Shown: one piece after another, positions 1 to 64,000 of the stretch
How positions within the stretch are numbered: the first letter of the stretch is position 1
Layout: the number at the start of each line of letters is the position of its first letter
IMG/VR virus record: IMGVR_UViG_3300032516_000001
Span: 177,649 to 241,648 of that record
Strand: one strand, 5' to 3'
DNA length: 64,000 nucleotides
Position numbers and translations under genes: made by a program
Notes under the pieces: model-generated
Database searches by the model: none
Told to the model about the DNA's origin: nothing
Seen by the model: only the letters and a program-made list of their open reading frames with translations

Positions 1-1465
1 TACCTGGCGTTTTCTCCTTCGGTTTGAAATCATCGGTATTCACGCCATTATATAACACTTTCCATTTTTCGGCCGGAAAACCAGAAGCCGGCTTCATGAA
101 ATTAGCGTGAGAATGAGAAACCACAGCCAGTGTGTCAACATATGACTCCCAGCCGGGTTCGCAGAGACTGAAATCGGTAACCTGTTGATCAAAAAGCCTG
201 AATTGGGTTGGGTTAGCTATTTTCAACGGTTCTGGAGTCATCCATGAACACAAAGCATCCCAATGTTGATCTTTATATATCGATGCCCATTCATCGTAAT
301 TGCAACAAACCACGCGTTCTAAATTAGCTGCTTTAGTAATTCCGGTAAATATTGTTATCCAATGCCCCCTACGAGCCATTTCGAGGGCATACATGATAAA
401 TGTCATTTCAGAACCAGTAAGCCCACGGTCTGATGTCCATATATTATCTACATCCATGGGTGCACGTATCTGAGACGGTGGGAAAAAGAACGCGCACCTA
501 AGCTTTCTACTAGATGGCTGTATTGGATCTACTATTGGTTGTATTTGCTTTATTTGCTCTCGAGTTCTCTTTATTTGCTCTCGAGTTCCTTTTAAATTCC
601 AGTTATTTACAAGTGGATAACCAAGATTTCTCTTTTTATGCCAAATTGCTTCATTTGAGGCATGTGATCTGGATTGCCGTGGAAGAGGAAAAACGCAATC
701 CGCATTAACTACATATACGATATTTGATGGATTGTTAACCCATTGGATACCTTTATTAGTTAATCGATCAGCGACATTGCTATTTTGATAGGCATAAGCC
801 CCATCTAAATCCTCATCCCAGCCATTGATATCGAGAATTGACGCCAATTTGCAGCTTTCATTTTTAGCATAGAAGAAAATAGATGAAATACCACCAATTG
901 GCATAGACAACTTTGGATCATTATTGCCTTTAAGTGGATCTATCAGTAATGAATCAATCGATTCGCATTCTTGATTTAGAATGCTCCACTTATAGTTGTT
1001 GAGCCTCCCGGATCCGATATCAGAAACATATTGATCGACTTGGTTTTCTTGGTATCTCGGAAAATCGGGGCTTAACTCCGGTAAACTCTTATATTGATTG
1101 GGACTTATTAATCCCGCGTTTATCCCATTAGCTTTATGGAACAAAGCATGTGTCTTTACACAATTTGACGGTAACCAAGTGTAATCATTGATAAATAAAA
1201 CGACTTCACTATTGGCATGAACTAAGGCGGTATTTATATATCTACCAAGGCTGTCAAGAGGAAACGGATTACTGATTGGTTCAATATGTCTTACTTTAAA
1301 AGCATACAATTTTTGGATTTCTTCAACCTCATTCTTCCTATATTTATAGATTCCATCCGAAATAATGAGTTCGAAATCAGTGAAAGATTGTTGTGCTAAG
1401 CTATTAAATATGATATCAAGTCCACCAACTCGCATCGTTGGCAGAATAATTGAGATGTACGGCAT
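1..1465 (-). CDS. GT2-GT4 fusion glycosyltransferase (3' end runs off the window; not in the ORF track)
   Basis: Translated by hand from ATG 1465 (GAGG upstream) and open to position 2. MPYISIILPTMRVGGLD...DFELIISD and GWDEDLDG are GT2-like and similar to 5700..6788. GLTGSE...LEMARRGH and VLYNGVNTDDF resemble a GT4 N-terminus. Confidence 0.85.
   Translation of the reverse strand, partial: MPYISIILPTMRVGGLDIIFNSLAQQSFTDFELIISDGIYKYRKNEVEEIQKLYAFKVRHIEPISNPFPLDSLGRYINTALVHANSEVVLFINDYTWLPSNCVKTHALFHKANGINAGLISPNQYKSLPELSPDFPRYQENQVDQYVSDIGSGRLNNYKWSILNQECESIDSLLIDPLKGNNDPKLSMPIGGISSIFFYAKNESCKLASILDINGWDEDLDGAYAYQNSNVADRLTNKGIQWVNNPSNIVYVVNADCVFPLPRQSRSHASNEAIWHKKRNLGYPLVNNWNLKGTREQIKRTREQIKQIQPIVDPIQPSSRKLRCAFFFPPSQIRAPMDVDNIWTSDRGLTGSEMTFIMYALEMARRGHWITIFTGITKAANLERVVCCNYDEWASIYKDQHWDALCSWMTPEPLKIANPTQFRLFDQQVTDFSLCEPGWESYVDTLAVVSHSHANFMKPASGFPAEKWKVLYNGVNTDDFKPKEKTPG
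549..590. repeat. 21-bp tandem duplication in the GT2/GT4 linker
   Basis: tttatttgctctcgagttc(tc/ct) occurs twice and encodes TREQIK twice. Confidence 0.85.
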
Positions 1466-1474
1466 GATATACCT

Positions 1475-2437
1475 CTATGTTGATCTTACTTGAGACTCGA
1501 TCCATTTGTATGTCCGATTCATACCATCTTCAAAACCAATATGCGGTTCCCATTTCAACACACTACGAAGCATTGAGTTATCTGAATTTCTGCCACGAAC
1601 ACCCTGTGGTTTTGATTCGTCATATCGCTTTCTAATAGTCTTTCCGGCAATTTTTGCTACAATATCACACAATTCATTAATGGACACTAAACGATCCGTT
1701 CCAAGATTGATAGGATCGTGGTGATCGGATTCCATCAGACGTATCAATCCATCGACACAATCATCTATGAAACAATATGAACGTGTCTGTTTTCCATCAC
1801 CCCAAACCTCTATTTCATCATTAGACTTCGCTAATGCTATTTTACGGCATATAGCGGCGGGACTTTTTTCACGCCCACCATCATAAGTTCCCAGTGGACC
1901 GTATATATTATGGAACCGTACTACACGCGTATCGAAACCGAGATCTTCACGATAATGACGACATATTCTTTCCATCGTTAATTTTTCCCAGCCATATCCA
2001 TCTTCTGGTAATGCCGGGTATGCGTCCTCTTCACGCAGCGGAATGACGTTTACTTGTTCCTGCATGCTTGTCGGATATATACATGCTGAGGATGAAAATA
2101 GAAGACGTTTCGCATTATGTCTGAATGCTTCCTCGATAACATTCAAGTTAATACGCGAATTATTCACTATTATTTGACATCTGTGGCTCTCAATGAAACC
2201 TATCCCCCCCATATCAGCAGCTAAATGATAAATTCTATCATACGGTTCATCATCGAAAAACTTTTTCACAACAGATTCAGAGCGTAAATCAGTATTTGCG
2301 TAAAATTGGGTAGCAGTTGTCTTCCCAAATTCCGGAAATTTCAAATCCACTCCGGTAACTTCATGGCCATCATTAATTAACCTTGTAGTGAGATGACTCC
2401 CTATAAACCCGCCGGCCCCTGTTACCAGAATTCTCAT
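1475..2437 (-). CDS. NAD-dependent epimerase, GDP-mannose 3,5-epimerase-like
   Basis: GAGGFIG Rossmann motif, LAADMGG, SSACIYP, YGWEK (YxxxK) and GGREKSPAAICRK. Confidence 0.9.
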   Translation of the reverse strand: MRILVTGAGGFIGSHLTTRLINDGHEVTGVDLKFPEFGKTTATQFYANTDLRSESVVKKFFDDEPYDRIYHLAADMGGIGFIESHRCQIIVNNSRINLNVIEEAFRHNAKRLLFSSSACIYPTSMQEQVNVIPLREEDAYPALPEDGYGWEKLTMERICRHYREDLGFDTRVVRFHNIYGPLGTYDGGREKSPAAICRKIALAKSNDEIEVWGDGKQTRSYCFIDDCVDGLIRLMESDHHDPINLGTDRLVSINELCDIVAKIAGKTIRKRYDESKPQGVRGRNSDNSMLRSVLKWEPHIGFEDGMNRTYKWIESQVRST

Positions 2438-2445
2438 TTTATCAC

Positions 2446-3627
2446 CTATAGAGTGCTCGGAATCCTTAGTGACAAATCTAAAACTTTGATCTTAGATGAT
2501 TCAGCTAATCTATTACGAATATCAGGATAATCAACACAGAGTATGACAAAATCAGCATTGTTCACAACGTAATCGATATTCGGCGCATGAATCCAAGATG
2601 GTTTGATTTCAAGAACAATGTTCTTAACAGTTGGGTCATAGACAATCGGGTTTAGTTTCTCAATAGCGTTGGCTATCGTCATACCAACAGCATCAGTTAT
2701 ATCAAGCGCATTGGGCTTATAACCTAAGCCAACAACTGCAATTTTACGATTCGTGACCTCATGTAATTTGACCCATTCAGTAGCTATTTTTGCATATTTA
2801 TTGAGTGTCTGCGCGTGTGAATTCATCACAGCATCAGATGTAGGAGACTGATGGATGTCGTTCCAGATCAAACTATCTCTAGGGAGGCAAGGCCCGCCCG
2901 GAGGAGGGCCGGGTAACATATAACTTGTTCCGCCAATTCTCGGTTCAAATCCAAGTGCTCTGAAAACAACATCGGCATCTGCTCCCAGTTTTGATAGCTT
3001 GGCATTGATATCGTTGCCCCACGCACCACGCGCTGACAAGGTTGCGTTTATTGCTAATTTGGCGCAAGCGATTGAAATGACATTGCCACGCACTTCATTT
3101 GCGCATTTATTGTTCCAAATTGATGCTAATTCATCCTGAAGCTCTTTGCTGTCGACGTCATCACAACCCAAAAACATAATATGAGCATGAGCAAAATCGT
3201 AAGCTACCTGCCCCAATCTGATGAGTGGAGGATTATAGATTATCCGAAGTTTATTGTGACCATTACAAACTTCACGCGCATCGCGTGGGTCTAAAGTTGA
3301 CACCACATTTACTTTATATTTATCAGAAACAATGCTGTCGATTTCATTAATGATATTAGTTATGAATGCCGAAGATAGCGTTTTACCGGATAATGGAGTA
3401 GGTGCTATAACAAACGCCCACTCTGTTTTCTCTACAGCCTCGACAGATGAATCTGCTAAATTGAAATTCCATTCTATATGCTCAAACAGCGGGTTTTCTT
3501 TCCGCCGTAGCTTTCGCATCAACTCTTTATTTACATCGTACCCCCATACTTCGTGACCTAAACATCCAAGGTGATATGCCATGGGAAGACCGACCTTCCC
3601 GAGACCAAAAACGGCAATGCTTGTCAT
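2446..3627 (-). CDS. UDP-glucose/GDP-mannose dehydrogenase family
   Basis: GLGKVGLP, AKLAIN (catalytic Lys), GGPCLPRD (catalytic Cys) and GLGYKPN. Confidence 0.85.
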   Translation of the reverse strand: MTSIAVFGLGKVGLPMAYHLGCLGHEVWGYDVNKELMRKLRRKENPLFEHIEWNFNLADSSVEAVEKTEWAFVIAPTPLSGKTLSSAFITNIINEIDSIVSDKYKVNVVSTLDPRDAREVCNGHNKLRIIYNPPLIRLGQVAYDFAHAHIMFLGCDDVDSKELQDELASIWNNKCANEVRGNVISIACAKLAINATLSARGAWGNDINAKLSKLGADADVVFRALGFEPRIGGTSYMLPGPPPGGPCLPRDSLIWNDIHQSPTSDAVMNSHAQTLNKYAKIATEWVKLHEVTNRKIAVVGLGYKPNALDITDAVGMTIANAIEKLNPIVYDPTVKNIVLEIKPSWIHAPNIDYVVNNADFVILCVDYPDIRNRLAESSKIKVLDLSLRIPSTL

Positions 3628-3628
3628 T

Positions 3629-4936
3629 TCATTTTCCCTGTTTCAGTGCCTGCATTTTGAATTCCCACGCGTTATAGTGGCCCAATCTAGAAATATCAAC
3701 AAACCCAATTTTTCTTAACAGTGACTCTAAGGATGACTCGGTGTATCCCCATAAATGAAAATCGGCGTCATAAGTATTTCCACGCGTTCCCCAAATACAT
3801 GTTGCCCATTCATCAACCATCCCATCAGCAATAATCCTCTTTAATGCGAATTCCATATCAGTTACCATTATATATAACGATCCACCAGGTCGTAGTATGC
3901 GTAAACACTCATTTAGAACTTTCTCGCCAGCCTCGGCTGACAAATGATTGATCAGATGGATCATTTTAATCTTATCGGCGTGTCCATCGTGAAGTGGAAT
4001 AATACCTTTGCTAAGATCACATACAATATCAACCCCTGGAATTGCCCTAACATCTACATTGGGATGATAAACATCAGCAGAACCGCCACCCCCTAATTCG
4101 ACCCACGTCGATTGCCCACACGTAGAACATGTCGGGCCAACACCCCCTGGTGGCGGCATCGGACCAATTGCTTGATACTGTCGTACGTCCATACTCCGCT
4201 TTACATCAACTTGGCTGGAGTACATCTCATCATCTTTGATAAATTTTGCCCACATATAAGAATTACCATTGAAAATCCTGTAATGTTCGAGTTTCAATCC
4301 AAGCAGGGCTTGTAACTGTTCTATTGTATACCCTCTATTGTACGGACCTTCGTTAGTAAGTGCATTCTCATAAGGATAGTAAACTGTCGTATAAACCATG
4401 CAGAGAAATGTGCCACCGGGTTTAAGACATCGTTTAAATAATTCAACTACATATTGAACTTTTCCCGGTTGTATAGCATGCAAAACCCCATCCAAAAGTA
4501 TTAAATCAAACATTCCTAACTGATTAATATCATCATATTCTTTAAGCAAAACAGCTTTTGATGGATAACCTTCTAAAATTTTCGAGGTTAACTGCACATT
4601 TGAAGGAGTTATATCGACAGCAATAACATCCGCACCAGCTTGTGACATATAAAGTGAATCAACACCCATGCCACAGCCAAAATCCAAAACCCGCAAGCCT
4701 TTAAGATTTATAGCTAAAAGTTCTTCATAATAAATCTCACCTGTAAGAACTTTGTCCCAACGCATTCTGTTACGGAATTCCCAGTGTTCTTTAACATGTC
4801 GCTTTGTATCTTCGATATTATTAAGTGCGTCACTAGTTTTCTGAGCTGGTCCATCATCCCAAAAACACGCGTCCCAATATGCTATGGAATCCCGACTGAT
4901 TTGCGAATTTTCGTTCTTCATCGCATGGCCTTCCAT
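3629..4936 (-). CDS. Tandem class I SAM methyltransferase (two domains)
   Basis: First domain VLDFGCGMG...LKPGG. Second domain VELGGG...HLINHL...RILRPGG. The start could be 4921. Confidence 0.8.
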   Translation of the reverse strand: MEGHAMKNENSQISRDSIAYWDACFWDDGPAQKTSDALNNIEDTKRHVKEHWEFRNRMRWDKVLTGEIYYEELLAINLKGLRVLDFGCGMGVDSLYMSQAGADVIAVDITPSNVQLTSKILEGYPSKAVLLKEYDDINQLGMFDLILLDGVLHAIQPGKVQYVVELFKRCLKPGGTFLCMVYTTVYYPYENALTNEGPYNRGYTIEQLQALLGLKLEHYRIFNGNSYMWAKFIKDDEMYSSQVDVKRSMDVRQYQAIGPMPPPGGVGPTCSTCGQSTWVELGGGGSADVYHPNVDVRAIPGVDIVCDLSKGIIPLHDGHADKIKMIHLINHLSAEAGEKVLNECLRILRPGGSLYIMVTDMEFALKRIIADGMVDEWATCIWGTRGNTYDADFHLWGYTESSLESLLRKIGFVDISRLGHYNAWEFKMQALKQGK

Positions 4937-4938
4937 CT

Positions 4939-5685
4939 TTACACAAATTCATTCGGAATGCATAGCAGATCAACACTGATAGGCGCACCGTGAGGTGAAA
5001 TACTTGCTATGTCGCTAGGCGTAGTTAAATTATTGGGGACCCTTGATATCGTTGTTACTGAATAATTCTCATTTAAAAGAAGTTTTCCGAGTTCAAATGA
5101 AGAATCTCCGACTTTATCCATGGTATAATTACATACTTCAACTACCATAGATGGCCTATATTTACGCAAACATTCTAAAGAACCACGTAATACGCGCAAT
5201 TCCCACCCATCAACGTCAATTTTGATGAAAGTTGGCTCTATATTTAGAATTGATACTATTTGATCTGTTGTTAACACCTCTACTGTAAATGGCTTTGCTT
5301 CCTTGAGTTCTACATAGGGTAAAAAATATTGGTTGTTCTTATTCAATTCATGATCCGGTGATAATAATGTCCAATGTCCTTGATGAACTACACTAATTGG
5401 GTTGCATGTCCGGCAATCGGATAAAGCTGCCCTGATGCATGTAACATTATTATATGTGAGATTTTGTACACGATTAACTAAACATGCGAATGCTTTAGGA
5501 CCCGGTTCTACGGCTACGACTTTTCCATCGTGGGAAGCTTCTATAGCCAACGGAATGGTTAAATCTCCTACGTTAGCCCCTATATCAATGATTACACATT
5601 TACCAAATCTTTTGATATAATTACGAAATGATGACAACAAATCAGTCTCATTGTAATTAGAAGCTATTTCACTGATAATATTCAT
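4939..5685 (-). CDS. FkbM family methyltransferase
   Basis: IDIGANVG, VAVEP and FIKIDVDGWE. Confidence 0.85.
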   Translation of the reverse strand: MNIISEIASNYNETDLLSSFRNYIKRFGKCVIIDIGANVGDLTIPLAIEASHDGKVVAVEPGPKAFACLVNRVQNLTYNNVTCIRAALSDCRTCNPISVVHQGHWTLLSPDHELNKNNQYFLPYVELKEAKPFTVEVLTTDQIVSILNIEPTFIKIDVDGWELRVLRGSLECLRKYRPSMVVEVCNYTMDKVGDSSFELGKLLLNENYSVTTISRVPNNLTTPSDIASISPHGAPISVDLLCIPNEFV

Positions 5686-5699
5686 AGTCTACTATCCAA

Positions 5700-6788
5700 T
5701 CATGGCGACTCTGGCCATATTTCACATCCCCAGTATTCTAAGTCACTAACGTCTATTGATTTTACCGGATGATTTCGCTCTTCTCTCCATAAATCTAAAC
5801 GCGATGCGAGTTCATCCATAATGTAATTATTTTTAGCATGACATATTTTTGAACGGTCATTTGACGCGTGTATTTCATTTCTACGCATCTCGTTGTAGTT
5901 CATTCCGTCTCTAAAACTCCACCTTCCTTCAATGCGTTCCTCCATGCCTCCCCATGGCAAAGATCCACAAATCCAGCGTGGATTTGGAACGATCGGGTCT
6001 TTCATTCTAGGTTCCCACCACAAATTGAGTCCAAGACCTTCAATCCTTATTGCAAAATCAGTATCCATCGGACCTTTCCCCCGTTCCAAACGTTCATCAA
6101 GGCCGCCCAATCTCCACAAGGTGTCACGCCTCATAGATTCATTTTTAACATGAATCCAACTAGGCGCCTTGGTACCCGGAACATTCCCAGACATAAGACG
6201 TCGGGAGTCTTGAATTTGATCCTGCCCGTGAACTTTTAAGGATGGAATAATCGAAGAATCGAAAGGTCCATCCTGGAATATAAACATTTCTGGTAAAATT
6301 CCGCCCTCGATTACTGGCGATGTAGTAACACAATGACCCGAATATCCAGATAAAGATGAATGGGCGTATTCCTTAGAAAAATCATAATCTCTCAGTAATT
6401 TTAATTTTGGAAGATCCGTATGCAGATATGGACCGATTAAATACAGATTATCTCTTTGTGAATGGTATTCAAGATGAGATTCGATCCACTCAGGATGACA
6501 ATAACAATAATCCTGTAATATTAGGATGTATTCACCACGCGCAAGAGCAAAAGCAGTGTTCCACGCAGAACAGAACGTAGTCCATTTACCATTACGTCTA
6601 TGTTCTGGTACGTGAATGCACTTAATTCCATATTTATTCGCTAAATCAATCACTTCGGAATGACGCTTTTCATAACGGTTATCACATATGATTAATTCGA
6701 AATCTTTAAAATTCTGATCTCGCATGCCAGCAAGAGTAATATCTAAACCGCCAGGTCTAAATGTAGAAACGCATACCGAAACTTTCAT
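5700..6788 (-). CDS. Glycosyltransferase family 2
   Basis: VSVCVST...DFELIICD, WNTAFALARGEYILILQD and LGGLDE. Confidence 0.85.
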   Translation of the reverse strand: MKVSVCVSTFRPGGLDITLAGMRDQNFKDFELIICDNRYEKRHSEVIDLANKYGIKCIHVPEHRRNGKWTTFCSAWNTAFALARGEYILILQDYCYCHPEWIESHLEYHSQRDNLYLIGPYLHTDLPKLKLLRDYDFSKEYAHSSLSGYSGHCVTTSPVIEGGILPEMFIFQDGPFDSSIIPSLKVHGQDQIQDSRRLMSGNVPGTKAPSWIHVKNESMRRDTLWRLGGLDERLERGKGPMDTDFAIRIEGLGLNLWWEPRMKDPIVPNPRWICGSLPWGGMEERIEGRWSFRDGMNYNEMRRNEIHASNDRSKICHAKNNYIMDELASRLDLWREERNHPVKSIDVSDLEYWGCEIWPESP

Positions 6789-6809
6789 GTGATTACTATA
6801 CTATACGAA

Positions 6810-7502
6810 TTAAGTTATTGGGAAATAGAGGCTATGGGAAATAGGACCACATGGAATAGTTGAAATCTCATTATATTTTACTCCAAATTTCCCACCAATA
6901 AGAGAATCTCGAATTTCTTCATAAATAGATGCACGTTTAAAAACATGGTTCTCAACTTGGATTTTCGGATGAAATTCAGATATAAGATTTTTTGATCCTT
7001 TTAAAACTTCTACCTCAGCCCCCTCAACATCTAATTTCATCCAATCCACGCGCGATAGATTAACCGAAGTCATCCATGAATCGATGATAGTCACCGGAAT
7101 GATATAACCATCACAGATCCCGGGATCCATGGAGAAAAATTCTTGTGTCATAGTATGCAACCAACCATCACGATCATAGACTCCGGATTCAATGACACAA
7201 CATTTATCGGACCACCCATTCAATGCTAAAGTTTTACGCAGTATATTTGCCTCTGATTCATCACCAGTTCCTTGAGGAGACCAGGCCCATACGTAAGAAG
7301 CTCCTTGCGCTAAAGCTGTAACTGTATATGAACCATAGGCTGCTCCGACGTCGAGGACGACATCCCCCGGGAGTATATGCCAATACGCCTCTCTAACAGA
7401 CGCCTCATCTTCAAATGTGTACCAAGTCGGGTGTTTTGGAATATTATCTAAACAAACGATTTTGTATGATTTTCCCCGAAACGTAAACTCTTTAATAGAC
7501 AT
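6810..7502 (-). CDS. FkbM family methyltransferase (paralog A)
   Basis: VLDVGAAYG and WMKLDVEGAE. Confidence 0.85.
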   Translation of the reverse strand: MSIKEFTFRGKSYKIVCLDNIPKHPTWYTFEDEASVREAYWHILPGDVVLDVGAAYGSYTVTALAQGASYVWAWSPQGTGDESEANILRKTLALNGWSDKCCVIESGVYDRDGWLHTMTQEFFSMDPGICDGYIIPVTIIDSWMTSVNLSRVDWMKLDVEGAEVEVLKGSKNLISEFHPKIQVENHVFKRASIYEEIRDSLIGGKFGVKYNEISTIPCGPISHSLYFPIT

Positions 7503-7506
7503 GGAA

Positions 7507-8226
7507 TTAGATTATTGGGAAGTATAGACTATGGGAAATGAAATGATATGAAACAGTCGAGATTTCCCTATATCTTATCCCCAGTTTTCCTTCAACAAGA
7601 AGATCATAAACCTCTTGATACAAAGATGCGCGTCTAAAAAGGTGATTTTCAACGAGAATCTTTGGACAAAAATTAGATATTAGATTCTTAGCGCCTTTTA
7701 TAACTTCTCCTTCGGCCCCCTCAACGTCTAACTTCATCCAATCTACGCGCGATAGATTAACCGAAGTCATCCATGAATCGATCGTAGTTACCGGAATAAC
7801 ATCCAGAGGTAATCCGTTTGCCGGCCCATCCGGAATTGCGGGAGAGTCAGCATAAAATTCTTGTGTATCAACGTTTAACCAACCATCACGATCATAGACT
7901 CCAGATTCAATAACACAACATTTATCAGCCCATCCATTTAGCGCTAAAGTCTCACGCATCAACTGTGCCCCGGTATCAATGACCCCTCTTCCCGTATAAG
8001 GAGACCAAGCCCATACATAAGAGGCCCCCTGAGACAAAGCCGGCATCGTGTATGAGCCGTAGGAAGCCCCGATATCGAAAACAACATCATCCGGGAGTAT
8101 GTGCCAATTCCTATCTCTAACGGATGACTCATCTTCGAATGAATACCAACTCGGGTGGTCCTTGGTTTCTGTAGTATAAGCGATCTTATACATCTTTCCT
8201 CGAAACGTGAGTTCTTTTATGAGCAT
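7507..8226 (-). CDS. FkbM family methyltransferase (paralog B)
   Basis: VFDIGASYG and WMKLDVEGAE. Highly similar to the adjacent gene. Confidence 0.85.
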   Translation of the reverse strand: MLIKELTFRGKMYKIAYTTETKDHPSWYSFEDESSVRDRNWHILPDDVVFDIGASYGSYTMPALSQGASYVWAWSPYTGRGVIDTGAQLMRETLALNGWADKCCVIESGVYDRDGWLNVDTQEFYADSPAIPDGPANGLPLDVIPVTTIDSWMTSVNLSRVDWMKLDVEGAEGEVIKGAKNLISNFCPKILVENHLFRRASLYQEVYDLLVEGKLGIRYREISTVSYHFISHSLYFPII

Positions 8227-8234
8227 ATGGCTAC

Positions 8235-10715
8235 CTAACTAGCTGCTTTATACATAGGAACGATGTTTTGTTCGACATCCTTAATAATGTCGTATAACAT
8301 TTTCTCCCAATCAACAGCAAGAGAATCCCATCCGAAATTATTCTTGGCGTATTGTTGCAGGGATATTCTATCTTCGTTCCCAAATTTAGTCATTGCCTGT
8401 ATAACAGCATTGGTCCATTTGTCTTGATAATCTTCTGAAAGCCAATCACCAGGAATCATATAACCACGCGGACCAACCGTTTCGTTCAAAGCGGCGATCG
8501 GTGACGTCACCATTCGTAATCCGGCCGCTTGTGCTTCCATAGCAGTAATACAGCTTGATTCGGAAAACCATGTCGAATATGCCCAAACACCTGAAGAAAG
8601 AAACTCTTTAGCTAATTCTATTTGGTTAATTCTGTCTTTGAAAAATATCCCGTATTTTTTACCATCTTCAAGTTGTTGCTTTAAACGAGCAATCAAAGCA
8701 AGTTGACCACGATCATTCATACTCGTGGCTGAAACCTCCCAATTTTTAAATCCATAAAATACATGTAATTCCGCATCAACAATTTTTTCACGAATCCTGG
8801 GCCAACAACACATAGCAACTTCAAGACCACGATCCGGGCTTGAACTATAAACGGCTTTATGCGGGTTACGATCAATTTTGAAATTAAACCTATCTAAATC
8901 TATACCATTACGGGTAGTAATAACCTGAGATGGATGAACAAATTTGTGAACAGACAAGAAGAAATCGTGGTGCCACTCACTAAGAACCAAGAATCGGTCG
9001 ATTTTCAACGCTCGTTCATGAGTAAGGGCGCCTCCAAGATGAATATCATGTACCCAACAAAACGATACCTTATATTTGATATTATATTCACTATCCATTA
9101 TATGTGGACGGCGTGAAGTAATGAATACGTCGCATTCTATGTTTCTACAATTAGTATGATGTATGTAATCAACACCATCATACTTCCCCTCAATTCCTAA
9201 ACAATCCCCGTAAACACGTACTTTGTGTCCTTTAGCTGCCAGTCTCTTTCCCATCTCGATGACAGCAGTTTCTGATCCGCCAATACCACCATCACGCATA
9301 GTTGCCGGCGTCCATGGTTCACAACTATTTCCTATATAGAATACTATATCCAGTTTTGGTGCGACAGAAGTTTCTAATTTTGGCGTAACAGGAGTATCTG
9401 ACTGTGCGACGCTCGATCCAGACGTAGTTGAACAAACTTTAGGAATAGTCTCAGACTCACCTACAAACGAAATAGATGCTCTTCCATGAATAACGTTTAT
9501 GACGAAACTTCTTACTTGTTCATCGATTACATTGCTATTCAATAACGTATTCAGACCCTGCTCTATTTTCTGTCGTGCAAAGAATTCTTCATATAATTTT
9601 TTGTTCAAAAGTAAACTGTCATCAGGTTTAATCAATAGTGCCTTATTCACACTTTCAAGAGCACCGCCTACATCTCCTATTTTATTTAGAGCTAGATTTA
9701 GATAACGGTGAATATCAAAATCTCGTTCGATTGGATTAACAAACAGAATAGTTTTTGTAGGCGGAAGCTGTAGTCCTAATTTAGCAAAATGAACGCTTTT
9801 CTCCCAATTTCGGTGTTCATTTGGTCCGCCCCGCTGTGCTAGATAATAATAACTCTTGGCTAGAGAAAAATAAGCTTCGGCCCAACCCTCGCGCACAGTT
9901 AACGCTTTAAGTGCCCATTCGACAGCATTATCATAGTCACCCCTATTTTGATAATGCTTGGCAATCTCGAGACATGCTAAAAATTTTTCATCGTCCCATC
10001 CTGATAATTCAACATAACGCTTATGAAATTTGATAGAACTTTCTATATCACCATTGTTTGCATACTCCAACCCAAGGTAATATAATTGTCGTATATCTGA
10101 TTCGCCAACCTTTGCAAAATGAGCCTTGAGAATTCTTAAGTTTCTGCCGGACTCAATAACCTTGCCCGATTGCATTCTGCGATGGATAATTGTTATACTG
10201 TCTTTTTGGTCCATCCATGTAGATCGTTTTGGTACTAACACTTCATGGACCGGGCCAGTCCATTTAAAAGCTTCTTTAGGAGTTACAATTCTTTCTCGAT
10301 AGTGGTAGCAAGTAATATTGCCTTTTTCATCATGAGCATACTCATACGGTAACATGACGAGAGTGGGTCTATCTCCTCGTTTAGAATCGTATTCTTTGAT
10401 TAATCCATCTATGTTTTCAGCGCCGCGAACTTCATCATCTCCATCAATCCACATCACCCAAGGCTGTGTGGCTAAGTCAAAGCTGCGCTGTCGAGCTTCA
10501 GCGAAATTTTCAATTCTGCCTTGGTCGTCATTACATTCAGTAAAAACCTCAACTTTGTTCGCGAAAGATCTAGCTATTTCAACAGTTGAGTCTGTTGATC
10601 CAGTATCAACTATTATTATCTCAGTTACGTATGGTCTTATTGATTGTAAGCAAGCGCCGATTTGACTTGCTTCATTTTTTACAATTAAACATACAGATAC
10701 CGGAGCTGGTGACAT
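8235..10715 (-). CDS. GT2-TPR-GT4 glycosyltransferase
   Basis: SVCLIVKNE, VDTGSTD, WIDGDD and GPVHE (GT2); TPR-like helices; GIGGSE, SSSPDRGL and ESSCITAMEAQAAG (GT4). Confidence 0.9.
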   Translation of the reverse strand: MSPAPVSVCLIVKNEASQIGACLQSIRPYVTEIIIVDTGSTDSTVEIARSFANKVEVFTECNDDQGRIENFAEARQRSFDLATQPWVMWIDGDDEVRGAENIDGLIKEYDSKRGDRPTLVMLPYEYAHDEKGNITCYHYRERIVTPKEAFKWTGPVHEVLVPKRSTWMDQKDSITIIHRRMQSGKVIESGRNLRILKAHFAKVGESDIRQLYYLGLEYANNGDIESSIKFHKRYVELSGWDDEKFLACLEIAKHYQNRGDYDNAVEWALKALTVREGWAEAYFSLAKSYYYLAQRGGPNEHRNWEKSVHFAKLGLQLPPTKTILFVNPIERDFDIHRYLNLALNKIGDVGGALESVNKALLIKPDDSLLLNKKLYEEFFARQKIEQGLNTLLNSNVIDEQVRSFVINVIHGRASISFVGESETIPKVCSTTSGSSVAQSDTPVTPKLETSVAPKLDIVFYIGNSCEPWTPATMRDGGIGGSETAVIEMGKRLAAKGHKVRVYGDCLGIEGKYDGVDYIHHTNCRNIECDVFITSRRPHIMDSEYNIKYKVSFCWVHDIHLGGALTHERALKIDRFLVLSEWHHDFFLSVHKFVHPSQVITTRNGIDLDRFNFKIDRNPHKAVYSSSPDRGLEVAMCCWPRIREKIVDAELHVFYGFKNWEVSATSMNDRGQLALIARLKQQLEDGKKYGIFFKDRINQIELAKEFLSSGVWAYSTWFSESSCITAMEAQAAGLRMVTSPIAALNETVGPRGYMIPGDWLSEDYQDKWTNAVIQAMTKFGNEDRISLQQYAKNNFGWDSLAVDWEKMLYDIIKDVEQNIVPMYKAAS

Positions 10716-10763
10716 ATCAAAACGATACCGGTGTTAGGCTCTGTTAATAATCAGACATCGATA

Positions 10764-12701
10764 TTATGCTAACCATTGTGCCATCACGACGGCTGAATTA
10801 GATACAATGGGATCAGGAGCATATAAACCGGCCCAATCCGGAATATCAGTCACATTCCAGAATATGTATAACCCAGTATGAGTATCGATACCACGCATCT
10901 GGAAAAAATAGAAAGTAGTGGTAACTGTCGTAGAATCATTTACTGTTATCGCGGTCTCATCAATGGTAACCTGTATAACACTGATAATCTTCTCGGCCAG
11001 TGCCTCGTCAGTGACATCAATATCATCGGCAGCAATTACTACGATCTCAAAGCTAGCATTGATATTATCAACAATGGTGATTTCATCGCATCCAATTGAT
11101 TCGTCGATATCGATAATAGTACCCGTGATCAAGATACTATCGGACAGCTCCACAATGAGGTCGCTTGAACAAACAACGGTATCGACTACTACAGCAGTGT
11201 CAGACACTAACCGTCCGTAAATACTACTGTGCGCAACCGCGTCTATCACCTCGATGCTGTCTTCCGCCGACCGAATCGCATCCCGAGAAATAGCTACCTC
11301 ATCATCAGCTACTACGACAGCATCACTGATTGATCGTGACAGATCAGTCTCATAGGAAGTCTCGTCACCAATCAACGTTATGGTGTCACCCAACACCCTA
11401 ACGAAGACATTGGATCGTATAATCTCATCGGTGACCAATGCGGCATCACTTGAAGAACGAACCGTATCAGTAGCCAAAGCAACCGAATCCGTAATGGTAG
11501 TCGCATCATCTACCCCTATAGATAAGAGCTTATATAGCGCTACTTCGACATCATCGGTAATCTCCAGCGCTGTCTCTTCAATCTCTACCTCACCACCTAT
11601 TTCAGCTTCGATGACGATGCTGTCTGTAAGTTCGCTGATGTCGGCTACTGTAACGTAGGTGTACCGACCCCACAGCGCATTGTCAGTAGTATCTACAGCA
11701 TCAGATACTTCAACCGAAACAACAGCAAACTTCTTGGTCTCCGCCGAATCGGTGATCTCTGCTACATCACTCGCACTTGTGTTATTGCTCTTTGTCTTTT
11801 CGACTACATCAACAACTACCTCAGCATCAGTAGCATCAACGACAGCGAATCGATATGTCGATGCAGTGTCAGTGACTATAACTGTGTCACTAGGAACCCG
11901 CCCTAGAACAGATACCCTTGAGGCAGCATCGGCAACTTCTATCGTGTCACCAGGAATTCGATTGGCAAGCAATCCTCTAGTCGCCGAGTCAGCAGTTACA
12001 GCAGTATCACTTGCCGCAACAATAGCTGTACGAGTCTCAACACAGGAATCAGTGATTACAACTGTATCGTTTAGAGCAACTGTGTAGATGGCACCGAAAG
12101 CCGTGGTCGTGATTGCTGCGGCGGTGCCCACGCGCAAATCCACGTCGCTACCGGTGTTGTCACCAACTCCCGTAATCTCCCAAGCTACCTCAACAAACAA
12201 GTACTCATTTGTTAGCGTGATGGCGCCGGGATTGAAGCTTACGGTAGATGTCTGCGCTGCGGCCGTAGTCAGGTCCGTAACCGCAGAACCGACCTGAGCG
12301 GCACTTGTGATCTGTGTTGCACCAGAACCAGTGGCATTGGTACCACGATGCAATCGAATGCAGATCCTACCATCCTGAGTAGTACCCTTGGTGACGGCAA
12401 TGACAGGAAATGCAAAGGTCCAAGTACCGGCTGCAAAGATACCGTTGAGTGTGCCCTCCGTTCTAAACCCATTACCGTTAGTGTTATCGAGCGTACCATT
12501 GGGCATCGGAGTGGTGCTGAACGTGGACACCGCACGCTCGACCCCGGCGTACATATTGGACCATTGCCCACTCGTGATGGTCTTAGCAACAACCCACCCC
12601 GTACCCGTCGTCGCCGTCGAGGGCGCAGACCCGCCGTCCTGAAGCGACAGGAAAGTGCTACCAGAGGCGGCAGCGTTCTTCAGGTAGAGGGTCTTAGCCA
12701 T
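10764..12701 (-). CDS. Putative virion fibre protein with acidic SD-T/A-xx-V-T-D repeats of about 20 aa
   Basis: Gly/Thr-rich beta-like N-terminal domain followed by many periodic D/T/V/A repeats. Lies among structural genes. Confidence 0.6.
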   Translation of the reverse strand: MAKTLYLKNAAASGSTFLSLQDGGSAPSTATTGTGWVVAKTITSGQWSNMYAGVERAVSTFSTTPMPNGTLDNTNGNGFRTEGTLNGIFAAGTWTFAFPVIAVTKGTTQDGRICIRLHRGTNATGSGATQITSAAQVGSAVTDLTTAAAQTSTVSFNPGAITLTNEYLFVEVAWEITGVGDNTGSDVDLRVGTAAAITTTAFGAIYTVALNDTVVITDSCVETRTAIVAASDTAVTADSATRGLLANRIPGDTIEVADAASRVSVLGRVPSDTVIVTDTASTYRFAVVDATDAEVVVDVVEKTKSNNTSASDVAEITDSAETKKFAVVSVEVSDAVDTTDNALWGRYTYVTVADISELTDSIVIEAEIGGEVEIEETALEITDDVEVALYKLLSIGVDDATTITDSVALATDTVRSSSDAALVTDEIIRSNVFVRVLGDTITLIGDETSYETDLSRSISDAVVVADDEVAISRDAIRSAEDSIEVIDAVAHSSIYGRLVSDTAVVVDTVVCSSDLIVELSDSILITGTIIDIDESIGCDEITIVDNINASFEIVVIAADDIDVTDEALAEKIISVIQVTIDETAITVNDSTTVTTTFYFFQMRGIDTHTGLYIFWNVTDIPDWAGLYAPDPIVSNSAVVMAQWLA

Positions 12702-12704
12702 GAT

Positions 12705-13946
12705 TTATGACTCCCCTTCCCTGATAGAGATAGAAATAACACGACCCGCAGGCAGCGACCTCTCAATTTCCGCGGACCTAGCTGTAGCATCGGATGAAAT
12801 CGCATTATCACTGGCAGAAAGCACCAAAGAGCTGGCGTTCTCTACCTCATCATCAAGTATTATAGAATCACTGGCACTACGATTAAACTGTTCAGTAGCA
12901 ACCGATAAATCTGTTACCACAACAGAATCATCGGTTGCCACTGAACGAATTGCGTAGAGTCGCGTAGATGCCGAGTCTGCTGTTACCCCTGTATCATTGG
13001 CAGTCCTACTAAAGACCGAGACCACCCCAAGGGAATCTCCTGTGACGACCGTATCCTCCGTCACCCTAGAGGCAAAGGAACCAACTCCGGTTGCATCCGT
13101 AGTTACAACTGCATCGGCAGCGGACACAGTATTGACGACGGCAATATTCTCAATCGAGTCCCCAAGATCATAGAATGAACAGTTGAAGTAGAGCGGGTAG
13201 GAGTCAATCGTACCTGGCGAGGTACGAATCAGAATATCATTCTGGTAGTACCGAACTACGCCGTCCACTACCTCGACACGAAACACATCATCTGCCGAGT
13301 AGGGGATGAGGGGATCGGGGTAAATCCATATCCCCTCCTCTACCATCTCTACATACCCAGAGTCAATTAGGCAGAATCCGTAGGCCAAACAGTCCCACCC
13401 ATAGTCTGTGATGCCATAGCATAACCCAGCCATCACATTCATGACGGTGGCAGGAGTAAACTTGACGTATCCATTCACCGACACAGCGGCTACTGACGTT
13501 GCCCCCATGCCCCAGTTGCCACCAGTATCCATGGTAGATGTGAGGCTCGCCCCATCATCGTCGCACCAAACGATGTTGTTCCAGGTTCGATTCCACTTGG
13601 TTACTATGTAGCCGTCGTCGTTTCCTATATCGTAAATGACCAAGGAGTCGCTGGAACTACGGCCCAGCTCACCTAGTGCAGAAACTGCGTCTGTAGTGTC
13701 TACGGTGTCGGAGACCTCTGCACTGAGAATCTTATGCGCCGCAGCTACATCAGTAACATCAACAGTGTCGGAAACACTAACACTGTGCGTAACACCAGTC
13801 TGAGCCAAGTCAGTGACGACAACAACTTCAGCGTCCGCCAGGTACTCGACCGTGTACGGCGGTTCCGTGATGACGATGGAGTCGGATACCTTCACCTCTA
13901 TCAGGCGAGAACGGAACAGAATCGGTGTGAGTACGCCTTGGTTCAT
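12705..13946 (-). CDS. Putative fibre/receptor-binding protein: acidic repeats flanking one beta-sandwich (lectin-like) domain
   Basis: Same repeats as 10764..12701. The central NGYVKF...VRYYQN...YPL domain matches the repeats in 16006..18123. Confidence 0.55.
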   Translation of the reverse strand: MNQGVLTPILFRSRLIEVKVSDSIVITEPPYTVEYLADAEVVVVTDLAQTGVTHSVSVSDTVDVTDVAAAHKILSAEVSDTVDTTDAVSALGELGRSSSDSLVIYDIGNDDGYIVTKWNRTWNNIVWCDDDGASLTSTMDTGGNWGMGATSVAAVSVNGYVKFTPATVMNVMAGLCYGITDYGWDCLAYGFCLIDSGYVEMVEEGIWIYPDPLIPYSADDVFRVEVVDGVVRYYQNDILIRTSPGTIDSYPLYFNCSFYDLGDSIENIAVVNTVSAADAVVTTDATGVGSFASRVTEDTVVTGDSLGVVSVFSRTANDTGVTADSASTRLYAIRSVATDDSVVVTDLSVATEQFNRSASDSIILDDEVENASSLVLSASDNAISSDATARSAEIERSLPAGRVISISIREGES

Positions 13947-13973
13947 GGAACTACGCCTTGGTTCATGGAACTA
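13932..13973. repeat. 20-bp tandem duplication at a stop/start junction
   Basis: tacgccttggttcatggaac occurs at 13932-13951 and 13952-13971. Confidence 0.9.
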
Positions 13974-14796
13974 GACCATAGAGGGCAACATCAAGACACC
14001 TATACGTGGTATCCGATGACGAGCACTGCACGTTCACTGAGAAGCGTTGTCCAGTTGGGACATCACACGGATAGATGTGTGTCTGTTGTGGATATCTCGA
14101 ATGGCAAGAGTAGCCCAGTGACAGGTGTAGGTTGGGCACGAGTATACGCTCTGAACTACTTGCGCCTGTCTCAATATCCATCATGTACATACCTAGATTA
14201 GTCTCAGTTGTATGACCGTCTGGACCGATCATGGCAAAGATCCCAGCGATGCGCTCAGAGCTGCTCGAAATAATCTGTGTCCTGACCCGGGTGTTTACTG
14301 TACCACCGGGATCCACCGAAACGCCACGATTGCTCGATGGCGAGTAGAGCGCTATGCAACGCGAGAAGCCAGGGGCTCCCATCGGTCCAGAACTAAATCC
14401 CTGGAGCATCGCGTAGATGCTACGACCATTTGTATCACACCGGGTACGTGCTGAGACACGCAATCCTGCTGGGATGTGCAGGGGAAGCACCACGTTTGAT
14501 GCCATCTCCTCCGTGTATCTAGTTCCCTGTAGCCGCAAGTCGGCAGCGATGACCCAGTAGTTGGCCGAACCGTCGTATACCCCCAAGTCAACCAGGTAGT
14601 CCTTGTGTGTGTCATCCAGGTCTGGAACAGCGAAGGACAGAACAACGTACTCATACGCAAATGCGGTGCTGCTTATGAGAGCGTTCCAGGAACCCTTGGC
14701 ATCGGCACCAGAAACTAACTCGATGCCCAGAGTGTTGCTCTGAAGCGTCGAAGCCTCGCTACGAACACCGAGCGCTGTATGGTATTGCAACGGCAT
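13963..14796 (-). CDS. Hypothetical virion-associated protein (paralog A)
   Basis: Runs MPLQYH...LYGLVP, has an internal two-fold repeat and is similar to 14808..15647. Confidence 0.6.
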   Translation of the reverse strand: MPLQYHTALGVRSEASTLQSNTLGIELVSGADAKGSWNALISSTAFAYEYVVLSFAVPDLDDTHKDYLVDLGVYDGSANYWVIAADLRLQGTRYTEEMASNVVLPLHIPAGLRVSARTRCDTNGRSIYAMLQGFSSGPMGAPGFSRCIALYSPSSNRGVSVDPGGTVNTRVRTQIISSSSERIAGIFAMIGPDGHTTETNLGMYMMDIETGASSSERILVPNLHLSLGYSCHSRYPQQTHIYPCDVPTGQRFSVNVQCSSSDTTYRCLDVALYGLVP

Positions 14797-14807
14797 CGCT
14801 ACACCAG

Positions 14808-15647
14808 TTACGGAACGAGCCCATACAAGGAAAAGTCCATGTGTGAACCAGGGTCGGACTTGAGGCTGGACTGGTAGTTGACGGAAAAGCGCTCCCCGGC
14901 CGGTACATCGCAGGGGTATAGCGGCGTGACCTGTGGGAAGACTTTGTACTGATACTGTGCGTGCACGCCGTAGAGGTTTGGTGCCAATATGCGCTCAGAG
15001 CCAGACCCTCCAGTTTCTATGTCGATGCAGAGTTTGTTCATTGTGCCGCTAGCGTCGTAATCGGGCCCAATGACCGCAAAGATTGCTCCAACTCTAGCGC
15101 TGCTGCTTGAGATGATCTGAACCCTCGTGCGCGTGTTAGCGGCAGACACATCGCACGAAACCCCCTGACATGTACTGTCTGGAGTAAATAGTGTGACACA
15201 CCTAGAGAAGCCCGGCACCCCCATGTAGTTAGAGCTGAAGCCCTGTATTGTCACATCGACAATCGTGTTAGTGCCAGCAGAAGACAGCGCCCTCGCAGCC
15301 AAAAGAGAGCCCTTCGGAATGTGAAGTGGCAAGGGAATGTGCACGACGCTCTCCTGGTCATTCGGGTAGGAAAATGGCAAGTGCAGGTCCGGGGCTATGA
15401 TGAAATAGGTAGAGGAGCCATCATAGATGCCAATGTCTACCAAGAAGTCGACATCCGAGATGTCGTAGTTCAGCAGCTCCACAACTAGCAGCTCGTACGT
15501 AAAGGTAGTAGACGCAATGAGCGTGTTCCACGATCCCTTGATTAGCCCACCGGAGTAGCCAGCAGAGCACCCAAAGCCCCGCGTACCCGATTGCACTGCC
15601 GAGGCTTCGCAGCGTACGCCATGACTCTGATGATACTGAAGTGGCAT
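14808..15647 (-). CDS. Hypothetical virion-associated protein (paralog B)
   Basis: Start moved to 15647 (MPLQYH), giving a TGATG overlap with the upstream gene and matching the paralog. Confidence 0.6.
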   Translation of the reverse strand: MPLQYHQSHGVRCEASAVQSGTRGFGCSAGYSGGLIKGSWNTLIASTTFTYELLVVELLNYDISDVDFLVDIGIYDGSSTYFIIAPDLHLPFSYPNDQESVVHIPLPLHIPKGSLLAARALSSAGTNTIVDVTIQGFSSNYMGVPGFSRCVTLFTPDSTCQGVSCDVSAANTRTRVQIISSSSARVGAIFAVIGPDYDASGTMNKLCIDIETGGSGSERILAPNLYGVHAQYQYKVFPQVTPLYPCDVPAGERFSVNYQSSLKSDPGSHMDFSLYGLVP

Positions 15648-15985
15648 CACTGCACCTGATAGACAGCCCACGGAAAAGCACGACCAGTTCCCTGTGTCTG
15701 CTTCAACGTGTAGCGCGTATAGTGTGGAGAGACCCTAGGAGTCGTCTCGAATAACGTCTCTGTCTGCGCACCTACTATGGTGTAGGTTTTCAGCAAACGC
15801 TCTGTGTCACTACTACGCGCCTTGCCGTACTCACGCAGCTCCAAAATGTCTGGGGTACTCCCACCGGTCATGTTCGCAGTGTCGACGGCAAGACAGTAGA
15901 CGTTTGCCGCAGAAATCGAAGCCAGCCCATGCTCTGTCGTGACTGTCGCCGTTTGACTTCCTGATGTGTAGACAGCTAAGGTCAT
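15647..15985 (-). CDS. Hypothetical protein
   Basis: AGGAG ribosome-binding site, operonic spacing, 112 aa. Confidence 0.65.
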   Translation of the reverse strand: MTLAVYTSGSQTATVTTEHGLASISAANVYCLAVDTANMTGGSTPDILELREYGKARSSDTERLLKTYTIVGAQTETLFETTPRVSPHYTRYTLKQTQGTGRAFPWAVYQVQ

Positions 15986-16005
15986 TACTCACTCCTGTTG
16001 CAGGC

Positions 16006-18123
16006 TCAGCCCCCAAAGTTGACGTGTATGGTATGTGCAATGGAAACGGGTACTCCAACCGCCTGCGTGATGTTGATGTTGGTAAGGGTAGACGAGACAG
16101 TGTGGATTCCGGCGTCAACCACCATAGGTAACGTCGCAATGGTCTGGCTCGTGTACGCCAGTACCCCGTTCCGGTAGTACGACACTATTCCGTGCGAGGT
16201 CACCGCGATCTTGAACACGTCGTCAACGGAGAACCCCTCAGTGATGACCGCCACATAGGCCCCGTTCTCAATGATATAAGCGGAGTCCTCGTACAGGTAG
16301 ACCCCGTACTGGTAGTTGACCTGTGTAAATTCCTGATCACCGTGGTACGTGTTCAGACCGCATACCTTGTACTTGCTGACACCGTTCTCCGAGGTCTTGA
16401 ACTCCACGTAACCGCCATTGGAAGAGATCGTCTGTTTCGAGGTAGCCCCACAAGCCCATGGCTCGTACCCACCGACCTTCGTCATCCCATGCGCGGTGGT
16501 CGCTACTCCGACGATGTTTCTCCAATGCGCATTTTCACCGCGGGTAAGGACCGAGTCTGTAACAACAACCGCATTGGCGTCGGAACCGCTTACCGTGATG
16601 GCTGAGAAGCCGCGCGTGTTGTCGTAAATTTGGAAGCAGACGATGAGGCGCCCGGTTGATGACGTCGTGCTGGTGTAGACCAGCCCGCCATCCTTGTAAT
16701 ACCGGACCGTCGTACCAACACGCGCGATCTTGAACACGCTGGAGTTGGCCACGTAGGCAGGCCAACTAGAACCCGGATCGTGATAGGTACCGTTCTCCTT
16801 TACCTCATACGCAGGGGTCACTGCATTGGAACAGCAGATGGAGTAATTGAGGTAGTCGGCGGCCAACCCCTCGCCATCCGCGAGCCCAACGTTGCCAGCC
16901 ATCTCGAACAGGCTGGCCTTAAACTCCACATACCCATCACCATTGATGACGCCCAGCACGTAACCGCCAACGTAAACGCCATTGTTGGCCAGGTTCCTGG
17001 TGATGCTGGTTGCTGTAGTTGTGCAGTTAGCAACGTCATACCAGAACGTGTTAGTGTCAGCAACGTCTACCGTCTTAGTGATGGCAACATCAGAGACCGT
17101 CGAAGCTGTACTATAGCCCGAGTACGTGACCTTTAGAGGTGCGGCAACATATGCTTTAACGAGGCTGGTATACTTGACAACATTATCTATTGAGTAGGTA
17201 ACGACACCTCGTCTGACCTGAATACGAAACAGTGAGGCATTAGTGACTACTCCGTAGTCAGGTGTAGAGGAGAAGGGGTACTCATAGAGAAACGCTTTGG
17301 GGGTACCATCAAGAATGGAGTACCAGTTAAAATAACCACCGAACACATACGTCTCATACACTGCGGAGGAATACCCAAGACCAACCATTGCATTGTAGCC
17401 GACCCAAGCATCAAACGTAAATTCGACGAAGCCGTCTGCTTCGATGGTGCTTCGCGACCGCGCCATCGTACCTTCCCAGCCAGCACCAGGCAGTGTACGA
17501 AGCAATGATCTTTGGTCGGCATACAACCTGGCACCGTGGATATCCTCCCATATCTGAGTAGACAGCGCTACATCTATGCTTTCTGCTGCGATAAGACCAG
17601 GCGTGTTGTAAAGAGCGATGTTATTAAACCAACCAGTGTTCGTATAGAAGTCCATAATAATGTTCAGAGGACGGACGAGTGCGTCATGAACGCTTGTATA
17701 GATCAATGCGCCATCTTTGTAGTAACGGACTAGATTGCCATCTATCGCTATCTTCCAAACAGTGGAGGTCGTATAACTGGAATCAATGATGCTGTATCCG
17801 GTCTTGCCACCCCCCCACTCCCAGGCGTAGACGTTGCCGCTACCATTAAAATACAGACCGAAGTTTACGTTGTACGGAGTACCAGTGGTCCAAGTCGAGT
17901 TATACAACCCGCAGACCATCTGCTTACCAGTCATCGCTGTGAAGGTCAGATAGCCATTGTTATCGATATGTCCAGTAGATGAGCAACCGGCATCCCACGC
18001 GCCACCACCGCTATTTCTTGCTACGTAGGTCTGGGAATCGATGTTGACGTTGGCATTGTATCCCCAGTTAGGTGTTTGCTGAACCGGGGTAGAGCTGGTA
18101 GGGTCGTTAACTGAAACGTTCAT
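16006..18123 (-). CDS. Putative receptor-binding protein with four tandem beta-sandwich (ConA/SPRY-like) repeats
   Basis: Four copies of G[YF][LV]xF...GL...[WF]xI...V[RTS]Y...YTS. Start probably 18123 rather than 18174. Confidence 0.55.
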   Translation of the reverse strand: MNVSVNDPTSSTPVQQTPNWGYNANVNIDSQTYVARNSGGGAWDAGCSSTGHIDNNGYLTFTAMTGKQMVCGLYNSTWTTGTPYNVNFGLYFNGSGNVYAWEWGGGKTGYSIIDSSYTTSTVWKIAIDGNLVRYYKDGALIYTSVHDALVRPLNIIMDFYTNTGWFNNIALYNTPGLIAAESIDVALSTQIWEDIHGARLYADQRSLLRTLPGAGWEGTMARSRSTIEADGFVEFTFDAWVGYNAMVGLGYSSAVYETYVFGGYFNWYSILDGTPKAFLYEYPFSSTPDYGVVTNASLFRIQVRRGVVTYSIDNVVKYTSLVKAYVAAPLKVTYSGYSTASTVSDVAITKTVDVADTNTFWYDVANCTTTATSITRNLANNGVYVGGYVLGVINGDGYVEFKASLFEMAGNVGLADGEGLAADYLNYSICCSNAVTPAYEVKENGTYHDPGSSWPAYVANSSVFKIARVGTTVRYYKDGGLVYTSTTSSTGRLIVCFQIYDNTRGFSAITVSGSDANAVVVTDSVLTRGENAHWRNIVGVATTAHGMTKVGGYEPWACGATSKQTISSNGGYVEFKTSENGVSKYKVCGLNTYHGDQEFTQVNYQYGVYLYEDSAYIIENGAYVAVITEGFSVDDVFKIAVTSHGIVSYYRNGVLAYTSQTIATLPMVVDAGIHTVSSTLTNINITQAVGVPVSIAHTIHVNFGG

Positions 18124-18655
18124 AGGTGAGACTCCATGGGCCGGACGTGACATCATCAGCTTCATTAACTTCAAGCGTCATCTGCTGGTTGTCATAAGTG
18201 GAGTTGTTATAGACGGCTACCAACACCTCCCACATATCTGTGGCAGCACCAGCAGACCAACTTACACTTCCTGTTGACGCAACCTTGATACCGGTCCCTG
18301 TAAAGTTGGTCTGCGAATCTGTTTTTGTTTCCAAGTCTGCACTTGTTGAAACCCTGGCAAAATGACCGGCGGCATCATCTATGGTTTTAACTCCGTAGCG
18401 GATATCTGAACCAGCTGCGATACAGTCTAATTGAGCAGTATACGTACCAGTTGCCCACGCCGCATCCCCTACACCACCAGTTGGCCCTGTAAAGCAAAAC
18501 CCCAGTACCGAATCGCCTGGCCCTGGGTAATAGTTAATAAGGCCAGTGACTAAATTGCCCGCAGCACTTGTAGTTGTTAAGACGGCAGTGTTGCCACTTC
18601 TTGCGCTATGAACAGATGTTCCCGCGGCAGTGTTTGACAGGTAAAGATTACCCAT
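18107..18655 (-). CDS. Hypothetical beta-rich virion protein
   Basis: LYL N-terminus and WATGTYT motif resemble the N-terminal domain of 10764..12701 (LYL, FAAGTWT). Confidence 0.55.
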   Translation of the reverse strand: MGNLYLSNTAAGTSVHSARSGNTAVLTTTSAAGNLVTGLINYYPGPGDSVLGFCFTGPTGGVGDAAWATGTYTAQLDCIAAGSDIRYGVKTIDDAAGHFARVSTSADLETKTDSQTNFTGTGIKVASTGSVSWSAGAATDMWEVLVAVYNNSTYDNQQMTLEVNEADDVTSGPWSLTYERFS

Positions 18656-18657
18656 GA

Positions 18658-19233
18658 CTAGCTTCTCACTTTGCCATCACGCAGACGGTCAACCGAAATG
18701 CCTTCAGTCCACTCGCGCCAACCGTGCAGAGTTTGGGCATCATGGTACTGCTTGTCCACTTCATCCTGTGTTCTGGTATACCCATTACCGCACGGAATGT
18801 GCCCGTGTCTCACCTTGTTATCATTGGGCTCTTTCCATTTCACCCGCTCATGCACAGTTGTGTTCTCGGTGTCCAGATACATAGCGTGATGCCTTGAACC
18901 AGCATCGGCATAGACCACACGACTCTGGCGCGTGTTGTATTTCCCGCCCACTTTGGGATCTGGGGCTAGGGGCAAGAACTGCCAAGTCACGGGGTCAATC
19001 TCAGGATCATCGTGCCAAGTAGTGATCCGACACCCTCGTCCAGCAATGGGCTCTACATGGCAGTGGTCAAATCCACTGAATTCAACACCTTGGATGTTCA
19101 CTGCCGCGATGAGTCCCGGACTGTCATCGATGGCAGACCCGTGATCCTTCTTGGCAAGCTTGTGCCAATCTTCACTGTCGACTTCTACCCAGTCCTCGGG
19201 GTTACTCTTGGCCCATTGCACTAGAATCTTCAT
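18658..19233 (-). CDS. Hypothetical protein
   Basis: AGGAG ribosome-binding site, 191 aa. Confidence 0.65.
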   Translation of the reverse strand: MKILVQWAKSNPEDWVEVDSEDWHKLAKKDHGSAIDDSPGLIAAVNIQGVEFSGFDHCHVEPIAGRGCRITTWHDDPEIDPVTWQFLPLAPDPKVGGKYNTRQSRVVYADAGSRHHAMYLDTENTTVHERVKWKEPNDNKVRHGHIPCGNGYTRTQDEVDKQYHDAQTLHGWREWTEGISVDRLRDGKVRS

Positions 19234-19329
19234 GGTCCGCTCCTATACCCCAGATACATATAATCCGACACCCTCTGGGAGAGACCCGATGATGCCGGAC
19301 TTACGCCGTCCGGAGAAGACCGACCGGAC

Positions 19330-19647
19330 TCAGTTGAGCTTTGGAGGCTCGATGACGAAACGGCAGTCTCCTCGCGAACAGATGCGTGCACCATTGTGGT
19401 GCTCCTTCGTCTCCTTCCCGCATATGGGACATGGGTGACGAGCATTAATCATAATTTCTGGAGTCATTGCTGCTTGCTCGACACGCTTACGACATGTCCC
19501 ATTGGAACAAATGCGCCAGCCAAGTTGCTGATCCTCCTTCATAGCCGAACCACACCCAGGACATTTGTAGACTTTAATGCCGGGGTTGCTAGTTGAAACA
19601 ACTAGCACATGATCCGAAGAATCAATCGTATCTTTCAGAAAAGCCAT
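19330..19647 (-). CDS. Double zinc-ribbon protein
   Basis: Two copies of CPxCG...RICSxGxCR. Confidence 0.65.
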   Translation of the reverse strand: MAFLKDTIDSSDHVLVVSTSNPGIKVYKCPGCGSAMKEDQQLGWRICSNGTCRKRVEQAAMTPEIMINARHPCPICGKETKEHHNGARICSRGDCRFVIEPPKLN

Positions 19648-19673
19648 TGGTAGTCTCCTATTTAGTCTTCGGG

Positions 19674-20183
19674 TTACGTAATACGAATACGGTAAGAAAT
19701 CTTCAGCTTATCTGCCTTCGTCTTCGCGACGGCGGTGTATACACATCGCATCATTGCTGTGCCACCGGGGCTGGTATGCTGACAAAGTAATACCACCTCC
19801 TTGGCTGCGGCAAATGACAGGATACCACCTGTAGTGGTACCAGCTCCGGATGGGTAGCTATTGATATACAAAAATGTCTGGCCCGTCGACATGGTTTTAC
19901 TATCAACCGTGTTTAGAGAGCCGCCTATAGGTGTCTGTACGTTGACGTTAGCCCCAGTTGCCGCTGCACTACCAGAACCAATACGCATCTGATCGAACAC
20001 TGTAGATTTGTGTCCAGATACTAGTTCCCAGATGTGCTTTTTACCGCAAGTTACCACAAGATTGTGTGATACTACACGCTTAGTACGTACAGGGCCATGC
20101 TTACCATCCCGCCAAACCTCAACTTCCACATAACCCCCAGCTCCAACATTATCAACTCTGTTTCGATTCTGCCGATTTTCCAT
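19674..20183 (-). CDS. Putative tail/fibre-associated structural protein
   Basis: HNLVVTCG...MRIGSG...KTKADKLKISYRI, a pattern seen in phage tail-fibre N-terminal domains. Start moved to 20183 (GGAG upstream). Confidence 0.55.
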   Translation of the reverse strand: MENRQNRNRVDNVGAGGYVEVEVWRDGKHGPVRTKRVVSHNLVVTCGKKHIWELVSGHKSTVFDQMRIGSGSAAATGANVNVQTPIGGSLNTVDSKTMSTGQTFLYINSYPSGAGTTTGGILSFAAAKEVVLLCQHTSPGGTAMMRCVYTAVAKTKADKLKISYRIRIT

Positions 20184-22029
20184 TTGCCTTCTCCAATCGT
20201 TCAATGTTACCACGAATCTCCGACAGTATTTTTTCAGATGCCCCTGCTGGAAGTAATTCCTCAACTCGTCTGGCCCAGTATAATGCCTTATCATATTCAC
20301 CAAGTTCAGTATAACATTCAGCCAGTTTCATCGCCGGTAAATAAGTATATGAGTCAAGATCAATCCACCACAGTGTAAACGGCATGTTACCAATTCGAGT
20401 TGATGCATACAAAAAAAACTGAATAGCTTGTTCCCAATTCTTCTCCTCTATAGCAATATCTCCAAGCCACATCCAGTGCTCAATACGGGTCCAATCTTCT
20501 TGCGAGCCTCCATACAACGTGACTTTTGCCTCTTCAAGACGTCCAAGTTTGGCATATTCTTTAGCAAGCAATAGACGCGTGTGATAGCGCATAATACCAT
20601 TATGATTCACAGCTAGAAATTCTAAAAAACGCTCAATGGCCTTCTCAGGATTAAAATCCCGCGTCTCCGAACCAAGATAGTGTAATGAGGTTTGATTTTC
20701 TTCAACGAGCCAATCACGTAATAACGTATATCGGTTCTGCTTAGCCCGCTGGTCTCTACGCTCCAATGCGCGCTTATGAACGCGTCTATGACTTGTTATG
20801 ACTTGAGGCATCTTTACACATAATTCATTGGTTGGCATGTCAAGAATATTGTGAGTGCTACGCTTAAACCGAAGGTCTGAGTGACGCCTGAAAAGCCATG
20901 GAAACGCCCATTGATCGCCTTGACCTTGACGTAATACATAACCAACTCTAGATGCTTTTGGCATTACTTTGTCTAGGTATAAAAGAGCATCTATACCAGC
21001 AGCCAAAGACTCATGAGCCTCTGTCATAAAGATCCAATCACCAACACAATGATCGATACACTGATTTCGAATATGAGCGAAATGGACACCACCGGATGGA
21101 ACACGATCATTAGACGGACCCTCAGGGTTCTCTAGATAGAACCACTTCTCAGCGTATTTTTCCACAATCTCGACAGTATTATCTTTAGTACGTGGATCGA
21201 TACCAACGACAATTTCATCAGCAATACCACGGAAACTAGCAAGCGTCTCACCAATATCAGCAGCTTCATCCCTAGCTGGAAACGTGACAGACAACTTATA
21301 TGGTTTATGAGCAACCTGACCAGCGATTCCAATCATGAATGGTCCTAAGACTTCGACCCGAGCATCTTCACCAAACGTTTCACGAAGTTCGTTCAGGAAC
21401 TCTAAAGCTGTCCACCTGATAGTGTGCTCAGACTCTTCTTCTGGTCCTAGACGATCATGAGGCACTGAGGCGATCAAACCTAGAGCCTGGCTATTAGCCA
21501 TCCTATAAATTCTTCTACGGGTACTCCAGGATAAATGCTCTAATACTTCGGTGCTAACCAATAAGTGCTCCTCAATCGACTTAAAGGCCTCATCTATATT
21601 AGACCACTGTTCCAAATGCACCTTCTTGGCTTCCAGGCCCCTATCTATAGCTGCCTTGATAGCTGTATCATTATGTTCCCATATGCAGACACTACATCCT
21701 TTTTGCTCTTTAAGACGTTGTCCAAGGATGCCAACACCGCCACCAAAGTCTACGACTTTCAAACCGGGCGGAACAAGTTCAAGAATCCGTTTATAAACTG
21801 GGTCCAGTTTTTTCTCACGCCATTCAGCCTGGATTTGATTTTTCCAACATTCATTCCAGTGATCTGGAGTATTGTTGGCAACATTTGCTGGAACCCACCT
21901 ACAATCTCCGAATGGTGGTTGTAATGTGTTGACTTCGCCAGCGGGGACAAACCCATGCGGAGTTTGCAAAATCTGCATGGTTGTATCTTCGTAGGAACGA
22001 CCGAACGATGTTGCGTCAAATTGTTTCAT
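20152..22029 (-). CDS. Methyltransferase-GT2-TPR fusion protein
   Basis: VVDFGGGVG and EVLEHL (methyltransferase); ARDEA...DEIVVGID...FAHIRN (GT2); C-terminal TPR-like helices. Directly downstream of the collagen gene. Confidence 0.8.
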   Translation of the reverse strand: MKQFDATSFGRSYEDTTMQILQTPHGFVPAGEVNTLQPPFGDCRWVPANVANNTPDHWNECWKNQIQAEWREKKLDPVYKRILELVPPGLKVVDFGGGVGILGQRLKEQKGCSVCIWEHNDTAIKAAIDRGLEAKKVHLEQWSNIDEAFKSIEEHLLVSTEVLEHLSWSTRRRIYRMANSQALGLIASVPHDRLGPEEESEHTIRWTALEFLNELRETFGEDARVEVLGPFMIGIAGQVAHKPYKLSVTFPARDEAADIGETLASFRGIADEIVVGIDPRTKDNTVEIVEKYAEKWFYLENPEGPSNDRVPSGGVHFAHIRNQCIDHCVGDWIFMTEAHESLAAGIDALLYLDKVMPKASRVGYVLRQGQGDQWAFPWLFRRHSDLRFKRSTHNILDMPTNELCVKMPQVITSHRRVHKRALERRDQRAKQNRYTLLRDWLVEENQTSLHYLGSETRDFNPEKAIERFLEFLAVNHNGIMRYHTRLLLAKEYAKLGRLEEAKVTLYGGSQEDWTRIEHWMWLGDIAIEEKNWEQAIQFFLYASTRIGNMPFTLWWIDLDSYTYLPAMKLAECYTELGEYDKALYWARRVEELLPAGASEKILSEIRGNIERLEKANGKSAESKQS

Positions 22030-22035
22030 AATATC

Positions 22036-25000
22036 CTACGTTACCACTATTTCCGCATTGTCACATACGCAAGCATCGGTAGATGAAGCACCCTGTTTGA
22101 GTTGGACCTCATATGTTTTATTAGCATTTGGAAGATCGGACCCAGCGGCAAGAACAACAGTCGAAACTTCTGGCTGCAAAGACACACTTGCAGCCAATGG
22201 ATCCGTATTGACCACCACACTATCTGTTTGATTATATAAACGAAGCGTCGATGTGATACCTGCATTTGCTGTACGAAGTATGCAACGAAATGTAAATGTG
22301 GATCCTGAATACAACGAGGCATCAAATGTATTAACACCAATTATTTGATATCCAGTACTCCCATTTACGATCGTGGTGCCAGCAACAAACATGCATACTG
22401 AATCCCCAACGGCGCCCTGCGGACCAGTAGCACCAGTAACTCCAGGTGACCCCTGTGGACCAGTTGCACCGGTAATTCCGGGTGATCCTTGATTCCCTTG
22501 TGGCCCTGTGGCCCCCGTTACACCAGGAGATCCTTGGTCGCCCTGAGGGCCAGTGGCCCCGGTGACGCCGGGTGAACCTTGTGGCCCAGTCGCTCCGGTA
22601 ATTCCGGTAATTCCGGTAATTCCGGGTGAACCTTGATTCCCTTGCGGTCCAGTAACACCGGTAACTCCAGTAATTCCTGGTGATCCCTGGCCACCTTGCG
22701 GGCCAGTAGCGCCAGTAACTCCAGTTACACCCGGTGATCCTTGCGGTCCGGTCGCGCCAGTAACGCCCGTTATGCCCGGTGATCCTTGATCTCCTTGGGG
22801 TCCAGTTGCACCAGTAACTCCAGTGACCCCAGGAGACCCTTGATCACCTTGAGGGCCAGTCGCTCCTGTAACCCCAGTAACACCGGGACTTCCTTGTGGA
22901 CCAGTTGGTCCTGTTACACCAGTGACTCCAGGTGAACCCTGATCCCCTTGCGGTCCAGTGGCTCCTGTTACTCCAGGACTCCCTTGCGGACCAGTTGGTC
23001 CTGTGGCACCTGTAACCCCCGGAGACCCTTGTGGACCAGTTGCGCCAGTTACACCCGTTATACCGGGGCTTCCTTGAGGCCCGGTTGCGCCAGTTACACC
23101 CGTTATACCGGGGCTTCCTTGATCTCCTTGTGGTCCAGTAGCACCAGTTACTCCCTGTGGACCCGTTGGACCAGTAGCGCCTGTAGCTCCATCAGGACCA
23201 GTAGCACCAGTGACTCCGGGACTGCCTTGTGGCCCGGTGGGTCCTGTTGTACCAGTAATTCCAGGCGATCCTTGAGGGCCGGTTGGTCCTGTGGCACCTG
23301 TAACTCCGGGCGATCCTTGCGGTCCTGTAGGACCAGTCGCTCCAGTGACTCCGTCCGGTCCTGTTGCACCAGTGACTCCAGGAGATCCTTGCGGACCCGT
23401 GGGACCTGTCGCTCCGGTAGCTCCCTGTGGACCGGTAGCTCCTGTGACTCCAGGCGATCCTTGTGGTCCTGTAACTCCGGTAACTCCATCAGGACCTATG
23501 GGACCTGTAGCACCAGTTACTCCTTGCGGTCCAGTGGGACCAGTAGCCCCTGTAGCTCCATCTGGACCAGTAGCGCCCGTTACTCCCGGTGATCCTTGTG
23601 GTCCAGTCGGACCCGTCGCTCCTGTAACTCCGGGCGATCCCTGTGGACCAGTAGGACCTGTAACGCCTGTTACTCCAGTAGCTCCTCGCGGTCCAGTCGG
23701 ACCTGTGAATCCAGTGACACCAGGACTTCCTTGTGGTGCAGATACAGCCAATGTAGTTAGTATATGACTAGCATTAGCTGTTCCTTGATAATGCCAATGT
23801 GCTACACGTGCTGACGGACTCGCATTAAACGCTAATACGCGAACTAATATGCGATCAGTTGTACCAAGTGGGATATCACTAATAATTGTATGTTCGAGAT
23901 TATTGTAAACCGGTGACATGCTTGTAATATCAGATGTTGCCGCTGTTGTAAATAAAACAGTCTCGACACCAGCAACAGATTTAACGACTTGATACTTGTA
24001 TGTGCAAGTTCCGCCAGAGACGCTAAACCAAGAATGGAATTCCCATGTGCCAGCAGGGATACTTGAACCAGGAACTAATGCTAGTGTTGCATAAGTGTCT
24101 AACGCAACTCCTGCCGTATCATTACTTTCTACTATTACTGTTTCGTCAACAGGGGTCCCGCTAACTGGAACTCGAGTTAACTTCTCGTTATTTATTGATA
24201 ATGTAATCGATGGACCGGCACCTTGTTCTGTAAGTGCTACGAATGTAGCTAATGTCAGGTCTGACGCTGTGACTGCAGTGATGGGATAAGTTCCATCATT
24301 TAGTCCGCTAGTCGATCCAACGACTTTGACTTTCTGTCCAACTAAATAATTGTCAGCTGTAAAACTACCAGAATCACGATGAATGGTATCGGGATTTGTG
24401 TTAGCGAAAGAAATACCCGTCGAAGTTATCGTCGGAGTAATAATATCTGAAGTTATATTATCATACCAAAGTATCAACCCGGCGTTGACACCAACTGGTC
24501 CTTGAGCACCCGTTGGACCCGTCGCTCCAGTAGCCCCTTGTGGACCAGTTGCTCCAGTGACTCCAGTAGCCCCTTGCGGACCTGTAGCTCCTGTGACCCC
24601 AGTGACTCCGGGAGATCCTTGCGGACCAGTTGGTCCAGTAACGCCCGTAATTCCAGGACCCGTGGCGCCTGTGACTCCAGGCGATCCTTGCGGACCTGTA
24701 GCTCCGGTGACGCCTGTTACTCCCGGTGATCCTTGCGGTCCAGTCGGACCAGTAGCTCCCGTAGTTCCATCAGGTCCAGTTGCTCCTGTGACACCAGGTG
24801 ATCCTTGTGGACCAGTAGGACCTGTGGCTCCTGTAATACCAGGCGAACCCTGTGGTCCAGTAGCTCCTGTTACACCAGGTGATCCTTGCGGCCCAGTCGG
24901 TCCCGTTGCACCGGTCACTCCATCGGGACCAGTGGCTCCCGTAATCCCAGGTGATCCTTGCGGTCCAGTGGCGCCGGTAACCCCATCAGGCCCTGTAACT

Positions 25001-28000
25001 CCAGTTACGCCTGGTGACCCCTGTGGACCAGTTGCGCCTGTAACTCCGGTAACGCCCGGCGACCCTTGTGGGCCCGTTGCCCCAGTAACTCCATCAGGTC
25101 CTGTTGCGCCTGTAACCCCTGGTGATCCTTGTGAACCGGTAGCACCAGTGACGCCTGGTGATCCTTGCGGACCCGTGGGACCTGTTGCTCCGGTAGCCCC
25201 GTCAGGTCCAGTAGCTCCCGTAACACCAGGACTTCCCTGAGGACCTGTGGCTCCTGTAACTCCATCAGGCCCTGTAGCACCAGTGACGCCTGGTGATCCT
25301 TGTGGACCAGTAGCCCCTGTAACTCCATCAGGTCCAGTCGCGCCAGTGACACCAGGACTCCCTTGCGGTCCGGTTGCTCCTGTTACTCCGTCTGGACCAG
25401 TGGCTCCCGTTACTCCTGGTGAACCCTGTGGACCAGTAGCTCCGGTAACGCCGGGTGATCCTTGGGGGCCAGTTGGTCCAGTGGCTCCTGTTACTCCAGG
25501 ACTTCCCTGTGGCCCAGTTGCTCCTGTAACACCATCAGGTCCTGTTACTCCAGTAGCACCAGGACTCCCTTGCGGTCCGGTGGCACCAGTTGCACCGGGA
25601 GATCCTTGCGGACCAGTAGCACCCGTAACTCCGTCAGGACCAGTAGCACCAGTAACCCCTGGGGATCCCTGTGGCCCTGTAGCTCCTGTAACACCAGTAA
25701 TGCCTGGTGAACCCTGCGGGCCAGTAGCCCCTGTGACACCCGGAGAACCTTGAGGACCAGTGGCTCCTGTTACTCCATCAGGCCCCGTAACCCCTGGTGA
25801 TCCTTGAAGGCCTGTAGCACCATCAGGTCCTGTAGCGCCCGTAACACCAGGAGAACCCTGTGACCCTGTCGCACCAGTAACGCCTGGCGATCCTTGTGGA
25901 CCGGTAGCACCAGTTACTCCATCTGGTCCTGTAGCTCCAGTTACTCCGTCAGATCCAGTCGCACCTTGCGGACCGGTGGCGCCCGTCGCGCCTGGGGATC
26001 CTTGTGGACCAGTAGCACCAGTTGCTCCATCGGGGCCAGTAGCACCGGTTACTCCGGGAGATCCTTGTGGACCAGTTGCGCCATTTGGTCCTGTAGCACC
26101 CGTGATCCCGGGTGATCCTTGAGGCCCTGTCGCACCAGTGACTCCAGGAGATCCTTGTGGACCAGTAGCTCCTGTTACTCCGTCAATACCTGTCGCGCCT
26201 TGTGGACCGGTAGCTCCTGTGACCCCATCCGGACCGGTGGCCCCGGTTGCTCCCTGTGGGCCGGTTGGACCCGTTGCTCCAGTTATTCCCGGAGACCCTT
26301 GTGGTCCTGTAAATCCAGTTACTCCAGGACTTCCTTGATCACCCTGAGGGCCAGTAGCACCAGTTGCGCCCTGCGGACCGGTAGCACCTGTTGCTCCGGT
26401 TACGCCATCAACACCCGTTGCACCCTGCGGACCAGTGGCTCCGGTAACCCCGGTTATGCCTGGGGACCCCTGATCACCTTGAGACCCAGTAACACCAGTT
26501 ACACCAGGGCTGCCCTGATCACCCTGAGGACCAGTTGCACCAGTGACCCCGGTTATACCTGGTGATCCTTGATCTCCCTGCGGACCTGTCGCCCCAGTTA
26601 CACCCGTTACGCCCGGAGACCCTTGATCTCCTTGCGGACCAGTGGGTCCAGTAGCACCAGTGACGCCTGTTATTCCGGGGCTACCTTGCTCCCCTTGCGG
26701 ACCCGTAGCACCGGTAGCACCAGTAACTCCCGGACTTCCTTGCGGGCCCGTAACTCCCGTTACACCAGGCGACCCTTGGGGACCAGTAACGCCCGTCGAA
26801 CCCTGTGGTCCTGTAGCCCCCGTAACACCATCTGATCCGGTAGCTCCAGTTACACCATCAGAACCGGTAGCGCCTTGAGGCCCTGTCGCTCCAGTTATGC
26901 CCGGGGGTCCCTGAGGGCCTGTGGGACCAGTCGCCCCTTGTGGACCTGTGGCGCCGGTTACACCGTCGACACCCGTGGCGCCCTGCGGACCGGTAGCACC
27001 TGTAATTCCAGGACTACCCTGCGGACCAGTCGCTCCGGTTACTCCATCGACGCCAGTGGCGCCTTGTGGACCGGTCGCTCCGGTTACTCCATCAACACCT
27101 GTCGCGCCTTGAGGACCGGTTGCTCCAGTAACCCCATCAGGGCCAGTGACTCCGGGTGACCCTTGTGGACCAGTAGCTCCTGTAACTCCAGTTACACCAG
27201 GACTTCCCTGAGGTCCGGTAGTACCAGTAACCCCGTTAGGACCAGTCGCACCAGTTACGCCATCAACACCTGTTGCACCTTGTGGACCTGTTGCGCCGGT
27301 TGCTCCGTCAGGACCAGTCGCTCCTGTAACTCCAGGCGATCCCTGTGGGCCAGTAGCGCCCTGCGGACCGGTTGGTCCTGTTGCACCAGTTACACCTGGT
27401 GACCCCTGCGGACCGGTTGGTCCTGTTGCTCCAGTTACACCATCGGGACCTGTTGCCCCGGTGGCGCCTTGTGGCCCGGTAGCTCCAGTGACACCATCAA
27501 GTCCGGTGGCGCCTTGTGGCCCGGTAGCTCCAGTAACGCCAGGTGACCCCTGCGGCCCCGTTGCACCGTCAGGACCCGTAACTCCTGTTACACCAGGGGA
27601 TCCCTGTGGGCCTGTTGCTCCTGTAACTCCAGGACTACCCTGTGGGCCCGTAGCACCAGTAACACCTTGAAGCCCCGTAGCACCAGTAACACCGTTTGGT
27701 CCTGTGGCTCCAGTTACACCAGGAGATCCTTGAGGTCCCGTGGCGCCGGTTACTCCGTCTGGACCAGTCGCACCTGTAACCCCGGGTGATCCCTGCGGGC
27801 CAGTGGAACCAGTAGCACCGTTAGAACCAGTAGCTCCTGTTACTCCATCAAGTCCGGTAGCACCTTGAGGTCCAGTTGGTCCGGTAGCGCCTGTGACACC
27901 ATCAGGCCCAGTAACACCAGTTACACCGGGTGACCCCTGTGGACCAGTGGCGCCGGTTACTCCAGGACTTCCTTGCGGACCAGTGGCACCAGTTACACCC

Positions 28001-31000
28001 TGAGGCCCGGTAGCCCCGGTTACACCATCGGGACCAGTAACGCCTGGAGAACCCTGTGGGCCTGTCGCACCTGTAACACCTGGCGATCCCTGTGGACCAG
28101 TGGTTCCTGTAACCCCAGGCGATCCCTGTGGACCTGTAGCTCCAGTAACGCCATCGACTCCAGTTGCGCCCTGTGGGCCGGTCGGTCCGGTGGCTCCTGT
28201 CGCGCCATCAGGACCTGTCGCCCCAGTGACACCGGGTGAACCTTGAGCACCAGTTGATCCTGTTACACCTGGTGATCCTTGCGGACCTGTTGCGCCAGTG
28301 ACTCCATCTACGCCCGTTGCGCCTCGAGGCCCGGTCGCACCAGTAGCACCATCTATACCAGTGGCACCTTGTGATCCAGTCGCTCCCGTTACACCATCGA
28401 TCCCGGTCGCGCCTTGCGGACCAGTGGCTCCCGTAACACCTGGAGAACCTTGTGAACCCGTAGCTCCGGTTGCACCATCGGGACCCGTAGCACCGGTAAC
28501 ACCAGGAGATCCCTGTGATCCAGTTGCCCCTGTGACACCGGTTACTCCGTCAATACCAGTTGCGCCTTGCGGACCAGTGGCACCAGTTACTCCATCAGGA
28601 CCGGTGGCACCGGTAACGCCGTCAACGCCCGTCGCGCCTTGAGGACCAGTCGGTCCGGTGACACCAGTTACGCCGTCAATGCCCGTCGCGCCTTGCGGGC
28701 CGGTGGCTCCAGTAACCCCAGTTATTCCAGGACTTCCTTGAGGCCCTGTGGTTCCAGTTACTCCAGGCGATCCCTGTGGACCAGTAGCACCAGTGACCCC
28801 ATCGGGTCCAGTAGCACCGGTAACGCCTGGAGAACCCTGTGGTCCAGTCGCTCCCGTAACTCCATTAAGACCAGTAGCGCCTTGTGGGCCCGTAGCACCG
28901 GTAACACCTGGAGACCCTTGCGGACCCGTTGCGCCCGTGACGCCATCTGGTCCAGTAACACCCGTAACTCCAGGAGATCCCTGGGAACCAGTAGCACCGG
29001 TCACTCCGTCTACGCCGGTAGCACCTTGCGGACCAGTTGGCCCCGTAGCACCGGTAACACCATCAGGTCCAGTGGCTCCCGTTACTCCAGTGGCGCCCTG
29101 AGAACCCGTAGCACCGGTAACACCAGGGCTGCCTTGCGGACCAGTGGCGCCAGTGGCGCCGTCCGGACCCGTTGCTCCTGTAACACCGTCAGGTCCTGTT
29201 GCGCCAGTGACTCCAGGCGATCCTTGTGGACCGGTAATGCCGGTTACACCGGGGCTTCCTTGATCACCCTGCGGTCCGGTAGCACCGGTTACACCTGGTG
29301 AGCCTTGTGGACCAGTAGCACCCGTTACTCCGTCAGGACCTGTAAATCCTGTGACTCCGGGGCTTCCCTGCGGACCGGTTGCTCCAGTTACACCGTTGAC
29401 ACCAGTTGCGCCCTGCGGACCAGTAGCGCCAGTGGCTCCATCAGGACCGGTAGCACCAGTTACTCCAGGTGATCCCTGCGGACCAGTTGCTCCTGTAACA
29501 CCGGTTACCCCAGGACTTCCCTGTGGTCCGGTTGCGCCAGTAATCCCATCAATACCCGTAGCGCCTTGGGGGCCAGTCGCACCTGTAACTCCGTCAGGAC
29601 CTGTGGCTCCGGTTACGCCCGGTGACCCCTGCGGACCAGTAGCTCCTGTTGCTCCATCCGGACCGGTGGCCCCTGTGACCCCATCAGGCCCCGTAGCACC
29701 AGTGACACCTGGAGAACCTTGTGATCCAGTCGCTCCAGTTGCCCCATCTGGTCCTGTCGCACCAGTTACGCCGTCAATTCCGGTCGCACCTTGTGGACCT
29801 GTTGTCCCAGTAACCCCATCAGGTCCCGTAGCTCCAGTAACTCCGGGTGATCCTTGAGGACCAGTGGCTCCTGTTGCGCCGTCTGGTCCAGTAGCACCGG
29901 TAACCCCCGGGGATCCCTGCGGACCAGTAGCACCGGTTACTCCATCAGGCCCAGTAGCGCCAGTAACGCCGTCAATTCCAGTGGCGCCCCGTGGACCAGT
30001 AGCACCGGTTACTCCATCAACACCTGTAGCACCCCGGGGGCCGGTCGCTCCTGTAGTTCCATCAGGACCTGTAGCACCGGTAACCCCGGGTGAACCTTGT
30101 GGACCGGTTGCTCCTGTAGTCCCATCGGGACCAGTAGCGCCAGTTACTCCATCAGGACCAGTAGCACCAGTAGCGCCGTCAGGGCCGGTAGCCCCTGTGA
30201 CTCCCGGAGACCCTTGCGGACCTGTAGCACCGGTAACCCCGTCAATGCCCGTAGCGCCTTGTGGGCCCGTAGCACCGGTAACTCCATCAGAACCGGTAGC
30301 ACCTCGGGGTCCTGTCGCTCCAATTACACCATCAGGGCCGGTTGCACCAGTTACTCCGGGAGACCCTTGGGGGCCAGTCGGCCCTGTCGCCCCAGTTACT
30401 CCATCAACACCCGTCGCACCTTGTGGGCCTGTTGCCCCAGTAGCGCCATCAGGACCAGTGGCACCAGTGACTCCTGGACTTCCCTGCGGACCCGTAGCAC
30501 CAGTTGCACCGTCAGGTCCCGTAGCACCAGTTGCACCGTCAGGTCCCGTAGCACCTGTAACGCCTGGTGAACCCTGCGGACCCGTTGCGCCAGTAACACC
30601 GTCGATACCAGTCGCACCCTGCGGCCCAATGGGACCGGTGGCTCCTGTGACACCATCTATGCCAGTCGCACCCCGAGGTCCTGTAGCACCAGTAACACCA
30701 TCGATCCCGGTCGCACCTTGAGGACCGGTGGGTCCGGTAGCGCCAGTTACTCCGTCTGGTCCAGTTGCGCCAGTAACTCCTGGCGATCCTTGCGGACCGG
30801 TGGCACCAGTAAGGCCGTCAGGTCCTGTGGCTCCAGTTACACCAGGTGATCCTTGCGGACCAGTGGGGCCAGTTGCCCCAGTTACTCCGTCATGACCAGT
30901 TGCGCCAGTAACCCCAGGTGAACCTTGAGGTCCTGTGGCGCCAGTTACTCCATCAATTCCGGTGACGCCTTGCGGACCTGTCGTCCCAGTTACACCCGGA

Positions 31001-33918
31001 GAACCCTGCGGGCCTGTTGCACCGGTTGCACCATCAGGCCCGGTTGCTCCTGTTACTCCTGGAGATCCCTGGGGACCAGTTGGTCCAGTGGCACCAGTAA
31101 CTCCATCAATACCCGTCGCGCCTTGCGGACCAGTAGCACCGGTTACTCCGTCGGGTCCAATAGCCCCTTGCGGACCGGTCGTTCCTGTTACTCCATCAGG
31201 TCCTGTGGCACCAGTAACTCCGGGTGATCCTTGGGGACCGGTAGCGCCAGTGACTCCAGGTGATCCTTGAGGGCCAGTAGCACCGGTTACTCCGTCGGGC
31301 CCCGTAGCACCTTGTGGACCAGTTGCTCCTGTAACACCATCAGGACCTGTGGCGCCGGTTACTCCCGGAGATCCTTGTGGACCGGTCGCGCCTGTTACTC
31401 CATCAGGCCCTGTTGCTCCCGTAACCCCAGGCGATCCCTGTGGACCAGTAGCACCAGTGACCCCATCGGGTCCAGTAGCACCGGTAATACCAGGTGATCC
31501 TTGATTCCCTTGTGGGCCAGTCGCTCCCGTAACTCCCGGTGAACCTTGTGGACCTGTAACACCAGTAACGCCTGGTGATCCTTGATCTCCTTGTTGCCCT
31601 GTAGGACCGACTGGTCCCGTAGAACCAGTGCCGACACCCGGTGGTCCTTGTGGCCCAGTTGCTCCGGTGACTCCTGGTGAACCCTGATCACCTTGGGGAC
31701 CTGTAGCGCCAACAATTCCTGGTGATCCTTGATCTCCTTGGGAACCCGTAGGACCGGTAGCACCCGTTACGCCAGTGATTCCTGGTGAACCTTGAAGTCC
31801 AGTAACTCCTGGCGAGCCTTGGTCACCCTGTGGTCCAGTAGGCCCGGTAGCCCCAGTGACTCCTTGTGGCCCAGTTGCTCCTGTTGGTCCAACAGGCCCT
31901 GTAGAACCAGTTCCAACTCCTTGCGGCCCTTGGGGACCTGTGGCACCAGTAACACCCGGTGGCCCTTGATCTCCTTGAAGACCAGTAACCCCGGGCAATC
32001 CCTGATCTCCCTGTGGACCAGTAGGTCCGGTAGATCCAGTAACTCCGGGTGATCCTTGTTCTCCCTGTGGACCTGTAGGGCCAGTTACTCCTGGCGATCC
32101 TTGCGGTCCGGTAACGCCAGGCGATCCTTGTATTCCTTGAGGACCAGTAACTCCTGGCGATCCCTGTGGACCAGTTGTTCCTTGCGGTCCAGTAGGTCCA
32201 GTTGGACCAGTAGCTCCTTGATGCCCTACGGGTCCAGGTAACCCAGTAGCTCCTCTAGGACCAGGAACGCCTTGTACACCCTGAGGACCGGTCGGTCCCG
32301 TCGAACCGATAGGTCCAGTTGGACCGGTAGCTCCTGTTATCCCAGGAGATCCTTGTGTTCCCTGAGGCCCTGTAGCTCCTTGCGGCCCTGTGGGACCTGT
32401 GGCTCCTGTAACTCCTTGGAGTCCTGTAAATCCAGGAGACCCTTGAGTTCCTTGTGGACCTGTCGAACCAGTTACACCAGGTGATCCTTGAACGCCTTGT
32501 AACCCAGTCGCACCAGTGACACCGGGTGATCCTTGAATTCCTTGTGGTCCAGTAATGCCCTGCAGTCCTATAGAACCAGTTGGACCAGTTGCGCCGGTAA
32601 CACCAGGTGATCCTTGAATTCCTTGTAATCCAGTAACGCCCTGGACGCCGGTAGACCCTTGAGGTCCAGTAACGCCTGTAATACCTTGTGGACCTGTTGG
32701 ACCGGTAGCTCCCTGAGGTCCTGTTGGACCGGTAGCTCCCTGAGGTCCTGTTGGACCTGTAACCCCTCGCGGGCCATTATCCCCCTGAGGACCAGTGGCT
32801 CCTTGTGGACCTGTGGGTCCGGTTGGACCAGTCGATCCAGTTACTCCCTGTGGACCTGTAACCCCCTGTGGACCTGTAACTCCTTGTGGTCCGATATCCC
32901 CTTGTGGACCTGTGGGGCCGGTCGGACCCTGAATACCGGCTGGACCGGTTACTCCTTGCGCTCCCGTGGCCCCGAGAGGGCCTTGAACACCAGTTGCCCC
33001 CTGAGGACCCGTTACCCCTGGAGAACCCTGTGGACCTGTCGTCCCAGGGCTTCCTTGGGGTCCTGTAACCCCAGTAGCTCCACGTAATCCGGTAGCTCCC
33101 TGAGGCCCAGTCGGGCCAGTATCTCCTTGATGTCCTATGGGTCCTGGTAATCCAGTAGCTCCCCTTGGTCCAGGAATGCCCTGCACTCCTTGGGGACCTG
33201 TTGGGCCTGTGGCCCCTGTTGGACCAGTGGCTCCTGTGGGACCAGGAAGTCCAGTGGCCCCTCTAGGCCCAGTTATGCCTGGACCGGTTACTCCTTGGGG
33301 ACCAGTTGGACCAGTGGCTCCTGTTACCCCAGGAGATCCTTGGATACCTTGAATGCCTGCGGGCCCGATAGCTCCTGTTGGACCAGTGACACCAGTGATT
33401 CCATGTGCCCCGGTCGGCCCGATAGACCCTGTTGAACCAACGGGACCAATTGGACCAGTGGCGCCTGTGATACCAGGTGATCCTTGTGCACCGGTAGCTC
33501 CGGTAACCCCTGGAGATCCTATTATGCCTTGGGGACCAGTAGCTCCCTGTGGTCCTATAGCTCCCGTAGTTCCAATAGGACCGGTTGGACCTGTAACCCC
33601 TTGTATGCCTGTTAGACCAACTGGTCCTGTAGGACCAATTGGCCCAGTAACACCAGGGCTACCTTGGATACCCTGCGGGCCAATTGGCCCGATAGATCCA
33701 GTAGCTCCTGCCGGTCCCGTTAATCCAACCGGACCTGTTAAACCAGGACTTCCCTGAATACCCTGTGGACCTGTAGCCCCGGCAGTGCCTGCAGAACCAG
33801 TGGGCCCAATCGGACCAGTGACCCCCTGCGGACCAGTTGGACCTGTCGGCCCTGGCGGTCCAGTTGCTCCTGTCGCGGATCTCAGTCCGCGTGGGTTTCC
33901 ACAATTCTGCTGGGACAT
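22036..33918 (-). CDS. Giant collagen-like protein (3960 aa)
   Basis: Two Gly-X-Y tracts, an internal globular domain of about 250 aa and a C-terminal domain of about 120 aa. Confidence 0.95.
22399..23730 (-). repeat. Collagen tract 2 (148 Gly-X-Y triplets)
   Basis: 1332 nt of [15 protein letters not shown] triplets. Confidence 0.9.
24484..33870 (-). repeat. Collagen tract 1 (about 1,040 Gly-X-Y triplets)
   Basis: 9387 nt. I found only four short register breaks (GP twice, GVGT twice). Confidence 0.9.
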
Positions 33919-33919
33919 A

Positions 33920-35116
33920 TTAACTTGCAGCAGTTAGAGTAATTCCCACAGAACCTGGAGCCCCGGGCTGCCCTTTTTCAGCTACTATGAGCCTGGCTGT
34001 TAAAGCTCCTCCTGGCACACAGATGTGAATAATTGAATTCACTGGTGCATTTGAATCTGGAATTGGTCCAGCTAAATCTTGCAAATACATGTTTTGAGTG
34101 GCGGTTGGATCCGATACCGTATAGTTAAAATCTATCATAGTTTCTTGTGATTCTTCCACGCCATTGCCCCAAAGAAGCTTGAATTCCGGATAACCATCTG
34201 CTATCCCTCTTACATATGTTATGTAAAAAGTTAGTTGTCTGATTCGTTCTGGAATTACATAGAATGGTTGGTTGGTCCAACCTCCACCAGCTGGAAGCAC
34301 TTGAGTTGCTAAGTGAACAACTCTCGGAATTTCATATGGACAACACTGATTCATGGGCGGTACTGGCGGGATTGGAACATAAATGACGGTGCATGGAATA
34401 CTGCACGTTGAAGAAGAACATGATGTACAACATGCCAACGCATTCGAGACCGTGGCCGACCTACATACCAATCCAGAGGTATTAATAACCGAAAAAGGCA
34501 TGGATTTAGCCTCAATCGGTGAATCAGCTTGTTCCATGTATTCCCAAGTAATGATATAATCGCCACCAATCATATTAACCGATAAATAAGCATAATATTC
34601 ACCAACACCGACTCTAACAGCAGCAGTTTTTGCTGTTACAGCAGTCCCCAAAGCATCATATATGGTCCAAAAGACACTAAATGGATCTATTGGCAACCCG
34701 TCATCATTTTTAACATAGAGTGGTAAATCACCTGGTCCCAGAAGAGCTCCACGTAAATACGAAAACTCTCCGGCTAATGGTATTCCATCGGCCGTTATCG
34801 GACCGCAAGAGCTATAACTCGATGGATTTACTACGAAGAATTGTTCAGTATCAACTGAAATTTGGTCGCCAGATTCGTCCTGCCACTGCCATTGAATGAA
34901 ATAATTTCCTGTTTTATCAGTCACACTCCATGGAGCATAATATTCACCCGTATTAGCTTTGATGGCGCACAAATTTTTTCCGGATATTTGTGCGCCATCC
35001 GAAGCATAAACTGTCCATCTAACATCAAAAGCGTCCTGAGGGTAACCGTTTGGATTAGTTAAGTATAATCGCAGGTCCCCTTCAGATAGCTTTGTCTGGG
35101 CTGAAAAAGCTGGCAT
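33920..35116 (-). CDS. Putative virion protein: two Ig-like repeats, Cys-rich linker and C-terminal domain
   Basis: GDLxLY..N..G.P.D.F.V.WT.Y...GEYYA occurs twice. Linker [14 protein letters not shown]...CC. Confidence 0.55.
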
Positions 35117-35120
35117 TTAT

Positions 35121-35504
35121 TCATCTCACAAATGTCGCGTTTAATCCACTAGACCCTGTAGACTTAAATGACCCAGACGGAACAATGTCATAGTCCTTGA
35201 TTAATTCTATGCTATATGATGCATGTTTCGTTATAATGCGCCAAAATCCGACCATATGAGGAAAAAATCTCAAGCTATAGAATCCATTGGCGATTTCGTT
35301 AAAATATATACTACCGGATGAAATTGAAGAATCAACGATGCCGGTCCCGTCAATCAGGGGCCAATTTAAAACGCCGTTATTAACGAATACTGTGCATGTT
35401 AAATTTGCCGGTACAATGCCTACCGATCTTATAATTGAATTTATCGGATAATAAAAATCAAGCTGCTCATATATGACTGAACCAGCAGTTACAATGCGAC
35501 TCAT
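35121..35504 (-). CDS. Hypothetical protein
   Basis: 127-aa ORF in the operon leading to the collagen gene. Confidence 0.6.
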   Translation of the reverse strand: MSRIVTAGSVIYEQLDFYYPINSIIRSVGIVPANLTCTVFVNNGVLNWPLIDGTGIVDSSISSGSIYFNEIANGFYSLRFFPHMVGFWRIITKHASYSIELIKDYDIVPSGSFKSTGSSGLNATFVR

Positions 35505-35572
35505 ACTTAATGAATCGAATTAGCATCTTATGATATTTAAAATATTAGTATACCGAGTGACCAATCTCCCAA

Positions 35573-35827
35573 TTACGAGACATCAAAACACATTTCCTTA
35601 AAGTTCTTGATTTCTGTTGCAAATGCATTAGCAACAACCATTCCCCGTCCAGAATAATAAGCCTCCCGCATATCGGAAATTGACCCACCAGGATTTATAA
35701 ATATGAAATATACTCTCTGTCCCTGTCTACGAGTCCGAAGTAGTTGACAGCCTGAGATCTTTAAATAAGCCGCCAAATATATATCATGAAATTCGCACTC
35801 ATCAGTTTCCTGTTTAATGTCTGTCAT
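35573..35827 (-). CDS. Small DUF5659-like protein
   Basis: DIYLAAYL...RVYFIF pattern. Confidence 0.55.
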   Translation of the reverse strand: MTDIKQETDECEFHDIYLAAYLKISGCQLLRTRRQGQRVYFIFINPGGSISDMREAYYSGRGMVVANAFATEIKNFKEMCFDVS

Positions 35828-35878
35828 ATAATCTACCTATGATCATACTTTACTGGAAATAAAGACTATAAAAACAAA

Positions 35879-36706
35879 TCATGCGTTTGCTGATTGAACA
35901 CGATGCTTCCTCATCCAATTTTTTCTCCATTCTCTCTTGCATATCAAGCATTCACGTGATCCTTTACTATTGATTACAGTATTTTCAACCGAGTACTCAT
36001 GACCTTTGGGACAATGAGTCTTGTTTTTATTCAATATAGAACCATGAGCGAGTCCACTCTGACATCTATTGCGAAATTCCGGATCTTTCCACAATTCAGC
36101 ATTTCTAGTTCGATACTCAGAGTCCCACATAAGCTTGGATGACGAAGAACGTTTTGCTTTAGATTCGGGTGTTGACTTTGTTACTTTTGAAGCTTCGATT
36201 ATGCGAGCCTTAATTGCTGGATCAGTAACATTATTTCGCAATATAGGAATCACTTTCTCACGAAATTCAGGATTCTGCCATAATTTCTTTGATTTCGCAG
36301 ATCTTTGTGCTGGAGTCAAAGAAGCATTTACTTTAGTCATGACCCGTAACATTTTTTCACGAAATTCGGGACGATCCCAAGGATTGTTATACGGATGCGG
36401 TGCATGGTCCCCACCTTTTGCTAAGTTAAACCCCTTATCCGGATCTCTTGTATTGAAATGATTGATCCATTTTTCCTCAGCAGCATTGGCTGCTTCTAAC
36501 GTATCGCAAATTTCTAGAATTCCATGAGTGAATGCATCTTTTCCATATTTACGGATAGCATTCCAAAAATGGGCACAACCTCTGCCCCGCTTGTGTTTTG
36601 CATTCGCTATATGCTGATTCCAACGCTTCATCATCGTTAATTTGGTTAACCCGATGTAACGACGGCCGGAATGTATATGCGAATAAATCGTCCAGTGAAG
36701 TCCCAT
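35879..36706 (-). CDS. GIY-YIG family homing endonuclease (copy 1)
   Basis: WTIY...RRYIG, RWxxH, AIRKYG, E..WI and GFNLAKGG. C-terminal KTHCPKGHEY..CxxC. Confidence 0.8.
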   Translation of the reverse strand: MGLHWTIYSHIHSGRRYIGLTKLTMMKRWNQHIANAKHKRGRGCAHFWNAIRKYGKDAFTHGILEICDTLEAANAAEEKWINHFNTRDPDKGFNLAKGGDHAPHPYNNPWDRPEFREKMLRVMTKVNASLTPAQRSAKSKKLWQNPEFREKVIPILRNNVTDPAIKARIIEASKVTKSTPESKAKRSSSSKLMWDSEYRTRNAELWKDPEFRNRCQSGLAHGSILNKNKTHCPKGHEYSVENTVINSKGSRECLICKREWRKNWMRKHRVQSANA

Positions 36707-36751
36707 AAGGAACTTTACCAGACGATCTATTCAACCGATATTCGTAAGCCG

Positions 36752-37585
36752 CTAAATTGTGAAGACCGAAACCCCGTCGTCTTCAACGATGTACGCCGCA
36801 ATCCCGGCCGGCAATCCAATCCTTGCTCCTCCAGGCTGGAAAGTGACGCTACGTAATTTGCTCAAATTTCCCCAAACGTATGACAGCAGAACCGGCCCGG
36901 TCTCTACTAACCTTGGAGCTATTACATCAGCAATCCCATTTGCATTATCACCATCACGCAACAGGGCCTGTTGTGCAGCAGTGAGTAGTGTAAATGTGGA
37001 CATACCGTTTATTGCAGCTACAGAAACGTTAATTGTGGTTGGGGTTGGACGGACGATTGCTGCTACTGCAGCAACAGTCAGCCCAACTACTGTGTCTCCC
37101 AATACGTTGTATCCAAGAATTGCATTCAATGTAGAACCATTTGCTCCAGTATCGAGTTGAATTCTTGCTGCTGGTCCTGAATTGGTCGGAGCCACAGTAT
37201 TGATTTGAACATGATTGGCTCCGTCATTTACAGCTATGAACGGCAACCCATTTACATAGAATCCGGAATTAAGATTGGCTATAACGGTCGCTATGGGAAC
37301 AGCAGCGCCAGAAGTTACGGTAATGCTAGTAAAAGTGGCGGCAGCTGTCTGTTTGATCTTGAGAACGTTGGCGGGGGCCGTAGTAGCAAAGGTTGCGGCT
37401 CCGACAGATCCTCTCAGAGAAAGAATCCCCCATCTATTCAATGGTACTAGCAAATCTGCCACTGTAGCATAACGAAAATATCTACTCTGTCCTCTCGGCT
37501 CGCTTGAGAAACAACGTTGTGACGTGTTTTCTACGTCATTGAGATAAAATCTCTGAATGTCTGTTCGAACAAATCCGATACGCAT
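36752..37585 (-). CDS. Putative virion structural protein (paralog A)
   Basis: Start moved to 37585 (MRIGFVRTD, AGGAG upstream). Ala/Thr/Gly-rich and paralogous to 37637..38446. Confidence 0.55.
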   Translation of the reverse strand: MRIGFVRTDIQRFYLNDVENTSQRCFSSEPRGQSRYFRYATVADLLVPLNRWGILSLRGSVGAATFATTAPANVLKIKQTAAATFTSITVTSGAAVPIATVIANLNSGFYVNGLPFIAVNDGANHVQINTVAPTNSGPAARIQLDTGANGSTLNAILGYNVLGDTVVGLTVAAVAAIVRPTPTTINVSVAAINGMSTFTLLTAAQQALLRDGDNANGIADVIAPRLVETGPVLLSYVWGNLSKLRSVTFQPGGARIGLPAGIAAYIVEDDGVSVFTI

Positions 37586-37636
37586 CTTTCTACTCCTGGC
37601 ATAGGGCCTTTGCCACGCCAACCACTGGCATTCTTA

Positions 37637-38446
37637 TCACGGAGGATAAGAATAAACAGTTACACCGTCTTCTTCAACGACAGCTGCGGCTATTCCAGCA
37701 ACTAATCCATCTGGCTTGAATGCAGCAACACGCATCTTGCTGATAACGCCTTTAGCGAAAGACATAACAGCTAGAGGTGTTTCAACAAATTGTGGGGCAA
37801 CCAGATCAGCAATAGCTAGAGTTAAAGCGGCTTTCTGCGCAGTCGTTAAACTAGCAAATGTTGATAGTCCAATAATCTGGGCAGATGAAACATTGATCGT
37901 AACGGCGGTTGGATAAACCGCTGTTTTAAGAGCTGTCAACGTTAATCCGCTTAACGCTACCCCATCAGCAAGACCAAGTGGAGTATTCAATAAAGAACCG
38001 TGAGCAAAAGTATCAGTCGAAAGGATAGCGGATGGTCCGCTATTTGGGGCTACGGTATTAATCTGAATTCTGTTGATGCCACCATAAATAGACGCAATAT
38101 ATGGTAAATTGTTAGTTGCAAACCCTGCGTTTAAATCATCACGAATAACGGTCTTGAGTGTCGGATTGACAGCGGTTACTGCTATGCTGACAAAAGCACC
38201 AGAAGTCGGATTCTTAATTAGGAGATGATGATTTACCGACGTGTCAACCGAAGCATTATTATCTGTTCCAACGAGAGACAATATGGCATGAGTATTTAAT
38301 GCCGATAACAATTCAGCATCAGATGGACGTCTAACATTCCGACTCTGTCCCGGCGGCTCATGAGAAAAGCAGCGTTGAACTCTGCTCTCCACATCAGCAA
38401 TGTAAACGCCATTTCCCAGGTCGGTGCGTACTATTCCAACTCTCAT
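37637..38446 (-). CDS. Putative virion structural protein (paralog B)
   Basis: MRVGIVRTD...RCFSHEPPGQSR...VEEDGVTV. Confidence 0.55.
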   Translation of the reverse strand: MRVGIVRTDLGNGVYIADVESRVQRCFSHEPPGQSRNVRRPSDAELLSALNTHAILSLVGTDNNASVDTSVNHHLLIKNPTSGAFVSIAVTAVNPTLKTVIRDDLNAGFATNNLPYIASIYGGINRIQINTVAPNSGPSAILSTDTFAHGSLLNTPLGLADGVALSGLTLTALKTAVYPTAVTINVSSAQIIGLSTFASLTTAQKAALTLAIADLVAPQFVETPLAVMSFAKGVISKMRVAAFKPDGLVAGIAAAVVEEDGVTVYSYPP

Positions 38447-38467
38447 GTTGATGGTTTCCTTGAGGTC

Positions 38468-39040
38468 CTATAGTGAGAAAACGTTTGACAACTTGGAATT
38501 AGATTGTACTCGAACTGTCCAACCGGCGCCATTAATCGGGGCTCCAATCGTTACCTTGAGATTGGTGAATTGAATTTGAGCTGCGATATGGACCGAGAAA
38601 TCAGCCTGAGGAATTCTCTGGGTGACACCCGCCGGATTCGTGATATCTACATATGTAATATCGGGAGTTAATGAAAGAAAAGTGGTACCAGCAATTATAG
38701 TAGGACCACCACCAGCATTACCCGCAGCAGTAACCGTAGGAGTAGCCACTAATAGCGAACTGAAGACGGCGACAGTTACTATTCCATCAGTCTCGAGCCC
38801 GCCTATTACTCCGTCAGGCTCCATGGCCAACAAGACCTCGTCGGTCTGGACCATGTCAATATACCCCTTACGCGTAGTATCAACGACACCCCAGAAGGGA
38901 ACATATATCTTCTGTTTAGCCCTCTGAGCATAAGGAGGACTATCAGAATTACCTTGACTCTTATCTATCTTATCTAAAAGAATAGATGCATCGCCAACGA
39001 TGGTCTGCTCATTGATGACTCTGGTCAACAGAATAGGCAT
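38468..39040 (-). CDS. Putative virion structural protein
   Basis: AGGAG ribosome-binding site and a beta-rich, IPT/TIG-like C-terminus. Confidence 0.5.
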   Translation of the reverse strand: MPILLTRVINEQTIVGDASILLDKIDKSQGNSDSPPYAQRAKQKIYVPFWGVVDTTRKGYIDMVQTDEVLLAMEPDGVIGGLETDGIVTVAVFSSLLVATPTVTAAGNAGGGPTIIAGTTFLSLTPDITYVDITNPAGVTQRIPQADFSVHIAAQIQFTNLKVTIGAPINGAGWTVRVQSNSKLSNVFSL

Positions 39041-39073
39041 GTGCTTCTCCTGATTTAGTACCCGATAAACAGT

Positions 39074-39754
39074 TTACAAACCCAACGGGTTATTCCGAAG
39101 GGTGAAAGTGGCATTCATCTCAGTACCACCACCACCATTCTCTCCTCTAACAAATATTTGAGTCACTGATGTTGTGCGTTGTTCCATAGTTTTAAATATG
39201 GTGGTTACCGGTTGAATACCGAACTCGGCCCCAAATCTATCATAAGCTACATACAAATTATTCCCCCCATCATTAGATATTTGGAAGTCATTGCATTGCA
39301 TAGGAAGCTGGATTTCGAGAGATGCAGTTATATCAGCTCCTGCAGGAACTGTTCCGTGTAATACAATAGCACGGAACGGAACTGGGTTATATGGCATAAT
39401 TAAATGCATAGCTTCTGCCGTACCCGGCGCACCAGAAGCTAATACCGGTGTCACTTGAATGAAGAATGGCACACTATCTGCTACCGCTGGAACAGCAATA
39501 GTGTACATATCAGGGTCAAATACAAATCTGCATACTCCCCTATGCTGACTACCAGGGACAGGGACATCCACAGACCTGTAGGTAGCAGTATCCAATACTT
39601 GCAATCCCCCATTGGGGACTGTTTCAAATAAAGCGAATGCGGTATCGAAATTAACAGCAGCCGCGAATTCAAACCCAACTACACCGTCCCGAAGTCGAAT
39701 ACTGAGATCAACTAAATTGAGCCTACGCCTAGTTACAGAAATCGATCTTGGCAT
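39074..39754 (-). CDS. Putative virion structural protein
   Basis: Beta-rich 226-aa ORF in the structural cluster. Confidence 0.5.
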   Translation of the reverse strand: MPRSISVTRRRLNLVDLSIRLRDGVVGFEFAAAVNFDTAFALFETVPNGGLQVLDTATYRSVDVPVPGSQHRGVCRFVFDPDMYTIAVPAVADSVPFFIQVTPVLASGAPGTAEAMHLIMPYNPVPFRAIVLHGTVPAGADITASLEIQLPMQCNDFQISNDGGNNLYVAYDRFGAEFGIQPVTTIFKTMEQRTTSVTQIFVRGENGGGGTEMNATFTLRNNPLGL

Positions 39755-39782
39755 CTCGTGATAGCCAAGGGATTAAAAGCCT

Positions 39783-40190
39783 CTATATGATTTTAGTAGC
39801 TCTTTCTTCGGCAATTTTAGAATCATAGGACGCCGCTTTCTCTGATCCGACATCCTTAGTGGCCATTTCTTTGGCTTCTGTCCAATCCGATGCTTCATTC
39901 CCTTTATAATTTGGAATGGCTTTAGTTTTAATATTTCCGTACCTATTCTTTTGTCTGCGGCTCGCATCATGACTAGCTTTTATACGCTGGGCCTGAATAC
40001 GACCACCTTTAGATGGCCATGATCCAGTTGGACCATCTATAAGAATAAACTCTATACCCTTAGGATTAAATTTATATATACATTTAGCCCCACATTTAAC
40101 ACATTTGGGCTCAAATTCTTTAAATTTATCTACTGAACAAACTTCTTCTTGTACAGCACCACATTTAGTACACGCGAAATCATACCTCAT
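39783..40190 (-). CDS. FmdB-like zinc-ribbon protein
   Basis: MRYDFACTKCG...CVKCG. Start moved to 40190. Confidence 0.7.
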   Translation of the reverse strand: MRYDFACTKCGAVQEEVCSVDKFKEFEPKCVKCGAKCIYKFNPKGIEFILIDGPTGSWPSKGGRIQAQRIKASHDASRRQKNRYGNIKTKAIPNYKGNEASDWTEAKEMATKDVGSEKAASYDSKIAEERATKII

Positions 40191-40198
40191 GTTATACG

Positions 40199-41563
40199 TT
40201 ACTTTTCTTCTTCCTCCTCCGGTTCTTCCCATTCTATATCTTCATCAGTAATTTCTTCAGGTTTGCCTTTAACTTTAACTTTAGGCTCAGGCTCAGATTC
40301 CCAGTCTATATCTTCATCGGTAATGCCCTGGGATTCAGCTTCTTTAGATTCGTCTAAATGCCCCTCCCAGTGCTTCTCTTCATCTTCAGACTCAGCAGAA
40401 TCTTTGTCCCAGTCTATATCTTCTTCGGTAATTTCTTCCCATTTAATCTCTGGGGTTTCCTCTTCTTCTTTCTCTTCTTCCTCGACCTTCTCCGCTTTTT
40501 CAGCCTCCGCTTCGATCCCCTCTATTTCTTCCGGATCTTCTATTTCTTCCCACTCGACATCGACATCATCGGCGTCTTCTGCCTGCTCTAACGGAATTTG
40601 AACGACGCCCTCGAGTTTATCCCAATTATCATCAACCTTCTTCAATACCTCTTCTTCATCTAAATCAGCATTCTCTGCAGCAATTTCCTTCGTAAAAGAA
40701 TCTAATCTGGTAGTAACAGCATATGCATGCTTACATAACCAGTATTTACGTTCAGGGTCTCTAATGTCTGGGGGAGATGCGGTCCCATGCGGTTCTCCTA
40801 ATAAATACCCGTTTTTCTTGGCATGATATTCAGGACCATTCCATTGCCAAAATGGGCAATCACAGGTTATGGCGACATGGTGCAAATCTGAAAGTGACGC
40901 TTTAACTATATGGGGAGCTTTCTTATTGCTATTAACTGAGAATGTGTAGACTCTATTTCTTTTATCAAATGAAACGAATTTAACATTACATATTTCAGCT
41001 TTCTCACGAATTTTGGCTGGGGTGTGAGTTTCTAATTCATCCGATTTTAAAGCCAAACGGACAATCATGACGTGCGGAATAACGGATGAATGTCGTACTG
41101 GCTTCTCCTCTGTTCTGTACGGATACTTCCAGTATTGAGTCATGTCGATATCGGTTGGGTATGATGTATCAGTCGGATTTTGAATATTTTCATCGAATAA
41201 ATATTCCTGATGATGAGTCATACTATCAGCACCATCAATATCAAAGATAGACCCTGGATCAGATGATGGAACCGTTGGCTCAACATCATCATAAGTGAAT
41301 GTTTTAGTCCCGAACCAGTCCGCCTCTTCAGTTTGTCCAGACGGAGTTTCATCTTCAGCAACTCTGGTTGAAGCAATTCTTGAAGCTATTTGACCAACAT
41401 TCGATTCCATTTCTACGGTTACTGGTATAACAAATAATGGACGTAGATGCGACGGTATCGCACTACAGAAACTCAAAACATCCGGATATATGTCTTGATC
41501 CTGCCAAGCATAATAAGCAGCATCCGATAAAATAAAGCCACGAATACCATCATCTTTAGACAT
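40199..41563 (-). CDS. SWIM zinc-finger protein with an acidic repetitive tail
   Basis: CDCP...CKH motif; [DE]-I-[DEK]-W repeats in the tail. Confidence 0.7.
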   Translation of the reverse strand: MSKDDGIRGFILSDAAYYAWQDQDIYPDVLSFCSAIPSHLRPLFVIPVTVEMESNVGQIASRIASTRVAEDETPSGQTEEADWFGTKTFTYDDVEPTVPSSDPGSIFDIDGADSMTHHQEYLFDENIQNPTDTSYPTDIDMTQYWKYPYRTEEKPVRHSSVIPHVMIVRLALKSDELETHTPAKIREKAEICNVKFVSFDKRNRVYTFSVNSNKKAPHIVKASLSDLHHVAITCDCPFWQWNGPEYHAKKNGYLLGEPHGTASPPDIRDPERKYWLCKHAYAVTTRLDSFTKEIAAENADLDEEEVLKKVDDNWDKLEGVVQIPLEQAEDADDVDVEWEEIEDPEEIEGIEAEAEKAEKVEEEEKEEEETPEIKWEEITEEDIDWDKDSAESEDEEKHWEGHLDESKEAESQGITDEDIDWESEPEPKVKVKGKPEEITDEDIEWEEPEEEEEK

Positions 41564-41653
41564 CGATCACCTGCTCAGCCAATTTTGATTTAGCATAGTC
41601 AATTACATTAAAATCTAAGTAGACTAGTAACATCACCACGAGGGACAAATTGA

Positions 41654-42019
41654 TCAGTCATCTACTTCAACTCCCTCTGTCATAGGGTTCCCAGTTCGAC
41701 GTGGGATCTTTAACCTGATATCCTCGAGAACCCTTTCTAATTCATCAACTTTTTCCGGACGTAACAATTGTCTCAGTTCCTCTTGATCAATTTTATCTAT
41801 TACCATAGCAGAGGCATTTAAAGAATTCTCAAGTTTGGCTAATAAATTTGGAGCCCCGTATATAATGTCGCCAGCAATCGCATAAAGATGATCCTTATGC
41901 GTGCTGGCGTTCACCAATTCAATTGCACGAATTATATGTCTTTTTAATTCTTCACAATATAATCTCGCATCTGATATTTCTTCTTGAAGACACGCAGTGG
42001 CACCGGCAGTTTTATCCAC
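41654..42019 (-). CDS. Hypothetical helical protein
   Basis: 121 aa, GTG start. Confidence 0.6.
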   Translation of the reverse strand: MDKTAGATACLQEEISDARLYCEELKRHIIRAIELVNASTHKDHLYAIAGDIIYGAPNLLAKLENSLNASAMVIDKIDQEELRQLLRPEKVDELERVLEDIRLKIPRRTGNPMTEGVEVDD

Positions 42020-42051
42020 ACCGAGGCTTGTCTATCAAAGTCCTGGCGTAT

Positions 42052-42912
42052 TTAATATTTCTTCAACCTCTTCATTAGAAAATATTCTTTCAGTCGATCC
42101 CTGATCTTTGCACGAACCTCAGGACTGCGTGTTTTTCCTTTTAACCCTTTTGATATATTAGCTCGATGTTCAGCACTGAATGGTTTCTTTGACTTTCCCT
42201 TGGTAGATGCTGAAATTTTGGCTCGATGTTCAGCGCTAAGTTTCTTTCCTCTACATCTATCTCCTATTTTAACTCGATTCTCATGGCTTATGATTTTCCC
42301 TTTATTGGCGTTCGATAATTTCATCTTAACTTCAGGTCTTGACTGTATTTCCTTCGATATATCAGACATCTTAGTGCGAAATCCAGGTCGTTTCCATAAT
42401 TCTTTAGATGCTATTGAATTCCTGGCTTTTATAATCTCTCGATATCCCGGCTTCTCCCACATATCTTTAGATATTTTAGAAGCTTTAGCTCTAAGGCTCG
42501 GATCCAAGTATGAGTTTCGAGTTGATGCGATCACCTTTTCTCGATATTCAGAGTTTTGCCACAATTTTCTAACAATTTCAGATCTTTGAATTCTAGATAC
42601 TGACGGTGCGTATTCGCCACCCTTCGTTAAATTGAATCCTCTATCCGGATTTCTTGAGTCATAAAATTTAATCCACTTAACCTCAGCAATTCCGGCTGAC
42701 TCTAATGTATCACAAATTTCTAATATTTTATGAGTAAATGCATCTTTTCCATATTTACGAATAGCATTAGGAAAATGCCATCGGCCGTCTTTTGAACTTT
42801 TAGCAGCATAAATATGATTCTTCCACCTCTTCTCCATTGTCTGAGAAGTCAGACCGATATAACGCCGACCAGAATCAATATGTGTATGACAATAGATCGT
42901 CCAATGCTTCAC
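42052..42912 (-). CDS. GIY-YIG homing endonuclease with NUMOD3-like repeats (copy 2)
   Basis: WTIY...RRYIG and SAEHRA[KN]IS repeats. Confidence 0.8.
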   Translation of the reverse strand: MKHWTIYCHTHIDSGRRYIGLTSQTMEKRWKNHIYAAKSSKDGRWHFPNAIRKYGKDAFTHKILEICDTLESAGIAEVKWIKFYDSRNPDRGFNLTKGGEYAPSVSRIQRSEIVRKLWQNSEYREKVIASTRNSYLDPSLRAKASKISKDMWEKPGYREIIKARNSIASKELWKRPGFRTKMSDISKEIQSRPEVKMKLSNANKGKIISHENRVKIGDRCRGKKLSAEHRAKISASTKGKSKKPFSAEHRANISKGLKGKTRSPEVRAKIRDRLKEYFLMKRLKKY

Positions 42913-42924
42913 ACTGGAACGGTC

Positions 42925-43908
42925 CTATAAAAGCTTGGAAAATTTGATCTTGAGAACCTTCCTCATTTTCTTACCTTCAGCTTCATAAAGAGCCCTTAAC
43001 AACGCAGGCTCTTCACCAAGTTCCTTGATTCGCTGAAGTTTATCCTCTGGCTTGGCGAAGAAATTCCAATCCTCAGGGAATGACGGACATATACTGCGTG
43101 CTATCTGCAGTTTGGAATCCCCACTAGATTCAACTTCTTCAATGACCGATTTTTTGGCGATCCTACCCGGAGGACCACTAGTATCTTTAACTTTGATATC
43201 ACCCTCGGAAACTACGCGGCTATTTCTAACTTTCCCTATAATACGACCCTCATTATCTTCGTCTGTTTGAATATCAGTCGGATCTATTTTCCCAAGATTA
43301 GTCGATACCGATACGCCCTCAGTACTAGTACTGAACCCGCGTTTTCCAGTACCTCCGTCTGCTCTACCATATCCTTTTTCGAAGCTAATCTCTTCAAGTG
43401 CACTGGCCAAGCCAGTTTCCTTCGTCACATCGGCTACCATGTTCGTGGCAGTGCGGACTTTTGCCACAACTTCGCCTTCTTGAACATCGACATGGAGTCC
43501 AACTATTCTCTTATCTCCTTTAGTCAGATGCTTCCCCTGTTTCATGGCCGACTCGCGATCCCCCACTTGGAGAATCACGTCTTCATCATGATCATGGGTA
43601 GATAAAGCAGTGGGAGCATTTCGTTGAACTCGATGGAATTCACGATTGACTGACTGGGCCTTAGCGAGACTCCGCTCTGGACGAATTGGTGCAATACCAT
43701 CACCTTGTTGAGTAAGGGTGGCCCAACCTTCTTTGACGGCTCCGCGCAGTCCCGGTTGTGGAAATTCAGCCCCCGCATACTTAACTATAGTCCCGTCGTA
43801 TTCAAACTCGTCACCTTTCTGAATATCCAAGGTGTCCTTGCCACCAACACGAATCTTCATTTGAGCGTAAAATTTCCGGTAGTCGCCACGTTTCCATTGA
43901 ATTTCCAT
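42925..43908 (-). CDS. Hypothetical protein
   Basis: AAGGAG ribosome-binding site, 327 aa. Confidence 0.7.
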   Translation of the reverse strand: MEIQWKRGDYRKFYAQMKIRVGGKDTLDIQKGDEFEYDGTIVKYAGAEFPQPGLRGAVKEGWATLTQQGDGIAPIRPERSLAKAQSVNREFHRVQRNAPTALSTHDHDEDVILQVGDRESAMKQGKHLTKGDKRIVGLHVDVQEGEVVAKVRTATNMVADVTKETGLASALEEISFEKGYGRADGGTGKRGFSTSTEGVSVSTNLGKIDPTDIQTDEDNEGRIIGKVRNSRVVSEGDIKVKDTSGPPGRIAKKSVIEEVESSGDSKLQIARSICPSFPEDWNFFAKPEDKLQRIKELGEEPALLRALYEAEGKKMRKVLKIKFSKLL

Positions 43909-43976
43909 GTTGAACTCCTTAAATTCGATATACTATACAGCAAAAACGGCAAATTCAATATAAAAACTCTAAAACT

Positions 43977-45965
43977 ATGACATCCAAACTACGCAAACTA
44001 GTGGTCGTTACTATCGCTTTGGCAGTCATGGCCATTTCAGCATATATGTACGCCCCGATTTGGATCAGGCACAAAATTAAAGAGAAAGCTGATACGTACG
44101 GCATCCAAATAGACGTAGGAAAAGTAGAATTGCATTTCAATAGGGTAGTATTATCAGACATCCCAATATCGTCATCATATTTCCCAGGTCAGAAACTATC
44201 CATATCAACGGCAACAGTATATTTCGGATTGTCTGGGATACATCAAATAGTGATATCTGGTGGCGATTTAAAGATAACGGGTATTTTTTCCGAAATTAAG
44301 AAACAATTCTCTGAATGGGGACATCGATCTACCTCCGCAAATACTTCAGAACATAAATCAAAATTTGATATCAAGTTTGACTCGATAAATGCAACATGGC
44401 AGTCTCCATATAATGGTATTAACCAAATATCAGTTGATGGAATCAACAACTCAAATTCCAATATCAATGCGAATGCTATAACAATAGATACTGCGGCAGG
44501 GTCTACACACATAAGCCATGTAGAATATGAGAATGAGTCCAAAACCCTATCTATTAATACAATCAAATCTGAGGTTAACGACCTTGGACCAATAAAGCTT
44601 CTTCAATCGCAGAATGAACCACAAAACAGATCGACTCTTGGAAATGATGAAAATGCGTTATATAGAATCCATGTAACAAGCTATGAATTAAAAGCAATGG
44701 ATCATGAAATTATAGCGTCTGATGTGATTTTACGCATGCACCCGTTTTCGATTCAAGCTCGAGAGGCTAATGTAGACAATAAGATTAAGATGATTAGTCC
44801 ATGGGTTAGTATACAAAAATTGCCGCAAGGATTGTCGTCTATAGTATCCATTGAGTCTATCACAACATCGAATCCAACAATCACTGATGAAACAATCATT
44901 ACGAAACCAATAGCATTAAGTTTACGGATAATAGATCAATATGCCGAAATCGAAGCTAGTATATACAAAACTCCATTTAAGTTAGGTATTCACAAAGATG
45001 ATAATGTAATCCGATTCGATTTGATTATGGAGAAGACGCCTTGTCAGGATATTTTGGATTCCATCCCACAAGGAGTGAAGTCAGTTATTAATGAAATGAA
45101 ATTAGACGGAAGTTTGTCTTGGGAAGTGCGTGGTCTTGTCGATTTGATCCCCGAGACGCAACTAAGAATGGACCCTGAGATCGAATTAAAACTGAGTAAT
45201 TCATGTAAAATCACCAAAATTCCCGATGAACTGTCAGTGACTAAATTGCGGAAACCATTCAAACGCATAGTATTAGATCAAACCAAAACCCCGTTTGAAA
45301 TAACTAACGGACCAGGAACAGAAGGATGGGTTCCAAATGGGCTCGTATCCCAATTTGTAGCTTTATCATTCAGAACCATGGAAGATCCGGGCTTCCTCGC
45401 TCATCATGGATTCGATATTCAGGCAATAGAAAATTCCATTAAAGAAAACATCAAGTCTAAGAAGTTCTTACGAGGAGCCAGCACTATCACGATGCAACTG
45501 GCCAAAAACTTATGGCTCAATAGAAGTAAAACTCTTGCCAGAAAAATTCAAGAAGCTTTCCTCACAATGTATCTAGAGCAAGCCCTGAACAAAGACGAAA
45601 TATTAGAATTATATATGAACGTGGTTGAATTTGGACCCAAAATTTATGGGATCGGAAAGGCCTCGAGATACTATTTCAATAAATATCCGACTGATTTAAC
45701 CCTAGGACAATCGTTATTTCTAGCCTCTGTTCTCCCTAATCCTAAAGTTCAGTTCTTTGATGCTAACGGGGATCTCAATCCGAAACGAGCCGATTATCTG
45801 AAAAGAGTTATGAAAGCGATGATGGATAGAAAACTCATCTCGCAAGACGAATATGATGATGGGGTAAAAGAAGTCTTGAAATTTAAACGATCATCTGTCA
45901 CAACTGACGAAATAGTAGAGATTCAACCAGACCCAGATCCATGGCAAGTATCAGTCACTCAATAA
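43977..45965 (+). CDS. Membrane-anchored peptidoglycan transglycosylase (GT51, monofunctional type)
   Basis: N-terminal transmembrane helix; EDPGFLAHHG, GASTITMQLAKN, RKIQE and KDEILELYMN. Confidence 0.9.
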   Translation: MTSKLRKLVVVTIALAVMAISAYMYAPIWIRHKIKEKADTYGIQIDVGKVELHFNRVVLSDIPISSSYFPGQKLSISTATVYFGLSGIHQIVISGGDLKITGIFSEIKKQFSEWGHRSTSANTSEHKSKFDIKFDSINATWQSPYNGINQISVDGINNSNSNINANAITIDTAAGSTHISHVEYENESKTLSINTIKSEVNDLGPIKLLQSQNEPQNRSTLGNDENALYRIHVTSYELKAMDHEIIASDVILRMHPFSIQAREANVDNKIKMISPWVSIQKLPQGLSSIVSIESITTSNPTITDETIITKPIALSLRIIDQYAEIEASIYKTPFKLGIHKDDNVIRFDLIMEKTPCQDILDSIPQGVKSVINEMKLDGSLSWEVRGLVDLIPETQLRMDPEIELKLSNSCKITKIPDELSVTKLRKPFKRIVLDQTKTPFEITNGPGTEGWVPNGLVSQFVALSFRTMEDPGFLAHHGFDIQAIENSIKENIKSKKFLRGASTITMQLAKNLWLNRSKTLARKIQEAFLTMYLEQALNKDEILELYMNVVEFGPKIYGIGKASRYYFNKYPTDLTLGQSLFLASVLPNPKVQFFDANGDLNPKRADYLKRVMKAMMDRKLISQDEYDDGVKEVLKFKRSSVTTDEIVEIQPDPDPWQVSVTQ

Positions 45966-46217
45966 ATTCATTAACCTATCATATTCCGCATCATTAGCTA
46001 CATTAACTTCAATACAAGTAGGGGTCGCCATTCGTCTGATTGGCCGTACCCTAAGTTGTAACTTTTTCAATTCTGATGCAATTCTACTTTTACTAGGTCG
46101 ATCTGACTTATCTATGTCATTTGCTATACGCTTCAGCGCAGCGATCAATTGTTTAGGAGTCAACTGATGACCATCAGGAACAACTCGAGTTGACTCTACA
46201 AAATAGTTGATGTCCAT
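45951..46217 (-). CDS. Small protein with a KP-IA module
   Basis: LTPKQLIAALKRIANDIDKSDRPSKSRIASELKKL aligns with the N-termini at 48768, 52670 and 53956. Confidence 0.6.
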   Translation of the reverse strand: MDINYFVESTRVVPDGHQLTPKQLIAALKRIANDIDKSDRPSKSRIASELKKLQLRVRPIRRMATPTCIEVNVANDAEYDRLMNLLSD

Positions 46218-46253
46218 ATATATAATTATACCATTAGAATTGTATGTTAGTCT

Positions 46254-46844
46254 ATGTGGAAGGACGAAAAAGCTGGAACACTGAATGAAGCCGTCCGTAT
46301 CTTATCCGATTTGATAGTTGATCTACCAGCATCAGTATTGCCGTGCATTTTGGCCATTAGATTAGATAACATTGACGCTGAAGTAAAACGGTTAATTATA
46401 CCTGTAATATCAGAAGCATATAAAACTCCAGAATTTCTACTAGATATGGCACCGGCTCAAGATAAAGAAATTCTAGTAAAACACATAAAACACACCATAG
46501 AACGAATCAACAATTTCATACAATTACAACAACACCCAGATAATCTACCTGAGATCTTATATGGACAACGTGAATTCGGATGCGTTTATCTTCCAACAGA
46601 ACTATTGAAAAGACTTTATGTGATAGGCGAATCCATCTTAGATTCAAGAGTAAATAAAATCAAATTAGAGGAAGATTTTGTGATGAATAGCGCCAAGGTT
46701 ATGTTACTAGCTGCTGATTGGGTTGAATATTCCAAACGCAAGTGGGGAATCATGGATGGATCGGAAATGACTGTAGTATCCCCGCTATCTAAAGAAGAAG
46801 CAAAGAACGCTGTTCCAGATATTGAAACTACTCCGCCTTTTTGA
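46254..46844 (+). CDS. Hypothetical protein
   Basis: 196 aa, preceded by GTATGTT-N5-ATG. Confidence 0.65.
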   Translation: MWKDEKAGTLNEAVRILSDLIVDLPASVLPCILAIRLDNIDAEVKRLIIPVISEAYKTPEFLLDMAPAQDKEILVKHIKHTIERINNFIQLQQHPDNLPEILYGQREFGCVYLPTELLKRLYVIGESILDSRVNKIKLEEDFVMNSAKVMLLAADWVEYSKRKWGIMDGSEMTVVSPLSKEEAKNAVPDIETTPPF

Positions 46845-47010
46845 GTATAACTATCGAAGCAATTTGTTCGCGAGACCCGTCTGCTTCAGCCTCTTTGGCG
46901 GTATTTTCGATAGTCTGTTTACATGTTTTACATCCGGCCTTGACTCCGGAAAAAGGATTGTCTTTACCACAATCAGGACATTTATCCAGTTCTGTTGCAA
47001 TTGAAATCAT
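46828..47010 (-). CDS. Small zinc-ribbon protein
   Basis: CPDCG...CKTC; C-terminus QIASIVILKKAE. Confidence 0.5.
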   Translation of the reverse strand: MISIATELDKCPDCGKDNPFSGVKAGCKTCKQTIENTAKEAEADGSREQIASIVILKKAE

Positions 47011-47053
47011 ACCATAAATAATGATTAAAGTTTAGTGAATCGTAAAGTTTGCT

Positions 47054-47311
47054 ATGGAATTCACTGAATTGCCTTGGGTGTTAATTAGTGCCGGACAAGT
47101 TCGATGTAATATATGTAAGAAAATTGCTAAACTCGATACCATTACATTAGAAGAATTTATTCGGGAACATGCAGAACATAAGGCTCCGCCAACCCATTAT
47201 CCGGTTGGTGATATGGTGGCTAAAGTGACTAAGGCTTTGGGAATTACTAAAAGATGTTCCGGTTGCGAGCAGCGCAGATACGATTGGAATAGAAGGATAC
47301 TAAAACATTAA
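47054..47311 (+). CDS. Small Cys/His-rich protein
   Basis: CNIC...HAEH...CSGC, with a leaderless-type start. Confidence 0.6.
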   Translation: MEFTELPWVLISAGQVRCNICKKIAKLDTITLEEFIREHAEHKAPPTHYPVGDMVAKVTKALGITKRCSGCEQRRYDWNRRILKH

Positions 47312-47325
47312 TAGGACCGCCCGGT

Positions 47326-48252
47326 GTGGAACAAAAACACTGGACAATCTACTGTCATATTCATATCGATTCTAGTCGTCGTTATATTGGTTTAACCTCC
47401 CAAACAATAGAAAAACGATGGAAAAATCATATATACGCCGCCAAATCTTCCAAAAATGGGAAATGGCATTTCCCTAACGCTATCCAGAAATATGGCCCTG
47501 AGGCATTTTCTCACGAAATACTTGAAGTATGCGACACATTAGAAACAGCTAAATTATCGGAAATTAAATGGATTAAATTTTATAACACCAGAGATCCGGG
47601 AAAAGGATTTAATTCAACGAAAGGTGGCGACTACATACCACCAACACCTAAAATTCAAAGAACTGAAATCTCTAAAAGATTATGGCAAGACCCGGAATTT
47701 CGCTCCAAAATGTTAGCCGCTACCTGGAATAGACCAGGTTATCGTCAAAAGGTGCTCGAGTCATTAAAGAGAACAAATGCCACACCGGAGTCCAAGGAAA
47801 ACCATTCCGTGGCCTCAAAAACCAAATGGCAGGATCCTAATTTTCGAATCAGGAACGCTGAATCTTATAAAACTGCTTATTTAAACCCGATAAATAGAAA
47901 TAAACGCATTGAAACTATGAAAAAAACATTCGCTACACCAGAGTCAAAATCAAAACGCTCCAAATCTTCAAAACTGGTGTGGCAAAATCCTGAACTTCGA
48001 GCTAAAGATGCCGAACGATGGAAGGATCCAGTTTATCGGGCTAAATGTCAACACGGACTTATACGAGGAACTGAACTGAACAAAAGAAAAACCCACTGTC
48101 CCCATGGACATGAATATTCAATTAAAAATACTTGGTTCGATAAAAAAGGACATAGATTCTGTCTAACATGTAAACATTCTATAGTTAATGAATGTATGCG
48201 TAAACTTAGATTAAAACGTAAAATGGAACAAGTTGTTACTCAAAATTACTGA
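47326..48252 (+). CDS. GIY-YIG homing endonuclease (copy 3)
   Basis: WTIY...RRYIG, W(Q/K)(D/N)P repeats and KTHCPHGHEY..CLTC. Confidence 0.8.
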   Translation: MEQKHWTIYCHIHIDSSRRYIGLTSQTIEKRWKNHIYAAKSSKNGKWHFPNAIQKYGPEAFSHEILEVCDTLETAKLSEIKWIKFYNTRDPGKGFNSTKGGDYIPPTPKIQRTEISKRLWQDPEFRSKMLAATWNRPGYRQKVLESLKRTNATPESKENHSVASKTKWQDPNFRIRNAESYKTAYLNPINRNKRIETMKKTFATPESKSKRSKSSKLVWQNPELRAKDAERWKDPVYRAKCQHGLIRGTELNKRKTHCPHGHEYSIKNTWFDKKGHRFCLTCKHSIVNECMRKLRLKRKMEQVVTQNY

Positions 48253-48571
48253 ATCCGCTTCCCCCATGAGTGGGTGAACTCCCAGGTCCTGTCCATCTAT
48301 CTAAGTCGTTCGAATTATATCCTCTACCTTTATTCTCTATCCCTCTAGGAGCTAATTTCAATCCGTACCCAGCCAATTCTTTTCTAATTTCAGCCACTGG
48401 GCGTTTTAATCTATAATTCAAAGCTTGTAAATCATCCGCGGTATATGTATCGCGTTCATCATCAATTAAATATTGAACGAAATCTTCAATACTGGCGTAT
48501 TCTGGAGCACTTTTATAGGTGATACTTAATCGAATTAAGGCAACACGAGCAGCAATTTGTAAAAAATTCAT
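48236..48571 (-). CDS. Hypothetical protein with an N-terminal QIAARVA tag
   Basis: MNFLQIAARVA. Confidence 0.65.
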   Translation of the reverse strand: MNFLQIAARVALIRLSITYKSAPEYASIEDFVQYLIDDERDTYTADDLQALNYRLKRPVAEIRKELAGYGLKLAPRGIENKGRGYNSNDLDRWTGPGSSPTHGGSGFSNFE

Positions 48572-48579
48572 ATTCGAAA

Positions 48580-48768
48580 CTATTTTTGATTAAGATACCG
48601 AGCAGCAATCCGCTCAGCCATGGTGAAAGGTTTAACCTCTTTAGAAGGTTTTATCGCCGCCAGTACCTGTTTTAAACTTTTGACTACTAAGTCTTGACTC
48701 GGATTATCAGAATTCTCAATTCCGGTGGCAATTTGACACAGACGATCGGCTAATTCTTCGGGCTTCAT
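48580..48768 (-). CDS. Small protein: KP-IA module plus AERIAARYLNQK tail
   Basis: Start moved to 48768 (MKPEELA) to match paralogs. Confidence 0.65.
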   Translation of the reverse strand: MKPEELADRLCQIATGIENSDNPSQDLVVKSLKQVLAAIKPSKEVKPFTMAERIAARYLNQK

Positions 48769-48812
48769 ACTTGAACGTTGGTATTGAAAACCTAACAGTA
48801 TTGTTATTACAC

Positions 48813-49223
48813 ATGGCAGTAAGAAAAACATTTGTGTATGGGTATCCAGAACCAACTCCGATACCCGGAAAACGCTTTATTGAAGTTGGAGATAAGAACT
48901 TTGCTATTGTTGATGAATCCAATTATGATCAACTTAAAATACATACTTGGTCATTGGACTGTAGGAGCGAACCCGTAACTAGAATACGCATCGATGAATT
49001 AAATTTGATTACGGTACGTATGAAAAACATGATTCTCAATAAGAACCCTTCAAAAGGATACTGTGTCAAATATTTGAATGGAAACCCTCTCGATAATTCT
49101 CGGAAAAACATAAAATTGATGACGCTGAAACAAGCTCGAGAATTGGACCGTCAAATGTTTGGCCCTCGAATATGTAAGAAAAAAGAATACAAGAAATTCA
49201 TCCGAAAGATCCTGGCTCGATAA
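48813..49223 (+). CDS. Degenerate HNH-like protein
   Basis: FAIVDE and KYLNGNPLDNSRKNI resemble the HNH_3 motif, but the catalytic His is missing. Confidence 0.5.
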   Translation: MAVRKTFVYGYPEPTPIPGKRFIEVGDKNFAIVDESNYDQLKIHTWSLDCRSEPVTRIRIDELNLITVRMKNMILNKNPSKGYCVKYLNGNPLDNSRKNIKLMTLKQARELDRQMFGPRICKKKEYKKFIRKILAR

Positions 49224-49335
49224 CTATTCTTCTAGCTCTGTAAGTTGAATCCATCGTCGACTGGTTTGGTAAATGCATGAACGACTCCGTAAGTGTCATA
49301 TTTATCGCCCTCCATCAACACATGAATAGTCTTAC

Positions 49336-49950
49336 TCATCCGAATATCTCCGTTAGATACTGATCATACTTAGTTTGATCTTTAGCTTGCGGTAACTTAA
49401 TCCACTGAATGCTTTCGAAGTCAATATCAGATGGATTTGGCGCAGAATCTTTGGTCCAGTTCAAAAGCCCGACAGAAAGATTCCTTCTTAATTTATTTTT
49501 GATACTACCAAAAGTACCCGTATTAAGAGAAATGAAGGTAAGCGGCTTAAAAAGCAAAGAATATGTGGCTTCAGGATGAACTGGAAATCCGGTATGTAAT
49601 TGGAAGTTGATCTTCCAACGGTCGATAGATTTTTGTAATTGCGGAAAACAGACAATCGCATATCTATCATCTTTTTCTTTGACGACAAATTCGAACCATT
49701 CTTCTGGCTTATTTTCAGACCAGCACACTAAATGCTCATAAATTGCAGATGCATTATCGAATAAGAGAACTGGAGCAAAATTTCCATGATTATTTACCCA
49801 AAGACAACCCTTGGCCATTCCTGATGGTAATCCATCTATAGTTTTAGCTAGAGCTTCGGCATCCTCAGATTTGAGGTTATGCATGGGCCAAGTAGGACCA
49901 ATAAGAAGAGGGCAATATGAAATAACTACATAAACCGGAGGCTTATCCAT
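49336..49950 (-). CDS. Hypothetical protein
   Basis: 204 aa, leaderless-type start. Confidence 0.65.
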   Translation of the reverse strand: MDKPPVYVVISYCPLLIGPTWPMHNLKSEDAEALAKTIDGLPSGMAKGCLWVNNHGNFAPVLLFDNASAIYEHLVCWSENKPEEWFEFVVKEKDDRYAIVCFPQLQKSIDRWKINFQLHTGFPVHPEATYSLLFKPLTFISLNTGTFGSIKNKLRRNLSVGLLNWTKDSAPNPSDIDFESIQWIKLPQAKDQTKYDQYLTEIFG

Positions 49951-49979
49951 ATTACAATATACATCAATATATCCGGAAT

Positions 49980-50549
49980 TTACGGTTGTCCTAATTTATC
50001 GTGATAACATCCATAACATACAGGAATGTATGATTCATCCCCACCAAGCTGTATTTGTTCACCGCTCAAGGTGGGCTTACCATTTAATAACCTCATATTC
50101 ATAGTGGCTTTTTTGTTACAGAATTGGCAGGTAACCTTAATCTCTTCGATGCTATCTGCCAATTCCATAAGCCGAGCGGATCCGGGAAATAACTTCCCCC
50201 TGAAATCTGTCCTTAAACCATAGCATATGACCGGAATATTATGAACACGCGATATTTCTCTCAATTGTTCAACCACGGATGGAGAAAGAAACTGAGCTTC
50301 ATCCGCAAGAATACAACTAATTTTAGTTGGATTGAGTATATTGATAATCGTACTTTCCTTAACTAATATATCGGCCTCTGTATCTAGTCCGGCTCGAGAA
50401 GTCACTTTCCTAACACCGTATCTATCATCGAGGGCCGGTTTGATTATGATTACGTTCTTACCTTGATCTTTATAATTATGTGCCACTGCCAAGAGATTTA
50501 GAGTTTTGGCGCTTCGCATCGCACCATATCGAAAATATAATTTTGCCAT
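49980..50549 (-). CDS. tdk: Thymidine kinase
   Basis: YGAMRSAKT P-loop, DEAQF, YGLRTDF and Zn site CQFC...CYGC. Start at 50549 (MAKLYF). Confidence 0.95.
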   Translation of the reverse strand: MAKLYFRYGAMRSAKTLNLLAVAHNYKDQGKNVIIIKPALDDRYGVRKVTSRAGLDTEADILVKESTIINILNPTKISCILADEAQFLSPSVVEQLREISRVHNIPVICYGLRTDFRGKLFPGSARLMELADSIEEIKVTCQFCNKKATMNMRLLNGKPTLSGEQIQLGGDESYIPVCYGCYHDKLGQP

Positions 50550-50584
50550 GTACACATAGTACAATAGAAAATGTACTTTGATCC

Positions 50585-50875
50585 ATGGCTGGCTGGTATC
50601 CTGAAAAACCGATCGAAATATTAGAATCAGTTCTAAATTCAGCCAAATTCGCCGAATGGGTATGCCTAGAGCTTTCGCATGTTAGGCGCGCGCACGAAAA
50701 TAACAAGCAAACACTGGAAAGAATAATTGAGATGAGCAAAAAGATTATATGTGCTGAGTGTCGCGGATCAGGACGCAGTATGTATTCTGAACGTATGTGT
50801 ACTGTTTGTCACGGAACCGGTGAAAAAGCCTATGATCCGTTTTTGCCTATAGTGAAGGATGTTATGGATAAATAA
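50585..50875 (+). CDS. Protein with a DnaJ-type CxxCxGxG zinc finger
   Basis: CAECRGSG...CTVCHGTG. Confidence 0.65.
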   Translation: MAGWYPEKPIEILESVLNSAKFAEWVCLELSHVRRAHENNKQTLERIIEMSKKIICAECRGSGRSMYSERMCTVCHGTGEKAYDPFLPIVKDVMDK

Positions 50876-51136
50876 TTACTTCTTGATTTTAGTTACGCCT
50901 CTTGTATTATACACACCTATTCCGGTATTTTCAGTCATCGTCCATCCAAGCTTCTCTTCATACTCCATGACTTGGGCGACTATACATTCTTCTTCAGTGT
51001 GCTCTTTATCTGGATATAACCTCATTCCGCAATGAGGGCAAATTTTACCCGGTATCACTAATAATTCAGTTCGTACCGGAAATAGACCAAATTCCTCAAC
51101 TTCCCCTACCTTATACATTCCAGACGGAGTCTTCAT
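50876..51136 (-). CDS. Small Zn-binding protein
   Basis: CPHCGM...HTEEECIVAQ. Confidence 0.6.
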   Translation of the reverse strand: MKTPSGMYKVGEVEEFGLFPVRTELLVIPGKICPHCGMRLYPDKEHTEEECIVAQVMEYEEKLGWTMTENTGIGVYNTRGVTKIKK

Positions 51137-51378
51137 TCCACATCCATCATTTCATCATCTTCATGTATTTGAGCAACAATACATTCATCTTCTGTATGAG
51201 GCCTGTCCTCTGGCATTTTCATGCCGCAAGTCATGCAATATTTCTCAGCTTTGAAACTGGTATTTCCAACTTTTGAAGAAACATGGATTAACGGTAATTT
51301 CTCCACTATTTTCTCTTCTACTTTTCCCCCACGTTTTCTGGCCATTGCGGTCAGAAATTTAAACCAAACCGAAGACAT
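51133..51378 (-). CDS. Small Zn-binding protein
   Basis: CMTCGM...HTEDECIVAQ; ATGA overlap with the next gene. Confidence 0.6.
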   Translation of the reverse strand: MSSVWFKFLTAMARKRGGKVEEKIVEKLPLIHVSSKVGNTSFKAEKYCMTCGMKMPEDRPHTEDECIVAQIHEDDEMMDVE

Positions 51379-51391
51379 ACTATATAGTACA

Positions 51392-52216
51392 TCAAAGTAA
51401 GACTAACCAAATTTGCGGTTGGATCTTAAAGGCTTCGGCCAGCATCAATCTGGTATTTCCAGCAACCAGTGTATAAACACCACTCGGCATTTTCAAAACT
51501 ATAGGAGCCGGCATCTGGCTACCAGATTCAAAACCCTTAATAATTCTCTTCCAATCTCTAACAAATTCGTCTGAATATTGAATAGCTTCGGCCACGGATG
51601 ATACATCCGTGTAATTATCTAAATTATCCCAGATAGTCGAATTGAGAAGGACAAGTTTCCCACTGTTAAATGCATCAATTATGGATTGTACCGGTAAATT
51701 TTCTTCCAATGAAACGCGATTGACTTCACCCATCTCCTCTGTAAGAGACGGTTTGACCCATACAACATCCCAATTTATTTCATTCTTTATTTTATCAATC
51801 TCGATAGGAGATAATTCAGATATATTTATGTTCGCAGCTACACGGGATGCAATTTGAAATAAACCCATAACAGAAGCTGTCTTAAAAGGCTTGACTATTT
51901 GAAGATAACTGTAGAAATGCTGCCAATTATCAATTATATCGTCTGTGAATTCGATATAGAGATGTCGCCCTCCAAATGTATAACTGCTTCGTTTAAAAAA
52001 TTCATACTCAGCAAATAATTTTTCGATTTCCTCCAGTTTGTCCTCATCTTCCGAACTTATTGTAATATAAGGACGCTTGTTCGATTCTAGATGACCTTGA
52101 CACGACGCTATAGTGTTTATACCGTCCAGGTTATTGATAAAATGAACTACCTGTTGAAAATACCTGTCGAGATCTAATTTACGAATACGAGTCCCGGCGA
52201 TCTGAAATAAATTCAT
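51392..52216 (-). CDS. Two-domain protein: SCxGH domain plus ParB/Srx-like domain
   Basis: TIASCQGH; APIV...LVAGNTRL; internal LFQIASRVAA repeat of the N-terminus. Confidence 0.6.
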   Translation of the reverse strand: MNLFQIAGTRIRKLDLDRYFQQVVHFINNLDGINTIASCQGHLESNKRPYITISSEDEDKLEEIEKLFAEYEFFKRSSYTFGGRHLYIEFTDDIIDNWQHFYSYLQIVKPFKTASVMGLFQIASRVAANINISELSPIEIDKIKNEINWDVVWVKPSLTEEMGEVNRVSLEENLPVQSIIDAFNSGKLVLLNSTIWDNLDNYTDVSSVAEAIQYSDEFVRDWKRIIKGFESGSQMPAPIVLKMPSGVYTLVAGNTRLMLAEAFKIQPQIWLVLL

Positions 52217-52265
52217 TATTTTTGATTAAGATATCTAGCAGCAATCCGCTCAGCAATGGAAGACG

Positions 52266-52670
52266 TCAAATACTCACCTTTAAACGCTGGATCCTGTTAA
52301 CGAAATCACGCCCACTCATATCAGCAGTAAAAGGGATGGTGATAGTTCCACGAGACGTAGTGATGGTTACATTACCGGCATCCGGATCACCAGAAACAGA
52401 CACATTAACTGGATCTTTCAGATTCGCAACAGGTACAGAACGCTTGACAAGGTCCTCAAGAACACCGTCACCAAGATTAAGGATGTCATAAAGTGTCGCG
52501 TCCGGAGTAAGGCCCTGCTCATGAAACCATGTCCAGGGCCCGATGCCGGCTGTAAGTACAGCGAGGATTCGCTTAATATCTTGTGCCACCAATGACTTGT
52601 CTGGCTTGCGAGAAGTCTCGATAGCGGTAGCAATCTTACGAAGATAATTCGCAACCTGACTAGGTTTCAT
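52266..52670 (-). CDS. KP-IA module protein (possibly extended to 52216 in the -1 frame)
   Basis: MKPSQVANYLRKIATAIETSRKPD. Confidence 0.7.
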   Translation of the reverse strand: MKPSQVANYLRKIATAIETSRKPDKSLVAQDIKRILAVLTAGIGPWTWFHEQGLTPDATLYDILNLGDGVLEDLVKRSVPVANLKDPVNVSVSGDPDAGNVTITTSRGTITIPFTADMSGRDFVNRIQRLKVSI

Positions 52671-52696
52671 AATATTATTATTTAATTAACAAAGGT

Positions 52697-53134
52697 CTAA
52701 TCAGAATTGTCGTGGACGATGATGGCGATTTTACCAATCATACCTTTGAATATCTCGGTATCAGCTATTATTTCGACAGGAATCCAAGATTCCCCATAAG
52801 CCAATGGATCTTCCATAATTTCACGCACTATAGATAAGTCATGCAATGGTTTAAATGGAAACCCGTTCGTTAGAATGAAGTCACCCTTGGTTTTTTCTTT
52901 CATATCATCCAAGAATGCGTCGACCCTCTTCTCATCATAATCAGTCATCCATTCATCACTAAATGGGTCAGTATCTGGCATCCAATTAGCAGGTAATGGA
53001 ATATAAAATCCTTTAACTCTCGGATGAGTACAAAGTAATCCGCCACTCTGATTGGAAATCAATACCCCATTATCGTCCAATACTATTATGCCTATATAGC
53101 TAGTTACAGAATGACATGACAGATCGATAAACAT
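52697..53134 (-). CDS. DUF6210-like hypothetical protein
   Basis: SNQSGGLLCTHPRVKGFYIPL pattern, matched to the family from memory only. Confidence 0.45.
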   Translation of the reverse strand: MFIDLSCHSVTSYIGIIVLDDNGVLISNQSGGLLCTHPRVKGFYIPLPANWMPDTDPFSDEWMTDYDEKRVDAFLDDMKEKTKGDFILTNGFPFKPLHDLSIVREIMEDPLAYGESWIPVEIIADTEIFKGMIGKIAIIVHDNSD

Positions 53135-53518
53135 AAATTAAAATACACGTAAGCCCTGGAGATTTTCGGCCCCAGGGCTCACACCATCCCGAGAAAGACT
53201 AGATCGCCCCAAGAGGGCCACTCGAACCATTCGATTTATTTGGTTTCTTACGCAGCCCTGGTTTGCCATAAGCTGCCAAGCCATACCGATAAATAGCCTG
53301 TACCAAGCACAATATGAATATGAGACTAGTTCATTTTGTGCGTCATGTTTTGATGGTGCTATCACTCAAAGCAAATATTATGAATCAGCCGGACACGACA
53401 CCTGGCATGATGTTCATGCTAGAGTGATAACTGCCAAAATCACGCGAGATATGGCGTTAGTACTACGAATTATGAACGAATAGTTAAAGTGTGATTATCA
53501 AACTAAACTAAAGCCCAA

Positions 53519-53956
53519 TTAAAGTTCGGACATTGCTGCGTATGCTTTTTCCAATGCTTTTTCCACAGTTTTCCCATCTCCTCCTAACTCAAATTCGGCG
53601 TCATTTGGATCCTGAAGTGGAAGTCCCTGATAATAAAATCCACCAGGCCCATTCCAAATAGCCAAATATTCCAAACCCTCATCCTCAATAATAACTGCGT
53701 TATTCTCTCCTGCGTTCAAATAATCTGAAACCTCGTTAAAATCATTTATTGTGCGCCACTCGGCGTCGCCAGAGGGATCATTCATTCCATCATATGATGT
53801 AAATTTACCTTGAAATTTGAAGTTTGGATCGTATAATGAAATACCGGCAATCAACTTTCGAAGATCTCTCGCAACTAACAGTCTATCTGGCTTACGAGAT
53901 TTCTCAATAGCAGATGCTATACGACGGAGATAACTAGCAACTTGACTCGGTTTCAT
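53519..53956 (-). CDS. KP-IA module protein with an unrelated acidic C-terminal domain
   Basis: MKPSQVASYLRRIASAIEKSRKPD. Confidence 0.7.
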   Translation of the reverse strand: MKPSQVASYLRRIASAIEKSRKPDRLLVARDLRKLIAGISLYDPNFKFQGKFTSYDGMNDPSGDAEWRTINDFNEVSDYLNAGENNAVIIEDEGLEYLAIWNGPGGFYYQGLPLQDPNDAEFELGGDGKTVEKALEKAYAAMSEL

Positions 53957-53983
53957 AATATTATTTAATCAACAAAGGTTTAA

Positions 53984-54265
53984 TTAATGATCACACCCTA
54001 AAACGCGGCGAAGCCAATCGACCTGAGGTCCAATAGCATCCCGAATTGTATTCCTAGTGCATTCCGCACCAGTCCTATACGCTTCAATGGTGGCAGTGGA
54101 AACTGGAATGTTGGCTGCAATCAGACGTTGAGAAATTATTTTACTCTGATCCTTCCCACCAAAATCTGTACGGATCACTTTTAGAATAGTGACTAGAACC
54201 TCCCGTATGGAGGTTCCAGGATCTCCGTCGATAGCAGGATTGCGCTGACCAGTTTGTCTAACCAT
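53984..54265 (-). CDS. Hypothetical protein (possible HTH)
   Basis: Start moved to ATG 54265 (GTATGTT-N5-ATG). Confidence 0.55.
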   Translation of the reverse strand: MVRQTGQRNPAIDGDPGTSIREVLVTILKVIRTDFGGKDQSKIISQRLIAANIPVSTATIEAYRTGAECTRNTIRDAIGPQVDWLRRVLGCDH

Positions 54266-54291
54266 AGGCAAACATACACCTCAACTTAGAC

Positions 54292-56607
54292 TCAATACCC
54301 AAAAATATGAATAAACTGCGACCGATGTAAATGTTTCACTGTCCCGAATTTATATTGAGTTCTATGATGAAGACCAGCCTTTTCGAGCGAAAACATGAAC
54401 GGTTCTATAAATGAATATTGATGAGTATCGAAAATATGTAAAGCCAGCACTCCATTATTACTCAAAACCTTAGCGGATAATGCCGCAAAGGGTTCAACAA
54501 AATTCTTTTGCCAATCAGCGAATGAATCGGTAGGTACTATGCCGTTATAATTTTCCACATTATAATATGGAGGCCCTGCAAGAATCATATCAAAATGTTC
54601 ATCTGTCTTCTGCATATATTGTAAAGCATCAATGCATAAAGCCTGCATTTTACACACGCCTAATGATTGAGAATCCTCAAGTATTTTTCTGATTGCATTA
54701 ATTGTCAACTCTTGAAGATCCGTGCCAACATAATTTTTTACGTATTTATTGAGGGCGCAAGCTAAAGCCCTGCCACACCAACCAGCAAACGGGTCGAATA
54801 CAGATTTCGGTCTATATGTATTTAGTAAAGCTGCGGCACCGGATGGTCGAAAATGACCTGGTGCCGAAACCATCTCCATGATTCTACGAGCCAATAATTT
54901 GTTAGTAAGTGCCTGATCTCTAGATAATATGCTCGTAACAGCTTTCCGGACAATGACCTCATCCTTCCAAGCCATAACAAATGATGGCTGTCTGTAATGA
55001 TTGGCAGAAAATCGATGAGGACAAATGGCATCCAAGTAGGTTAATCCATCTTGAATAAAAGGTAGTACCCCATCCTTCGGAAGACATGTTTTCAATCGTT
55101 CCTGAAGATCACCAAGATATTCCAATATTGGTTGATCCAACATTCTTTGAGGAGAGTGTGAATGAACAACGAAATTCACTATTTCATCAAGGTATGTTTG
55201 TTGTTTTTCATCCGGCATCTCTCTAAATTTCGAGGTTGGAAACTTGGTCGATAAAGGATCATCAGCATAAGCTGTTGCACCTCTGGATACCGGCGGGAGC
55301 TTCCTTGCCATTCGTGGGTGTATGTACGGCTGTACTATCTCAAAAAATCGCGCACGAGCAGGGGTCCCACGAACTTTGAGCAGTCTGATGTTCTTCCGTT
55401 TTACATGATAGAAGTTAACATCAAACCTACATGTCAAAGCTTCACAAATCGCGTCATAATCCGCAGCCGGAAAATACATTGCGATGGATGGGAATCCAGA
55501 ATCGTATGTTCCATCATCCATATACCAGATTGCCAGGGATAATTCACTCAAATTTTCAAAAATATTAATATTTGGATTCTTACACCCATCAGCCCCAAAT
55601 TTTTTTCTAAGTGATGGGTCATAAAATCTGGGATACCATTCACAAAGAGTATCAGTTCGAATCGATGTATATGAGATGAAATCGAATAATCGCCCATCAA
55701 CATATTTGCGCTGTTGGTGGATAATTGGTTGTAGACATTTTACTTGATCGGCACTCCATTCAGTATATTCTCTATCTGCTATCTTATGACCAACTCTGAA
55801 ATAAGCTGCCTTCCCCATAGCCACTGGAACTAGACATCCGTCTCCCAACAAATGACCAATCATTATATCAATAACCCTCTGAGATAAATCGATTGGTAAA
55901 TGCAGAAGAGAAGATCTCTCAATATCAGATTTACGAAATCTAGTCTTGATGGTAGAAGGACGAACACCATATCGTTTAGCAAGTTCTTGATAAGTAAGTC
56001 TATTCACAATGGCTTCTTTAATTTTCTCGCTGTCTAATGTTTCAATACTTAACTTACCTGATGCTACTCGTCTCGCATCTGATGAAATTGTTGATAAACC
56101 CAATTTCATCCTAAGGTATCTGACCTGACTAGCTAGTAGTCCAGCATCACGAGCAATCTGTACATCAGATTTAATCCCGTCATATAAAGATTTAACTTTG
56201 ATCAAGGCATGATCTAGATACTGGAATTTGGCGTTTTGGTGCACTCCATTGGCTATGATCAATTTTTCAAGCATATCATAAGAATATTTAGCACTGCATC
56301 GTGAACAGTATCTGCGAGAGCAAGCCAAAGAGGTATCAAGAAACTCAGAACCGCATAGATAACAATGTTTATGACGTCTTGGGTTTCTTTGTGCTAAATC
56401 TGGAACCACGTCATGTTTGGATACGATCGCGTTAATTCTGCAAGTGAGACAGATTTTTGAAGTCACCCGGGGAGTTTCATCATAGAACTGCAGACCACAA
56501 GAACATTGTTTGACTCTACCCCGATGTTTACGCCGATCATAAAATCGGTTTCTAAACTCTTCTGGAACGTCAACTCCGTCTATTTGCTCAATGTATATCT
56601 TTTTCAT
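54292..56607 (-). CDS. Zn-ribbon/HTH-LAGLIDADG-DNA amino-methyltransferase fusion
   Basis: N-terminal Cys clusters; IGHLLGDG and LAIWYMDDG (LAGLIDADG_2); FDPFAGWCGR (SAM-binding motif I) and GPPYY (motif IV). Confidence 0.8.
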   Translation of the reverse strand: MKKIYIEQIDGVDVPEEFRNRFYDRRKHRGRVKQCSCGLQFYDETPRVTSKICLTCRINAIVSKHDVVPDLAQRNPRRHKHCYLCGSEFLDTSLACSRRYCSRCSAKYSYDMLEKLIIANGVHQNAKFQYLDHALIKVKSLYDGIKSDVQIARDAGLLASQVRYLRMKLGLSTISSDARRVASGKLSIETLDSEKIKEAIVNRLTYQELAKRYGVRPSTIKTRFRKSDIERSSLLHLPIDLSQRVIDIMIGHLLGDGCLVPVAMGKAAYFRVGHKIADREYTEWSADQVKCLQPIIHQQRKYVDGRLFDFISYTSIRTDTLCEWYPRFYDPSLRKKFGADGCKNPNINIFENLSELSLAIWYMDDGTYDSGFPSIAMYFPAADYDAICEALTCRFDVNFYHVKRKNIRLLKVRGTPARARFFEIVQPYIHPRMARKLPPVSRGATAYADDPLSTKFPTSKFREMPDEKQQTYLDEIVNFVVHSHSPQRMLDQPILEYLGDLQERLKTCLPKDGVLPFIQDGLTYLDAICPHRFSANHYRQPSFVMAWKDEVIVRKAVTSILSRDQALTNKLLARRIMEMVSAPGHFRPSGAAALLNTYRPKSVFDPFAGWCGRALACALNKYVKNYVGTDLQELTINAIRKILEDSQSLGVCKMQALCIDALQYMQKTDEHFDMILAGPPYYNVENYNGIVPTDSFADWQKNFVEPFAALSAKVLSNNGVLALHIFDTHQYSFIEPFMFSLEKAGLHHRTQYKFGTVKHLHRSQFIHIFGY

Positions 56608-56724
56608 GTCGTAAAACCGATTGTTTTGTTCTATACATTATTCAGTATAGCACATTACTATACTGAAGTCAAGTAATTAGTGATTAATAGTTATAGAACA
56701 AAACAATCGGTTTTACGACATGAA
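56603..56724. repeat. Perfect 33-bp inverted repeat with a 56-bp spacer
   Basis: ttcatgtcgtaaaaccgattgttttgttctata at 56603-56635 is the exact reverse complement of 56692-56724. Confidence 0.95.
56644..56672 (-). promoter_or_regulatory. Sigma70-type promoter overlapped by a 10-bp inverted repeat
   Basis: TTGACT-N17-TATACT with an extended -10 TG. Inverted pair ttcagtatag (56641-56650) and ctatactgaa (56658-56667). Confidence 0.8.
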
Positions 56725-56744
56725 TAACCTCTTCAGATACGCCA

Positions 56745-56780
56745 AAGCCCGAGATGCTATCAACATAGCACCCCGGGCTT
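56745..56780 (-). terminator. Stem-loop downstream of the major capsid gene
   Basis: AAGCCCGGGGTGCTAT-GTTG-ATAGCATCTCGGGCTT, a 16-bp stem with G-U pairs and a weak U-tract. Confidence 0.6.
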
Positions 56781-56811
56781 CGGAGACCCACTTTGGGTCA
56801 GAGAAACGCCT

Positions 56812-57708
56812 TTAACGGGTTACGATAAGGCGCACGAGACCACGCGGGTTGTACGCGCCAATCCCGAGGTTCTCGAACATCGAGAAACCGATGGTCCGCT
56901 CTTCCGGATTATCGGCAGAAAGAACGGTCAGCTCAGTCCTAACCGGGATCCGGCCGAAGTGCTCTGGCTCGCAGCAAACGTAAACAACGCCTGCGGGGAC
57001 AAGACGCGACACGATGAACTGGGCGTTCCAGCCCGTAGCCATCAGGCCGGTCTTCCACAGCGTTGCCTGGCTCTCGATGTCGAGCACGTCGCGACCGAAT
57101 TTCCGGATGTCGGCATAATCGACCGCGTTCATGTAGACTCGAGCCACCCGAAGGTCATGACGCTCGATCTCGGCAAACGCGTCCGCGAGGACGGCCGGCG
57201 AAATCGGGGCCACAACCGGGATGTCCGGGTTCGTGCCCGCGGGGAGCGAGTCGAATCCGGCGATGGCAATGGCATCCATGATGGTGAAGACACGATCGTC
57301 TTCAGCCGCCTGGATCTGCGCCTTGCCAAGGTCCTGCATACGCTTCAGGAGGTCGTACCGACGCTCCTTGATCTGAGTTAACGGAGCCTTGAGAAGCGCC
57401 GCTATCTCAAAAAGGGGGAAGATCACACGGCGAGGTTTCATGATCGCCGTGATGGAAGTTCCCTCTTCACCGATCACGTATGCAGTGACGTCTGGATCCT
57501 TGTCGTACAGAGGCAGGGCACCATCGGGAAGCTGTTCGACCAAGAAGGTCTTACGGCCTACCGATGAGTAGTCACGCCGCTCGCGCAAGGGCTGAATCAT
57601 CGAGGCGGCCAGGCGCTTACGCCCTGCCGACGTCCCGATAAACTTGTCAACAATCTGCTCCTTGATTGTGTTGTCCACAACCTGGACGCCGAAATTATTG
57701 GTAGGCAT
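56812..57708 (-). CDS. Major capsid protein (probable HK97 fold)
   Basis: 298 aa, GC-rich codons and strong GAGGA ribosome-binding site. YIGEE-like motif, AAED, YMNxxDYADI and C-terminal ENLGIGAYNP. Position after protease, scaffold and decoration genes. Confidence 0.8.
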   Translation of the reverse strand: MPTNNFGVQVVDNTIKEQIVDKFIGTSAGRKRLAASMIQPLRERRDYSSVGRKTFLVEQLPDGALPLYDKDPDVTAYVIGEEGTSITAIMKPRRVIFPLFEIAALLKAPLTQIKERRYDLLKRMQDLGKAQIQAAEDDRVFTIMDAIAIAGFDSLPAGTNPDIPVVAPISPAVLADAFAEIERHDLRVARVYMNAVDYADIRKFGRDVLDIESQATLWKTGLMATGWNAQFIVSRLVPAGVVYVCCEPEHFGRIPVRTELTVLSADNPEERTIGFSMFENLGIGAYNPRGLVRLIVTR

Positions 57709-57745
57709 GATATTGTCCTCTCATCCTTTCAATTCATCTCGCTGC

Positions 57746-58423
57746 TCAGATGAGCAACTCAATGAACATCTCGATTCCGTGGGAGTCAGGAGGTGAAAGG
57801 ACGATGGCCATGCGAATAATGTCATATTCGCAGGCTGCGCCAGTGTGGATGGCCCCACCGAGGTTTGCTGCAGTGATCCACAGCGCCTCGTAGGAGTCTA
57901 CCCAGCGGTTGGTCAGGTATCCATTAATCGACGCGTAGAGGAACTGTCCCTCTGTGTACGGCACAGTCAGTGCGTCGCCAATGGCTCCATCAACAGCAAT
58001 TTGCTTCTGCGTCTCGTAGAGCTTGACGCCAACAGCACCACCACGAAGATGGGGGCACTTGCCAGATGCTACGCCAGGAGTATTCTCGTACGCATTGCCA
58101 AGCGCATCATTGATGAACAGCCCGAGAGGTCGGGTGTTCGCAGTGAAGGCTAAAGCAGGCGCAACTGCTCCGCCCACGACGTTGCCACCAGCAACATCAG
58201 GACGGGTAAATGCCACTGATCCCCCGAGAACGCCACGCTTCACATTTGCAGGAAGCGTAGTCGATCGCGCGAGAGCAACGGCGGTTCCAACGTTTGGGTT
58301 ACTCTGCGTGTATCCATCCGGTGCAAGAACAGGAATAGTGTCCTTGAAAATCGAATAGAGGATACGCAGGGCACCTTGGGTGAGTAGGAAATCACCCGAA
58401 GACTGTCCACCTATATCGCCCAT
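57746..58423 (-). CDS. Head decoration/cement-like protein
   Basis: RPLGLFIND...ASGK...LYASINGYLT; directly upstream of the capsid gene. Confidence 0.6.
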   Translation of the reverse strand: MGDIGGQSSGDFLLTQGALRILYSIFKDTIPVLAPDGYTQSNPNVGTAVALARSTTLPANVKRGVLGGSVAFTRPDVAGGNVVGGAVAPALAFTANTRPLGLFINDALGNAYENTPGVASGKCPHLRGGAVGVKLYETQKQIAVDGAIGDALTVPYTEGQFLYASINGYLTNRWVDSYEALWITAANLGGAIHTGAACEYDIIRMAIVLSPPDSHGIEMFIELLI

Positions 58424-58603
58424 TGGTCACTCCAGCTCTGTTGGCAAGTATCTCATCAACGTCCAAGAATTCCATCGATCCGGGGGTTTCAGTCCGTTTC
58501 CGCGAAACCATTCCATTCACGACAAAACTCAATTCAATCGATTAGACCTTCCCTCCAGTTTCTGCGGTTATCTGCGTATCTTCTATTAGTATCTGATCAA
58601 CCA

Positions 58604-58628
58604 GGGCCGCTCGGTTAAGATACGGCCC
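58604..58628 (-). terminator. Possible stem-loop after the scaffold gene
   Basis: GGGCCG-N13-CGGCCC, without a clear U-tract. Confidence 0.3.
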
Positions 58629-58637
58629 GGATGAACT

Positions 58638-59957
58638 TCATTGACCTGGGCGCTCCCAGAGATTCTCGAGGGATGCCTCTTGCTTGACCTTGCTGACCTG
58701 TACCTGGCCAATCTTCTTGGCGCCAGTGCTGGCCATGCGGACAAACCCAGTCTCACGCATGATCTGCTCCTGCTCGGATGCCTTGATCTCACGATGGGCC
58801 TGGACTTCGGGGTCATCTGAGAAGAGGTTGTCTAGGTCGCTTGTATCCTTGTCAGATGCTGTTCGACCCTCAGAGTCATCCTCATCAAATGTGATGTCCG
58901 GCGTGGCTGTAGCCGCCATCATCGGCGACGGACCGGGCATTGGTGTAACCTCTGCTGGCGGCTGCTCGAACAAGTCGGTCAGCTCAGGAGCGGGTGATGG
59001 GGACGGAAGGGCACCAGGAGCTGCCTCCTGAGATTCCTGCTGGAGCAGCTGCTGGAGCATGCTCTTGATCTCAGCATCCATGCAACCGCATTCAGTGGTT
59101 GAAGCGGAATCGGTGGCAGCGGAATCGGTGGCGGTAGAATCGGTGGCGGCGCTTGCAGTCTCCTCTTCTCCTCCTTCTTCCTCTTCCTCTTCCTCTTCTT
59201 CTTCTTCGGCCTTACCTTCAGCCTTCTCAGCTTTTGGGGGCTCTTTTCCCTTTTCCTCGGACGAAACCGTGGCGTCCTTCTTCTCAGGCTCGAGGCCTTC
59301 CGGCTTCTCTTCCTCAAGGGCGACCTTTACGGTCTTGAGAATCTCTTTGAGGGTCGGATCATCGACCTTCATAAACATGGAAGCTATATGCTCCACATGC
59401 TCCTCTTTCGGATTCTCGGGCAGGAGGCGAGCCGCGAGCTTGCAACAAGCAAGAGCACGACGGAATTTTACCTGCTTTGGAAGAGCATCCGGGGAAACCT
59501 GATCGAGCCGGCGAAGCGTAGAAGCAATAACGGGTCCGGGTAGTGCCATCAAATCACAGGCCTGGGCCTCGACTAGCTTCTGATCGTCTGAACGTAGGAG
59601 GACGCGAGCAAGACGTTCAACAGCGGAAGCTTTTCGCTCGGCAGCGGCACGGGCATTATCATATTTGCCCTTGCCACCCCACTGATCGGAATCCTTGTGG
59701 CTCCAGGTGTCATCCCGGAATTCACCGAATCCGACCTCATTCCGCTTTACATGATCCCCCTCGTATTCTTTCTTGACATGGGGGTCAGAATTCGCGGGAG
59801 TCTCGGCCCATTCATCCGGGCTGCCAGACTCATACTCAACAGGTGATGGCTGCGGATGTTCCTGGTTCATAGTGTAAGGGTCAGCGGTCCTCACGGTTGC
59901 TGCCTCACGACGAACCGGGTTGGCCGAGTCGGACCAGGTGCTTCGCCAACGTGACAT
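58638..59957 (-). CDS. Putative capsid scaffolding protein
   Basis: Acidic and disordered (poly-Glu, ATDS three times), GGAGG ribosome-binding site, between the protease and capsid genes. Confidence 0.65.
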   Translation of the reverse strand: MSRWRSTWSDSANPVRREAATVRTADPYTMNQEHPQPSPVEYESGSPDEWAETPANSDPHVKKEYEGDHVKRNEVGFGEFRDDTWSHKDSDQWGGKGKYDNARAAAERKASAVERLARVLLRSDDQKLVEAQACDLMALPGPVIASTLRRLDQVSPDALPKQVKFRRALACCKLAARLLPENPKEEHVEHIASMFMKVDDPTLKEILKTVKVALEEEKPEGLEPEKKDATVSSEEKGKEPPKAEKAEGKAEEEEEEEEEEEGGEEETASAATDSTATDSAATDSASTTECGCMDAEIKSMLQQLLQQESQEAAPGALPSPSPAPELTDLFEQPPAEVTPMPGPSPMMAATATPDITFDEDDSEGRTASDKDTSDLDNLFSDDPEVQAHREIKASEQEQIMRETGFVRMASTGAKKIGQVQVSKVKQEASLENLWERPGQ

Positions 59958-59998
59958 ATTACAAATGCCTCCTACAAGATTTCAGCTTCATCAATGCC

Positions 59999-62900
59999 TT
60001 AAAATTTGGATAGTGAAGCTATTCTACCCTTCCACCGAAAAAACTGCTGTTCTTCAGGTGTCAAAACTCTTCCGAGCTTGACCCTGCAGGCTGTGAGATA
60101 AGAGGTCTCGCTGGGGTATCCATCAATTGATCCAATATCTATTGCAATTTTATATAAATCTGATGAATAATTATGAGACCTAACAGTATCTTCAATCCAT
60201 GAAAGGATTATCAGATCTCGCGGATTCATTTCTGTAGCTATAATGGCCTTAGGCCCACCTTCATGAACGACTTTGTAAGCCCATGAAGCCCATTTGATCA
60301 ATTTACTATTGTTTTTAAATACTTTATTTAATCGCCGATTAAATTCTTGCGAAGATCTAACTACATTATCAAGTGAGTCTTCAACTCCACCAGCCGGGAC
60401 TGGCTTGGAAGGAGGAACAATTGTACCAACATCTTCAGAATTAGGTTTTAATTGCTTATCTAATCCTTTAACAATGCTCTCCAAAAGCATTTCTTGAGCT
60501 TTCTCAAGAAGCTCCTTCATTTTATCAACCGGAATTTCCGGTTCATCAGCTGGTTTATCATCATCTGATTTATCATCGGCTGGTTTGTCTTCGGTATCAC
60601 CGCCCTCTAGGATAGAATCCATTGAGGCGTCAGCATCTTCAGGCTTATCTTCAGCTGGTCCATCCTCAGGTGGCTCATCAGCTGGTTTATCCTCAGGATC
60701 TTGGGCTTTTTTAATCATAGACGCAGCCTTCTTTATACCATCAGATTTCATAAAATCCTTCCTTAATTCGAAAATAGAAACTGCATCATGCAATTTGCTA
60801 GCTAATATTTCCACATCAGGATTCAATAGATTTCGACGTACAGCACCACGAAACGCTGGACTGCGAACCCAAGAAGCCTCTATAAATTGATTACTATTCG
60901 GAACGCTTACATGTCCAACAAGCTCAGCTATAGGATGTTGTACACCACTATCATCAATAAACTGAGAACCTTTCCCCTCATATTGAACGCAGCTGCAATT
61001 ATGTACTGCTACACCATTGGCAACATAAGAATGATCATTCTCAACTTCCAAATTATAGACATCACCATGATATGGTTGAACATTTTTTGACCTAACTCTA
61101 TGAACTAAATAATTTCCAAATTTCTTAAAACCATCGAAAAAACCGTCCATTTTAGAAGATTTAATATTTTTATCTATAAATCTAGTGTTATCCGAAAATC
61201 CTATATTTTCTGGGATATGTAAAGCGAATATTGGCAACCACCCACGTTCATCTCTAATTGGTACTGATTCACCGTTAATAACATTTCTAAATTCAACTGA
61301 TTTACCATTAAATAACGCTGAATATCTTGAATAGTATCCACATCTTGCAGCAATAGTATGCATTTGTGTCAACAAATTAAAAGAAGTAGTATTACCAATG
61401 ATACCGAATTTACTATTGTGGCCATCACCATTCAACCAAGTAAACAAAATGTGCTTCTGAATATCAGAATCCCAAAGCACAACATCAGAATTTAATTTTT
61501 TCTCATTTGAATATTCACCACAGTATGTATAAAAAAATTCAGCAACGGATTTATCCATAAAAGTTACTACCGAGCAATTTATTTTTGCTAGTTTACGTCT
61601 TGCGACTACTATATCTAATGACCCATAGGCCCAATTTCTATTGCATACCTTGCATTTTAAACAATCGTCACGTCCTTTGCGATGCCTAACATTCCTTAAA
61701 TATTCAGATGGTGCCCCACAGTCAGGACAAACAGCATCTTCCGGAATTGATCTACTATTACTATTTCTAACAACAGGTTTTATGTTATTTTTAAATATTA
61801 TATCAGTCCATAACAATTTCTTACGACTAGATTTCGAAAATACTTTATTCAACAATAGTTCAGTTTCAGCCGATAACGTATCGTGTTCATGGGAACCAAA
61901 TGTAAATGTAATACCAACTCTTTCATTATTCCTCTTTATATAACACCCTTCCGACAAGAAGTACCCGATTAACCTAGCCTTATCAATTGTAGCATCGTCA
62001 GTGTTTTTAACTTCTTGTGGTATTGGAAACCCTAAATAATCACCAGGAATGACATCTTTTGCTTCTACAAAATCAAAAGATAAGTCATCTTTAATAGATG
62101 CTGCTTTTTGTATAGATTTAATATTAGAATGTTGATTCGGGTTCACTAATCTAGTATTATGTCCAGTAATATATCTTCTTTGGAATGATTTTATAGATCC
62201 ACGTTCATGTTCAATGGTCCGATGAAGTTTTTCACCGCAACCACACGCACAAAATTGTGCAGGTCGTAGAACAAAAAATGGATGCTCAGGTGTAGATCTG
62301 ATTGGATCCGGTATACCATCAATATCAAAATTTATGAGATCGCCAGCATAATGTCTTGAAATAGTTTTAGTTACTATTTCAGAATTACCGGTATGGGTTA
62401 TAATCTTATCACCTTCGACTATTTCATTAATATATCTGTGTGTTCCATCAGATTTCAATATGAAAGTATTTTCAGGAAAACATAATTGGCTGTCGTCGGC
62501 AGCAACATTTCCACATTTAGTACAAACTGTAAATAACGAAATACAATTAGAAACACCTACACCATTTGCAATATATGAGTGATCACCATCGACCTCCATA
62601 TCATAAACAAATCCATCATATTCAAATTCATCGATTTTCTTCACCCTAGAAAATAAATACCCACCAGAAATCCATCTATCAGAATTACCTGGAGTATATT
62701 TTATACTATCAAGATGAGATTTGATTTTCAATGACGGAATTTTCTTAACCCCGTCATTACGCAATCTTATTTGATAATCAATTCCACCAGAATTTGGTAA
62801 TAATTTGGTGCCATTACGTTTTACTACTGATAAAGTACTAACTATCCCGCATCTAAGTAATATCGACATATATTGGCACGCCAAGTTTTCATTTCTAGTA

Positions 62901-64000
62901 GATATGAAAACTTGCTTTGTACCTCTCTTAGTAGTAGATACGCACCCATCTGAATCAATTACTCCTGATATAAACGCAAGTTGATGATCAATAGGCCAGG
63001 ATACGATATCAGAACTAAGAAGTTTATTTAATGCTTTATTTCCAAAAACATATGAGTCAATAAGATTACGAACAGTTCTACTTGAAGAAATTAAATAATC
63101 GGCTCCCCTTCTTTGAGAACGTAAGACCTGCTTCGATTCATTTCTTTTATCTACAACACGTCCAAGTTTTTTATAACCGTTAACCCAATTATACCCAGTG
63201 CGACGACTTATATTAGATTCTTTACATAAATTTGTAAAAGAACCATCATAATTATTCATCGCATTAAAAAATTCAGTTTTACAAATCGATCCACCATCAG
63301 AAGTTATGCGAGTTTCTCCAGCTTTCCATGAAATTTGATTTATAGATGAAATAATATCCTCTATTATTTCTGGATATTTCGAATCACAAACTATTCCAAT
63401 TCCAGTACTAGAATCATGTTTATTTTGCCATTTCCAACCATCTCCAACCCACAACCCAAGAAGACGAGCTTCTTTTATTGAAATTTTAGGTTCAACTATG
63501 GTATTCGGAATCGGAGTAGCAACAACATCATTTATTTGAATGGAACCAGCTTCAAGTTTTTCGAATCTATAATCATCATGGTTCAATAAGTTACGACCAT
63601 TCTTCTTAATATAAGTTAATTCTTTACGTGGAACTACATAGAAATTATGATTATAAGTTGACTCAACTATTGGTAAACCAGAAACCTTAATTCGTCGCAT
63701 AGACCATCTATTTTGACGAATTTGAAGATTTTTAACAAGACAGACATTCCCTTTTTGGGAAAGAACCATCATGTTAGGACGAATTTCTTCAATCGGAATA
63801 ACAGAACCATCCTCGAGTGTAATGCGAGTCCCTGGGAAGAAACACCCCATACTCAGGGCGTTAACTTTTCCACCTAATATATCTCCAATTAGTAAATTAT
63901 GCTTCCGATCTGTTGCGACAAGAATATCTACATAAACTGTTTCACCGAGGTCTCGAGCTACCGCATCAACAATAAACCCCTTTGATAATTCTGGTAATTG
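59999..64000 (-). CDS. Prohead (capsid maturation) serine protease with two inteins; 5' end outside the window
   Basis: The frame is open to 64000: ...GFIVDAVAR...KVNALSMG|C. SMGC is a typical prohead-protease serine motif. Acidic C-terminal extension. Confidence 0.8.
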   Translation of the reverse strand, partial: QLPELSKGFIVDAVARDLGETVYVDILVATDRKHNLLIGDILGGKVNALSMGCFFPGTRITLEDGSVIPIEEIRPNMMVLSQKGNVCLVKNLQIRQNRWSMRRIKVSGLPIVESTYNHNFYVVPRKELTYIKKNGRNLLNHDDYRFEKLEAGSIQINDVVATPIPNTIVEPKISIKEARLLGLWVGDGWKWQNKHDSSTGIGIVCDSKYPEIIEDIISSINQISWKAGETRITSDGGSICKTEFFNAMNNYDGSFTNLCKESNISRRTGYNWVNGYKKLGRVVDKRNESKQVLRSQRRGADYLISSSRTVRNLIDSYVFGNKALNKLLSSDIVSWPIDHQLAFISGVIDSDGCVSTTKRGTKQVFISTRNENLACQYMSILLRCGIVSTLSVVKRNGTKLLPNSGGIDYQIRLRNDGVKKIPSLKIKSHLDSIKYTPGNSDRWISGGYLFSRVKKIDEFEYDGFVYDMEVDGDHSYIANGVGVSNCISLFTVCTKCGNVAADDSQLCFPENTFILKSDGTHRYINEIVEGDKIITHTGNSEIVTKTISRHYAGDLINFDIDGIPDPIRSTPEHPFFVLRPAQFCACGCGEKLHRTIEHERGSIKSFQRRYITGHNTRLVNPNQHSNIKSIQKAASIKDDLSFDFVEAKDVIPGDYLGFPIPQEVKNTDDATIDKARLIGYFLSEGCYIKRNNERVGITFTFGSHEHDTLSAETELLLNKVFSKSSRKKLLWTDIIFKNNIKPVVRNSNSRSIPEDAVCPDCGAPSEYLRNVRHRKGRDDCLKCKVCNRNWAYGSLDIVVARRKLAKINCSVVTFMDKSVAEFFYTYCGEYSNEKKLNSDVVLWDSDIQKHILFTWLNGDGHNSKFGIIGNTTSFNLLTQMHTIAARCGYYSRYSALFNGKSVEFRNVINGESVPIRDERGWLPIFALHIPENIGFSDNTRFIDKNIKSSKMDGFFDGFKKFGNYLVHRVRSKNVQPYHGDVYNLEVENDHSYVANGVAVHNCSCVQYEGKGSQFIDDSGVQHPIAELVGHVSVPNSNQFIEASWVRSPAFRGAVRRNLLNPDVEILASKLHDAVSIFELRKDFMKSDGIKKAASMIKKAQDPEDKPADEPPEDGPAEDKPEDADASMDSILEGGDTEDKPADDKSDDDKPADEPEIPVDKMKELLEKAQEMLLESIVKGLDKQLKPNSEDVGTIVPPSKPVPAGGVEDSLDNVVRSSQEFNRRLNKVFKNNSKLIKWASWAYKVVHEGGPKAIIATEMNPRDLIILSWIEDTVRSHNYSSDLYKIAIDIGSIDGYPSETSYLTACRVKLGRVLTPEEQQFFRWKGRIASLSKF
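60998..62482 (-). mobile_element. Intein 2 (495 aa) with LAGLIDADG endonuclease and Zn-ribbon inserts
   Basis: Starts CFPENT, has TPEHPF block B, LIGYFLSEG and TWLNGDG, and ends VYNLEV...VHN|C. Confidence 0.9.
62546..63844 (-). mobile_element. Intein 1 (433 aa) with LAGLIDADG endonuclease
   Basis: Starts CFFPGT, has TYNHNF, LLGLWVGDG and ISGVIDSDG, and ends VYDMEV...VSN|C. Confidence 0.9.

What the first reader, a model, noticed from the sequence alone, without database searches (positions are those of the whole stretch)
45951..53956. Portable peptide tags on unrelated small proteins: candidate capsid-targeting and protease-processing cargo system
Seen: (a) A module of about 38 aa, [KT]PxxxxxxLxxIAxxI[ED]xSxxPxxxx[VI]xxx[LI], at or near the start of four genes (46217, 48768, 52670, 53956), each followed by an unrelated sequence. 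(b) A QIA[AS]R[VI]A-type tag at the N-terminus of 48571, partially at 52216 (MNLFQIAG), and internally in 51392..52216 and 40199..41563. (c) An identical AERIAARYLNQK-stop at 48580 and 52216, each followed at once by an MNxxQIA gene. (d) Many basic-x-Ala sites at domain borders of the protease (IKKAASMIKKAQ) and scaffold (VRTAD, RKAS, VKVAL, GRTAS, VRMAS) and in these genes (DKTAG, RRMAT, FKTAS, TRVAE). Known: T4 internal proteins carry a short capsid-targeting sequence that the prohead protease removes. Inference: these tags load interchangeable effector domains into the head, are cleaved after [KR]-x-A, and the cargo is injected with the DNA.
Basis: partly seen in the sequence, partly recalled or inferred. 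Interest (0 to 1): 0.8.

Follow-up and report, generated by a model that had tools for sequence, protein, structure and literature searches.

The report
Portable address tags on jumbo-phage proteins
An uncultivated jumbo phage related to Bacillus phage G puts two kinds of conserved peptide tag on many otherwise unrelated small proteins encoded next to its head genes; the tags are real and widespread in metagenomes, and most likely load these proteins into the capsid, though that function has not been shown.

Summary
The window is part of a jumbo-phage contig of at least 241 kb, whose capsid protein is related to those of Tunturi_5 and phage G.

- **Module:** a profile built without any window sequence finds a ~40-aa module in exactly the four named genes (E 5e-21 to 9e-11; next best 0.095). 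It is a basic helix-turn-helix hairpin with no Pfam or PHROG match. It occurs in 1,101 protein clusters from metagenomes and in no GenBank phage. It sits mostly at the exact N-terminus, but also at the C-terminus or twice in one protein. It is under protein-level selection, and what follows it is unrelated.
- **Short tag:** a second tag (M-N-x-x-x-I-A-[AS]-R-[IV]-A) is about 20-fold enriched and heads tandem gene arrays in relatives.
- **Tail:** the AERIAARYLNQK element belongs to this short-tag family. At 52216 it lies in the -1 frame of the upstream gene, directly after a T_TTA_AAG slippery site.
- **Cleavage motif:** plain [KR]xA is not enriched in the tagged genes. A refined R-x-A-S motif is enriched and conserved at scaffold and protease borders.

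Capsid loading, cleavage and injection remain plausible by analogy with T4 but untested. The complex prediction gave no answer. I class this as a new variant of a known kind.

The parts
53519..53956 (-). Gene D, 145 aa. N-terminal module at residues 1-40 (53837-53956), followed by an orphan acidic domain.
   Evidence: E 4.9e-21 with the independent profile
52266..52670 (-). Gene C, 134 aa. N-terminal module (52551-52670), followed by an orphan domain.
   Evidence: E 1.1e-20; the C-terminal domain has no homologues
52216..52284 (-). Candidate -1 frameshift extension of gene C. The slippery heptamer T_TTA_AAG lies at 52278-52284. The -1 frame then encodes FKGEYLTSSIAERIAARYLNQK. Its stop TAA (52216-52218) overlaps the ATG of the next gene (TAATG).
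   Evidence: in-frame X_XXA_AAG occurs 5 times in 15,909 codons; chance of one in the 11-codon overlap is 0.0035; no stable downstream structure
51392..52216 (-). 274-aa gene with a short tag at the N-terminus (MNLFQIAG, 52181-52216) and a second full tag inside (MGLFQIASRVAA, residues 117-128, 51833-51868) preceded by KTAS. It looks like two tagged genes fused. The C-terminal half may be ParB-like (weak lead only).
48580..48768 (-). Gene B, 62 aa. Module (48649-48768), a short linker and an in-frame AERIAARYLNQK tail (48583-48618). It carries no cargo domain.
   Evidence: E 7.3e-17
48236..48571 (-). 111-aa gene with the N-terminal short tag MNFLQIAARVA (48536-48571).
45951..46217 (-). Gene A, 88 aa. 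A divergent module at residues 20-60 (46038-46160), followed by RRMAT.
   Evidence: E 9.3e-11
40199..41563 (-). 454-aa SWIM zinc-finger protein with an internal short tag (QIASRIAS, 41375-41392) about 60 aa from the N-terminus. In homologues the motif [RK]-[IL]-A-S is conserved at the border between the N-terminal domain and the body.
56812..57708 (-). Major capsid protein (phrog_2522). It is 89-100% identical in more than 60 IMG/VR contigs. The N-arm carries RLAAS, which is also conserved in Tunturi_5 (KLAAS), so it may be structural rather than a cleavage site.
58638..59957 (-). Scaffold-like protein, 439 aa. Conserved sites: R23-T-A-D26 (59880-59894 region), RTAS after the acidic block (58854-58868 region), and R407-M-A-S410 (58728-58739) about 30 aa from the C-terminus.
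59999..63850 (-). Prohead protease gene split by two inteins; the ORF continues to the window end. A conserved DG-I-KKAAS island (within 60701-60736) follows the catalytic domain and precedes a hypervariable acidic linker. The C-terminal tail WKGRIASLSKF (60002-60034) is conserved.

Best explanation
**Shown**
- This clade of uncultivated jumbo phages, related to phage G and Tunturi_5, uses two portable peptide tags.
- Tag 1 is a ~40-aa basic helical hairpin. Its consensus is M-K-P-S-Q-L-A-x-x-L-R-R-I-A-S-x-I-D-N-S-K-N-P-D-R-x-L-V-A-R-D-L-K-K-V-L-A.
- Tag 2 is a ~12-aa leader, M-N-x-x-x-I-A-[AS]-R-[IV]-A-[AG]. It has a variant, ER[IV]AARYL.
- Both tags sit on hundreds of unrelated, small, mostly acidic orphan proteins.
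- The genes form mixed arrays on the capsid-gene strand, just downstream of the major capsid gene.

**Inferred**
- Both tags are protein-protein docking elements that recruit their bearers into the assembling prohead, by binding the highly conserved capsid protein or the scaffold/protease core. This is the role the 10-20-aa capsid targeting sequences play for T4 internal proteins.
- The prohead protease recognises basic-x-Ala-Ser/Ala. That motif is a conserved island about 30 aa from the scaffold C-terminus, directly after the protease catalytic domain, and in the protease C-terminal tail. It also ends the short tag and lies in helix 1 of the module. Processing there would release scaffold, protease and tagged proteins from the shell.

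**Speculative**
- The released proteins stay in the head and enter the host with the DNA.
- Gene 52266-52670 may make a second isoform carrying the short-tag tail, by -1 frameshifting at T_TTA_AAG.
For: - **Detection:** the module is found in exactly four window genes by an independent profile.
- **Spread:** it is present in 1,101 clusters at E <= 1e-3 among 1.84 billion representatives. Of the best 150, 120 have it at residue 1, 22 have two copies and 8 have it internal or C-terminal.
- **Selection:** synonymous sites are saturated (dS about 2) while dN is 0.26-0.65, so selection acts on the protein, not on DNA.
- **Structure and charge:** AF2 gives helix 3-19, a turn, and helix 25-39. The module carries a net charge of +3.9, and its cargo is acidic in 90% of cases.
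- **Portability:** the same ~230-aa core domain carries the module at the N-terminus in L003/L028, and at the C-terminus together with a short N-terminal tag in L042/L026/L010/L019.
- **Short tag:** 27 observed against 1.35 expected, mostly right after a Met. L062 has seven tagged genes in tandem. L089 has two module genes followed by two short-tag genes.
- **Location:** the window's four module genes lie 3-11 kb downstream of the capsid gene on the same strand, and in relatives they often follow it directly.
- **Cleavage motif:** R-x-A-S has an invariant R and >=90% A and S at scaffold positions 407-410. RTAS recurs after the acidic block. DG[IM]KKAAS is conserved before a hypervariable linker in the protease. 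The WKGRIAS tail is conserved while the surrounding domain is only 40-50% identical. [KR]xA[SA] occurs 6 times against 1.2 expected in the scaffold and 5 against 1.0 in the protease.
- **Precedent:** T4 capsid targeting sequences, and jumbo-phage propeptides whose cleavage motif is shared by head proteins and by an autocleaving protease (PMC5694885).
Against: - There are no virion, cleavage or injection data for any tagged protein, and no cultured phage carries the module (tblastn of two module proteins, gene D and P0027, against 50,697 phage records found no copy).
- The complex prediction of capsid protein + scaffold + gene B scored 0.01, which counts as no answer.
- The module is not always a leader. 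It occurs at C-termini, in double copies, and in proteins with no cargo. That suggests it has a function of its own.
- There is no conserved cleavage motif at the module-cargo junction. The module's R-I-A-S has R or K at the basic position in only about 64% of copies.
- Helix 1 resembles designed coiled-coil peptides, which fits plain self-association equally well.
- Some module genes lie in non-structural neighbourhoods (L087).
- The protease fold could not be confirmed (AF2 pLDDT 51; no PDB sequence match).
- Tags, module and the scaffold RTAS motif co-occur within a single clade, so the association counts as one evolutionary event.
Confidence: 0.45

Rival explanations
1. The module is a general coiled-coil docking or oligomerisation hairpin. 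It pairs with another module, or with the short IA-x-R-IA helix, to join small phage proteins into hetero-oligomers in the infected cell. It has no role in capsid loading.
For: Both helices have heptad-spaced hydrophobic seams, and helix 1 matches designed antiparallel coiled-coil peptides. A lone two-helix hairpin needs a partner to be stable. Proteins of 88-103 aa made of only two modules, and module-repeat-module proteins, look like bridging adaptors. Some proteins carry a short N-terminal tag plus a C-terminal module. Module genes and short-tag genes are interleaved in the same arrays. Some module genes lie away from head genes.
Against: This does not explain why the same R-I-A-S/R-x-A-S core recurs at conserved scaffold and protease borders. 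It does not explain why the genes so often follow the capsid gene directly, or why 80% of copies start at residue 1 with a 97% conserved Met-Lys-Pro.
Confidence: 0.25
2. The basic hairpin anchors acidic effector or anti-defence proteins to DNA or to a conserved host factor, such as the nucleoid, the ribosome or a defence protein. The variable part evolves in an arms race.
For: The module carries a mean net charge of +3.9 and its cargo is acidic in 90% of cases. The cargo is extremely diverse and made of orphan sequences. The genes are interleaved with homing endonucleases and accessory genes.
Against: The module has no similarity to known DNA-binding or host-binding families (no Pfam or PHROGs hit; PADLOC was not searched). 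The module's strong conservation parallels that of the phage's own capsid protein rather than any identified host target. This reading also does not account for the motif shared with scaffold and protease.
Confidence: 0.15
3. The shared sequences are by-products of recent duplication and recombination among cassettes and have no common function.
For: The 43-nt junction repeat plus the start of the next gene is duplicated as a unit, and the second copy is out of frame with its upstream gene. The region is rich in homing endonucleases.
Against: Synonymous sites between module copies are saturated while the protein stays conserved. There are 1,101 clusters across many samples. The short tag is 20-fold enriched and locked to a position after Met.
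Confidence: 0.04

Closest known systems
T4 capsid targeting sequences (CTS) on internal proteins IPI-III, Alt and gp24
   Same: A short conserved N-terminal leader sits on otherwise unrelated small proteins. The genes are clustered and hypervariable. The leader ends in the motif that the prohead protease also uses on core and scaffold proteins. The ~12-aa length of the short tag matches the 10-20-aa T4 CTS (PMC5694885).
   Different: There is no sequence similarity. The candidate motif is basic-x-Ala-Ser/Ala, not cleavage after Glu. A second, much longer folded tag (the 40-aa hairpin) exists and can also be C-terminal or duplicated. Packaging and removal are not shown here.
phiKZ / SPN3US jumbo-phage head propeptides and autocleaving prohead protease
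   Same: This is a jumbo phage in which paralogous head proteins share identical N-terminal stretches. One motif is shared by many head proteins and by the protease's own C-terminal region.
   Different: Those phages use A/S-x-E motifs and long propeptides on large ejection proteins. Here the bearers are mostly 60-200-aa orphan proteins, and the phage lineage is different (phage G/Tunturi_5-like capsid protein).
Herpesvirus assemblin-scaffold (UL26/UL26.5) release and maturation sites
   Same: The architecture is a protease domain, a conserved x-A-S site, a linker, a C-terminal domain and a conserved tail. The scaffold has a conserved R-x-A-S about 30 aa from its C-terminus, like the Ala|Ser maturation site that frees the capsid-binding tail. 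(The herpes sites are from my own knowledge and were not tested here.)
   Different: The fold and the cleavage position are not established for this protease. The requirement for a basic residue two positions before the Ala is specific to this clade.
P22-type scaffold coat-binding helix-turn-helix, HK97 protease C-terminal targeting tail, encapsulin cargo-loading peptides
   Same: These are small terminal elements that dock a protein to the inside of an HK97-fold shell and can carry foreign cargo. The module is a basic helix-turn-helix of similar size.
   Different: No profile similarity to this phage's own scaffold (hhalign probability 0.2%). Binding was not demonstrated. The comparison rests on general knowledge of those systems.

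Membership tests
T4-type capsid targeting sequence / internal protein system | A conserved short N-terminal leader shared by otherwise unrelated small proteins | tested here: met
   Short tag: 27 observed against 1.35 expected, about 15 right after a Met. Module at residue 1 in 120 of 150 proteins. Cargo sequences unrelated.
T4-type capsid targeting sequence / internal protein system | The leader ends in the prohead-protease cleavage motif, which is also present in scaffold and core proteins | tested here: inconclusive
   The short tag ends in R-[IV]-A-[AG], and conserved R-x-A-S islands occur in scaffold and protease. No cleavage data exist. The module has the motif only inside helix 1.
T4-type capsid targeting sequence / internal protein system | Cleavage C-terminal to Glu (gp21-type L/I-x-E or A/S-x-E) | tested here: not met
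   No conserved Glu at the tag ends. Module position 18 is Asp in 59% and Glu in 26% of copies. The short tags end in Ala.
T4-type capsid targeting sequence / internal protein system | Tagged proteins are found inside proheads and virions, and the leader is removed | not testable with these tools
   No cultured relative carries the module. No proteomics are available.
T4-type capsid targeting sequence / internal protein system | Genes lie in a hypervariable cluster associated with late or head genes | tested here: met
   All four window genes lie 3-11 kb downstream of the capsid gene on its strand. In relatives they are directly downstream. The cargo sequences are unique to this genome within the sample.
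Scaffold-type coat-binding helix-turn-helix (P22-like) | A basic helix-turn-helix of about 40 aa | tested here: met
   AF2: helices 3-19 and 25-39, pLDDT 72-82. Net charge +3.9.
Scaffold-type coat-binding helix-turn-helix (P22-like) | Binds the capsid protein | tested here: inconclusive
   Complex of capsid protein + scaffold + gene B: score 0.01. The tool states this is no evidence either way.
Scaffold-type coat-binding helix-turn-helix (P22-like) | Homology to this phage's own scaffold | tested here: not met
   hhalign of A1 against A3: probability 0.2%, E 0.36.
Assemblin-like protease-scaffold with Ala|Ser sites | A conserved x-A-S site at the protease/linker border and near the scaffold C-terminus | tested here: met
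   DG[IM]KKAAS is conserved in 40 aligned relatives, before a hypervariable linker. Scaffold R407 is invariant and A409 and S410 are >=90% conserved.
Assemblin-like protease-scaffold with Ala|Ser sites | Protease has the assemblin/gp21/HK97 fold with a Ser-His catalytic pair | tested here: inconclusive
   phrog_18299 'head maturation protease', E 4.5e-9. No Pfam hit. AF2 pLDDT 51. No PDB sequence match. The IEASWV..PAF motif resembles the HK97-type E-x-S-x-V-x-x-P-A motif, but only from memory.
Programmed -1 ribosomal frameshift (dnaX / phage tail-chaperone type) | An X_XXY_YYZ heptamer in the 0 frame, inside the overlap with an open -1 frame | tested here: met
   T_TTA_AAG at 52278-52284. In-frame X_XXA_AAG occurs 5 times in 15,909 codons, and the chance of one within the 11-codon overlap is 0.0035.
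Programmed -1 ribosomal frameshift (dnaX / phage tail-chaperone type) | The -1 extension encodes a conserved peptide | tested here: inconclusive
   The extension matches the in-frame C-terminus of gene B. Only three nucleotide differences exist (two synonymous, one nonsynonymous, which is not significant). No other genome shows this tail.
Programmed -1 ribosomal frameshift (dnaX / phage tail-chaperone type) | A stimulatory downstream RNA structure | tested here: not met
   Folding energy is no better than shuffled sequence (z = +0.59 and +1.41). An AGGA lies about 9 nt upstream; its effect is unknown.

The most novel reading that the evidence does not exclude
A clade of uncultivated soil jumbo phages related to phage G has a two-tag addressing code: a 40-aa hairpin and a 12-aa leader. 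The code loads a pool of more than a thousand distinct small acidic proteins into the capsid for delivery with the DNA. A prohead protease releases them by cutting at basic-x-Ala|Ser, a specificity like herpesvirus assemblin and unlike every characterised jumbo-phage protease. One cargo gene switches tags by -1 frameshifting.
Probability: 0.25. Interest if true: 0.8.

Novelty: new variant of a known kind. Interest (0 to 1): 0.62.

Why it matters
If the tags are capsid-loading signals, three things follow.
- They define the packaged and injected protein repertoire of a large, uncultivated group of jumbo phages from sequence alone. The family has no Pfam or PHROG model, holds 1,101 clusters, and is absent from all 50,697 deposited phage genomes.
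- They point to a prohead-protease specificity (Ala|Ser after a basic residue) that would tie phage and herpesvirus maturation together more closely than the Glu-specific T4/phiKZ proteases do.
- They offer compact natural tags for putting foreign proteins into very large capsids.

Even if the capsid reading is wrong, the 40-aa hairpin is a new, very widespread, strongly conserved phage protein-docking domain whose partner is worth finding.

Tried and rejected
- **Near-identical DNA in GenBank phages:** none found.
- **Pfam and PHROGs on the tagged proteins:** no family for the module.
- **ESM Atlas for gene D and the 274-aa gene:** only unnamed viral clusters and a weak ParB_N hint.
- **tblastn of gene D and of a consensus-like module protein against phage genomes:** no module found.
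- **Scan of +-20 kb around the capsid genes of Tunturi_5, phage G and LR745208:** no module.
- **Complex prediction (capsid protein + scaffold + gene B):** no answer.
- **Foldseek of the double-module model against PDB:** nothing below E 0.6, as expected for a helical hairpin.
- **Profile search of the module against PDB sequences:** only designed coiled coils matched.
- **Idea that the scaffold's 'IASTLRRL...SPD' segment is a diverged module:** rejected by hhalign.
- **AF2 model of the protease domain:** too poor to use for a fold search. The profile search against PDB sequences found nothing.
- **DNA-level duplication as the cause of module similarity:** rejected by saturated dS.
- **Plain [KR]xA as a signal in tagged genes:** rejected.
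- **RLAAS in the capsid protein N-arm as a cleavage site:** left open. It is also conserved in Tunturi_5, and loosely in phage G, so it may be structural.
- **Homologues of the cargo domains in related loci:** none.

Full report
**What the window is**

The window belongs to IMG/VR contig 3300032516_000001 (241,648 bp). One of its proteins is also recorded on a 323-kb contig. Nothing in GenBank phages is close at the DNA level.

The major capsid protein (56812-57708, minus strand, phrog_2522) has these relatives:

| Relative | Identity to the window's capsid protein |
|---|---|
| The 80 best of 506 related IMG/VR stretches; contigs up to 436 kb | 77-100% |
| LR745208, an uncultured 485-kb phage | 77% |
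| Tunturiibacter (Acidobacteriota) jumbo phage Tunturi_5 | 45% |
| Bacillus phage G | 36% |

Gene order upstream of the capsid gene matches Tunturi_5:
- a prohead protease (59999-63850, here split by two inteins);
- a 439-aa acidic scaffold-like protein (58638-59957);
- a 225-aa protein in the position of the phage G decoration protein;
- the capsid protein.

The finding lies just downstream of the capsid gene. This stretch is variable and AT-rich, and also holds homing endonucleases, a thymidine kinase and a transglycosylase.

**The 40-aa module is real**

- A regular expression and a seed HMM find the module only in the four named genes.
- A profile built solely from database proteins, with the window's own proteins removed, recovers exactly those four among 1,335 six-frame ORFs. 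E-values are 4.9e-21, 1.1e-20, 7.3e-17 and 9.3e-11, and the next best is 0.095.
- In gene A (45951-46217) the module is internal (residues 20-60) and more divergent. In genes B, C and D it starts at the initiator Met.
- The parts after the module are unrelated to each other. They have no homologues in any related locus, and for gene C none in the large protein collection either.

**The module is a large, unannotated family**

- A 23-sequence profile searched against 1.84 billion representative proteins finds 1,101 clusters at E <= 1e-3 and 447 at E <= 1e-10.
- Of the best 150, 120 carry the module at the exact N-terminus, 22 carry two copies, and 8 have it internal or C-terminal.
- Proteins are small (median 135 aa). 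Pfam recognises almost nothing in them apart from LRV/HEAT repeats in a few.
- Column conservation is high: Met1 97%, Pro3 100%, Leu10 96%, Ile13 94%, Ala14 98%, Ile17 96%, Ser20 95%, Pro23 100%, Val28 98%.
- Between copies, synonymous sites are saturated (median dS 1.8) while dN is about 0.26-0.65. Conservation is therefore on the protein and is not left over from recent DNA duplication.
- AF2 on a two-module protein gives helix 3-19, a turn at S-K-N-P-D, and helix 25-39 for each module.
- The module carries a mean net charge of +3.9. The cargo is acidic in 90% of cases.
- The module is absent from all 50,697 deposited phage genomes by tblastn. It is also absent from the 40-kb neighbourhoods of the Tunturi_5, phage G and LR745208 capsid genes.

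**Portability is shown directly**

In relatives, one homologous core domain of about 230 aa appears with different tag arrangements:
- an N-terminal module (L003|7587, L028|13504);
- a C-terminal module plus a short N-terminal tag (L042|14111, L026|16109);
- a C-terminal module plus an N-terminal ERVAARYL variant (L010|13858);
- a C-terminal module (L019|17822).

Other proteins are module-repeat-module, or consist of nothing but two modules (88-103 aa).

**The short tag is real and is a second leader family**

- Across the window and about 90 related loci, the hexapeptide IA[AS]R[IV][AS] occurs 27 distinct times. Composition predicts 1.35, and 20 shuffles gave 0-3.
- About 15 of the 27 lie 3-8 residues after a Met. 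Conservation stops right after R-[IV]-A-[AG].
- L062 has seven consecutive genes that carry the tag, most of them starting M-[ND]-[FL]-x-[KR]-I-A-S-R-I-A-A.
- An unrelated 2.1-kb contig (L089) has two module genes followed by two MDFLRIAARIA genes. The window shows the same interleaving: C then the 274-aa gene, and B then the 111-aa gene.
- In larger proteins the motif sits 55-80 aa from the N-terminus, at a domain border. In the SWIM protein family (window 40199-41563) the motif [RK]-[IL]-A-S is conserved there.

**The AERIAARYLNQK element**

- A 43-nt repeat (93% identical) plus the first ~35 nt of the following gene is duplicated as a unit.
- The peptide belongs to the short-tag family. ER[IV]AARYL is an N-terminal tag in L010|13858 and probably in P0008.
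- At 48580 it is the in-frame C-terminus of the 62-aa gene B.
- At 52216 it is in the -1 frame of gene C.
- That -1 frame opens only 11 codons before gene C's stop. Within those codons lies T_TTA_AAG in the correct phase.
- In-frame X_XXA_AAG occurs only 5 times in 15,909 codons of the window. The chance of one in that 11-codon overlap is about 0.0035, or 0.037 for any canonical heptamer.
- From the heptamer onward, the -1 frame reads F-K-G-E-...-AERIAARYLNQK. This parallels gene B's S-K-E-...-AERIAARYLNQK. Its stop overlaps the next gene's ATG (TAATG).
- Against a frameshift: there is no stable downstream structure; only three nucleotide differences exist with which to judge coding constraint; and no other genome shows this tail.
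- I rate a programmed -1 frameshift at roughly one in three. The alternative is a recombination remnant of an N-terminal tag.

**The basic-x-Ala claim**

The tagged genes have 1-3 copies each, as shuffles predict. There is no conserved site at the module-cargo junction.

A narrower motif stands out in exactly the two proteins that prohead proteases normally cut:
- [KR]-x-A-[SA] occurs 6 times in the scaffold against 1.2 expected, and 5 times in the protease against 1.0 expected. The other 48 proteins of the window sit near expectation.
- In the scaffold, R407 is invariant and A409 and S410 are >=90% conserved in 18 relatives that are only 26-54% identical overall. This site is about 30 aa from the C-terminus.
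- R-T-A-S recurs after the acidic FDDDD block. R23-x-A25-D26 is conserved near the N-terminus.
- In the protease, D-G-[IM]-K-K-A-A-S is a conserved island between the catalytic domain and a hypervariable acidic linker.
- The extreme C-terminus of the protease, W-K-G-R-I-A-S-[LV]-x-x-F, is conserved although its domain is only 40-50% identical.
- The short tag ends in S-R-I-A-A or A-R-V-A-A. Module helix 1 reads L-R-R-I-A-S.

The layout is a protease, a site, a linker, a C-terminal domain and a tail, plus a scaffold with a site about 30 aa from its end. This is the layout of herpesvirus assemblin-scaffold with its Ala|Ser release and maturation sites (from my own knowledge).

I could not confirm the protease fold. 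PHROGs calls it a head maturation protease. Pfam and PDB sequence searches are silent, and the AF2 model is poor.

**Mechanism**

The best-supported reading is that both tags are docking elements for prohead incorporation. Basic-x-Ala-Ser/Ala would be the maturation protease's motif. This is analogous to T4 capsid targeting sequences and to the shared propeptides and autocleaving protease of SPN3US/phiKZ, which cut after Glu (PMC5694885).

What is shown:
- the tags exist, are portable and are under selection;
- their genes sit in arrays next to the capsid gene;
- the motif is conserved in scaffold and protease.

What is inferred:
- docking to the capsid or scaffold;
- cleavage at the motif.

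What is speculative:
- retention of the proteins in the head and their injection with the DNA.

The one structural test allowed (capsid protein + scaffold + gene B) scored 0.01. The tool states that this is no evidence either way.

Four observations fit a plain leader model poorly:
- C-terminal and duplicated modules;
- cargo-free proteins;
- the coiled-coil character of helix 1;
- module genes in non-structural neighbourhoods.

These keep two rivals alive: a general oligomerisation or docking domain, and a basic anchor to DNA or to a host factor.

**Novelty**

The kind of system is known: a terminal address tag on capsid cargo, removed by the prohead protease. The tags themselves, the two-tag arrangement, the candidate Ala|Ser-type motif and the size of the family are not described in Pfam, PHROGs, deposited phage genomes, or the papers I could find. 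I class it as a new variant of a known kind.

Noticed in passing
window 22036-33918 (-): A single 3,960-aa ORF is a giant collagen-like protein (Pfam Collagen, 1,625 bits). Its Gly-X-Y repeats raise local GC to about 60% in a genome of about 39% GC. It is probably a fibre or whisker protein.
   Followed up: partly
window 59999-64000 (-): The prohead protease gene is interrupted by two inteins, one of which carries a LAGLIDADG homing endonuclease. Most relatives have an intein-free gene of about 520 aa, while others are 900-1,350 aa.
   Followed up: partly
window 54292-56607 (-), 47326-48252 (+), 42052-42912 (-), 35879-36706 (-): There is a heavy load of homing endonucleases around the head genes: a LAGLIDADG-methyltransferase fusion directly after the capsid gene, and three GIY-YIG genes. 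L090/L091 also show a GIY-YIG gene directly upstream of a module gene.
   Followed up: no
window 56812-58423 compared with 58638-63850; loci L005-L083: The capsid protein is 89-100% identical across dozens of contigs from different samples. The adjacent scaffold is only 40-54% identical and the protease C-domain 40-50%. The capsid and decoration genes are also GC-rich (50-55%) compared with their neighbours (38-40%).
   Followed up: partly
window 52216-52284 (-): A candidate -1 programmed frameshift: T_TTA_AAG lies 11 codons before the stop of gene 52266-52670 and leads into a conserved 22-aa tail. The tail's stop overlaps the next gene's ATG (TAATG).
   Followed up: yes
window 50876-51136 (-) and 51133-51378 (-): Two adjacent small paralogues share a CxxCGM...HTE[ED]ECIVAQ zinc-ribbon-like motif. 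Their function is unknown.
   Followed up: no
window 40199-40600 (-): The acidic C-terminus of the SWIM protein contains tandem 'ITDEDIDWE' repeats (DNA repeats D2 and D3, spaced 72 and 108 nt apart).
   Followed up: no
loci L042:14111-15184(-), L026:16109-17173(-), L019:17822-18802, L010:13858-14832, L003:7587-8429, L028:13504-14451: A family with a core domain of about 230 aa and no Pfam or PHROG match carries the module at either end, with or without a short N-terminal tag. It has no homologue in this window. It could be a hub of the tag system.
   Followed up: partly
proteins P0007, P0010, P0014, P0015: Module-linker-module proteins whose central part carries a conserved 'DHFPINSESQARNALSRANQ' motif flanked by lysine-rich runs. 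One of the 150 module proteins scanned, not identified in the output, weakly matches Pfam Mu-like_Pro.
   Followed up: no
window 8235-10715 (-) and 39783-40232 (-): Further [KR]-A-A-S motifs lie at or near C-termini: 'PMYKAAS' immediately before the stop of the 826-aa protein, and 'EKAASYDS' 18 aa from the end of the 149-aa zinc-ribbon protein. These may be additional processing sites.
   Followed up: no

What the first reader, a model, noticed from the sequence alone, without database searches (positions are those of the whole stretch)
56588..56724. Promoter caged inside a perfect 33-bp inverted repeat that includes the start codon: RNA lock or invertible switch
Seen: the arms are 56603-56635 (containing ATG 56607) and 56692-56724. 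The spacer holds TTGACT-N17-TATACT pointing at the gene, overlapped by a 10-bp inverted repeat. An out-of-frame ATG 5 nt after the -10 box opens a 16-aa uORF (56638-56588). Read-through from the capsid gene would contain both arms and bury the start in a 33-bp helix, whereas transcripts from the internal promoter lack the upstream arm. Known: T4 homing endonuclease genes use similar start-sequestering hairpins. Alternatively, the spacer is an invertible promoter. The inner repeat may be an autoregulatory operator.
Basis: partly seen in the sequence, partly recalled or inferred. Interest (0 to 1): 0.7.

Follow-up and report, generated by a model that had tools for sequence, protein, structure and literature searches.

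The report
Start-codon RNA lock behind a phage capsid gene
A giant sediment phage has a perfect 33-base inverted repeat around the promoter and start codon of a nuclease-methyltransferase gene, most likely so that RNA running on from the capsid gene cannot be translated; phage T4 is known to use the same trick.

Summary
A perfect 33-bp inverted repeat (56603-56635 / 56692-56724) encloses a 56-bp spacer. It is by far the longest such repeat in the 241.6-kb phage record and occurs there only once. Three independent assemblies and the contigs of four sediment runs carry it, so it is not an artefact.

- **Promoter:** the spacer is essentially one sigma-70-type promoter (TTGACT-17-TGcTATACT) pointing at the gene. 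The predicted transcript start lies 1-3 nt before the downstream arm.
- **Gene:** it encodes a 771-aa protein with zinc ribbons, a LAGLIDADG nuclease domain and a methyltransferase-like domain, directly after the major head gene.
- **Folding:** read-through RNA folds into a -62 kcal/mol hairpin that buries the AUG, making this the least accessible start of 235 genes. RNA from the internal promoter is unstructured.

Best reading (about 0.5): a translational lock against read-through, probably also an RNase III site, of the kind known for T4 homing-endonuclease and late genes.

- **Caveats:** the repeat is absent from the 66%-identical homologue. No transcript data exist.
- **Parallels:** two related phages have independent long repeats in the same slot.
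- **Invertible switch:** unlikely (56-bp segment, no recombinase found, one orientation in every assembly), but raw reads could not be examined.

The parts
56692..56724 (-). Upstream (capsid-side) arm of the inverted repeat. The perfect part is 33 nt; it extends to 56727 (36 nt) with one mismatch. Only transcripts that start upstream of it carry it.
56603..56635 (-). Downstream arm. It comprises the 5' leader, which has no Shine-Dalgarno sequence, the ATG and the first two bases of codon 2 of the 771-aa gene. It extends to 56600 with one mismatch.
56636..56691 (-). 56-nt spacer, the loop of the read-through hairpin. An AT-rich stretch, the -35 box, a 17-nt gap, the -10 box and an 8-nt discriminator account for all of it.
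56667..56672 (-). -35 hexamer TTGACT
56644..56652 (-). Extended -10 element TGcTATACT. The predicted transcript start is 56638-56636, which is 1-3 nt before the downstream arm (inferred from spacing, not mapped).
56641..56667 (.). Inner palindrome TTCAGTATAG-N7-CTATACTGAA, overlapping the promoter gap and the -10 box. It is either a candidate operator or the apical 12-bp hairpin of the read-through RNA.
56605..56607 (-). ATG start codon of the 771-aa gene, paired inside the 33-bp helix in read-through RNA.
56588..56638 (-). Out-of-frame 16-codon uORF (MYRTKQSVLRHEKDIH) that overlaps the main start. Its AUG would sit at or next to the predicted 5' end. Whether it functions is untested.
56631..56637 (-). 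TGTATAG motif at the junction of spacer and arm. This word is enriched about 8-fold upstream of ORFs in the record, so it may be a phage-specific promoter or processing signal.
56742..56783 (-). GC-rich 19-bp hairpin just after the capsid stop codon. It corresponds in position to the intrinsic terminator of relatives but has no U tract here.
54292..56607 (-). 771-aa gene. The protein has N-terminal zinc ribbons and HTH-like modules, a LAGLIDADG_2 nuclease domain (residues 247-411) and a C-terminal methyltransferase-like domain (about 550-735).
56812..57708 (-). Major head protein gene, the presumed source of read-through transcripts.

Best explanation
The repeat is an RNA-level lock against read-through, in front of a nuclease-methyltransferase gene.

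**How it would work.**
1. Transcripts that continue past the major head gene carry both 33-nt arms.
2. The arms pair into a perfect 33-bp helix capped by a 12-bp apical hairpin.
3. The helix buries the AUG and the whole leader, which has no Shine-Dalgarno sequence. It is also long enough to be an RNase III substrate, so such transcripts are neither translated nor, probably, left intact.
4. Transcripts that begin at the sigma-70-type promoter in the loop start 1-3 nt before the downstream arm. They lack the upstream arm, stay unstructured and can be translated.
5. Translation of the gene therefore depends on its own promoter and is uncoupled from the heavy transcription of the capsid gene.

**Shown here:** the sequence anatomy, the predicted energies, and the rarity of the element.

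**Inferred:** read-through, promoter activity and transcript start, RNase III cleavage, and timing (host polymerase early, capsid operon late).
For: **Anatomy and folding**
- The anatomy is as described.
- Read-through RNA 56730-56590 folds at -61.9 kcal/mol (z -12.5; 0 of 200 shuffles fold as well). The AUG sits inside the 33-bp helix.
- RNA from 56638 onward folds at only -12.2 kcal/mol (z -0.5). The longer 271-nt context gives the same helix.
- Mean unpaired probability of positions -12 to +6 is 0.061, the lowest of 235 genes. The median is 0.41.
- Most genes of this phage lack a Shine-Dalgarno sequence (127 of 165 long ORFs), so an open leader should matter.

**Promoter geometry**
- The -10 box ends 8 nt before the arm. 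Such a site is expected about 0.01 times in the spacer.

**Read-through is plausible**
- The hairpin after the capsid stop codon has no U tract. L050 and L021 (and L168) have canonical terminators there.

**Recurrence in the same slot**
- L021 has an HNH endonuclease gene whose ATG lies inside the 3' arm of a 36-nt, 78% repeat with a 16-bp perfect core (z -4.1).
- L050 has a 28-bp perfect repeat with a 48-nt AT-rich spacer (z -6.6).
- Excluding the focal lineage, 2 such repeats fall in 53.5 kb of capsid-downstream sequence, against 1 in 565 kb elsewhere in the same loci (p about 0.02).

**Precedent**
- In T4, hairpins sequester the ribosome-binding site, and a promoter is placed so that its own transcripts escape. 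This is documented for I-TevI, I-TevII, I-TevIII, segB, Aeh1 mobE, and for soc, e, 39, 25 and 26 (PMC2988022).
Against: - **No transcript evidence.** No RNA run holding the region was listed.
- **Not conserved with the gene.** The 66%-identical homologue (L061) has no long repeat, only weak local structure. In the 45% homologue (L168), a 28-nt, 82% repeat is not predicted to fold.
- **May be young.** A perfect 33-bp repeat found only in near-identical strains could be a recent duplication that selection has not yet tested.
- **Oversized.** 33 bp is far more than start occlusion needs. T4 stems are roughly 10 bp (my recollection, not checked here).
- **L050 differs.** Its repeat ends 14 nt before the ATG and leaves that start accessible (0.50).
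- **Promoter uncertain.** Sigma-70-like sites are not generally enriched before genes of this phage (7 of 84 within 120 nt of a start, about 5 expected). The host is unknown, so promoter activity is unproven.
Confidence: 0.5

Rival explanations
1. A young, essentially neutral inverted duplication. A replication template switch or break repair at a recombination-prone junction copied the leader and start region in reverse 56 bp upstream. It folds in silico but has no selected role.
For: - The arms are perfectly identical, and the element is seen only in strains that are at least 99.9% identical across it.
- It is absent from the 66% homologue.
- The downstream arm contains native leader sequence shared with L061 (GTTT[T/C]ACGACATGAAA). 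The upstream arm is therefore the copy, not foreign DNA.
- L061 has a 10-nt tandem duplication at the same start codon, which suggests a rearrangement-prone spot.
- The repeat lies at the sharp boundary between the capsid block (55-60% GC) and flanks of about 40% GC.
Against: - The geometry is too apt for an accident. The duplicated segment runs from the predicted transcript start to just past the AUG, and the spacer is filled by a near-consensus promoter.
- Independent long repeats are enriched in the same slot in other phages.
Confidence: 0.17
2. Mainly an RNA processing or stability element for the capsid message. RNase III cuts the 33-bp duplex, which defines and stabilises the 3' end of the capsid mRNA. 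Silencing of the downstream gene is a side effect.
For: - The helix is longer than two turns and perfect, which suits RNase III better than simple start occlusion does (RNase III requirements are from general knowledge).
- The capsid terminator has lost its U tract, so another way of forming the 3' end would be useful.
- The L050 repeat does not cover the start codon.
- Long perfect stems of this type turned up as rRNA processing stems in the background loci.
Against: - This does not exclude the lock; it overlaps with it.
- Nothing here shows cleavage.
- Most relatives manage with an ordinary terminator.
Confidence: 0.12
3. An invertible promoter. Recombination between the arms flips the 56-bp spacer. 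This switches the promoter between the 771-aa gene and an antisense transcript across the capsid terminator, which carries a 31-codon ORF at 56720-56815.
For: - Perfect inverted repeats flank a promoter. Because the leader and ATG lie inside the arms, either orientation yields the same leader and AUG.
- Inversions are known in phages, and candidate viral invertons have been reported (PMC13501310).
Against: - No serine- or tyrosine-recombinase family match was found in the 241.6-kb record, though it is only 57% complete.
- The orientation is the same in the window, L002 and L085. No flipped-form contig exists in IMG/VR.
- A 56-bp segment (89 bp between arm centres) is shorter than any invertible segment I know of and below the DNA persistence length (general knowledge).
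- The analogous repeats in L021 and L050 have unrelated arm sequences, and L021's is imperfect.
- The flipped state would drive nothing of evident use.
Confidence: 0.06
4. Protein-binding architecture at the DNA level. The two 33-bp arms, and/or the inner 10-7-10 palindrome, are operators bound by the gene's own DNA-binding domains or another repressor, which shuts the promoter as I-TevI does at its operator.
For: - The protein carries zinc ribbons and HTH-like modules ahead of the nuclease domain.
- The palindrome overlaps the -10 box and the promoter gap.
- Autorepression by I-TevI at an operator over its promoter is established (PMC2988022).
Against: - No second copy of the palindrome or of the arms exists in the record that could serve as a cleavage or homing site.
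- Centre-to-centre arm spacings in the three cases (89, 76 and 115 bp) share no helical phase.
- The I-SceI-like two-motif LAGLIDADG domain is expected to act as a monomer on asymmetric sites (general knowledge).
- This is compatible with the lock and not an alternative to it.
Confidence: 0.08
5. A miniature transposable element of the MITE or Correia type: 122-128 bp with terminal inverted repeats and an internal promoter, inserted upstream of the gene.
For: The size and layout (33-36-bp terminal repeats, about 125 bp in all, an internal promoter, a hairpin when co-transcribed) resemble Correia and ERIC-type elements (general knowledge).
Against: - It is single-copy in the record.
- No target-site duplication flanks it.
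- The gene-side arm is native leader plus the start codon, homologous to the leader of L061.
Confidence: 0.02

Closest known systems
T4-type translational hairpins with an escape promoter (I-TevI, I-TevII, I-TevIII, segB, Aeh1 mobE; also soc, e, 39, 25, 26). Source: PMC2988022.
   Same: - A hairpin sequesters the translation start only on transcripts from upstream promoters.
- A dedicated promoter is placed so that its own transcripts lack the 5' half.
- The regulated gene is a nuclease sitting in a polycistronic context.
- An operator may overlap the promoter.
   Different: - The stem is 33 bp and perfect, with a 56-nt loop that holds a complete sigma-70-type promoter.
- There is no Shine-Dalgarno sequence; the AUG and the whole leader are paired.
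- The silenced read-through comes from a late-type capsid gene, and the escape promoter looks host-type. This is the reverse of the T4 timing, but it is inferred.
- The gene is a conserved nuclease-methyltransferase fusion.
RNase III processing and retroregulation sites in phage mRNAs (lambda sib/int, the T7 early sites) and the E. coli pnp leader. From general knowledge.
   Same: A long, near-perfect RNA duplex forms only on particular transcripts and decides the fate of the adjacent message.
   Different: No cleavage has been shown here. The known sites are usually imperfect stems with internal loops and do not enclose a promoter.
Invertible promoters (fimS, hin and gin type segments, Bacteroides invertons).
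   Same: Inverted repeats flank a promoter.
   Different: No recombinase was found and only one orientation has been seen. The segment is several-fold shorter than known ones. The arms include the start codon of the regulated gene.
Correia, ERIC and similar MITE-type repeats. From general knowledge.
   Same: About 125 bp, terminal inverted repeats, internal promoter activity, a hairpin when co-transcribed.
   Different: Single copy, no target duplication, and one arm is native leader sequence.
The hairpin of seg43(25) in Aeromonas phage 25. Source: PMC2988022.
   Same: A very stable hairpin lies just upstream of the translation start without covering it, as in L050.
   Different: This applies to the L050 relative, not to the window, where the AUG is inside the helix.

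Membership tests
T4-type start-sequestering hairpin with escape promoter | A stable RNA helix includes the ribosome-binding region or start codon. | tested here: met
   The AUG at 56607-56605 lies inside a 33-bp helix (-61.9 kcal/mol, z -12.5). It is the least accessible start of 235 genes. This is a prediction only.
T4-type start-sequestering hairpin with escape promoter | Only transcripts from an upstream, co-directional gene carry the 5' half of the helix. | tested here: met
   The capsid gene is on the same strand, 84 nt upstream of the arm. The hairpin in between has no U tract, unlike in relatives. Read-through itself was not observed.
T4-type start-sequestering hairpin with escape promoter | A promoter lies between or within the helix halves, so its transcripts lack the 5' half. 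| tested here: met
   TTGACT-17-TGcTATACT sits in the loop. The -10 box ends 8 nt before the 3' arm. This is a consensus match; activity and transcript start are not mapped.
T4-type start-sequestering hairpin with escape promoter | Translation differs between long and short transcripts. | not testable with these tools
   No RNA run was listed. Reporter assays are needed.
Invertible promoter (inverton) | Inverted repeats flank a promoter-bearing segment. | tested here: met
Invertible promoter (inverton) | A site-specific recombinase is available. | tested here: not met
   PF00239 and PF00589 give no match in the 241.6-kb record. The record is 57% complete, so absence is not proven.
Invertible promoter (inverton) | Both orientations are present in the population. 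| tested here: inconclusive
   The window, L002 and L085 have the same orientation. No flipped contig is in IMG/VR. The Logan k=31 contigs break at the arms and raw reads are not held.
RNase III substrate | A near-perfect RNA duplex of about two helical turns or more. | tested here: met
   33 consecutive Watson-Crick pairs are predicted.
RNase III substrate | Cleavage in vivo or in vitro. | not testable with these tools
   -
Intrinsic terminator | A GC-rich stem followed directly by a U tract. | tested here: not met
   Neither the 33-bp helix nor the hairpin at 56742-56783 is followed by a T run. Neither is listed by the terminator scan.
MITE / Correia-like element | Multiple copies and a target-site duplication. 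| tested here: not met
   The element is unique in the record. The flanks GAAGAGG and GATATAC are not a duplication.
Any curated RNA family (Rfam 15) | A match reaching the family's gathering score. | tested here: not met
   Only sub-threshold matches to generic plant miRNA hairpin models (19-43 bits against cut-offs of 71-144).
Free-standing homing endonuclease gene | Patchy presence at the site among close relatives, and an intact nuclease domain. | tested here: inconclusive
   - The LAGLIDADG_2 domain has both motifs (GHLLGDG and WYMDDG) and resembles I-SceI.
- However, full-length homologues keep the same position behind the capsid gene down to 53% identity.
- The slot holds related nuclease-modification fusions across the clade.

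The most novel reading that the evidence does not exclude
The 56-bp promoter cassette really flips, either by a recombinase encoded in the missing 43% of the genome or by template switching between the perfect arms. A lytic giant phage would then have a phase-variable switch. In one state the promoter drives a nuclease-methyltransferase gene. In the other it makes an antisense RNA against the 3' end of the capsid message, with the same leader and AUG supplied by the arms in either state.
Probability: 0.05. Interest if true: 0.8.

Novelty: new member of a known kind. Interest (0 to 1): 0.42.

Why it matters
If the lock works as predicted, the T4 way of restraining nuclease genes has arisen again in uncultured giant phages of sediments. 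That way combines a hairpin over the start with an escape promoter. Here it takes an extreme, almost engineered form, with the whole promoter inside the loop of a perfect 33-bp helix.

It would also give a simple sequence signature for finding genes that a phage needs to uncouple from capsid transcription. The context may matter more than the hairpin. The slot behind a very conserved capsid gene is filled across the clade by single-chain nuclease plus DNA-modification fusions, and their regulation and role in genetic exchange are unknown.

Tried and rejected
- **Reads for the flipped spacer.** The four DNA runs that hold the phage are kept only as k=31 contigs. These break exactly at the arms (contigs 56000-56632, 56606-56721, 56695-57031), so they prove the junctions but not the orientation.
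- **RNA runs.** None was listed for the region. Two RNA runs hold only 5-9% of the words of the longer query, probably conserved capsid parts. I did not lay them.
- **Closer homologues.** DNA of the 80%, 59% and 53% homologues could not be fetched. The metagenome scan returned only distant LAGLIDADG domains. The viral scan returned only L061/L082 and L002.
- **Protein-DNA complex prediction.** The job for the N-terminal part on the palindrome was accepted but not folded, so it is no evidence either way.
- **Alignment of intergenic regions.** Aligning the window, L050, L061 and L021 showed no usable homology of the arms.
- **L168.** Its 28-nt, 82% repeat looked like a third case but does not fold better than shuffles (z +0.35), so I do not count it.
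- **Background loci.** The higher rate of long repeats in the LAGLIDADG background loci turned out to be rRNA processing stems and intervening sequences. It is not relevant to promoter locks.
- **Shared duplication boundary.** I considered that the perfect repeat in the window and the 10-nt tandem duplication in L061 end at the same base. I dropped this because the frame of the L061 repeat is ambiguous by 4 nt.
- **Other endonuclease genes in the record.** The six I could map show no comparable sequestration of their starts.
- **Known RNA families.** Rfam gave no family.
Full report
**Where the window lies.** The window is the last 64 kb of a 241,648-bp virus record, classed as linear and 57% complete. 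Overall GC is 42%. The same phage is found in sediment metagenomes. Its major head protein is 77-96% identical to those of more than 500 IMG/VR contigs, many from genomes of 200-450 kb. It is 45% identical to that of Tunturiibacter phage Tunturi_5 and 36% to that of Bacillus phage G. This is an uncultured giant phage with an unknown host.

**The observation.**
- The arms are 56600-56635 and 56692-56727, 36 nt with one mismatch. The perfect core is 33 nt, 56603-56635 / 56692-56724, and 56 nt lie between the arms.
- On the minus strand the order is: stop codon of the head gene (56812), a GC-rich 19-bp hairpin (56783-56742), the upstream arm, the spacer, then the downstream arm.
- The downstream arm carries the ATG (56607-56605) of a 771-aa ORF.
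- The spacer holds TTGACT, a 17-nt gap, and TATACT preceded by TG. It also holds the 10-bp inner repeat 56641-56650 / 56658-56667.
- The uORF 56638-56588 encodes 16 residues.

**More than chance, and not an artefact.**
- The repeat is the longest perfect inverted repeat in the record. The next with long spacers have arms of 15-17 bp. The arm sequence is unique in the record.
- Promoter-like sites of this quality occur at 0.17 per kb per strand, so about 0.01 is expected in the spacer on the right strand.
- The identical 153-nt element, in the same orientation, occurs in an IMG/VR contig (L002) and an ENA k141 contig (L085). L002 comes from a strain with a diverged 730-nt patch elsewhere.
- The k=31 contigs of four runs contain each arm junction.

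**The regulated gene.**
- The 771-aa protein has two N-terminal cysteine clusters and HTH-like modules. It has a LAGLIDADG_2 domain at residues 247-411 (E 5e-14), with both motifs conserved and resembling I-SceI.
- Its C-terminal domain carries methyltransferase motifs (DPFAGWCGR and AGPPYY) and gives weak matches to RsmD-like and N6/N4 methylase families.
- Full-length homologues at 80, 66, 59 and 53% identity all sit directly after the head gene, with 204-419 nt between.
- Across the clade, the first gene after the head gene is usually a protein of 500-650 aa with the same logic: a zinc ribbon, a nuclease-type domain and a DNA-modification-type domain. The nuclease part is LAGLIDADG, Vsr/DUF559-like or weakly HNH. 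The modification part is a methyltransferase or a Mom-family domain.
- L021 has a plain HNH endonuclease there. L030 has nothing between the head gene and a gene related to the window's 145-aa genes.
- The gene is therefore nuclease-bearing and probably selfish in origin, but in this lineage it is inherited together with the capsid gene.

**RNA folding.**
- The 141-nt read-through segment folds at -61.9 kcal/mol (z -12.5). It forms 33 consecutive pairs that include the AUG and the whole 30-nt leader, plus a 12-bp apical hairpin made by the inner palindrome. The 271-nt context gives the same result.
- RNA starting at 56638 folds at -12.2 kcal/mol, no better than shuffles.
- With 150 nt of upstream context, the start region has a mean unpaired probability of 0.061. 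This is rank 1 of 235 genes; the median is 0.41.
- Most genes of the phage have no Shine-Dalgarno sequence, and neither does this one. The leader is A-rich.
- The -10 box ends at 56644, so transcription should start at 56638-56636, which is 1-3 nt before the arm. An AT-rich stretch, the -35 box, the gap, the -10 box and the discriminator together account for all 56 nt of the spacer.

**Is read-through likely?** In L050, L021 and L168 the head gene is followed by a canonical hairpin plus T-run terminator. L061 has the hairpin followed by a T-rich tail by eye, although the scan did not list it. In the window the homologous hairpin is followed by GCGTATCTGAAGAGG, with no T run, and the scan does not list it. 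In most relatives the downstream gene starts 70-110 nt after the capsid stop codon, with room only for the terminator. That gene is therefore presumably expressed by read-through. The window lineage has a longer gap with its own promoter.

**Comparative evidence.**
- The repeat is not conserved with the gene. L061 (66% identity) has an AT-rich gap, a 10-nt tandem duplication at the start codon and only weak structure. The 28-nt, 82% repeat of L168 does not fold.
- Two other phages do have long repeats in the same slot, with unrelated sequences.
  - L021 has a 36-nt, 78% repeat with a 16-bp perfect core and a 79-nt gap between the extended arms (89 nt between the perfect cores). The ATG of the HNH gene lies inside the 3' arm (z -4.1).
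  - L050 has a 28-bp perfect repeat with a 48-nt spacer. It ends 14 nt before the ATG of a 58-aa ORF whose N-terminus faintly resembles that of the 771-aa family (z -6.6).
- Leaving out the focal lineage, 2 repeats (arm at least 14 bp, spacer 25-150) fall in 53.5 kb of capsid-downstream sequence, against 1 in 565 kb elsewhere in the same loci. Given three events, the chance that two or more land in the slot is about 0.02. This is my calculation.
- The architecture therefore recurs at this slot. It is sporadic and looks young each time.

**Mechanism.** This is the documented arrangement for T4 I-TevI, I-TevII, I-TevIII, segB, Aeh1 mobE and several T4 late genes. In the same system I-TevI also represses its own promoter through an operator (PMC2988022).

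I add that a perfect 33-bp duplex exceeds what occlusion needs and fits an RNase III substrate. Cleavage would separate the capsid message from the downstream gene and expose the latter to decay. This would also explain L050, where the helix does not cover the start. The inner palindrome may be an operator, or may simply close the large loop. I could not separate these two roles.

**The switch.**
- No Resolvase or Phage_integrase match is found in the record.
- Three assemblies agree on the orientation, and no flipped contig is in IMG/VR.
- The segment is only 56 bp.
- Because the arms are perfect, each arm-spacer junction looks the same in both states. Only sequences spanning a whole arm plus a unique flank are informative. 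The k=31 contigs available cannot provide that.
- The switch therefore remains formally open, at about 5%.

**Other readings.**
- A neutral young duplication is the main rival. It is favoured by the perfect identity and the lack of conservation, and disfavoured by the exact fit of the arms to the transcript start and the start codon.
- A MITE is unlikely: the element is single-copy, has no target duplication, and one arm is native leader shared with L061.
- No Rfam family matches.

**Verdict.** The RNA-lock interpretation is supported in silico at about 0.5. It counts as a new member of a known kind of regulation, in an unusually extreme form. The invertible switch is not supported. Interest is moderate. 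The genomic context (nuclease-modification fusions behind a very conserved, GC-rich capsid gene) deserves its own look.

Noticed in passing
window 54292-56607; L039 6977-8563, L053 6991-8487, L043 4028-5641, L033 6989-8608, L079 7101-9047, L073 7020-8642: Across the clade, the slot right after the major head gene holds single-chain fusions of a zinc ribbon, a nuclease-type domain and a DNA-modification domain. The nuclease part is LAGLIDADG, Vsr/DUF559/MTES_1575-like or weakly HNH. The modification part is RsmD/N6-N4 methyltransferase-like or Mom-family. The domains are swapped between lineages. Cultured relatives (phage G, Tunturi_5) have unrelated hypothetical genes there.
   Followed up: partly
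window 56800-60000; capsid genes of L003-L081: The capsid gene is much richer in GC than its surroundings in every relative. In the window it is 59% GC (GC3 72%), against 39% for the next gene. In L061 the figures are 52% against 31%. The capsid protein stays 89-96% identical among genomes whose flanks range from 31 to 66% GC, while the two genes before it are only 40-67% identical. This suggests either extreme constraint or repeated horizontal sweeps of the capsid gene.
   Followed up: partly
whole record; in the window e.g. 6789-6810, 38447-38470, 43909-43945, 56631-56637, 56657-56663 (minus strand): The words TATAGG, TATAGT, GTATAG and TGTATAG are enriched 3-8 fold on the sense strand, mostly 10-20 nt upstream of start codons. 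TATAGG occurs 10 times on the sense strand and never on the antisense strand. This is a candidate phage-specific promoter or processing signal. Related AATGTA(A/T)AG words sit just upstream of the homologous genes in L061, L168 and L021.
   Followed up: partly
L061 7153-7176: A 10-nt tandem duplication (ACGACATGAA twice) lies at the start codon of the 66% homologue. It creates an upstream out-of-frame AUG and a 9-codon uORF overlapping the true start. This parallels the 16-codon uORF of the window.
   Followed up: no
whole record (G000:C1), e.g. 148133-148387, 214097-214336, 41511-41996, 104852-104962, 6698-8006: The record carries 8 GIY-YIG, 2 LAGLIDADG and 2 HNH matches. The only 12-of-12 sigma-70 consensus promoter in the record (TTGACA-18-TATAAT at 6698) lies 73 nt upstream of an ORF with a weak HNH match. 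None of these other nuclease genes has a sequestered start.
   Followed up: partly
window 59112-59844 versus L002: Between the window and L002, 33 of the 35 substitutions counted in about 5.1 kb cluster in a 730-nt patch inside the 439-aa gene (4.5% divergence there, about 0.05% elsewhere). This looks like a small recombination tract.
   Followed up: partly
window 52671-52700 and 53957-53990; genes 52266-52670, 52697-53134, 53519-53956: A small family of paralogous 134-145-aa genes shares its first 40 or so residues. Two of them also share a nearly identical leader (CCTTTGTT[G/A]ATTAAATAATA..ATATT before the ATG). Relatives of this family follow the capsid gene directly in L030, and follow the HNH gene in L021.
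   Followed up: no
window 22036-33918: A single 3960-aa ORF on the minus strand. I did not examine it.
   Followed up: no
L165 1298-1438, L156 5180-5345 and other loci from the metagenome scan: Long perfect inverted repeats next to distant LAGLIDADG genes turned out to flank 16S and 5S rRNA sequence. They are processing stems or intervening sequences in rRNA operons that carry endonuclease genes.
   Followed up: no

What the first reader, a model, noticed from the sequence alone, without database searches (positions are those of the whole stretch)
54292..56607. LAGLIDADG endonuclease fused to a DNA amino-methyltransferase next to the capsid gene
One ORF carries Zn ribbons, HTH-like segments, a two-motif LAGLIDADG domain and a C-terminal N6A/N4C methyltransferase (FDPFAG, GPPYY). 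I saw no intein splice motifs around the nuclease. It could be a self-protecting selfish element (cut unmethylated rival alleles, methylate self) or a methyltransferase targeted by a LAGLIDADG DNA-binding domain. The gene is AT-rich beside a GC-rich capsid gene, consistent with an insertion.
Basis: partly seen in the sequence, partly recalled or inferred. Interest (0 to 1): 0.65.

Follow-up and report, generated by a model that had tools for sequence, protein, structure and literature searches.

The report
Homing nuclease fused to DNA methylase
A giant sediment phage carries, right after its capsid gene, one intact gene that joins a site-specific DNA-cutting enzyme to a DNA-methylating enzyme; relatives hold the same methylase joined to other cutting enzymes at that spot, so it looks like a mobile "cut rivals, mark self" module, though neither activity has been tested.

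Summary
Window 54292-56607 (-) is one intact 771-aa ORF with two Zn ribbons, HTH modules, an I-SceI-like two-motif LAGLIDADG_2 domain, a helical domain and a Rossmann amino-methyltransferase. It is not an intein and not an assembly join.

Five full-length homologues (53-80% identity) exist. All domains are under purifying selection. Single contigs in three sediment runs span the domain junction.

The AT-rich-means-insertion argument fails. The gene has the genome's background GC (39%), and the capsid block is one of several GC-rich islands, also in relatives.

- Every one of 12 fusion genes with known context, down to 23% identity, lies directly 3' of the same capsid gene family.
- That slot is hypervariable among about 500 related huge phages.
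- The fusion is scattered on the capsid tree.
- The same methylase module is fused there to endonuclease VII/HNH-type heads instead of LAGLIDADG.
- The catalytic Asp of both LAGLIDADG motifs is kept in about 30 of 32 diverse fusions.
- Motif IV is SPPY in the wider family but GPPY in this subclade.
- A 36-nt inverted repeat encloses a sigma-70-like promoter and buries the start codon, as in T4 homing-endonuclease genes.

Best reading: a free-standing nuclease-methylase cassette used for homing or competition, with methylation as self-immunity or cargo. Both activities are untested.

The parts
54292..56607 (-). Whole ORF (771 aa, P0001): Zn ribbons - HTH - LAGLIDADG_2 - helical domain - Rossmann methyltransferase
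   Evidence: Five full-length homologues at 53-80% identity. pN is far below pS in every domain.
56293..56520 (-). Two putative Zn ribbons (aa 30-105; C35xC37...C53xxC56 and C82xxC85...C101xxC104)
   Evidence: The cysteines are invariant or near-invariant in alignment A1. There is a weak match to the Zn-ribbon part of an HNH phrog. The fold is low-confidence here.
55918..56217 (-). Helix-turn-helix DNA-binding modules (aa 131-230)
   Evidence: phrog_664 and phrog_9759 'DNA binding protein'. Weak matches to sigma-70 region 4 and AsnC-type HTH. Helical with pLDDT about 70-78.
55363..55890 (-). Monomeric two-motif LAGLIDADG endonuclease domain, I-SceI-like (aa 240-415). Catalytic Asp D256 at 55840-55842 and D365 at 55513-55515.
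   Evidence: PF03161 at 53.1 bits. I-SceI by sequence, E 2.6e-5, and by fold, TM 0.70-0.72. Asp conserved across about 30 of 32 fusions.
54856..55290 (-). Conserved helical domain that always precedes the methyltransferase core (aa 440-584; family motifs FPHRF, PxxFxP)
   Evidence: Part of the profile that finds 4221 relatives. pLDDT >95. No solved-structure match for its first roughly 60 residues. The whole module matches viral 'N4-cytosine DNA methyltransferase' clusters with TM 0.80-0.86.
54295..54855 (-). Rossmann-fold amino-methyltransferase core (aa 585-771). Motif I DPFAGW at 54778-54795; motif IV AGPPYY at 54562-54579.
   Evidence: Motif order is I before IV, permuted relative to PF01555 beta-class enzymes. 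Motif IV is S in 85 of 95 relatives and G only in this subclade.
56600..56727 (-). 36-nt inverted repeat (arms 56600-56635 and 56692-56727, 97% complementary). The downstream arm contains the ATG (56605-56607).
   Evidence: The RNA fold is -64 kcal/mol, z -10.9, with 0 of 200 shuffles as stable. Logan contigs break at these arms in 4 runs.
56644..56672 (-). Sigma-70-like promoter TTGACT-17-TATACT with an extended -10 TG, inside the 56-nt loop of the inverted repeat
   Evidence: 10 of 12 consensus matches. The sequence was read.
56742..56783 (-). GC-rich hairpin just after the capsid gene stop (terminator-like, no T run)
   Evidence: I2. Similar AAGCCC...GGGCTT hairpins lie after the capsid gene in L003, L084 and L085.
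56812..57708 (-). Major capsid protein gene. Its stop codon is the fixed left border of the variable slot.
   Evidence: phrog_2522, E 8e-46. DNA homology with 80 relatives ends at 56810-56825. Close genome pairs lose homology exactly at the capsid stop.

Best explanation
The ORF is a real, intact, single-chain nuclease-methyltransferase of a roughly 400-kb sediment phage. It combines a Zn-ribbon/HTH DNA-binding head, an I-SceI-like LAGLIDADG homing endonuclease, and a TRD-less DNA amino-methyltransferase that is a circularly permuted relative of the PF01555 N4C/N6A enzymes.

Shown:
- It is a free-standing cassette, neither intron nor intein, in a hypervariable slot that begins at the stop codon of the major capsid gene.
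- It has its own sigma-70-like promoter.

Inferred:
- In read-through capsid transcripts a 36-bp hairpin buries the start codon, so only transcripts from the promoter inside the loop are translated.
- The LAGLIDADG domain cuts a long specific site in related co-infecting phages that lack the cassette or carry another allele. That site is probably at or near the capsid-gene 3' end or the slot, so the cassette is copied in or the rival is excluded.
- The tethered methyltransferase marks the same site on the phage's own DNA as self-immunity, and/or is an anti-restriction cargo that rewards carriers.
For: Architecture and integrity.

Not an artefact:
- An identical contig from another sample, L004.
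- P0001 is seen on 4 contigs.
- Single Logan contigs from runs X1, X2 and X4 span the LAGLIDADG-methyltransferase junction.

Selection on every domain: pN 0.15-0.30 against pS 0.66-0.81.

Nuclease competence: the Asp of both motifs is kept in about 30 of 32 fusions that share only about 20-30% identity.

Nuclease and methylase are selected together:
- 26 of 71 long family members carry LAGLIDADG_2.
- 25 carry the LAGLIDADG phrog, 5 an endonuclease VII phrog and several an HNH phrog.
- In the same capsid-adjacent slot the module is fused to EndoVII/HNH (L035, E 1e-10) or to the phrog_2340 endonuclease (L011, L041).

Fixed site: all 12 fusions with context lie directly 3' of the capsid gene. Capsid identity is 63-100% while the fusion is 23-66%.

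Mobility-like pattern:
- Among genomes whose capsids are about 90% identical, fusion identity to the window ranges from 31% to 66%.
- The three GPPY-type fusions need three changes on the capsid+u1 tree. Each is nested among cassette-less genomes with starred support.
- A-type (GPPY fusion), C-type (methyltransferase with another nuclease head) and empty-slot relatives co-occur in one metagenome, 3300032053.

Regulation. The same promoter-in-hairpin logic is described for I-TevI-III, segB and mobE (PMC2988022, section 12). Homing endonuclease genes cluster beside capsid and other essential genes (PMC10448857).
Against: No activity has been measured.
- Motif IV is AGPPY, not the family's TSPPY, so methylation may be weak, altered or absent.
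- The cleavage site is unknown.
- I found no co-conversion signal or unusually conserved block at the capsid 3' end.
- Close genome pairs differ by replacement of several kb, not by a clean insertion of the gene.
- The fusions are old and divergent, so many losses from an ancestral resident would fit the scatter as well as homing does.
- The long inverted repeat is not conserved in the 66%-identical relative L003.
- Many family members carry only HTH or Zn heads, so the methylase can clearly work without a nuclease.
Confidence: 0.5

Rival explanations
1. The gene is primarily a phage DNA methyltransferase for anti-restriction or epigenetic marking. Its core lacks a target-recognition domain, and the Zn-ribbon, HTH and LAGLIDADG head serves only to bind and aim it. 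The nuclease is silent or vestigial.
For: - The methyltransferase core has no TRD, and the module is fused to many non-nuclease heads such as HTH_23, HTH_28, zf-CGNR and ROS/MucR and ParB_N.
- In L029 the same slot holds a Mom-family DNA-modification gene, so the slot collects DNA-modification functions.
- LAGLIDADG scaffolds are known as pure DNA binders; WhiA (3hyj, 8dy9) appears among the fold matches.
Against: - The metal-binding Asp of both LAGLIDADG motifs is conserved in about 30 of 32 highly divergent fusions. No other role is known for this residue; that rests on established LAGLIDADG enzymology, not on a test here.
- Unrelated nuclease folds (EndoVII/HNH, phrog_2340) replace LAGLIDADG in front of the same module at the same slot. 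That points to selection for cutting rather than for one particular binding scaffold.
Confidence: 0.25
2. In this subclade the methyltransferase domain is catalytically dead and is kept as a DNA- or SAM-binding or structural module. The protein is then simply a large free-standing LAGLIDADG homing endonuclease.
For: - Motif IV has Gly where 85 of 95 relatives have Ser, and the preceding Thr is Ala.
- The D/N/S side chain of this motif contacts the target amino group in solved amino-methyltransferases (established knowledge, not tested here).
- Pfam DNA-methylase scores for P0001 itself are below cut-off.
Against: - AGPP(Y/F) is itself conserved across members down to 37% identity, including P0010.
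- Motif I, the FxP segment and the post-IV motifs are invariant.
- The Rossmann core has the most invariant columns of all the domains (43%) and pN/pS of about 0.26 (dN/dS about 0.1).
- A dead domain would not normally keep the SAM-binding motifs intact.
Confidence: 0.15
3. It is a single-chain restriction-modification-like weapon that does not home. The phage methylates its own DNA and uses the nuclease against the host chromosome or superinfecting phages, as Type IIG/IIC enzymes would.
For: - Nuclease and methylase sit in one chain.
- It has its own early-type sigma-70 promoter.
- Three family members match the Eco57I methylase family.
Against: - I-SceI-type LAGLIDADG enzymes recognise sites of about 18 bp or longer (established knowledge). 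Such sites are too rare for general restriction.
- LAGLIDADG enzymes have not been described in R-M systems (PMC9957025, discussion).
- The strict linkage to one genomic site, 3' of the capsid gene (12 of 12), is what a site-specific homing element shows, not a general defence gene.
Confidence: 0.08
4. It is an artefact: a chimeric assembly, an intein, or a recent foreign insertion revealed by composition.
For: Only the local GC step at 56.7 kb, and contig breaks at the inverted repeat in Logan unitigs.
Against: - The breaks lie in the intergenic inverted repeat, not in the ORF, and single contigs cover 53500-56632 in two runs.
- Five full-length homologues exist from other samples.
- There are no Hint/intein motifs.
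- The ORF has the genome's background GC and GC3, while the capsid block is the outlier, also in relatives.
Confidence: 0.02

Closest known systems
I-SceI and other monomeric LAGLIDADG_2 (PF03161) homing endonucleases
   Same: - Two LAGLIDADG motifs in one chain, both with the catalytic Asp.
- Sequence match (E 2.6e-5) and fold match (TM 0.70-0.72).
   Different: - I-SceI is encoded in a group I intron and is about 235 aa with no other domains.
- This protein is free-standing, carries Zn-ribbon and HTH modules in front and a 330-aa methyltransferase module behind.
Free-standing homing endonuclease genes of T4-like phages (seg, mob genes; segD lies between the capsid genes 23 and 24)
   Same: - An intergenic cassette next to a conserved essential gene.
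- Sporadic distribution among relatives.
- A promoter placed inside a hairpin that hides the translation start on read-through transcripts (PMC2988022).
   Different: - The T4 enzymes are GIY-YIG or HNH and have no methyltransferase.
- Their self-immunity rests on sequence differences at the target. Here a tethered methylase is available for that role (inferred).
LAGLIDADG domain inside the actinophage cluster F DNA methylase (Taj_79 and eight others; Genes 2023, PMC9957025)
   Same: - A non-intein LAGLIDADG endonuclease domain in frame with a phage DNA methylase.
- The authors raise the same two readings, a selfish element or a single-chain R-M enzyme, and leave the function open.
   Different: - It is a different phage group, and there was no detectable similarity in my phage-database search (one search lists no actinophage).
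- There the domain is an insertion in a few members of a methylase family. Here the fusion is widespread: 26 of 71 long representatives, plus an ESM Atlas cluster of 57.
- Here it is tied to one genomic site and alternates with other nuclease heads.
PF01555 beta-class N4-cytosine/N6-adenine DNA methyltransferases (TTHA0409, M.PvuII, N4CMT, CcrM, DpnA)
   Same: - The profile matches them (3e-13 to 3e-3).
- It shares the 'PxxFPxxLA...VLDPFAGSG' block and the (S/D)PPY block.
- The family consensus is TSPP(Y/F), the form typical of N4C enzymes (established knowledge).
   Different: - The motif order is permuted (X/I before IV).
- There is no TRD between or after the motifs.
- This subclade has GPPY.
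- The nearest solved folds are tRNA m2G enzymes Trm11, TrmN and Trm14 (Z about 17), which reflects the generic Rossmann core.
Type IIG/IIC single-chain restriction-modification enzymes (MmeI, BpuSI, Eco57I)
   Same: Nuclease and methyltransferase are in one polypeptide, so cutting and protective methylation are inherited together.
   Different: - Those use a PD-(D/E)XK nuclease, a gamma-class NPPY methylase and a C-terminal TRD, and they recognise short sites.
- Here the nuclease is a LAGLIDADG domain, expected to recognise a long site, and there is no TRD.
WhiA and LAGLIDADG maturases (LAGLIDADG scaffold reused for binding only)
   Same: A LAGLIDADG fold combined with an HTH domain; both appear among the fold matches.
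   Different: Those proteins have lost the catalytic acidic residues (established knowledge). This family keeps them.

Membership tests
LAGLIDADG homing endonuclease, monomeric LAGLIDADG_2 type | Pfam PF03161 above the gathering score | tested here: met
   53.1 bits against a cut-off of 25, aa 247-411.
LAGLIDADG homing endonuclease, monomeric LAGLIDADG_2 type | Two LAGLIDADG helices in one chain, each ending in a conserved acidic residue | tested here: met
   LLGDG (D256) and MDDG (D364/D365). Both are invariant in 5 homologues and kept in about 30 of 32 fusions.
LAGLIDADG homing endonuclease, monomeric LAGLIDADG_2 type | Alpha-beta-beta-alpha-beta-beta-alpha x2 fold like I-SceI | tested here: met
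   Foldseek hits 1r7m/3oor with E about 2e-10 and TM(target) 0.70-0.72 over about 212 columns. The model has pLDDT 80-95 in this domain, though the whole-protein model is only 62.9.
LAGLIDADG homing endonuclease, monomeric LAGLIDADG_2 type | Site-specific double-strand cleavage of a long target | not testable with these tools
   Needs an in vitro or in vivo cleavage assay.
Homing (mobile) genetic element | Sporadic presence at one fixed genomic site among related genomes, with a history decoupled from the flanks | tested here: met
   12 of 12 fusions lie 3' of the capsid gene. Three changes are forced for three carriers on the capsid+u1 tree. Fusion identity ranges from 31% to 66% among genomes whose capsids are about 90% identical.
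Homing (mobile) genetic element | Clean presence/absence alleles and co-conversion of flanking markers | tested here: not met
   Close pairs differ by replacement of 2-6 kb, not by a clean insertion. The capsid 3' end is no more similar among carriers than among others. The carriers are old and divergent, so this test is weak.
Intein | Hint/splicing blocks flanking the endonuclease | tested here: not met
   P0001 has no Hint, Intein_splicing or Hom_end hit. The same scan finds them in ORF 59999-63850.
PF01555-type N4C/N6A DNA methyltransferase | SAM-binding motif I and the preceding FxP block | tested here: met
   HFRPS...DPFAGWCGR. F586, P588, D605, G609 and R613 are invariant or near-invariant across 71-95 relatives. 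The block aligns to 'PAPFP...VLDPFAGSG' of TTHA0409 and the N4C methyltransferases.
PF01555-type N4C/N6A DNA methyltransferase | Catalytic motif IV (D/N/S)PP(Y/F/W) | tested here: not met
   AGPPYY in P0001 and its subclade (8 of 95). The rest of the family has SPP(Y/F) in 85 of 95.
PF01555-type N4C/N6A DNA methyltransferase | Pfam gathering score and beta-class order (IV before I) | tested here: not met
   17.6 bits against 26.7 for P0001. 48 of 71 relatives match at E<=1e-3, the best at 1e-19. The order here is I before IV, so the profile aligns in two swapped pieces.
PF01555-type N4C/N6A DNA methyltransferase | Methylation of DNA (m4C or m6A) | not testable with these tools
   Needs a SMRT or Nanopore methylome, or a biochemical assay.
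Type IIG/IIC restriction-modification enzyme | PD-(D/E)XK nuclease plus gamma-class NPPY methylase plus TRD in one chain | tested here: not met
   The nuclease is LAGLIDADG, there is no TRD, and the motif is GPPY/SPPY. Only the one-chain logic is shared.
T4-type hairpin-regulated homing endonuclease gene | A stable RNA structure hides the translation start on read-through transcripts, and the gene's own promoter lies inside the structure | tested here: inconclusive
   The structure is present in the window: a 36-nt inverted repeat, -64 kcal/mol, z -10.9, with the promoter in the loop and the ATG in the stem. It is not conserved in L003, L084 or L085, and no transcript data exist.

The most novel reading that the evidence does not exclude
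This is one allele of a previously undescribed class of phage 'homing restriction-modification' cassettes. A constant, TRD-less DNA methyltransferase module is covalently tethered to interchangeable homing-type nucleases (LAGLIDADG, endonuclease VII/HNH and others). The tether lets the element immunise its own copy of a long target by methylation instead of by sequence change. That would allow it to aim at an essential, slowly evolving capsid-gene region and persist at that one site across a clade of hundreds of huge phages. The GPPY variant of motif IV could reflect an altered substrate, for example a modified base.
Probability: 0.3. Interest if true: 0.8.

Novelty: new variant of a known kind. 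Interest (0 to 1): 0.62.

Why it matters
Homing endonucleases and restriction-modification systems are the two classic selfish nuclease systems, and they are usually treated as separate. Here one chain joins a homing-type nuclease to a methyltransferase. The fusion recurs with swapped nuclease folds at one conserved site next to the capsid gene of a large clade of roughly 400-kb phages. That would be a natural bridge between the two systems, with methylation-based self-immunity for a homing element.

- It offers a directly testable system: one gene, two point-mutable active sites, and natural target candidates in sequenced relatives.
- It is a source of long-site nucleases with a built-in, separable methylase that might be useful as coupled cut/protect reagents.
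- It bears on how huge phages compete and exchange structural-gene neighbourhoods.

If the nuclease or the methylase proves inactive, the gene is an ordinary free-standing homing endonuclease or an orphan phage methylase with an unusual targeting head.

Tried and rejected
1. Composition as evidence of insertion: rejected. The ORF matches the genome background and the capsid block is the outlier.

2. Assembly join: rejected.

3. Intein: rejected.

4. Single-sequence search of the methyltransferase domain against solved structures gave nothing useful. The word search with the domain alone found only fragments of the same family. NCBIfam gave only sub-threshold RNA, protein and tRNA methyltransferase hits. 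The profile search and the profile-against-PDB search were needed.

5. Fold searches of the good methyltransferase model returned generic Rossmann amino-methyltransferases, with Trm11/TrmN/Trm14 on top. They cannot distinguish a DNA substrate from an RNA substrate. The DNA assignment rests on the sequence profile, on Pfam hits in relatives and on the ESM Atlas clusters.

6. I looked for a candidate target or a co-conversion tract at the capsid 3' end, using segment-wise identity and column conservation over 75 relatives. There was no signal.

7. I looked for clean insertion boundaries in close genome pairs. I found only cassette replacement, bounded on one side by the capsid stop codon.

8. 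Conservation of the promoter-in-hairpin in relatives: not found.

9. Invertible-promoter reading of the inverted repeat: considered and set aside. The 56-bp spacer is short, and the orientation is the same in the window and in L004. It was not tested directly.

10. RNA evidence: no RNA run holds the region.

11. The full-length model has pTM 0.41, so I drew no conclusion about how the nuclease and methylase domains face each other.

12. One script call returned no answer and was repeated.

dN/dS therefore used only the 66% homologue, whose synonymous sites are saturated.
Full report
**1. What is there**

Window 54292-56607 on the - strand is a single ATG-initiated ORF of 771 aa without stops (protein P0001). 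The window is the last 64 kb of a 241,648-bp IMG/VR virus record that CheckV rates 57% complete, so the genome is probably about 400 kb. Relatives found through the capsid protein have genomes of up to 448 kb. Four sediment-metagenome runs hold the region.

**2. Domain anatomy**

- *Zn ribbons.* Residues 30-105 carry two Cys4-type Zn-ribbon signatures whose cysteines are invariant or near-invariant in five homologues. This part folds with low confidence.
- *HTH modules.* Residues 131-230 are helix-turn-helix modules, matching phrog_664 and phrog_9759 and, weakly, sigma-70 region 4 and AsnC HTH.
- *LAGLIDADG domain.* Residues 240-415 are a LAGLIDADG_2 domain at 53.1 bits against a cut-off of 25.
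  - It matches I-SceI by sequence with E 2.6e-5; 'LSLAIWYMDDG' aligns to I-SceI 'MSLAYWFMDDG' and 'PYIHPRMARKLP' to 'PYLIPQMMYKLP'.
  - It matches I-SceI by fold with TM(target) 0.70-0.72.
- *Methyltransferase module.* Residues 440-771 form one conserved module, a helical domain followed by a Rossmann methyltransferase. With 95 relatives in the alignment it folds at pLDDT 95.9 and pTM 0.92.
- *No intein.* P0001 has no Hint or intein family hit, although the same scan finds several in the next large ORF, 59999-63850.

**3. What kind of methyltransferase**

The single sequence gives only sub-threshold Pfam hits and nothing in PDB. A profile of the C-terminal module finds 4221 proteins at E<=1e-3 and 1302 at E<=1e-10 among 1.84 billion representatives.

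- Of 71 long members, 48 match PF01555 N6_N4_Mtase, the best at 1e-19.
- 68 of the 71 match phrog_12517, and 43, 30 and 20 match DNA-methyltransferase phrogs.
- The family profile hits solved DNA amino-methyltransferases:
  - TTHA0409, a putative modification methylase, at 3e-13.
  - Two N4-cytosine methyltransferases at about 1e-9.
  - M.PvuII, DpnA and CcrM at weaker scores.
- The alignments come in two swapped pieces. In this family the 'PxxFxPxxA...DPxAGWGGR' block (motifs X/I) precedes 'TSPP(Y/F)' (motif IV). In the beta-class enzymes it follows. The family is therefore a circular permutant of that class, with no TRD.
- Fold searches return generic (D/N)PPY amino-methyltransferases, with Trm11, TrmN and Trm14 at Z 16.6-17.4. 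They do not resolve the substrate.
- ESM Atlas clusters that match the whole module (TM 0.80-0.86) are viral and auto-named cytosine-N4 DNA methyltransferases. One 57-member cluster is already auto-named 'LAGLIDADG DNA endonuclease family/DNA methylase domain-containing protein'.
- Motif IV is Ser in 85 of 95 relatives, Cys in 2, and Gly in 8, namely P0001 and its subclade down to 37% identity. Whether it still supports catalysis cannot be decided here.

**4. Is the nuclease likely to be active**

I searched all fetched proteins with a domain HMM built from the five orthologues. In about 30 of 32 fusion representatives that share only about 20-30% identity, both motifs keep the acidic residue ('LLGDG' and 'DDG'). 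The exceptions are the first of two modules in P0002 and protein P0155. By established LAGLIDADG enzymology these residues bind the catalytic metal and are lost in binding-only derivatives such as WhiA or maturases. Their conservation argues for a working nuclease.

**5. Real gene, under selection**

- Five full-length homologues at 80, 66, 59 and 53% identity, plus P0010 at 37%, come from other samples.
- L004 is an identical independent contig across the capsid-fusion junction.
- Single Logan contigs cover 53500-56632 in two runs and 53500-56064 in a third, so they span the LAGLIDADG-methyltransferase junction.
- Against the 66% homologue every domain has pN 0.15-0.30 and pS 0.66-0.81. The LAGLIDADG and Rossmann domains are the most conserved.
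- Between the window and L003 the capsid protein is 89% identical and the fusion 66%. The flanking scaffold-like and small proteins are 40-61% identical.

**6. Composition**

The ORF has GC 0.39 and GC3 0.31, like most of the window. The capsid gene has GC 0.59 and GC3 0.72. It belongs to a GC-rich block at 56.7-60.0 kb, and further GC-rich islands lie at 12-20 and 22-34 kb. Relatives show the same capsid-block elevation over an AT-rich background: L003 at 46-52% against 31-35%, and L091 at 41% against 28%. The GC step is therefore a property of the structural genes of this lineage, not a mark of insertion of the ORF. In the GC-rich relative L084 (61-70% GC) the fusion gene is the GC-poor segment at 48-59%. 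That is a weak hint of foreignness there.

**7. Genomic context across relatives**

The capsid protein finds 505 viral contigs, and 80 loci were examined. Upstream synteny (439-aa, 225-aa and capsid genes) is universal. DNA homology to the window ends at the capsid stop codon in all of them.

Contents of the slot downstream:
- 33 loci with at least 2.5 kb of sequence have no family member.
- The P0001-type fusion occurs in the window, L004, L063 (=L003) and L084.
- More distant LAGLIDADG-methyltransferase fusions occur in L080, L081 and L001.
- LAGLIDADG plus HTH without a methylase occurs in L074 and L075.
- The methyltransferase module with a different N-terminal part occurs in L011, L012, L025, L029, L035, L040, L041, L044 and L066.

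Those different N-terminal parts are other nucleases. L035 has endonuclease VII/HNH (phrog_1035, E 1e-10), and L011 and L041 have the phrog_2340 'endonuclease'. L029 has a Mom-family gene in the slot before the methylase.

Every fusion for which context could be fetched lies directly 3' of a capsid gene of this family, in the same orientation. That is 12 of 12, including P0089, P0050 and P0132 at about 24% identity. Capsid identity across these is 63-100%.

**8. Distribution on the tree**

On a capsid+u1 maximum-likelihood tree of 70 rows, the three GPPY-type carriers need three state changes. Each sits inside well-supported groups of cassette-less genomes: L063 with L064 at SH-aLRT 98, and L084 in a 99-supported group with L048, L055 and L057. 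The tree used the quick search with LG+G4. Twenty-two rows with too little downstream sequence were left unscored.

Fusion identity to the window is 66%, 37% and 31% in genomes whose capsids are 89-92% identical and whose u1 proteins are 61-62% identical where u1 is available. The cassette's history is therefore decoupled from its flanks.

This fits repeated homing or allele exchange. It equally fits ancient alleles with many losses. Close pairs differ by replacement of several kb rather than by a clean insertion, and no co-conversion signal was found.

**9. Regulation**

After the capsid stop comes a GC-rich hairpin at 56742-56783. It is also present after the capsid gene in L003, L084 and L085. 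Next comes a 36-nt inverted repeat, 97% complementary, with arms at 56600-56635 and 56692-56727. Its 56-nt loop holds TTGACT-17-TATACT with an extended -10 TG. The downstream arm contains the ATG.

As RNA the element folds at -64 kcal/mol, with z -10.9. Transcripts that read through from the capsid gene would bury the start codon. Transcripts from the loop promoter lack the upstream arm.

This is the arrangement described for I-TevI, I-TevII, I-TevIII, segB and mobE in T4-type phages (PMC2988022, section 12). It is not conserved in L003, and no RNA data exist, so it is an inference for this phage only.

**10. Interpretation**

Shown:
- The architecture.
- The gene's integrity and the purifying selection on it.
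- Membership of the LAGLIDADG_2 family.
- Kinship of the C-terminal module with DNA amino-methyltransferases.
- The fixed site 3' of the capsid gene.
- The sporadic distribution.
- The exchange of nuclease heads on a constant methylase module.

Inferred:
- That the nuclease cuts rival alleles.
- That the methylase protects the element's own site, or serves as anti-restriction cargo.
- That the hairpin gates translation.

The head-swapping result is the strongest argument that cutting and methylating are selected together. It argues against the idea that LAGLIDADG is merely a DNA-binding adaptor. The GPPY motif is the main reason for caution about the methylase in this particular clade.

**11. 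Comparison with the literature**

Homing endonuclease genes are known to cluster next to capsid, terminase and RNR genes (PMC10448857). T4 segD lies between the capsid genes 23 and 24 (PMC2988022). A non-intein LAGLIDADG domain in frame with a phage DNA methylase was reported for nine actinophage cluster F methylases. [quoted passage not shown] My full-text searches found no experimental study of a LAGLIDADG-methyltransferase fusion. The library does not cover most subscription journals, so this absence is weak.

**12. Verdict**

The compositional argument is wrong. I rate this a new variant of known kinds (free-standing homing endonuclease, phage orphan methylase and single-chain R-M logic). 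It is already visible to automatic annotation but uncharacterised. The new findings are its strict linkage to the capsid-gene 3' end across a large huge-phage clade and the interchangeable nuclease heads.

No alternative genetic code was used.

Noticed in passing
window 12000-20000, 22000-34000, 56700-60000: The window has a sharp GC mosaic: islands of 52-62% GC in a background of about 39%. The causes differ. The capsid gene has GC3 0.72 (codon usage), whereas the giant ORF has GC1 0.71, GC2 0.76 and GC3 0.30 (amino-acid composition). The capsid block is also GC-elevated in AT-rich relatives (L003, L091), while other relatives are 61-70% GC throughout (L084). It is unexplained whether this is expression-linked codon bias or a relic of a GC-rich ancestor.
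   Followed up: partly
window 22036-33918 (-): A 3960-aa ORF made almost entirely of collagen-like G-X-Y triplets (Gly 31%, Thr 18%, Pro 13%) with a non-repetitive C-terminal domain. It is presumably a giant fibre protein.
   Followed up: partly
window 59999-64000 (-), runs off the window end: A large ORF of at least 1283 aa that holds at least two intein-type insertions: Intein_splicing in two stretches, plus LAGLIDADG_3, Hom_end and Hint_2. The orthologous gene is 905-1489 aa in relatives, also with intein hits, and it lies two genes upstream of the capsid gene. The host protein was not identified.
   Followed up: no
G000:C1:41175-42074, outside the window (L087:1165-2064, -): A second free-standing LAGLIDADG_2 gene in the same phage: 299 aa, 73.6 bits, with a C-terminal Zn ribbon, no methylase, and 24% identity to P0001's domain. 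It sits next to a YfbR-like HD 5'-deoxynucleotidase gene and a MazG-like gene.
   Followed up: partly
L029:2528-4021 (+), slot 3' of the capsid gene in a relative: A 497-aa protein with Zn fingers and a Mom-family domain (PF25680, E 1.6e-19) occupies the capsid-adjacent slot. It is followed by a methyltransferase-module gene, so the slot collects DNA-modification genes.
   Followed up: no
L090:9033-9572 (+): A GmrSD_C (type IV restriction-like) domain protein lies about 1 kb downstream of the LAGLIDADG-methylase fusion in a relative.
   Followed up: no
L001:5122-8811 (+) (LR745208.1, a 485-kb uncultured phage): The distant homologue P0002 (1229 aa) has two HTH+LAGLIDADG modules. The first has degenerate motifs (GNG and DRG). 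It has an SPPY methylase, and its Zn ribbons are at the C-terminus rather than the N-terminus, so the same parts are rearranged.
   Followed up: partly
window 56606-56721: In all four sediment runs the Logan assemblies break at the arms of the inverted repeat and give a separate 116-nt piece. Short-read graphs therefore cannot fix the orientation of the promoter-bearing loop. The window and L004 agree on one orientation.
   Followed up: partly
window 52697-53134 (-): A DUF6210-family protein (33.7 bits against a cut-off of 25) lies among otherwise unannotated small ORFs downstream of the fusion. ORFs 52266-52670 and 53519-53956 share a motif of about 39 aa with one L003 protein.
   Followed up: no
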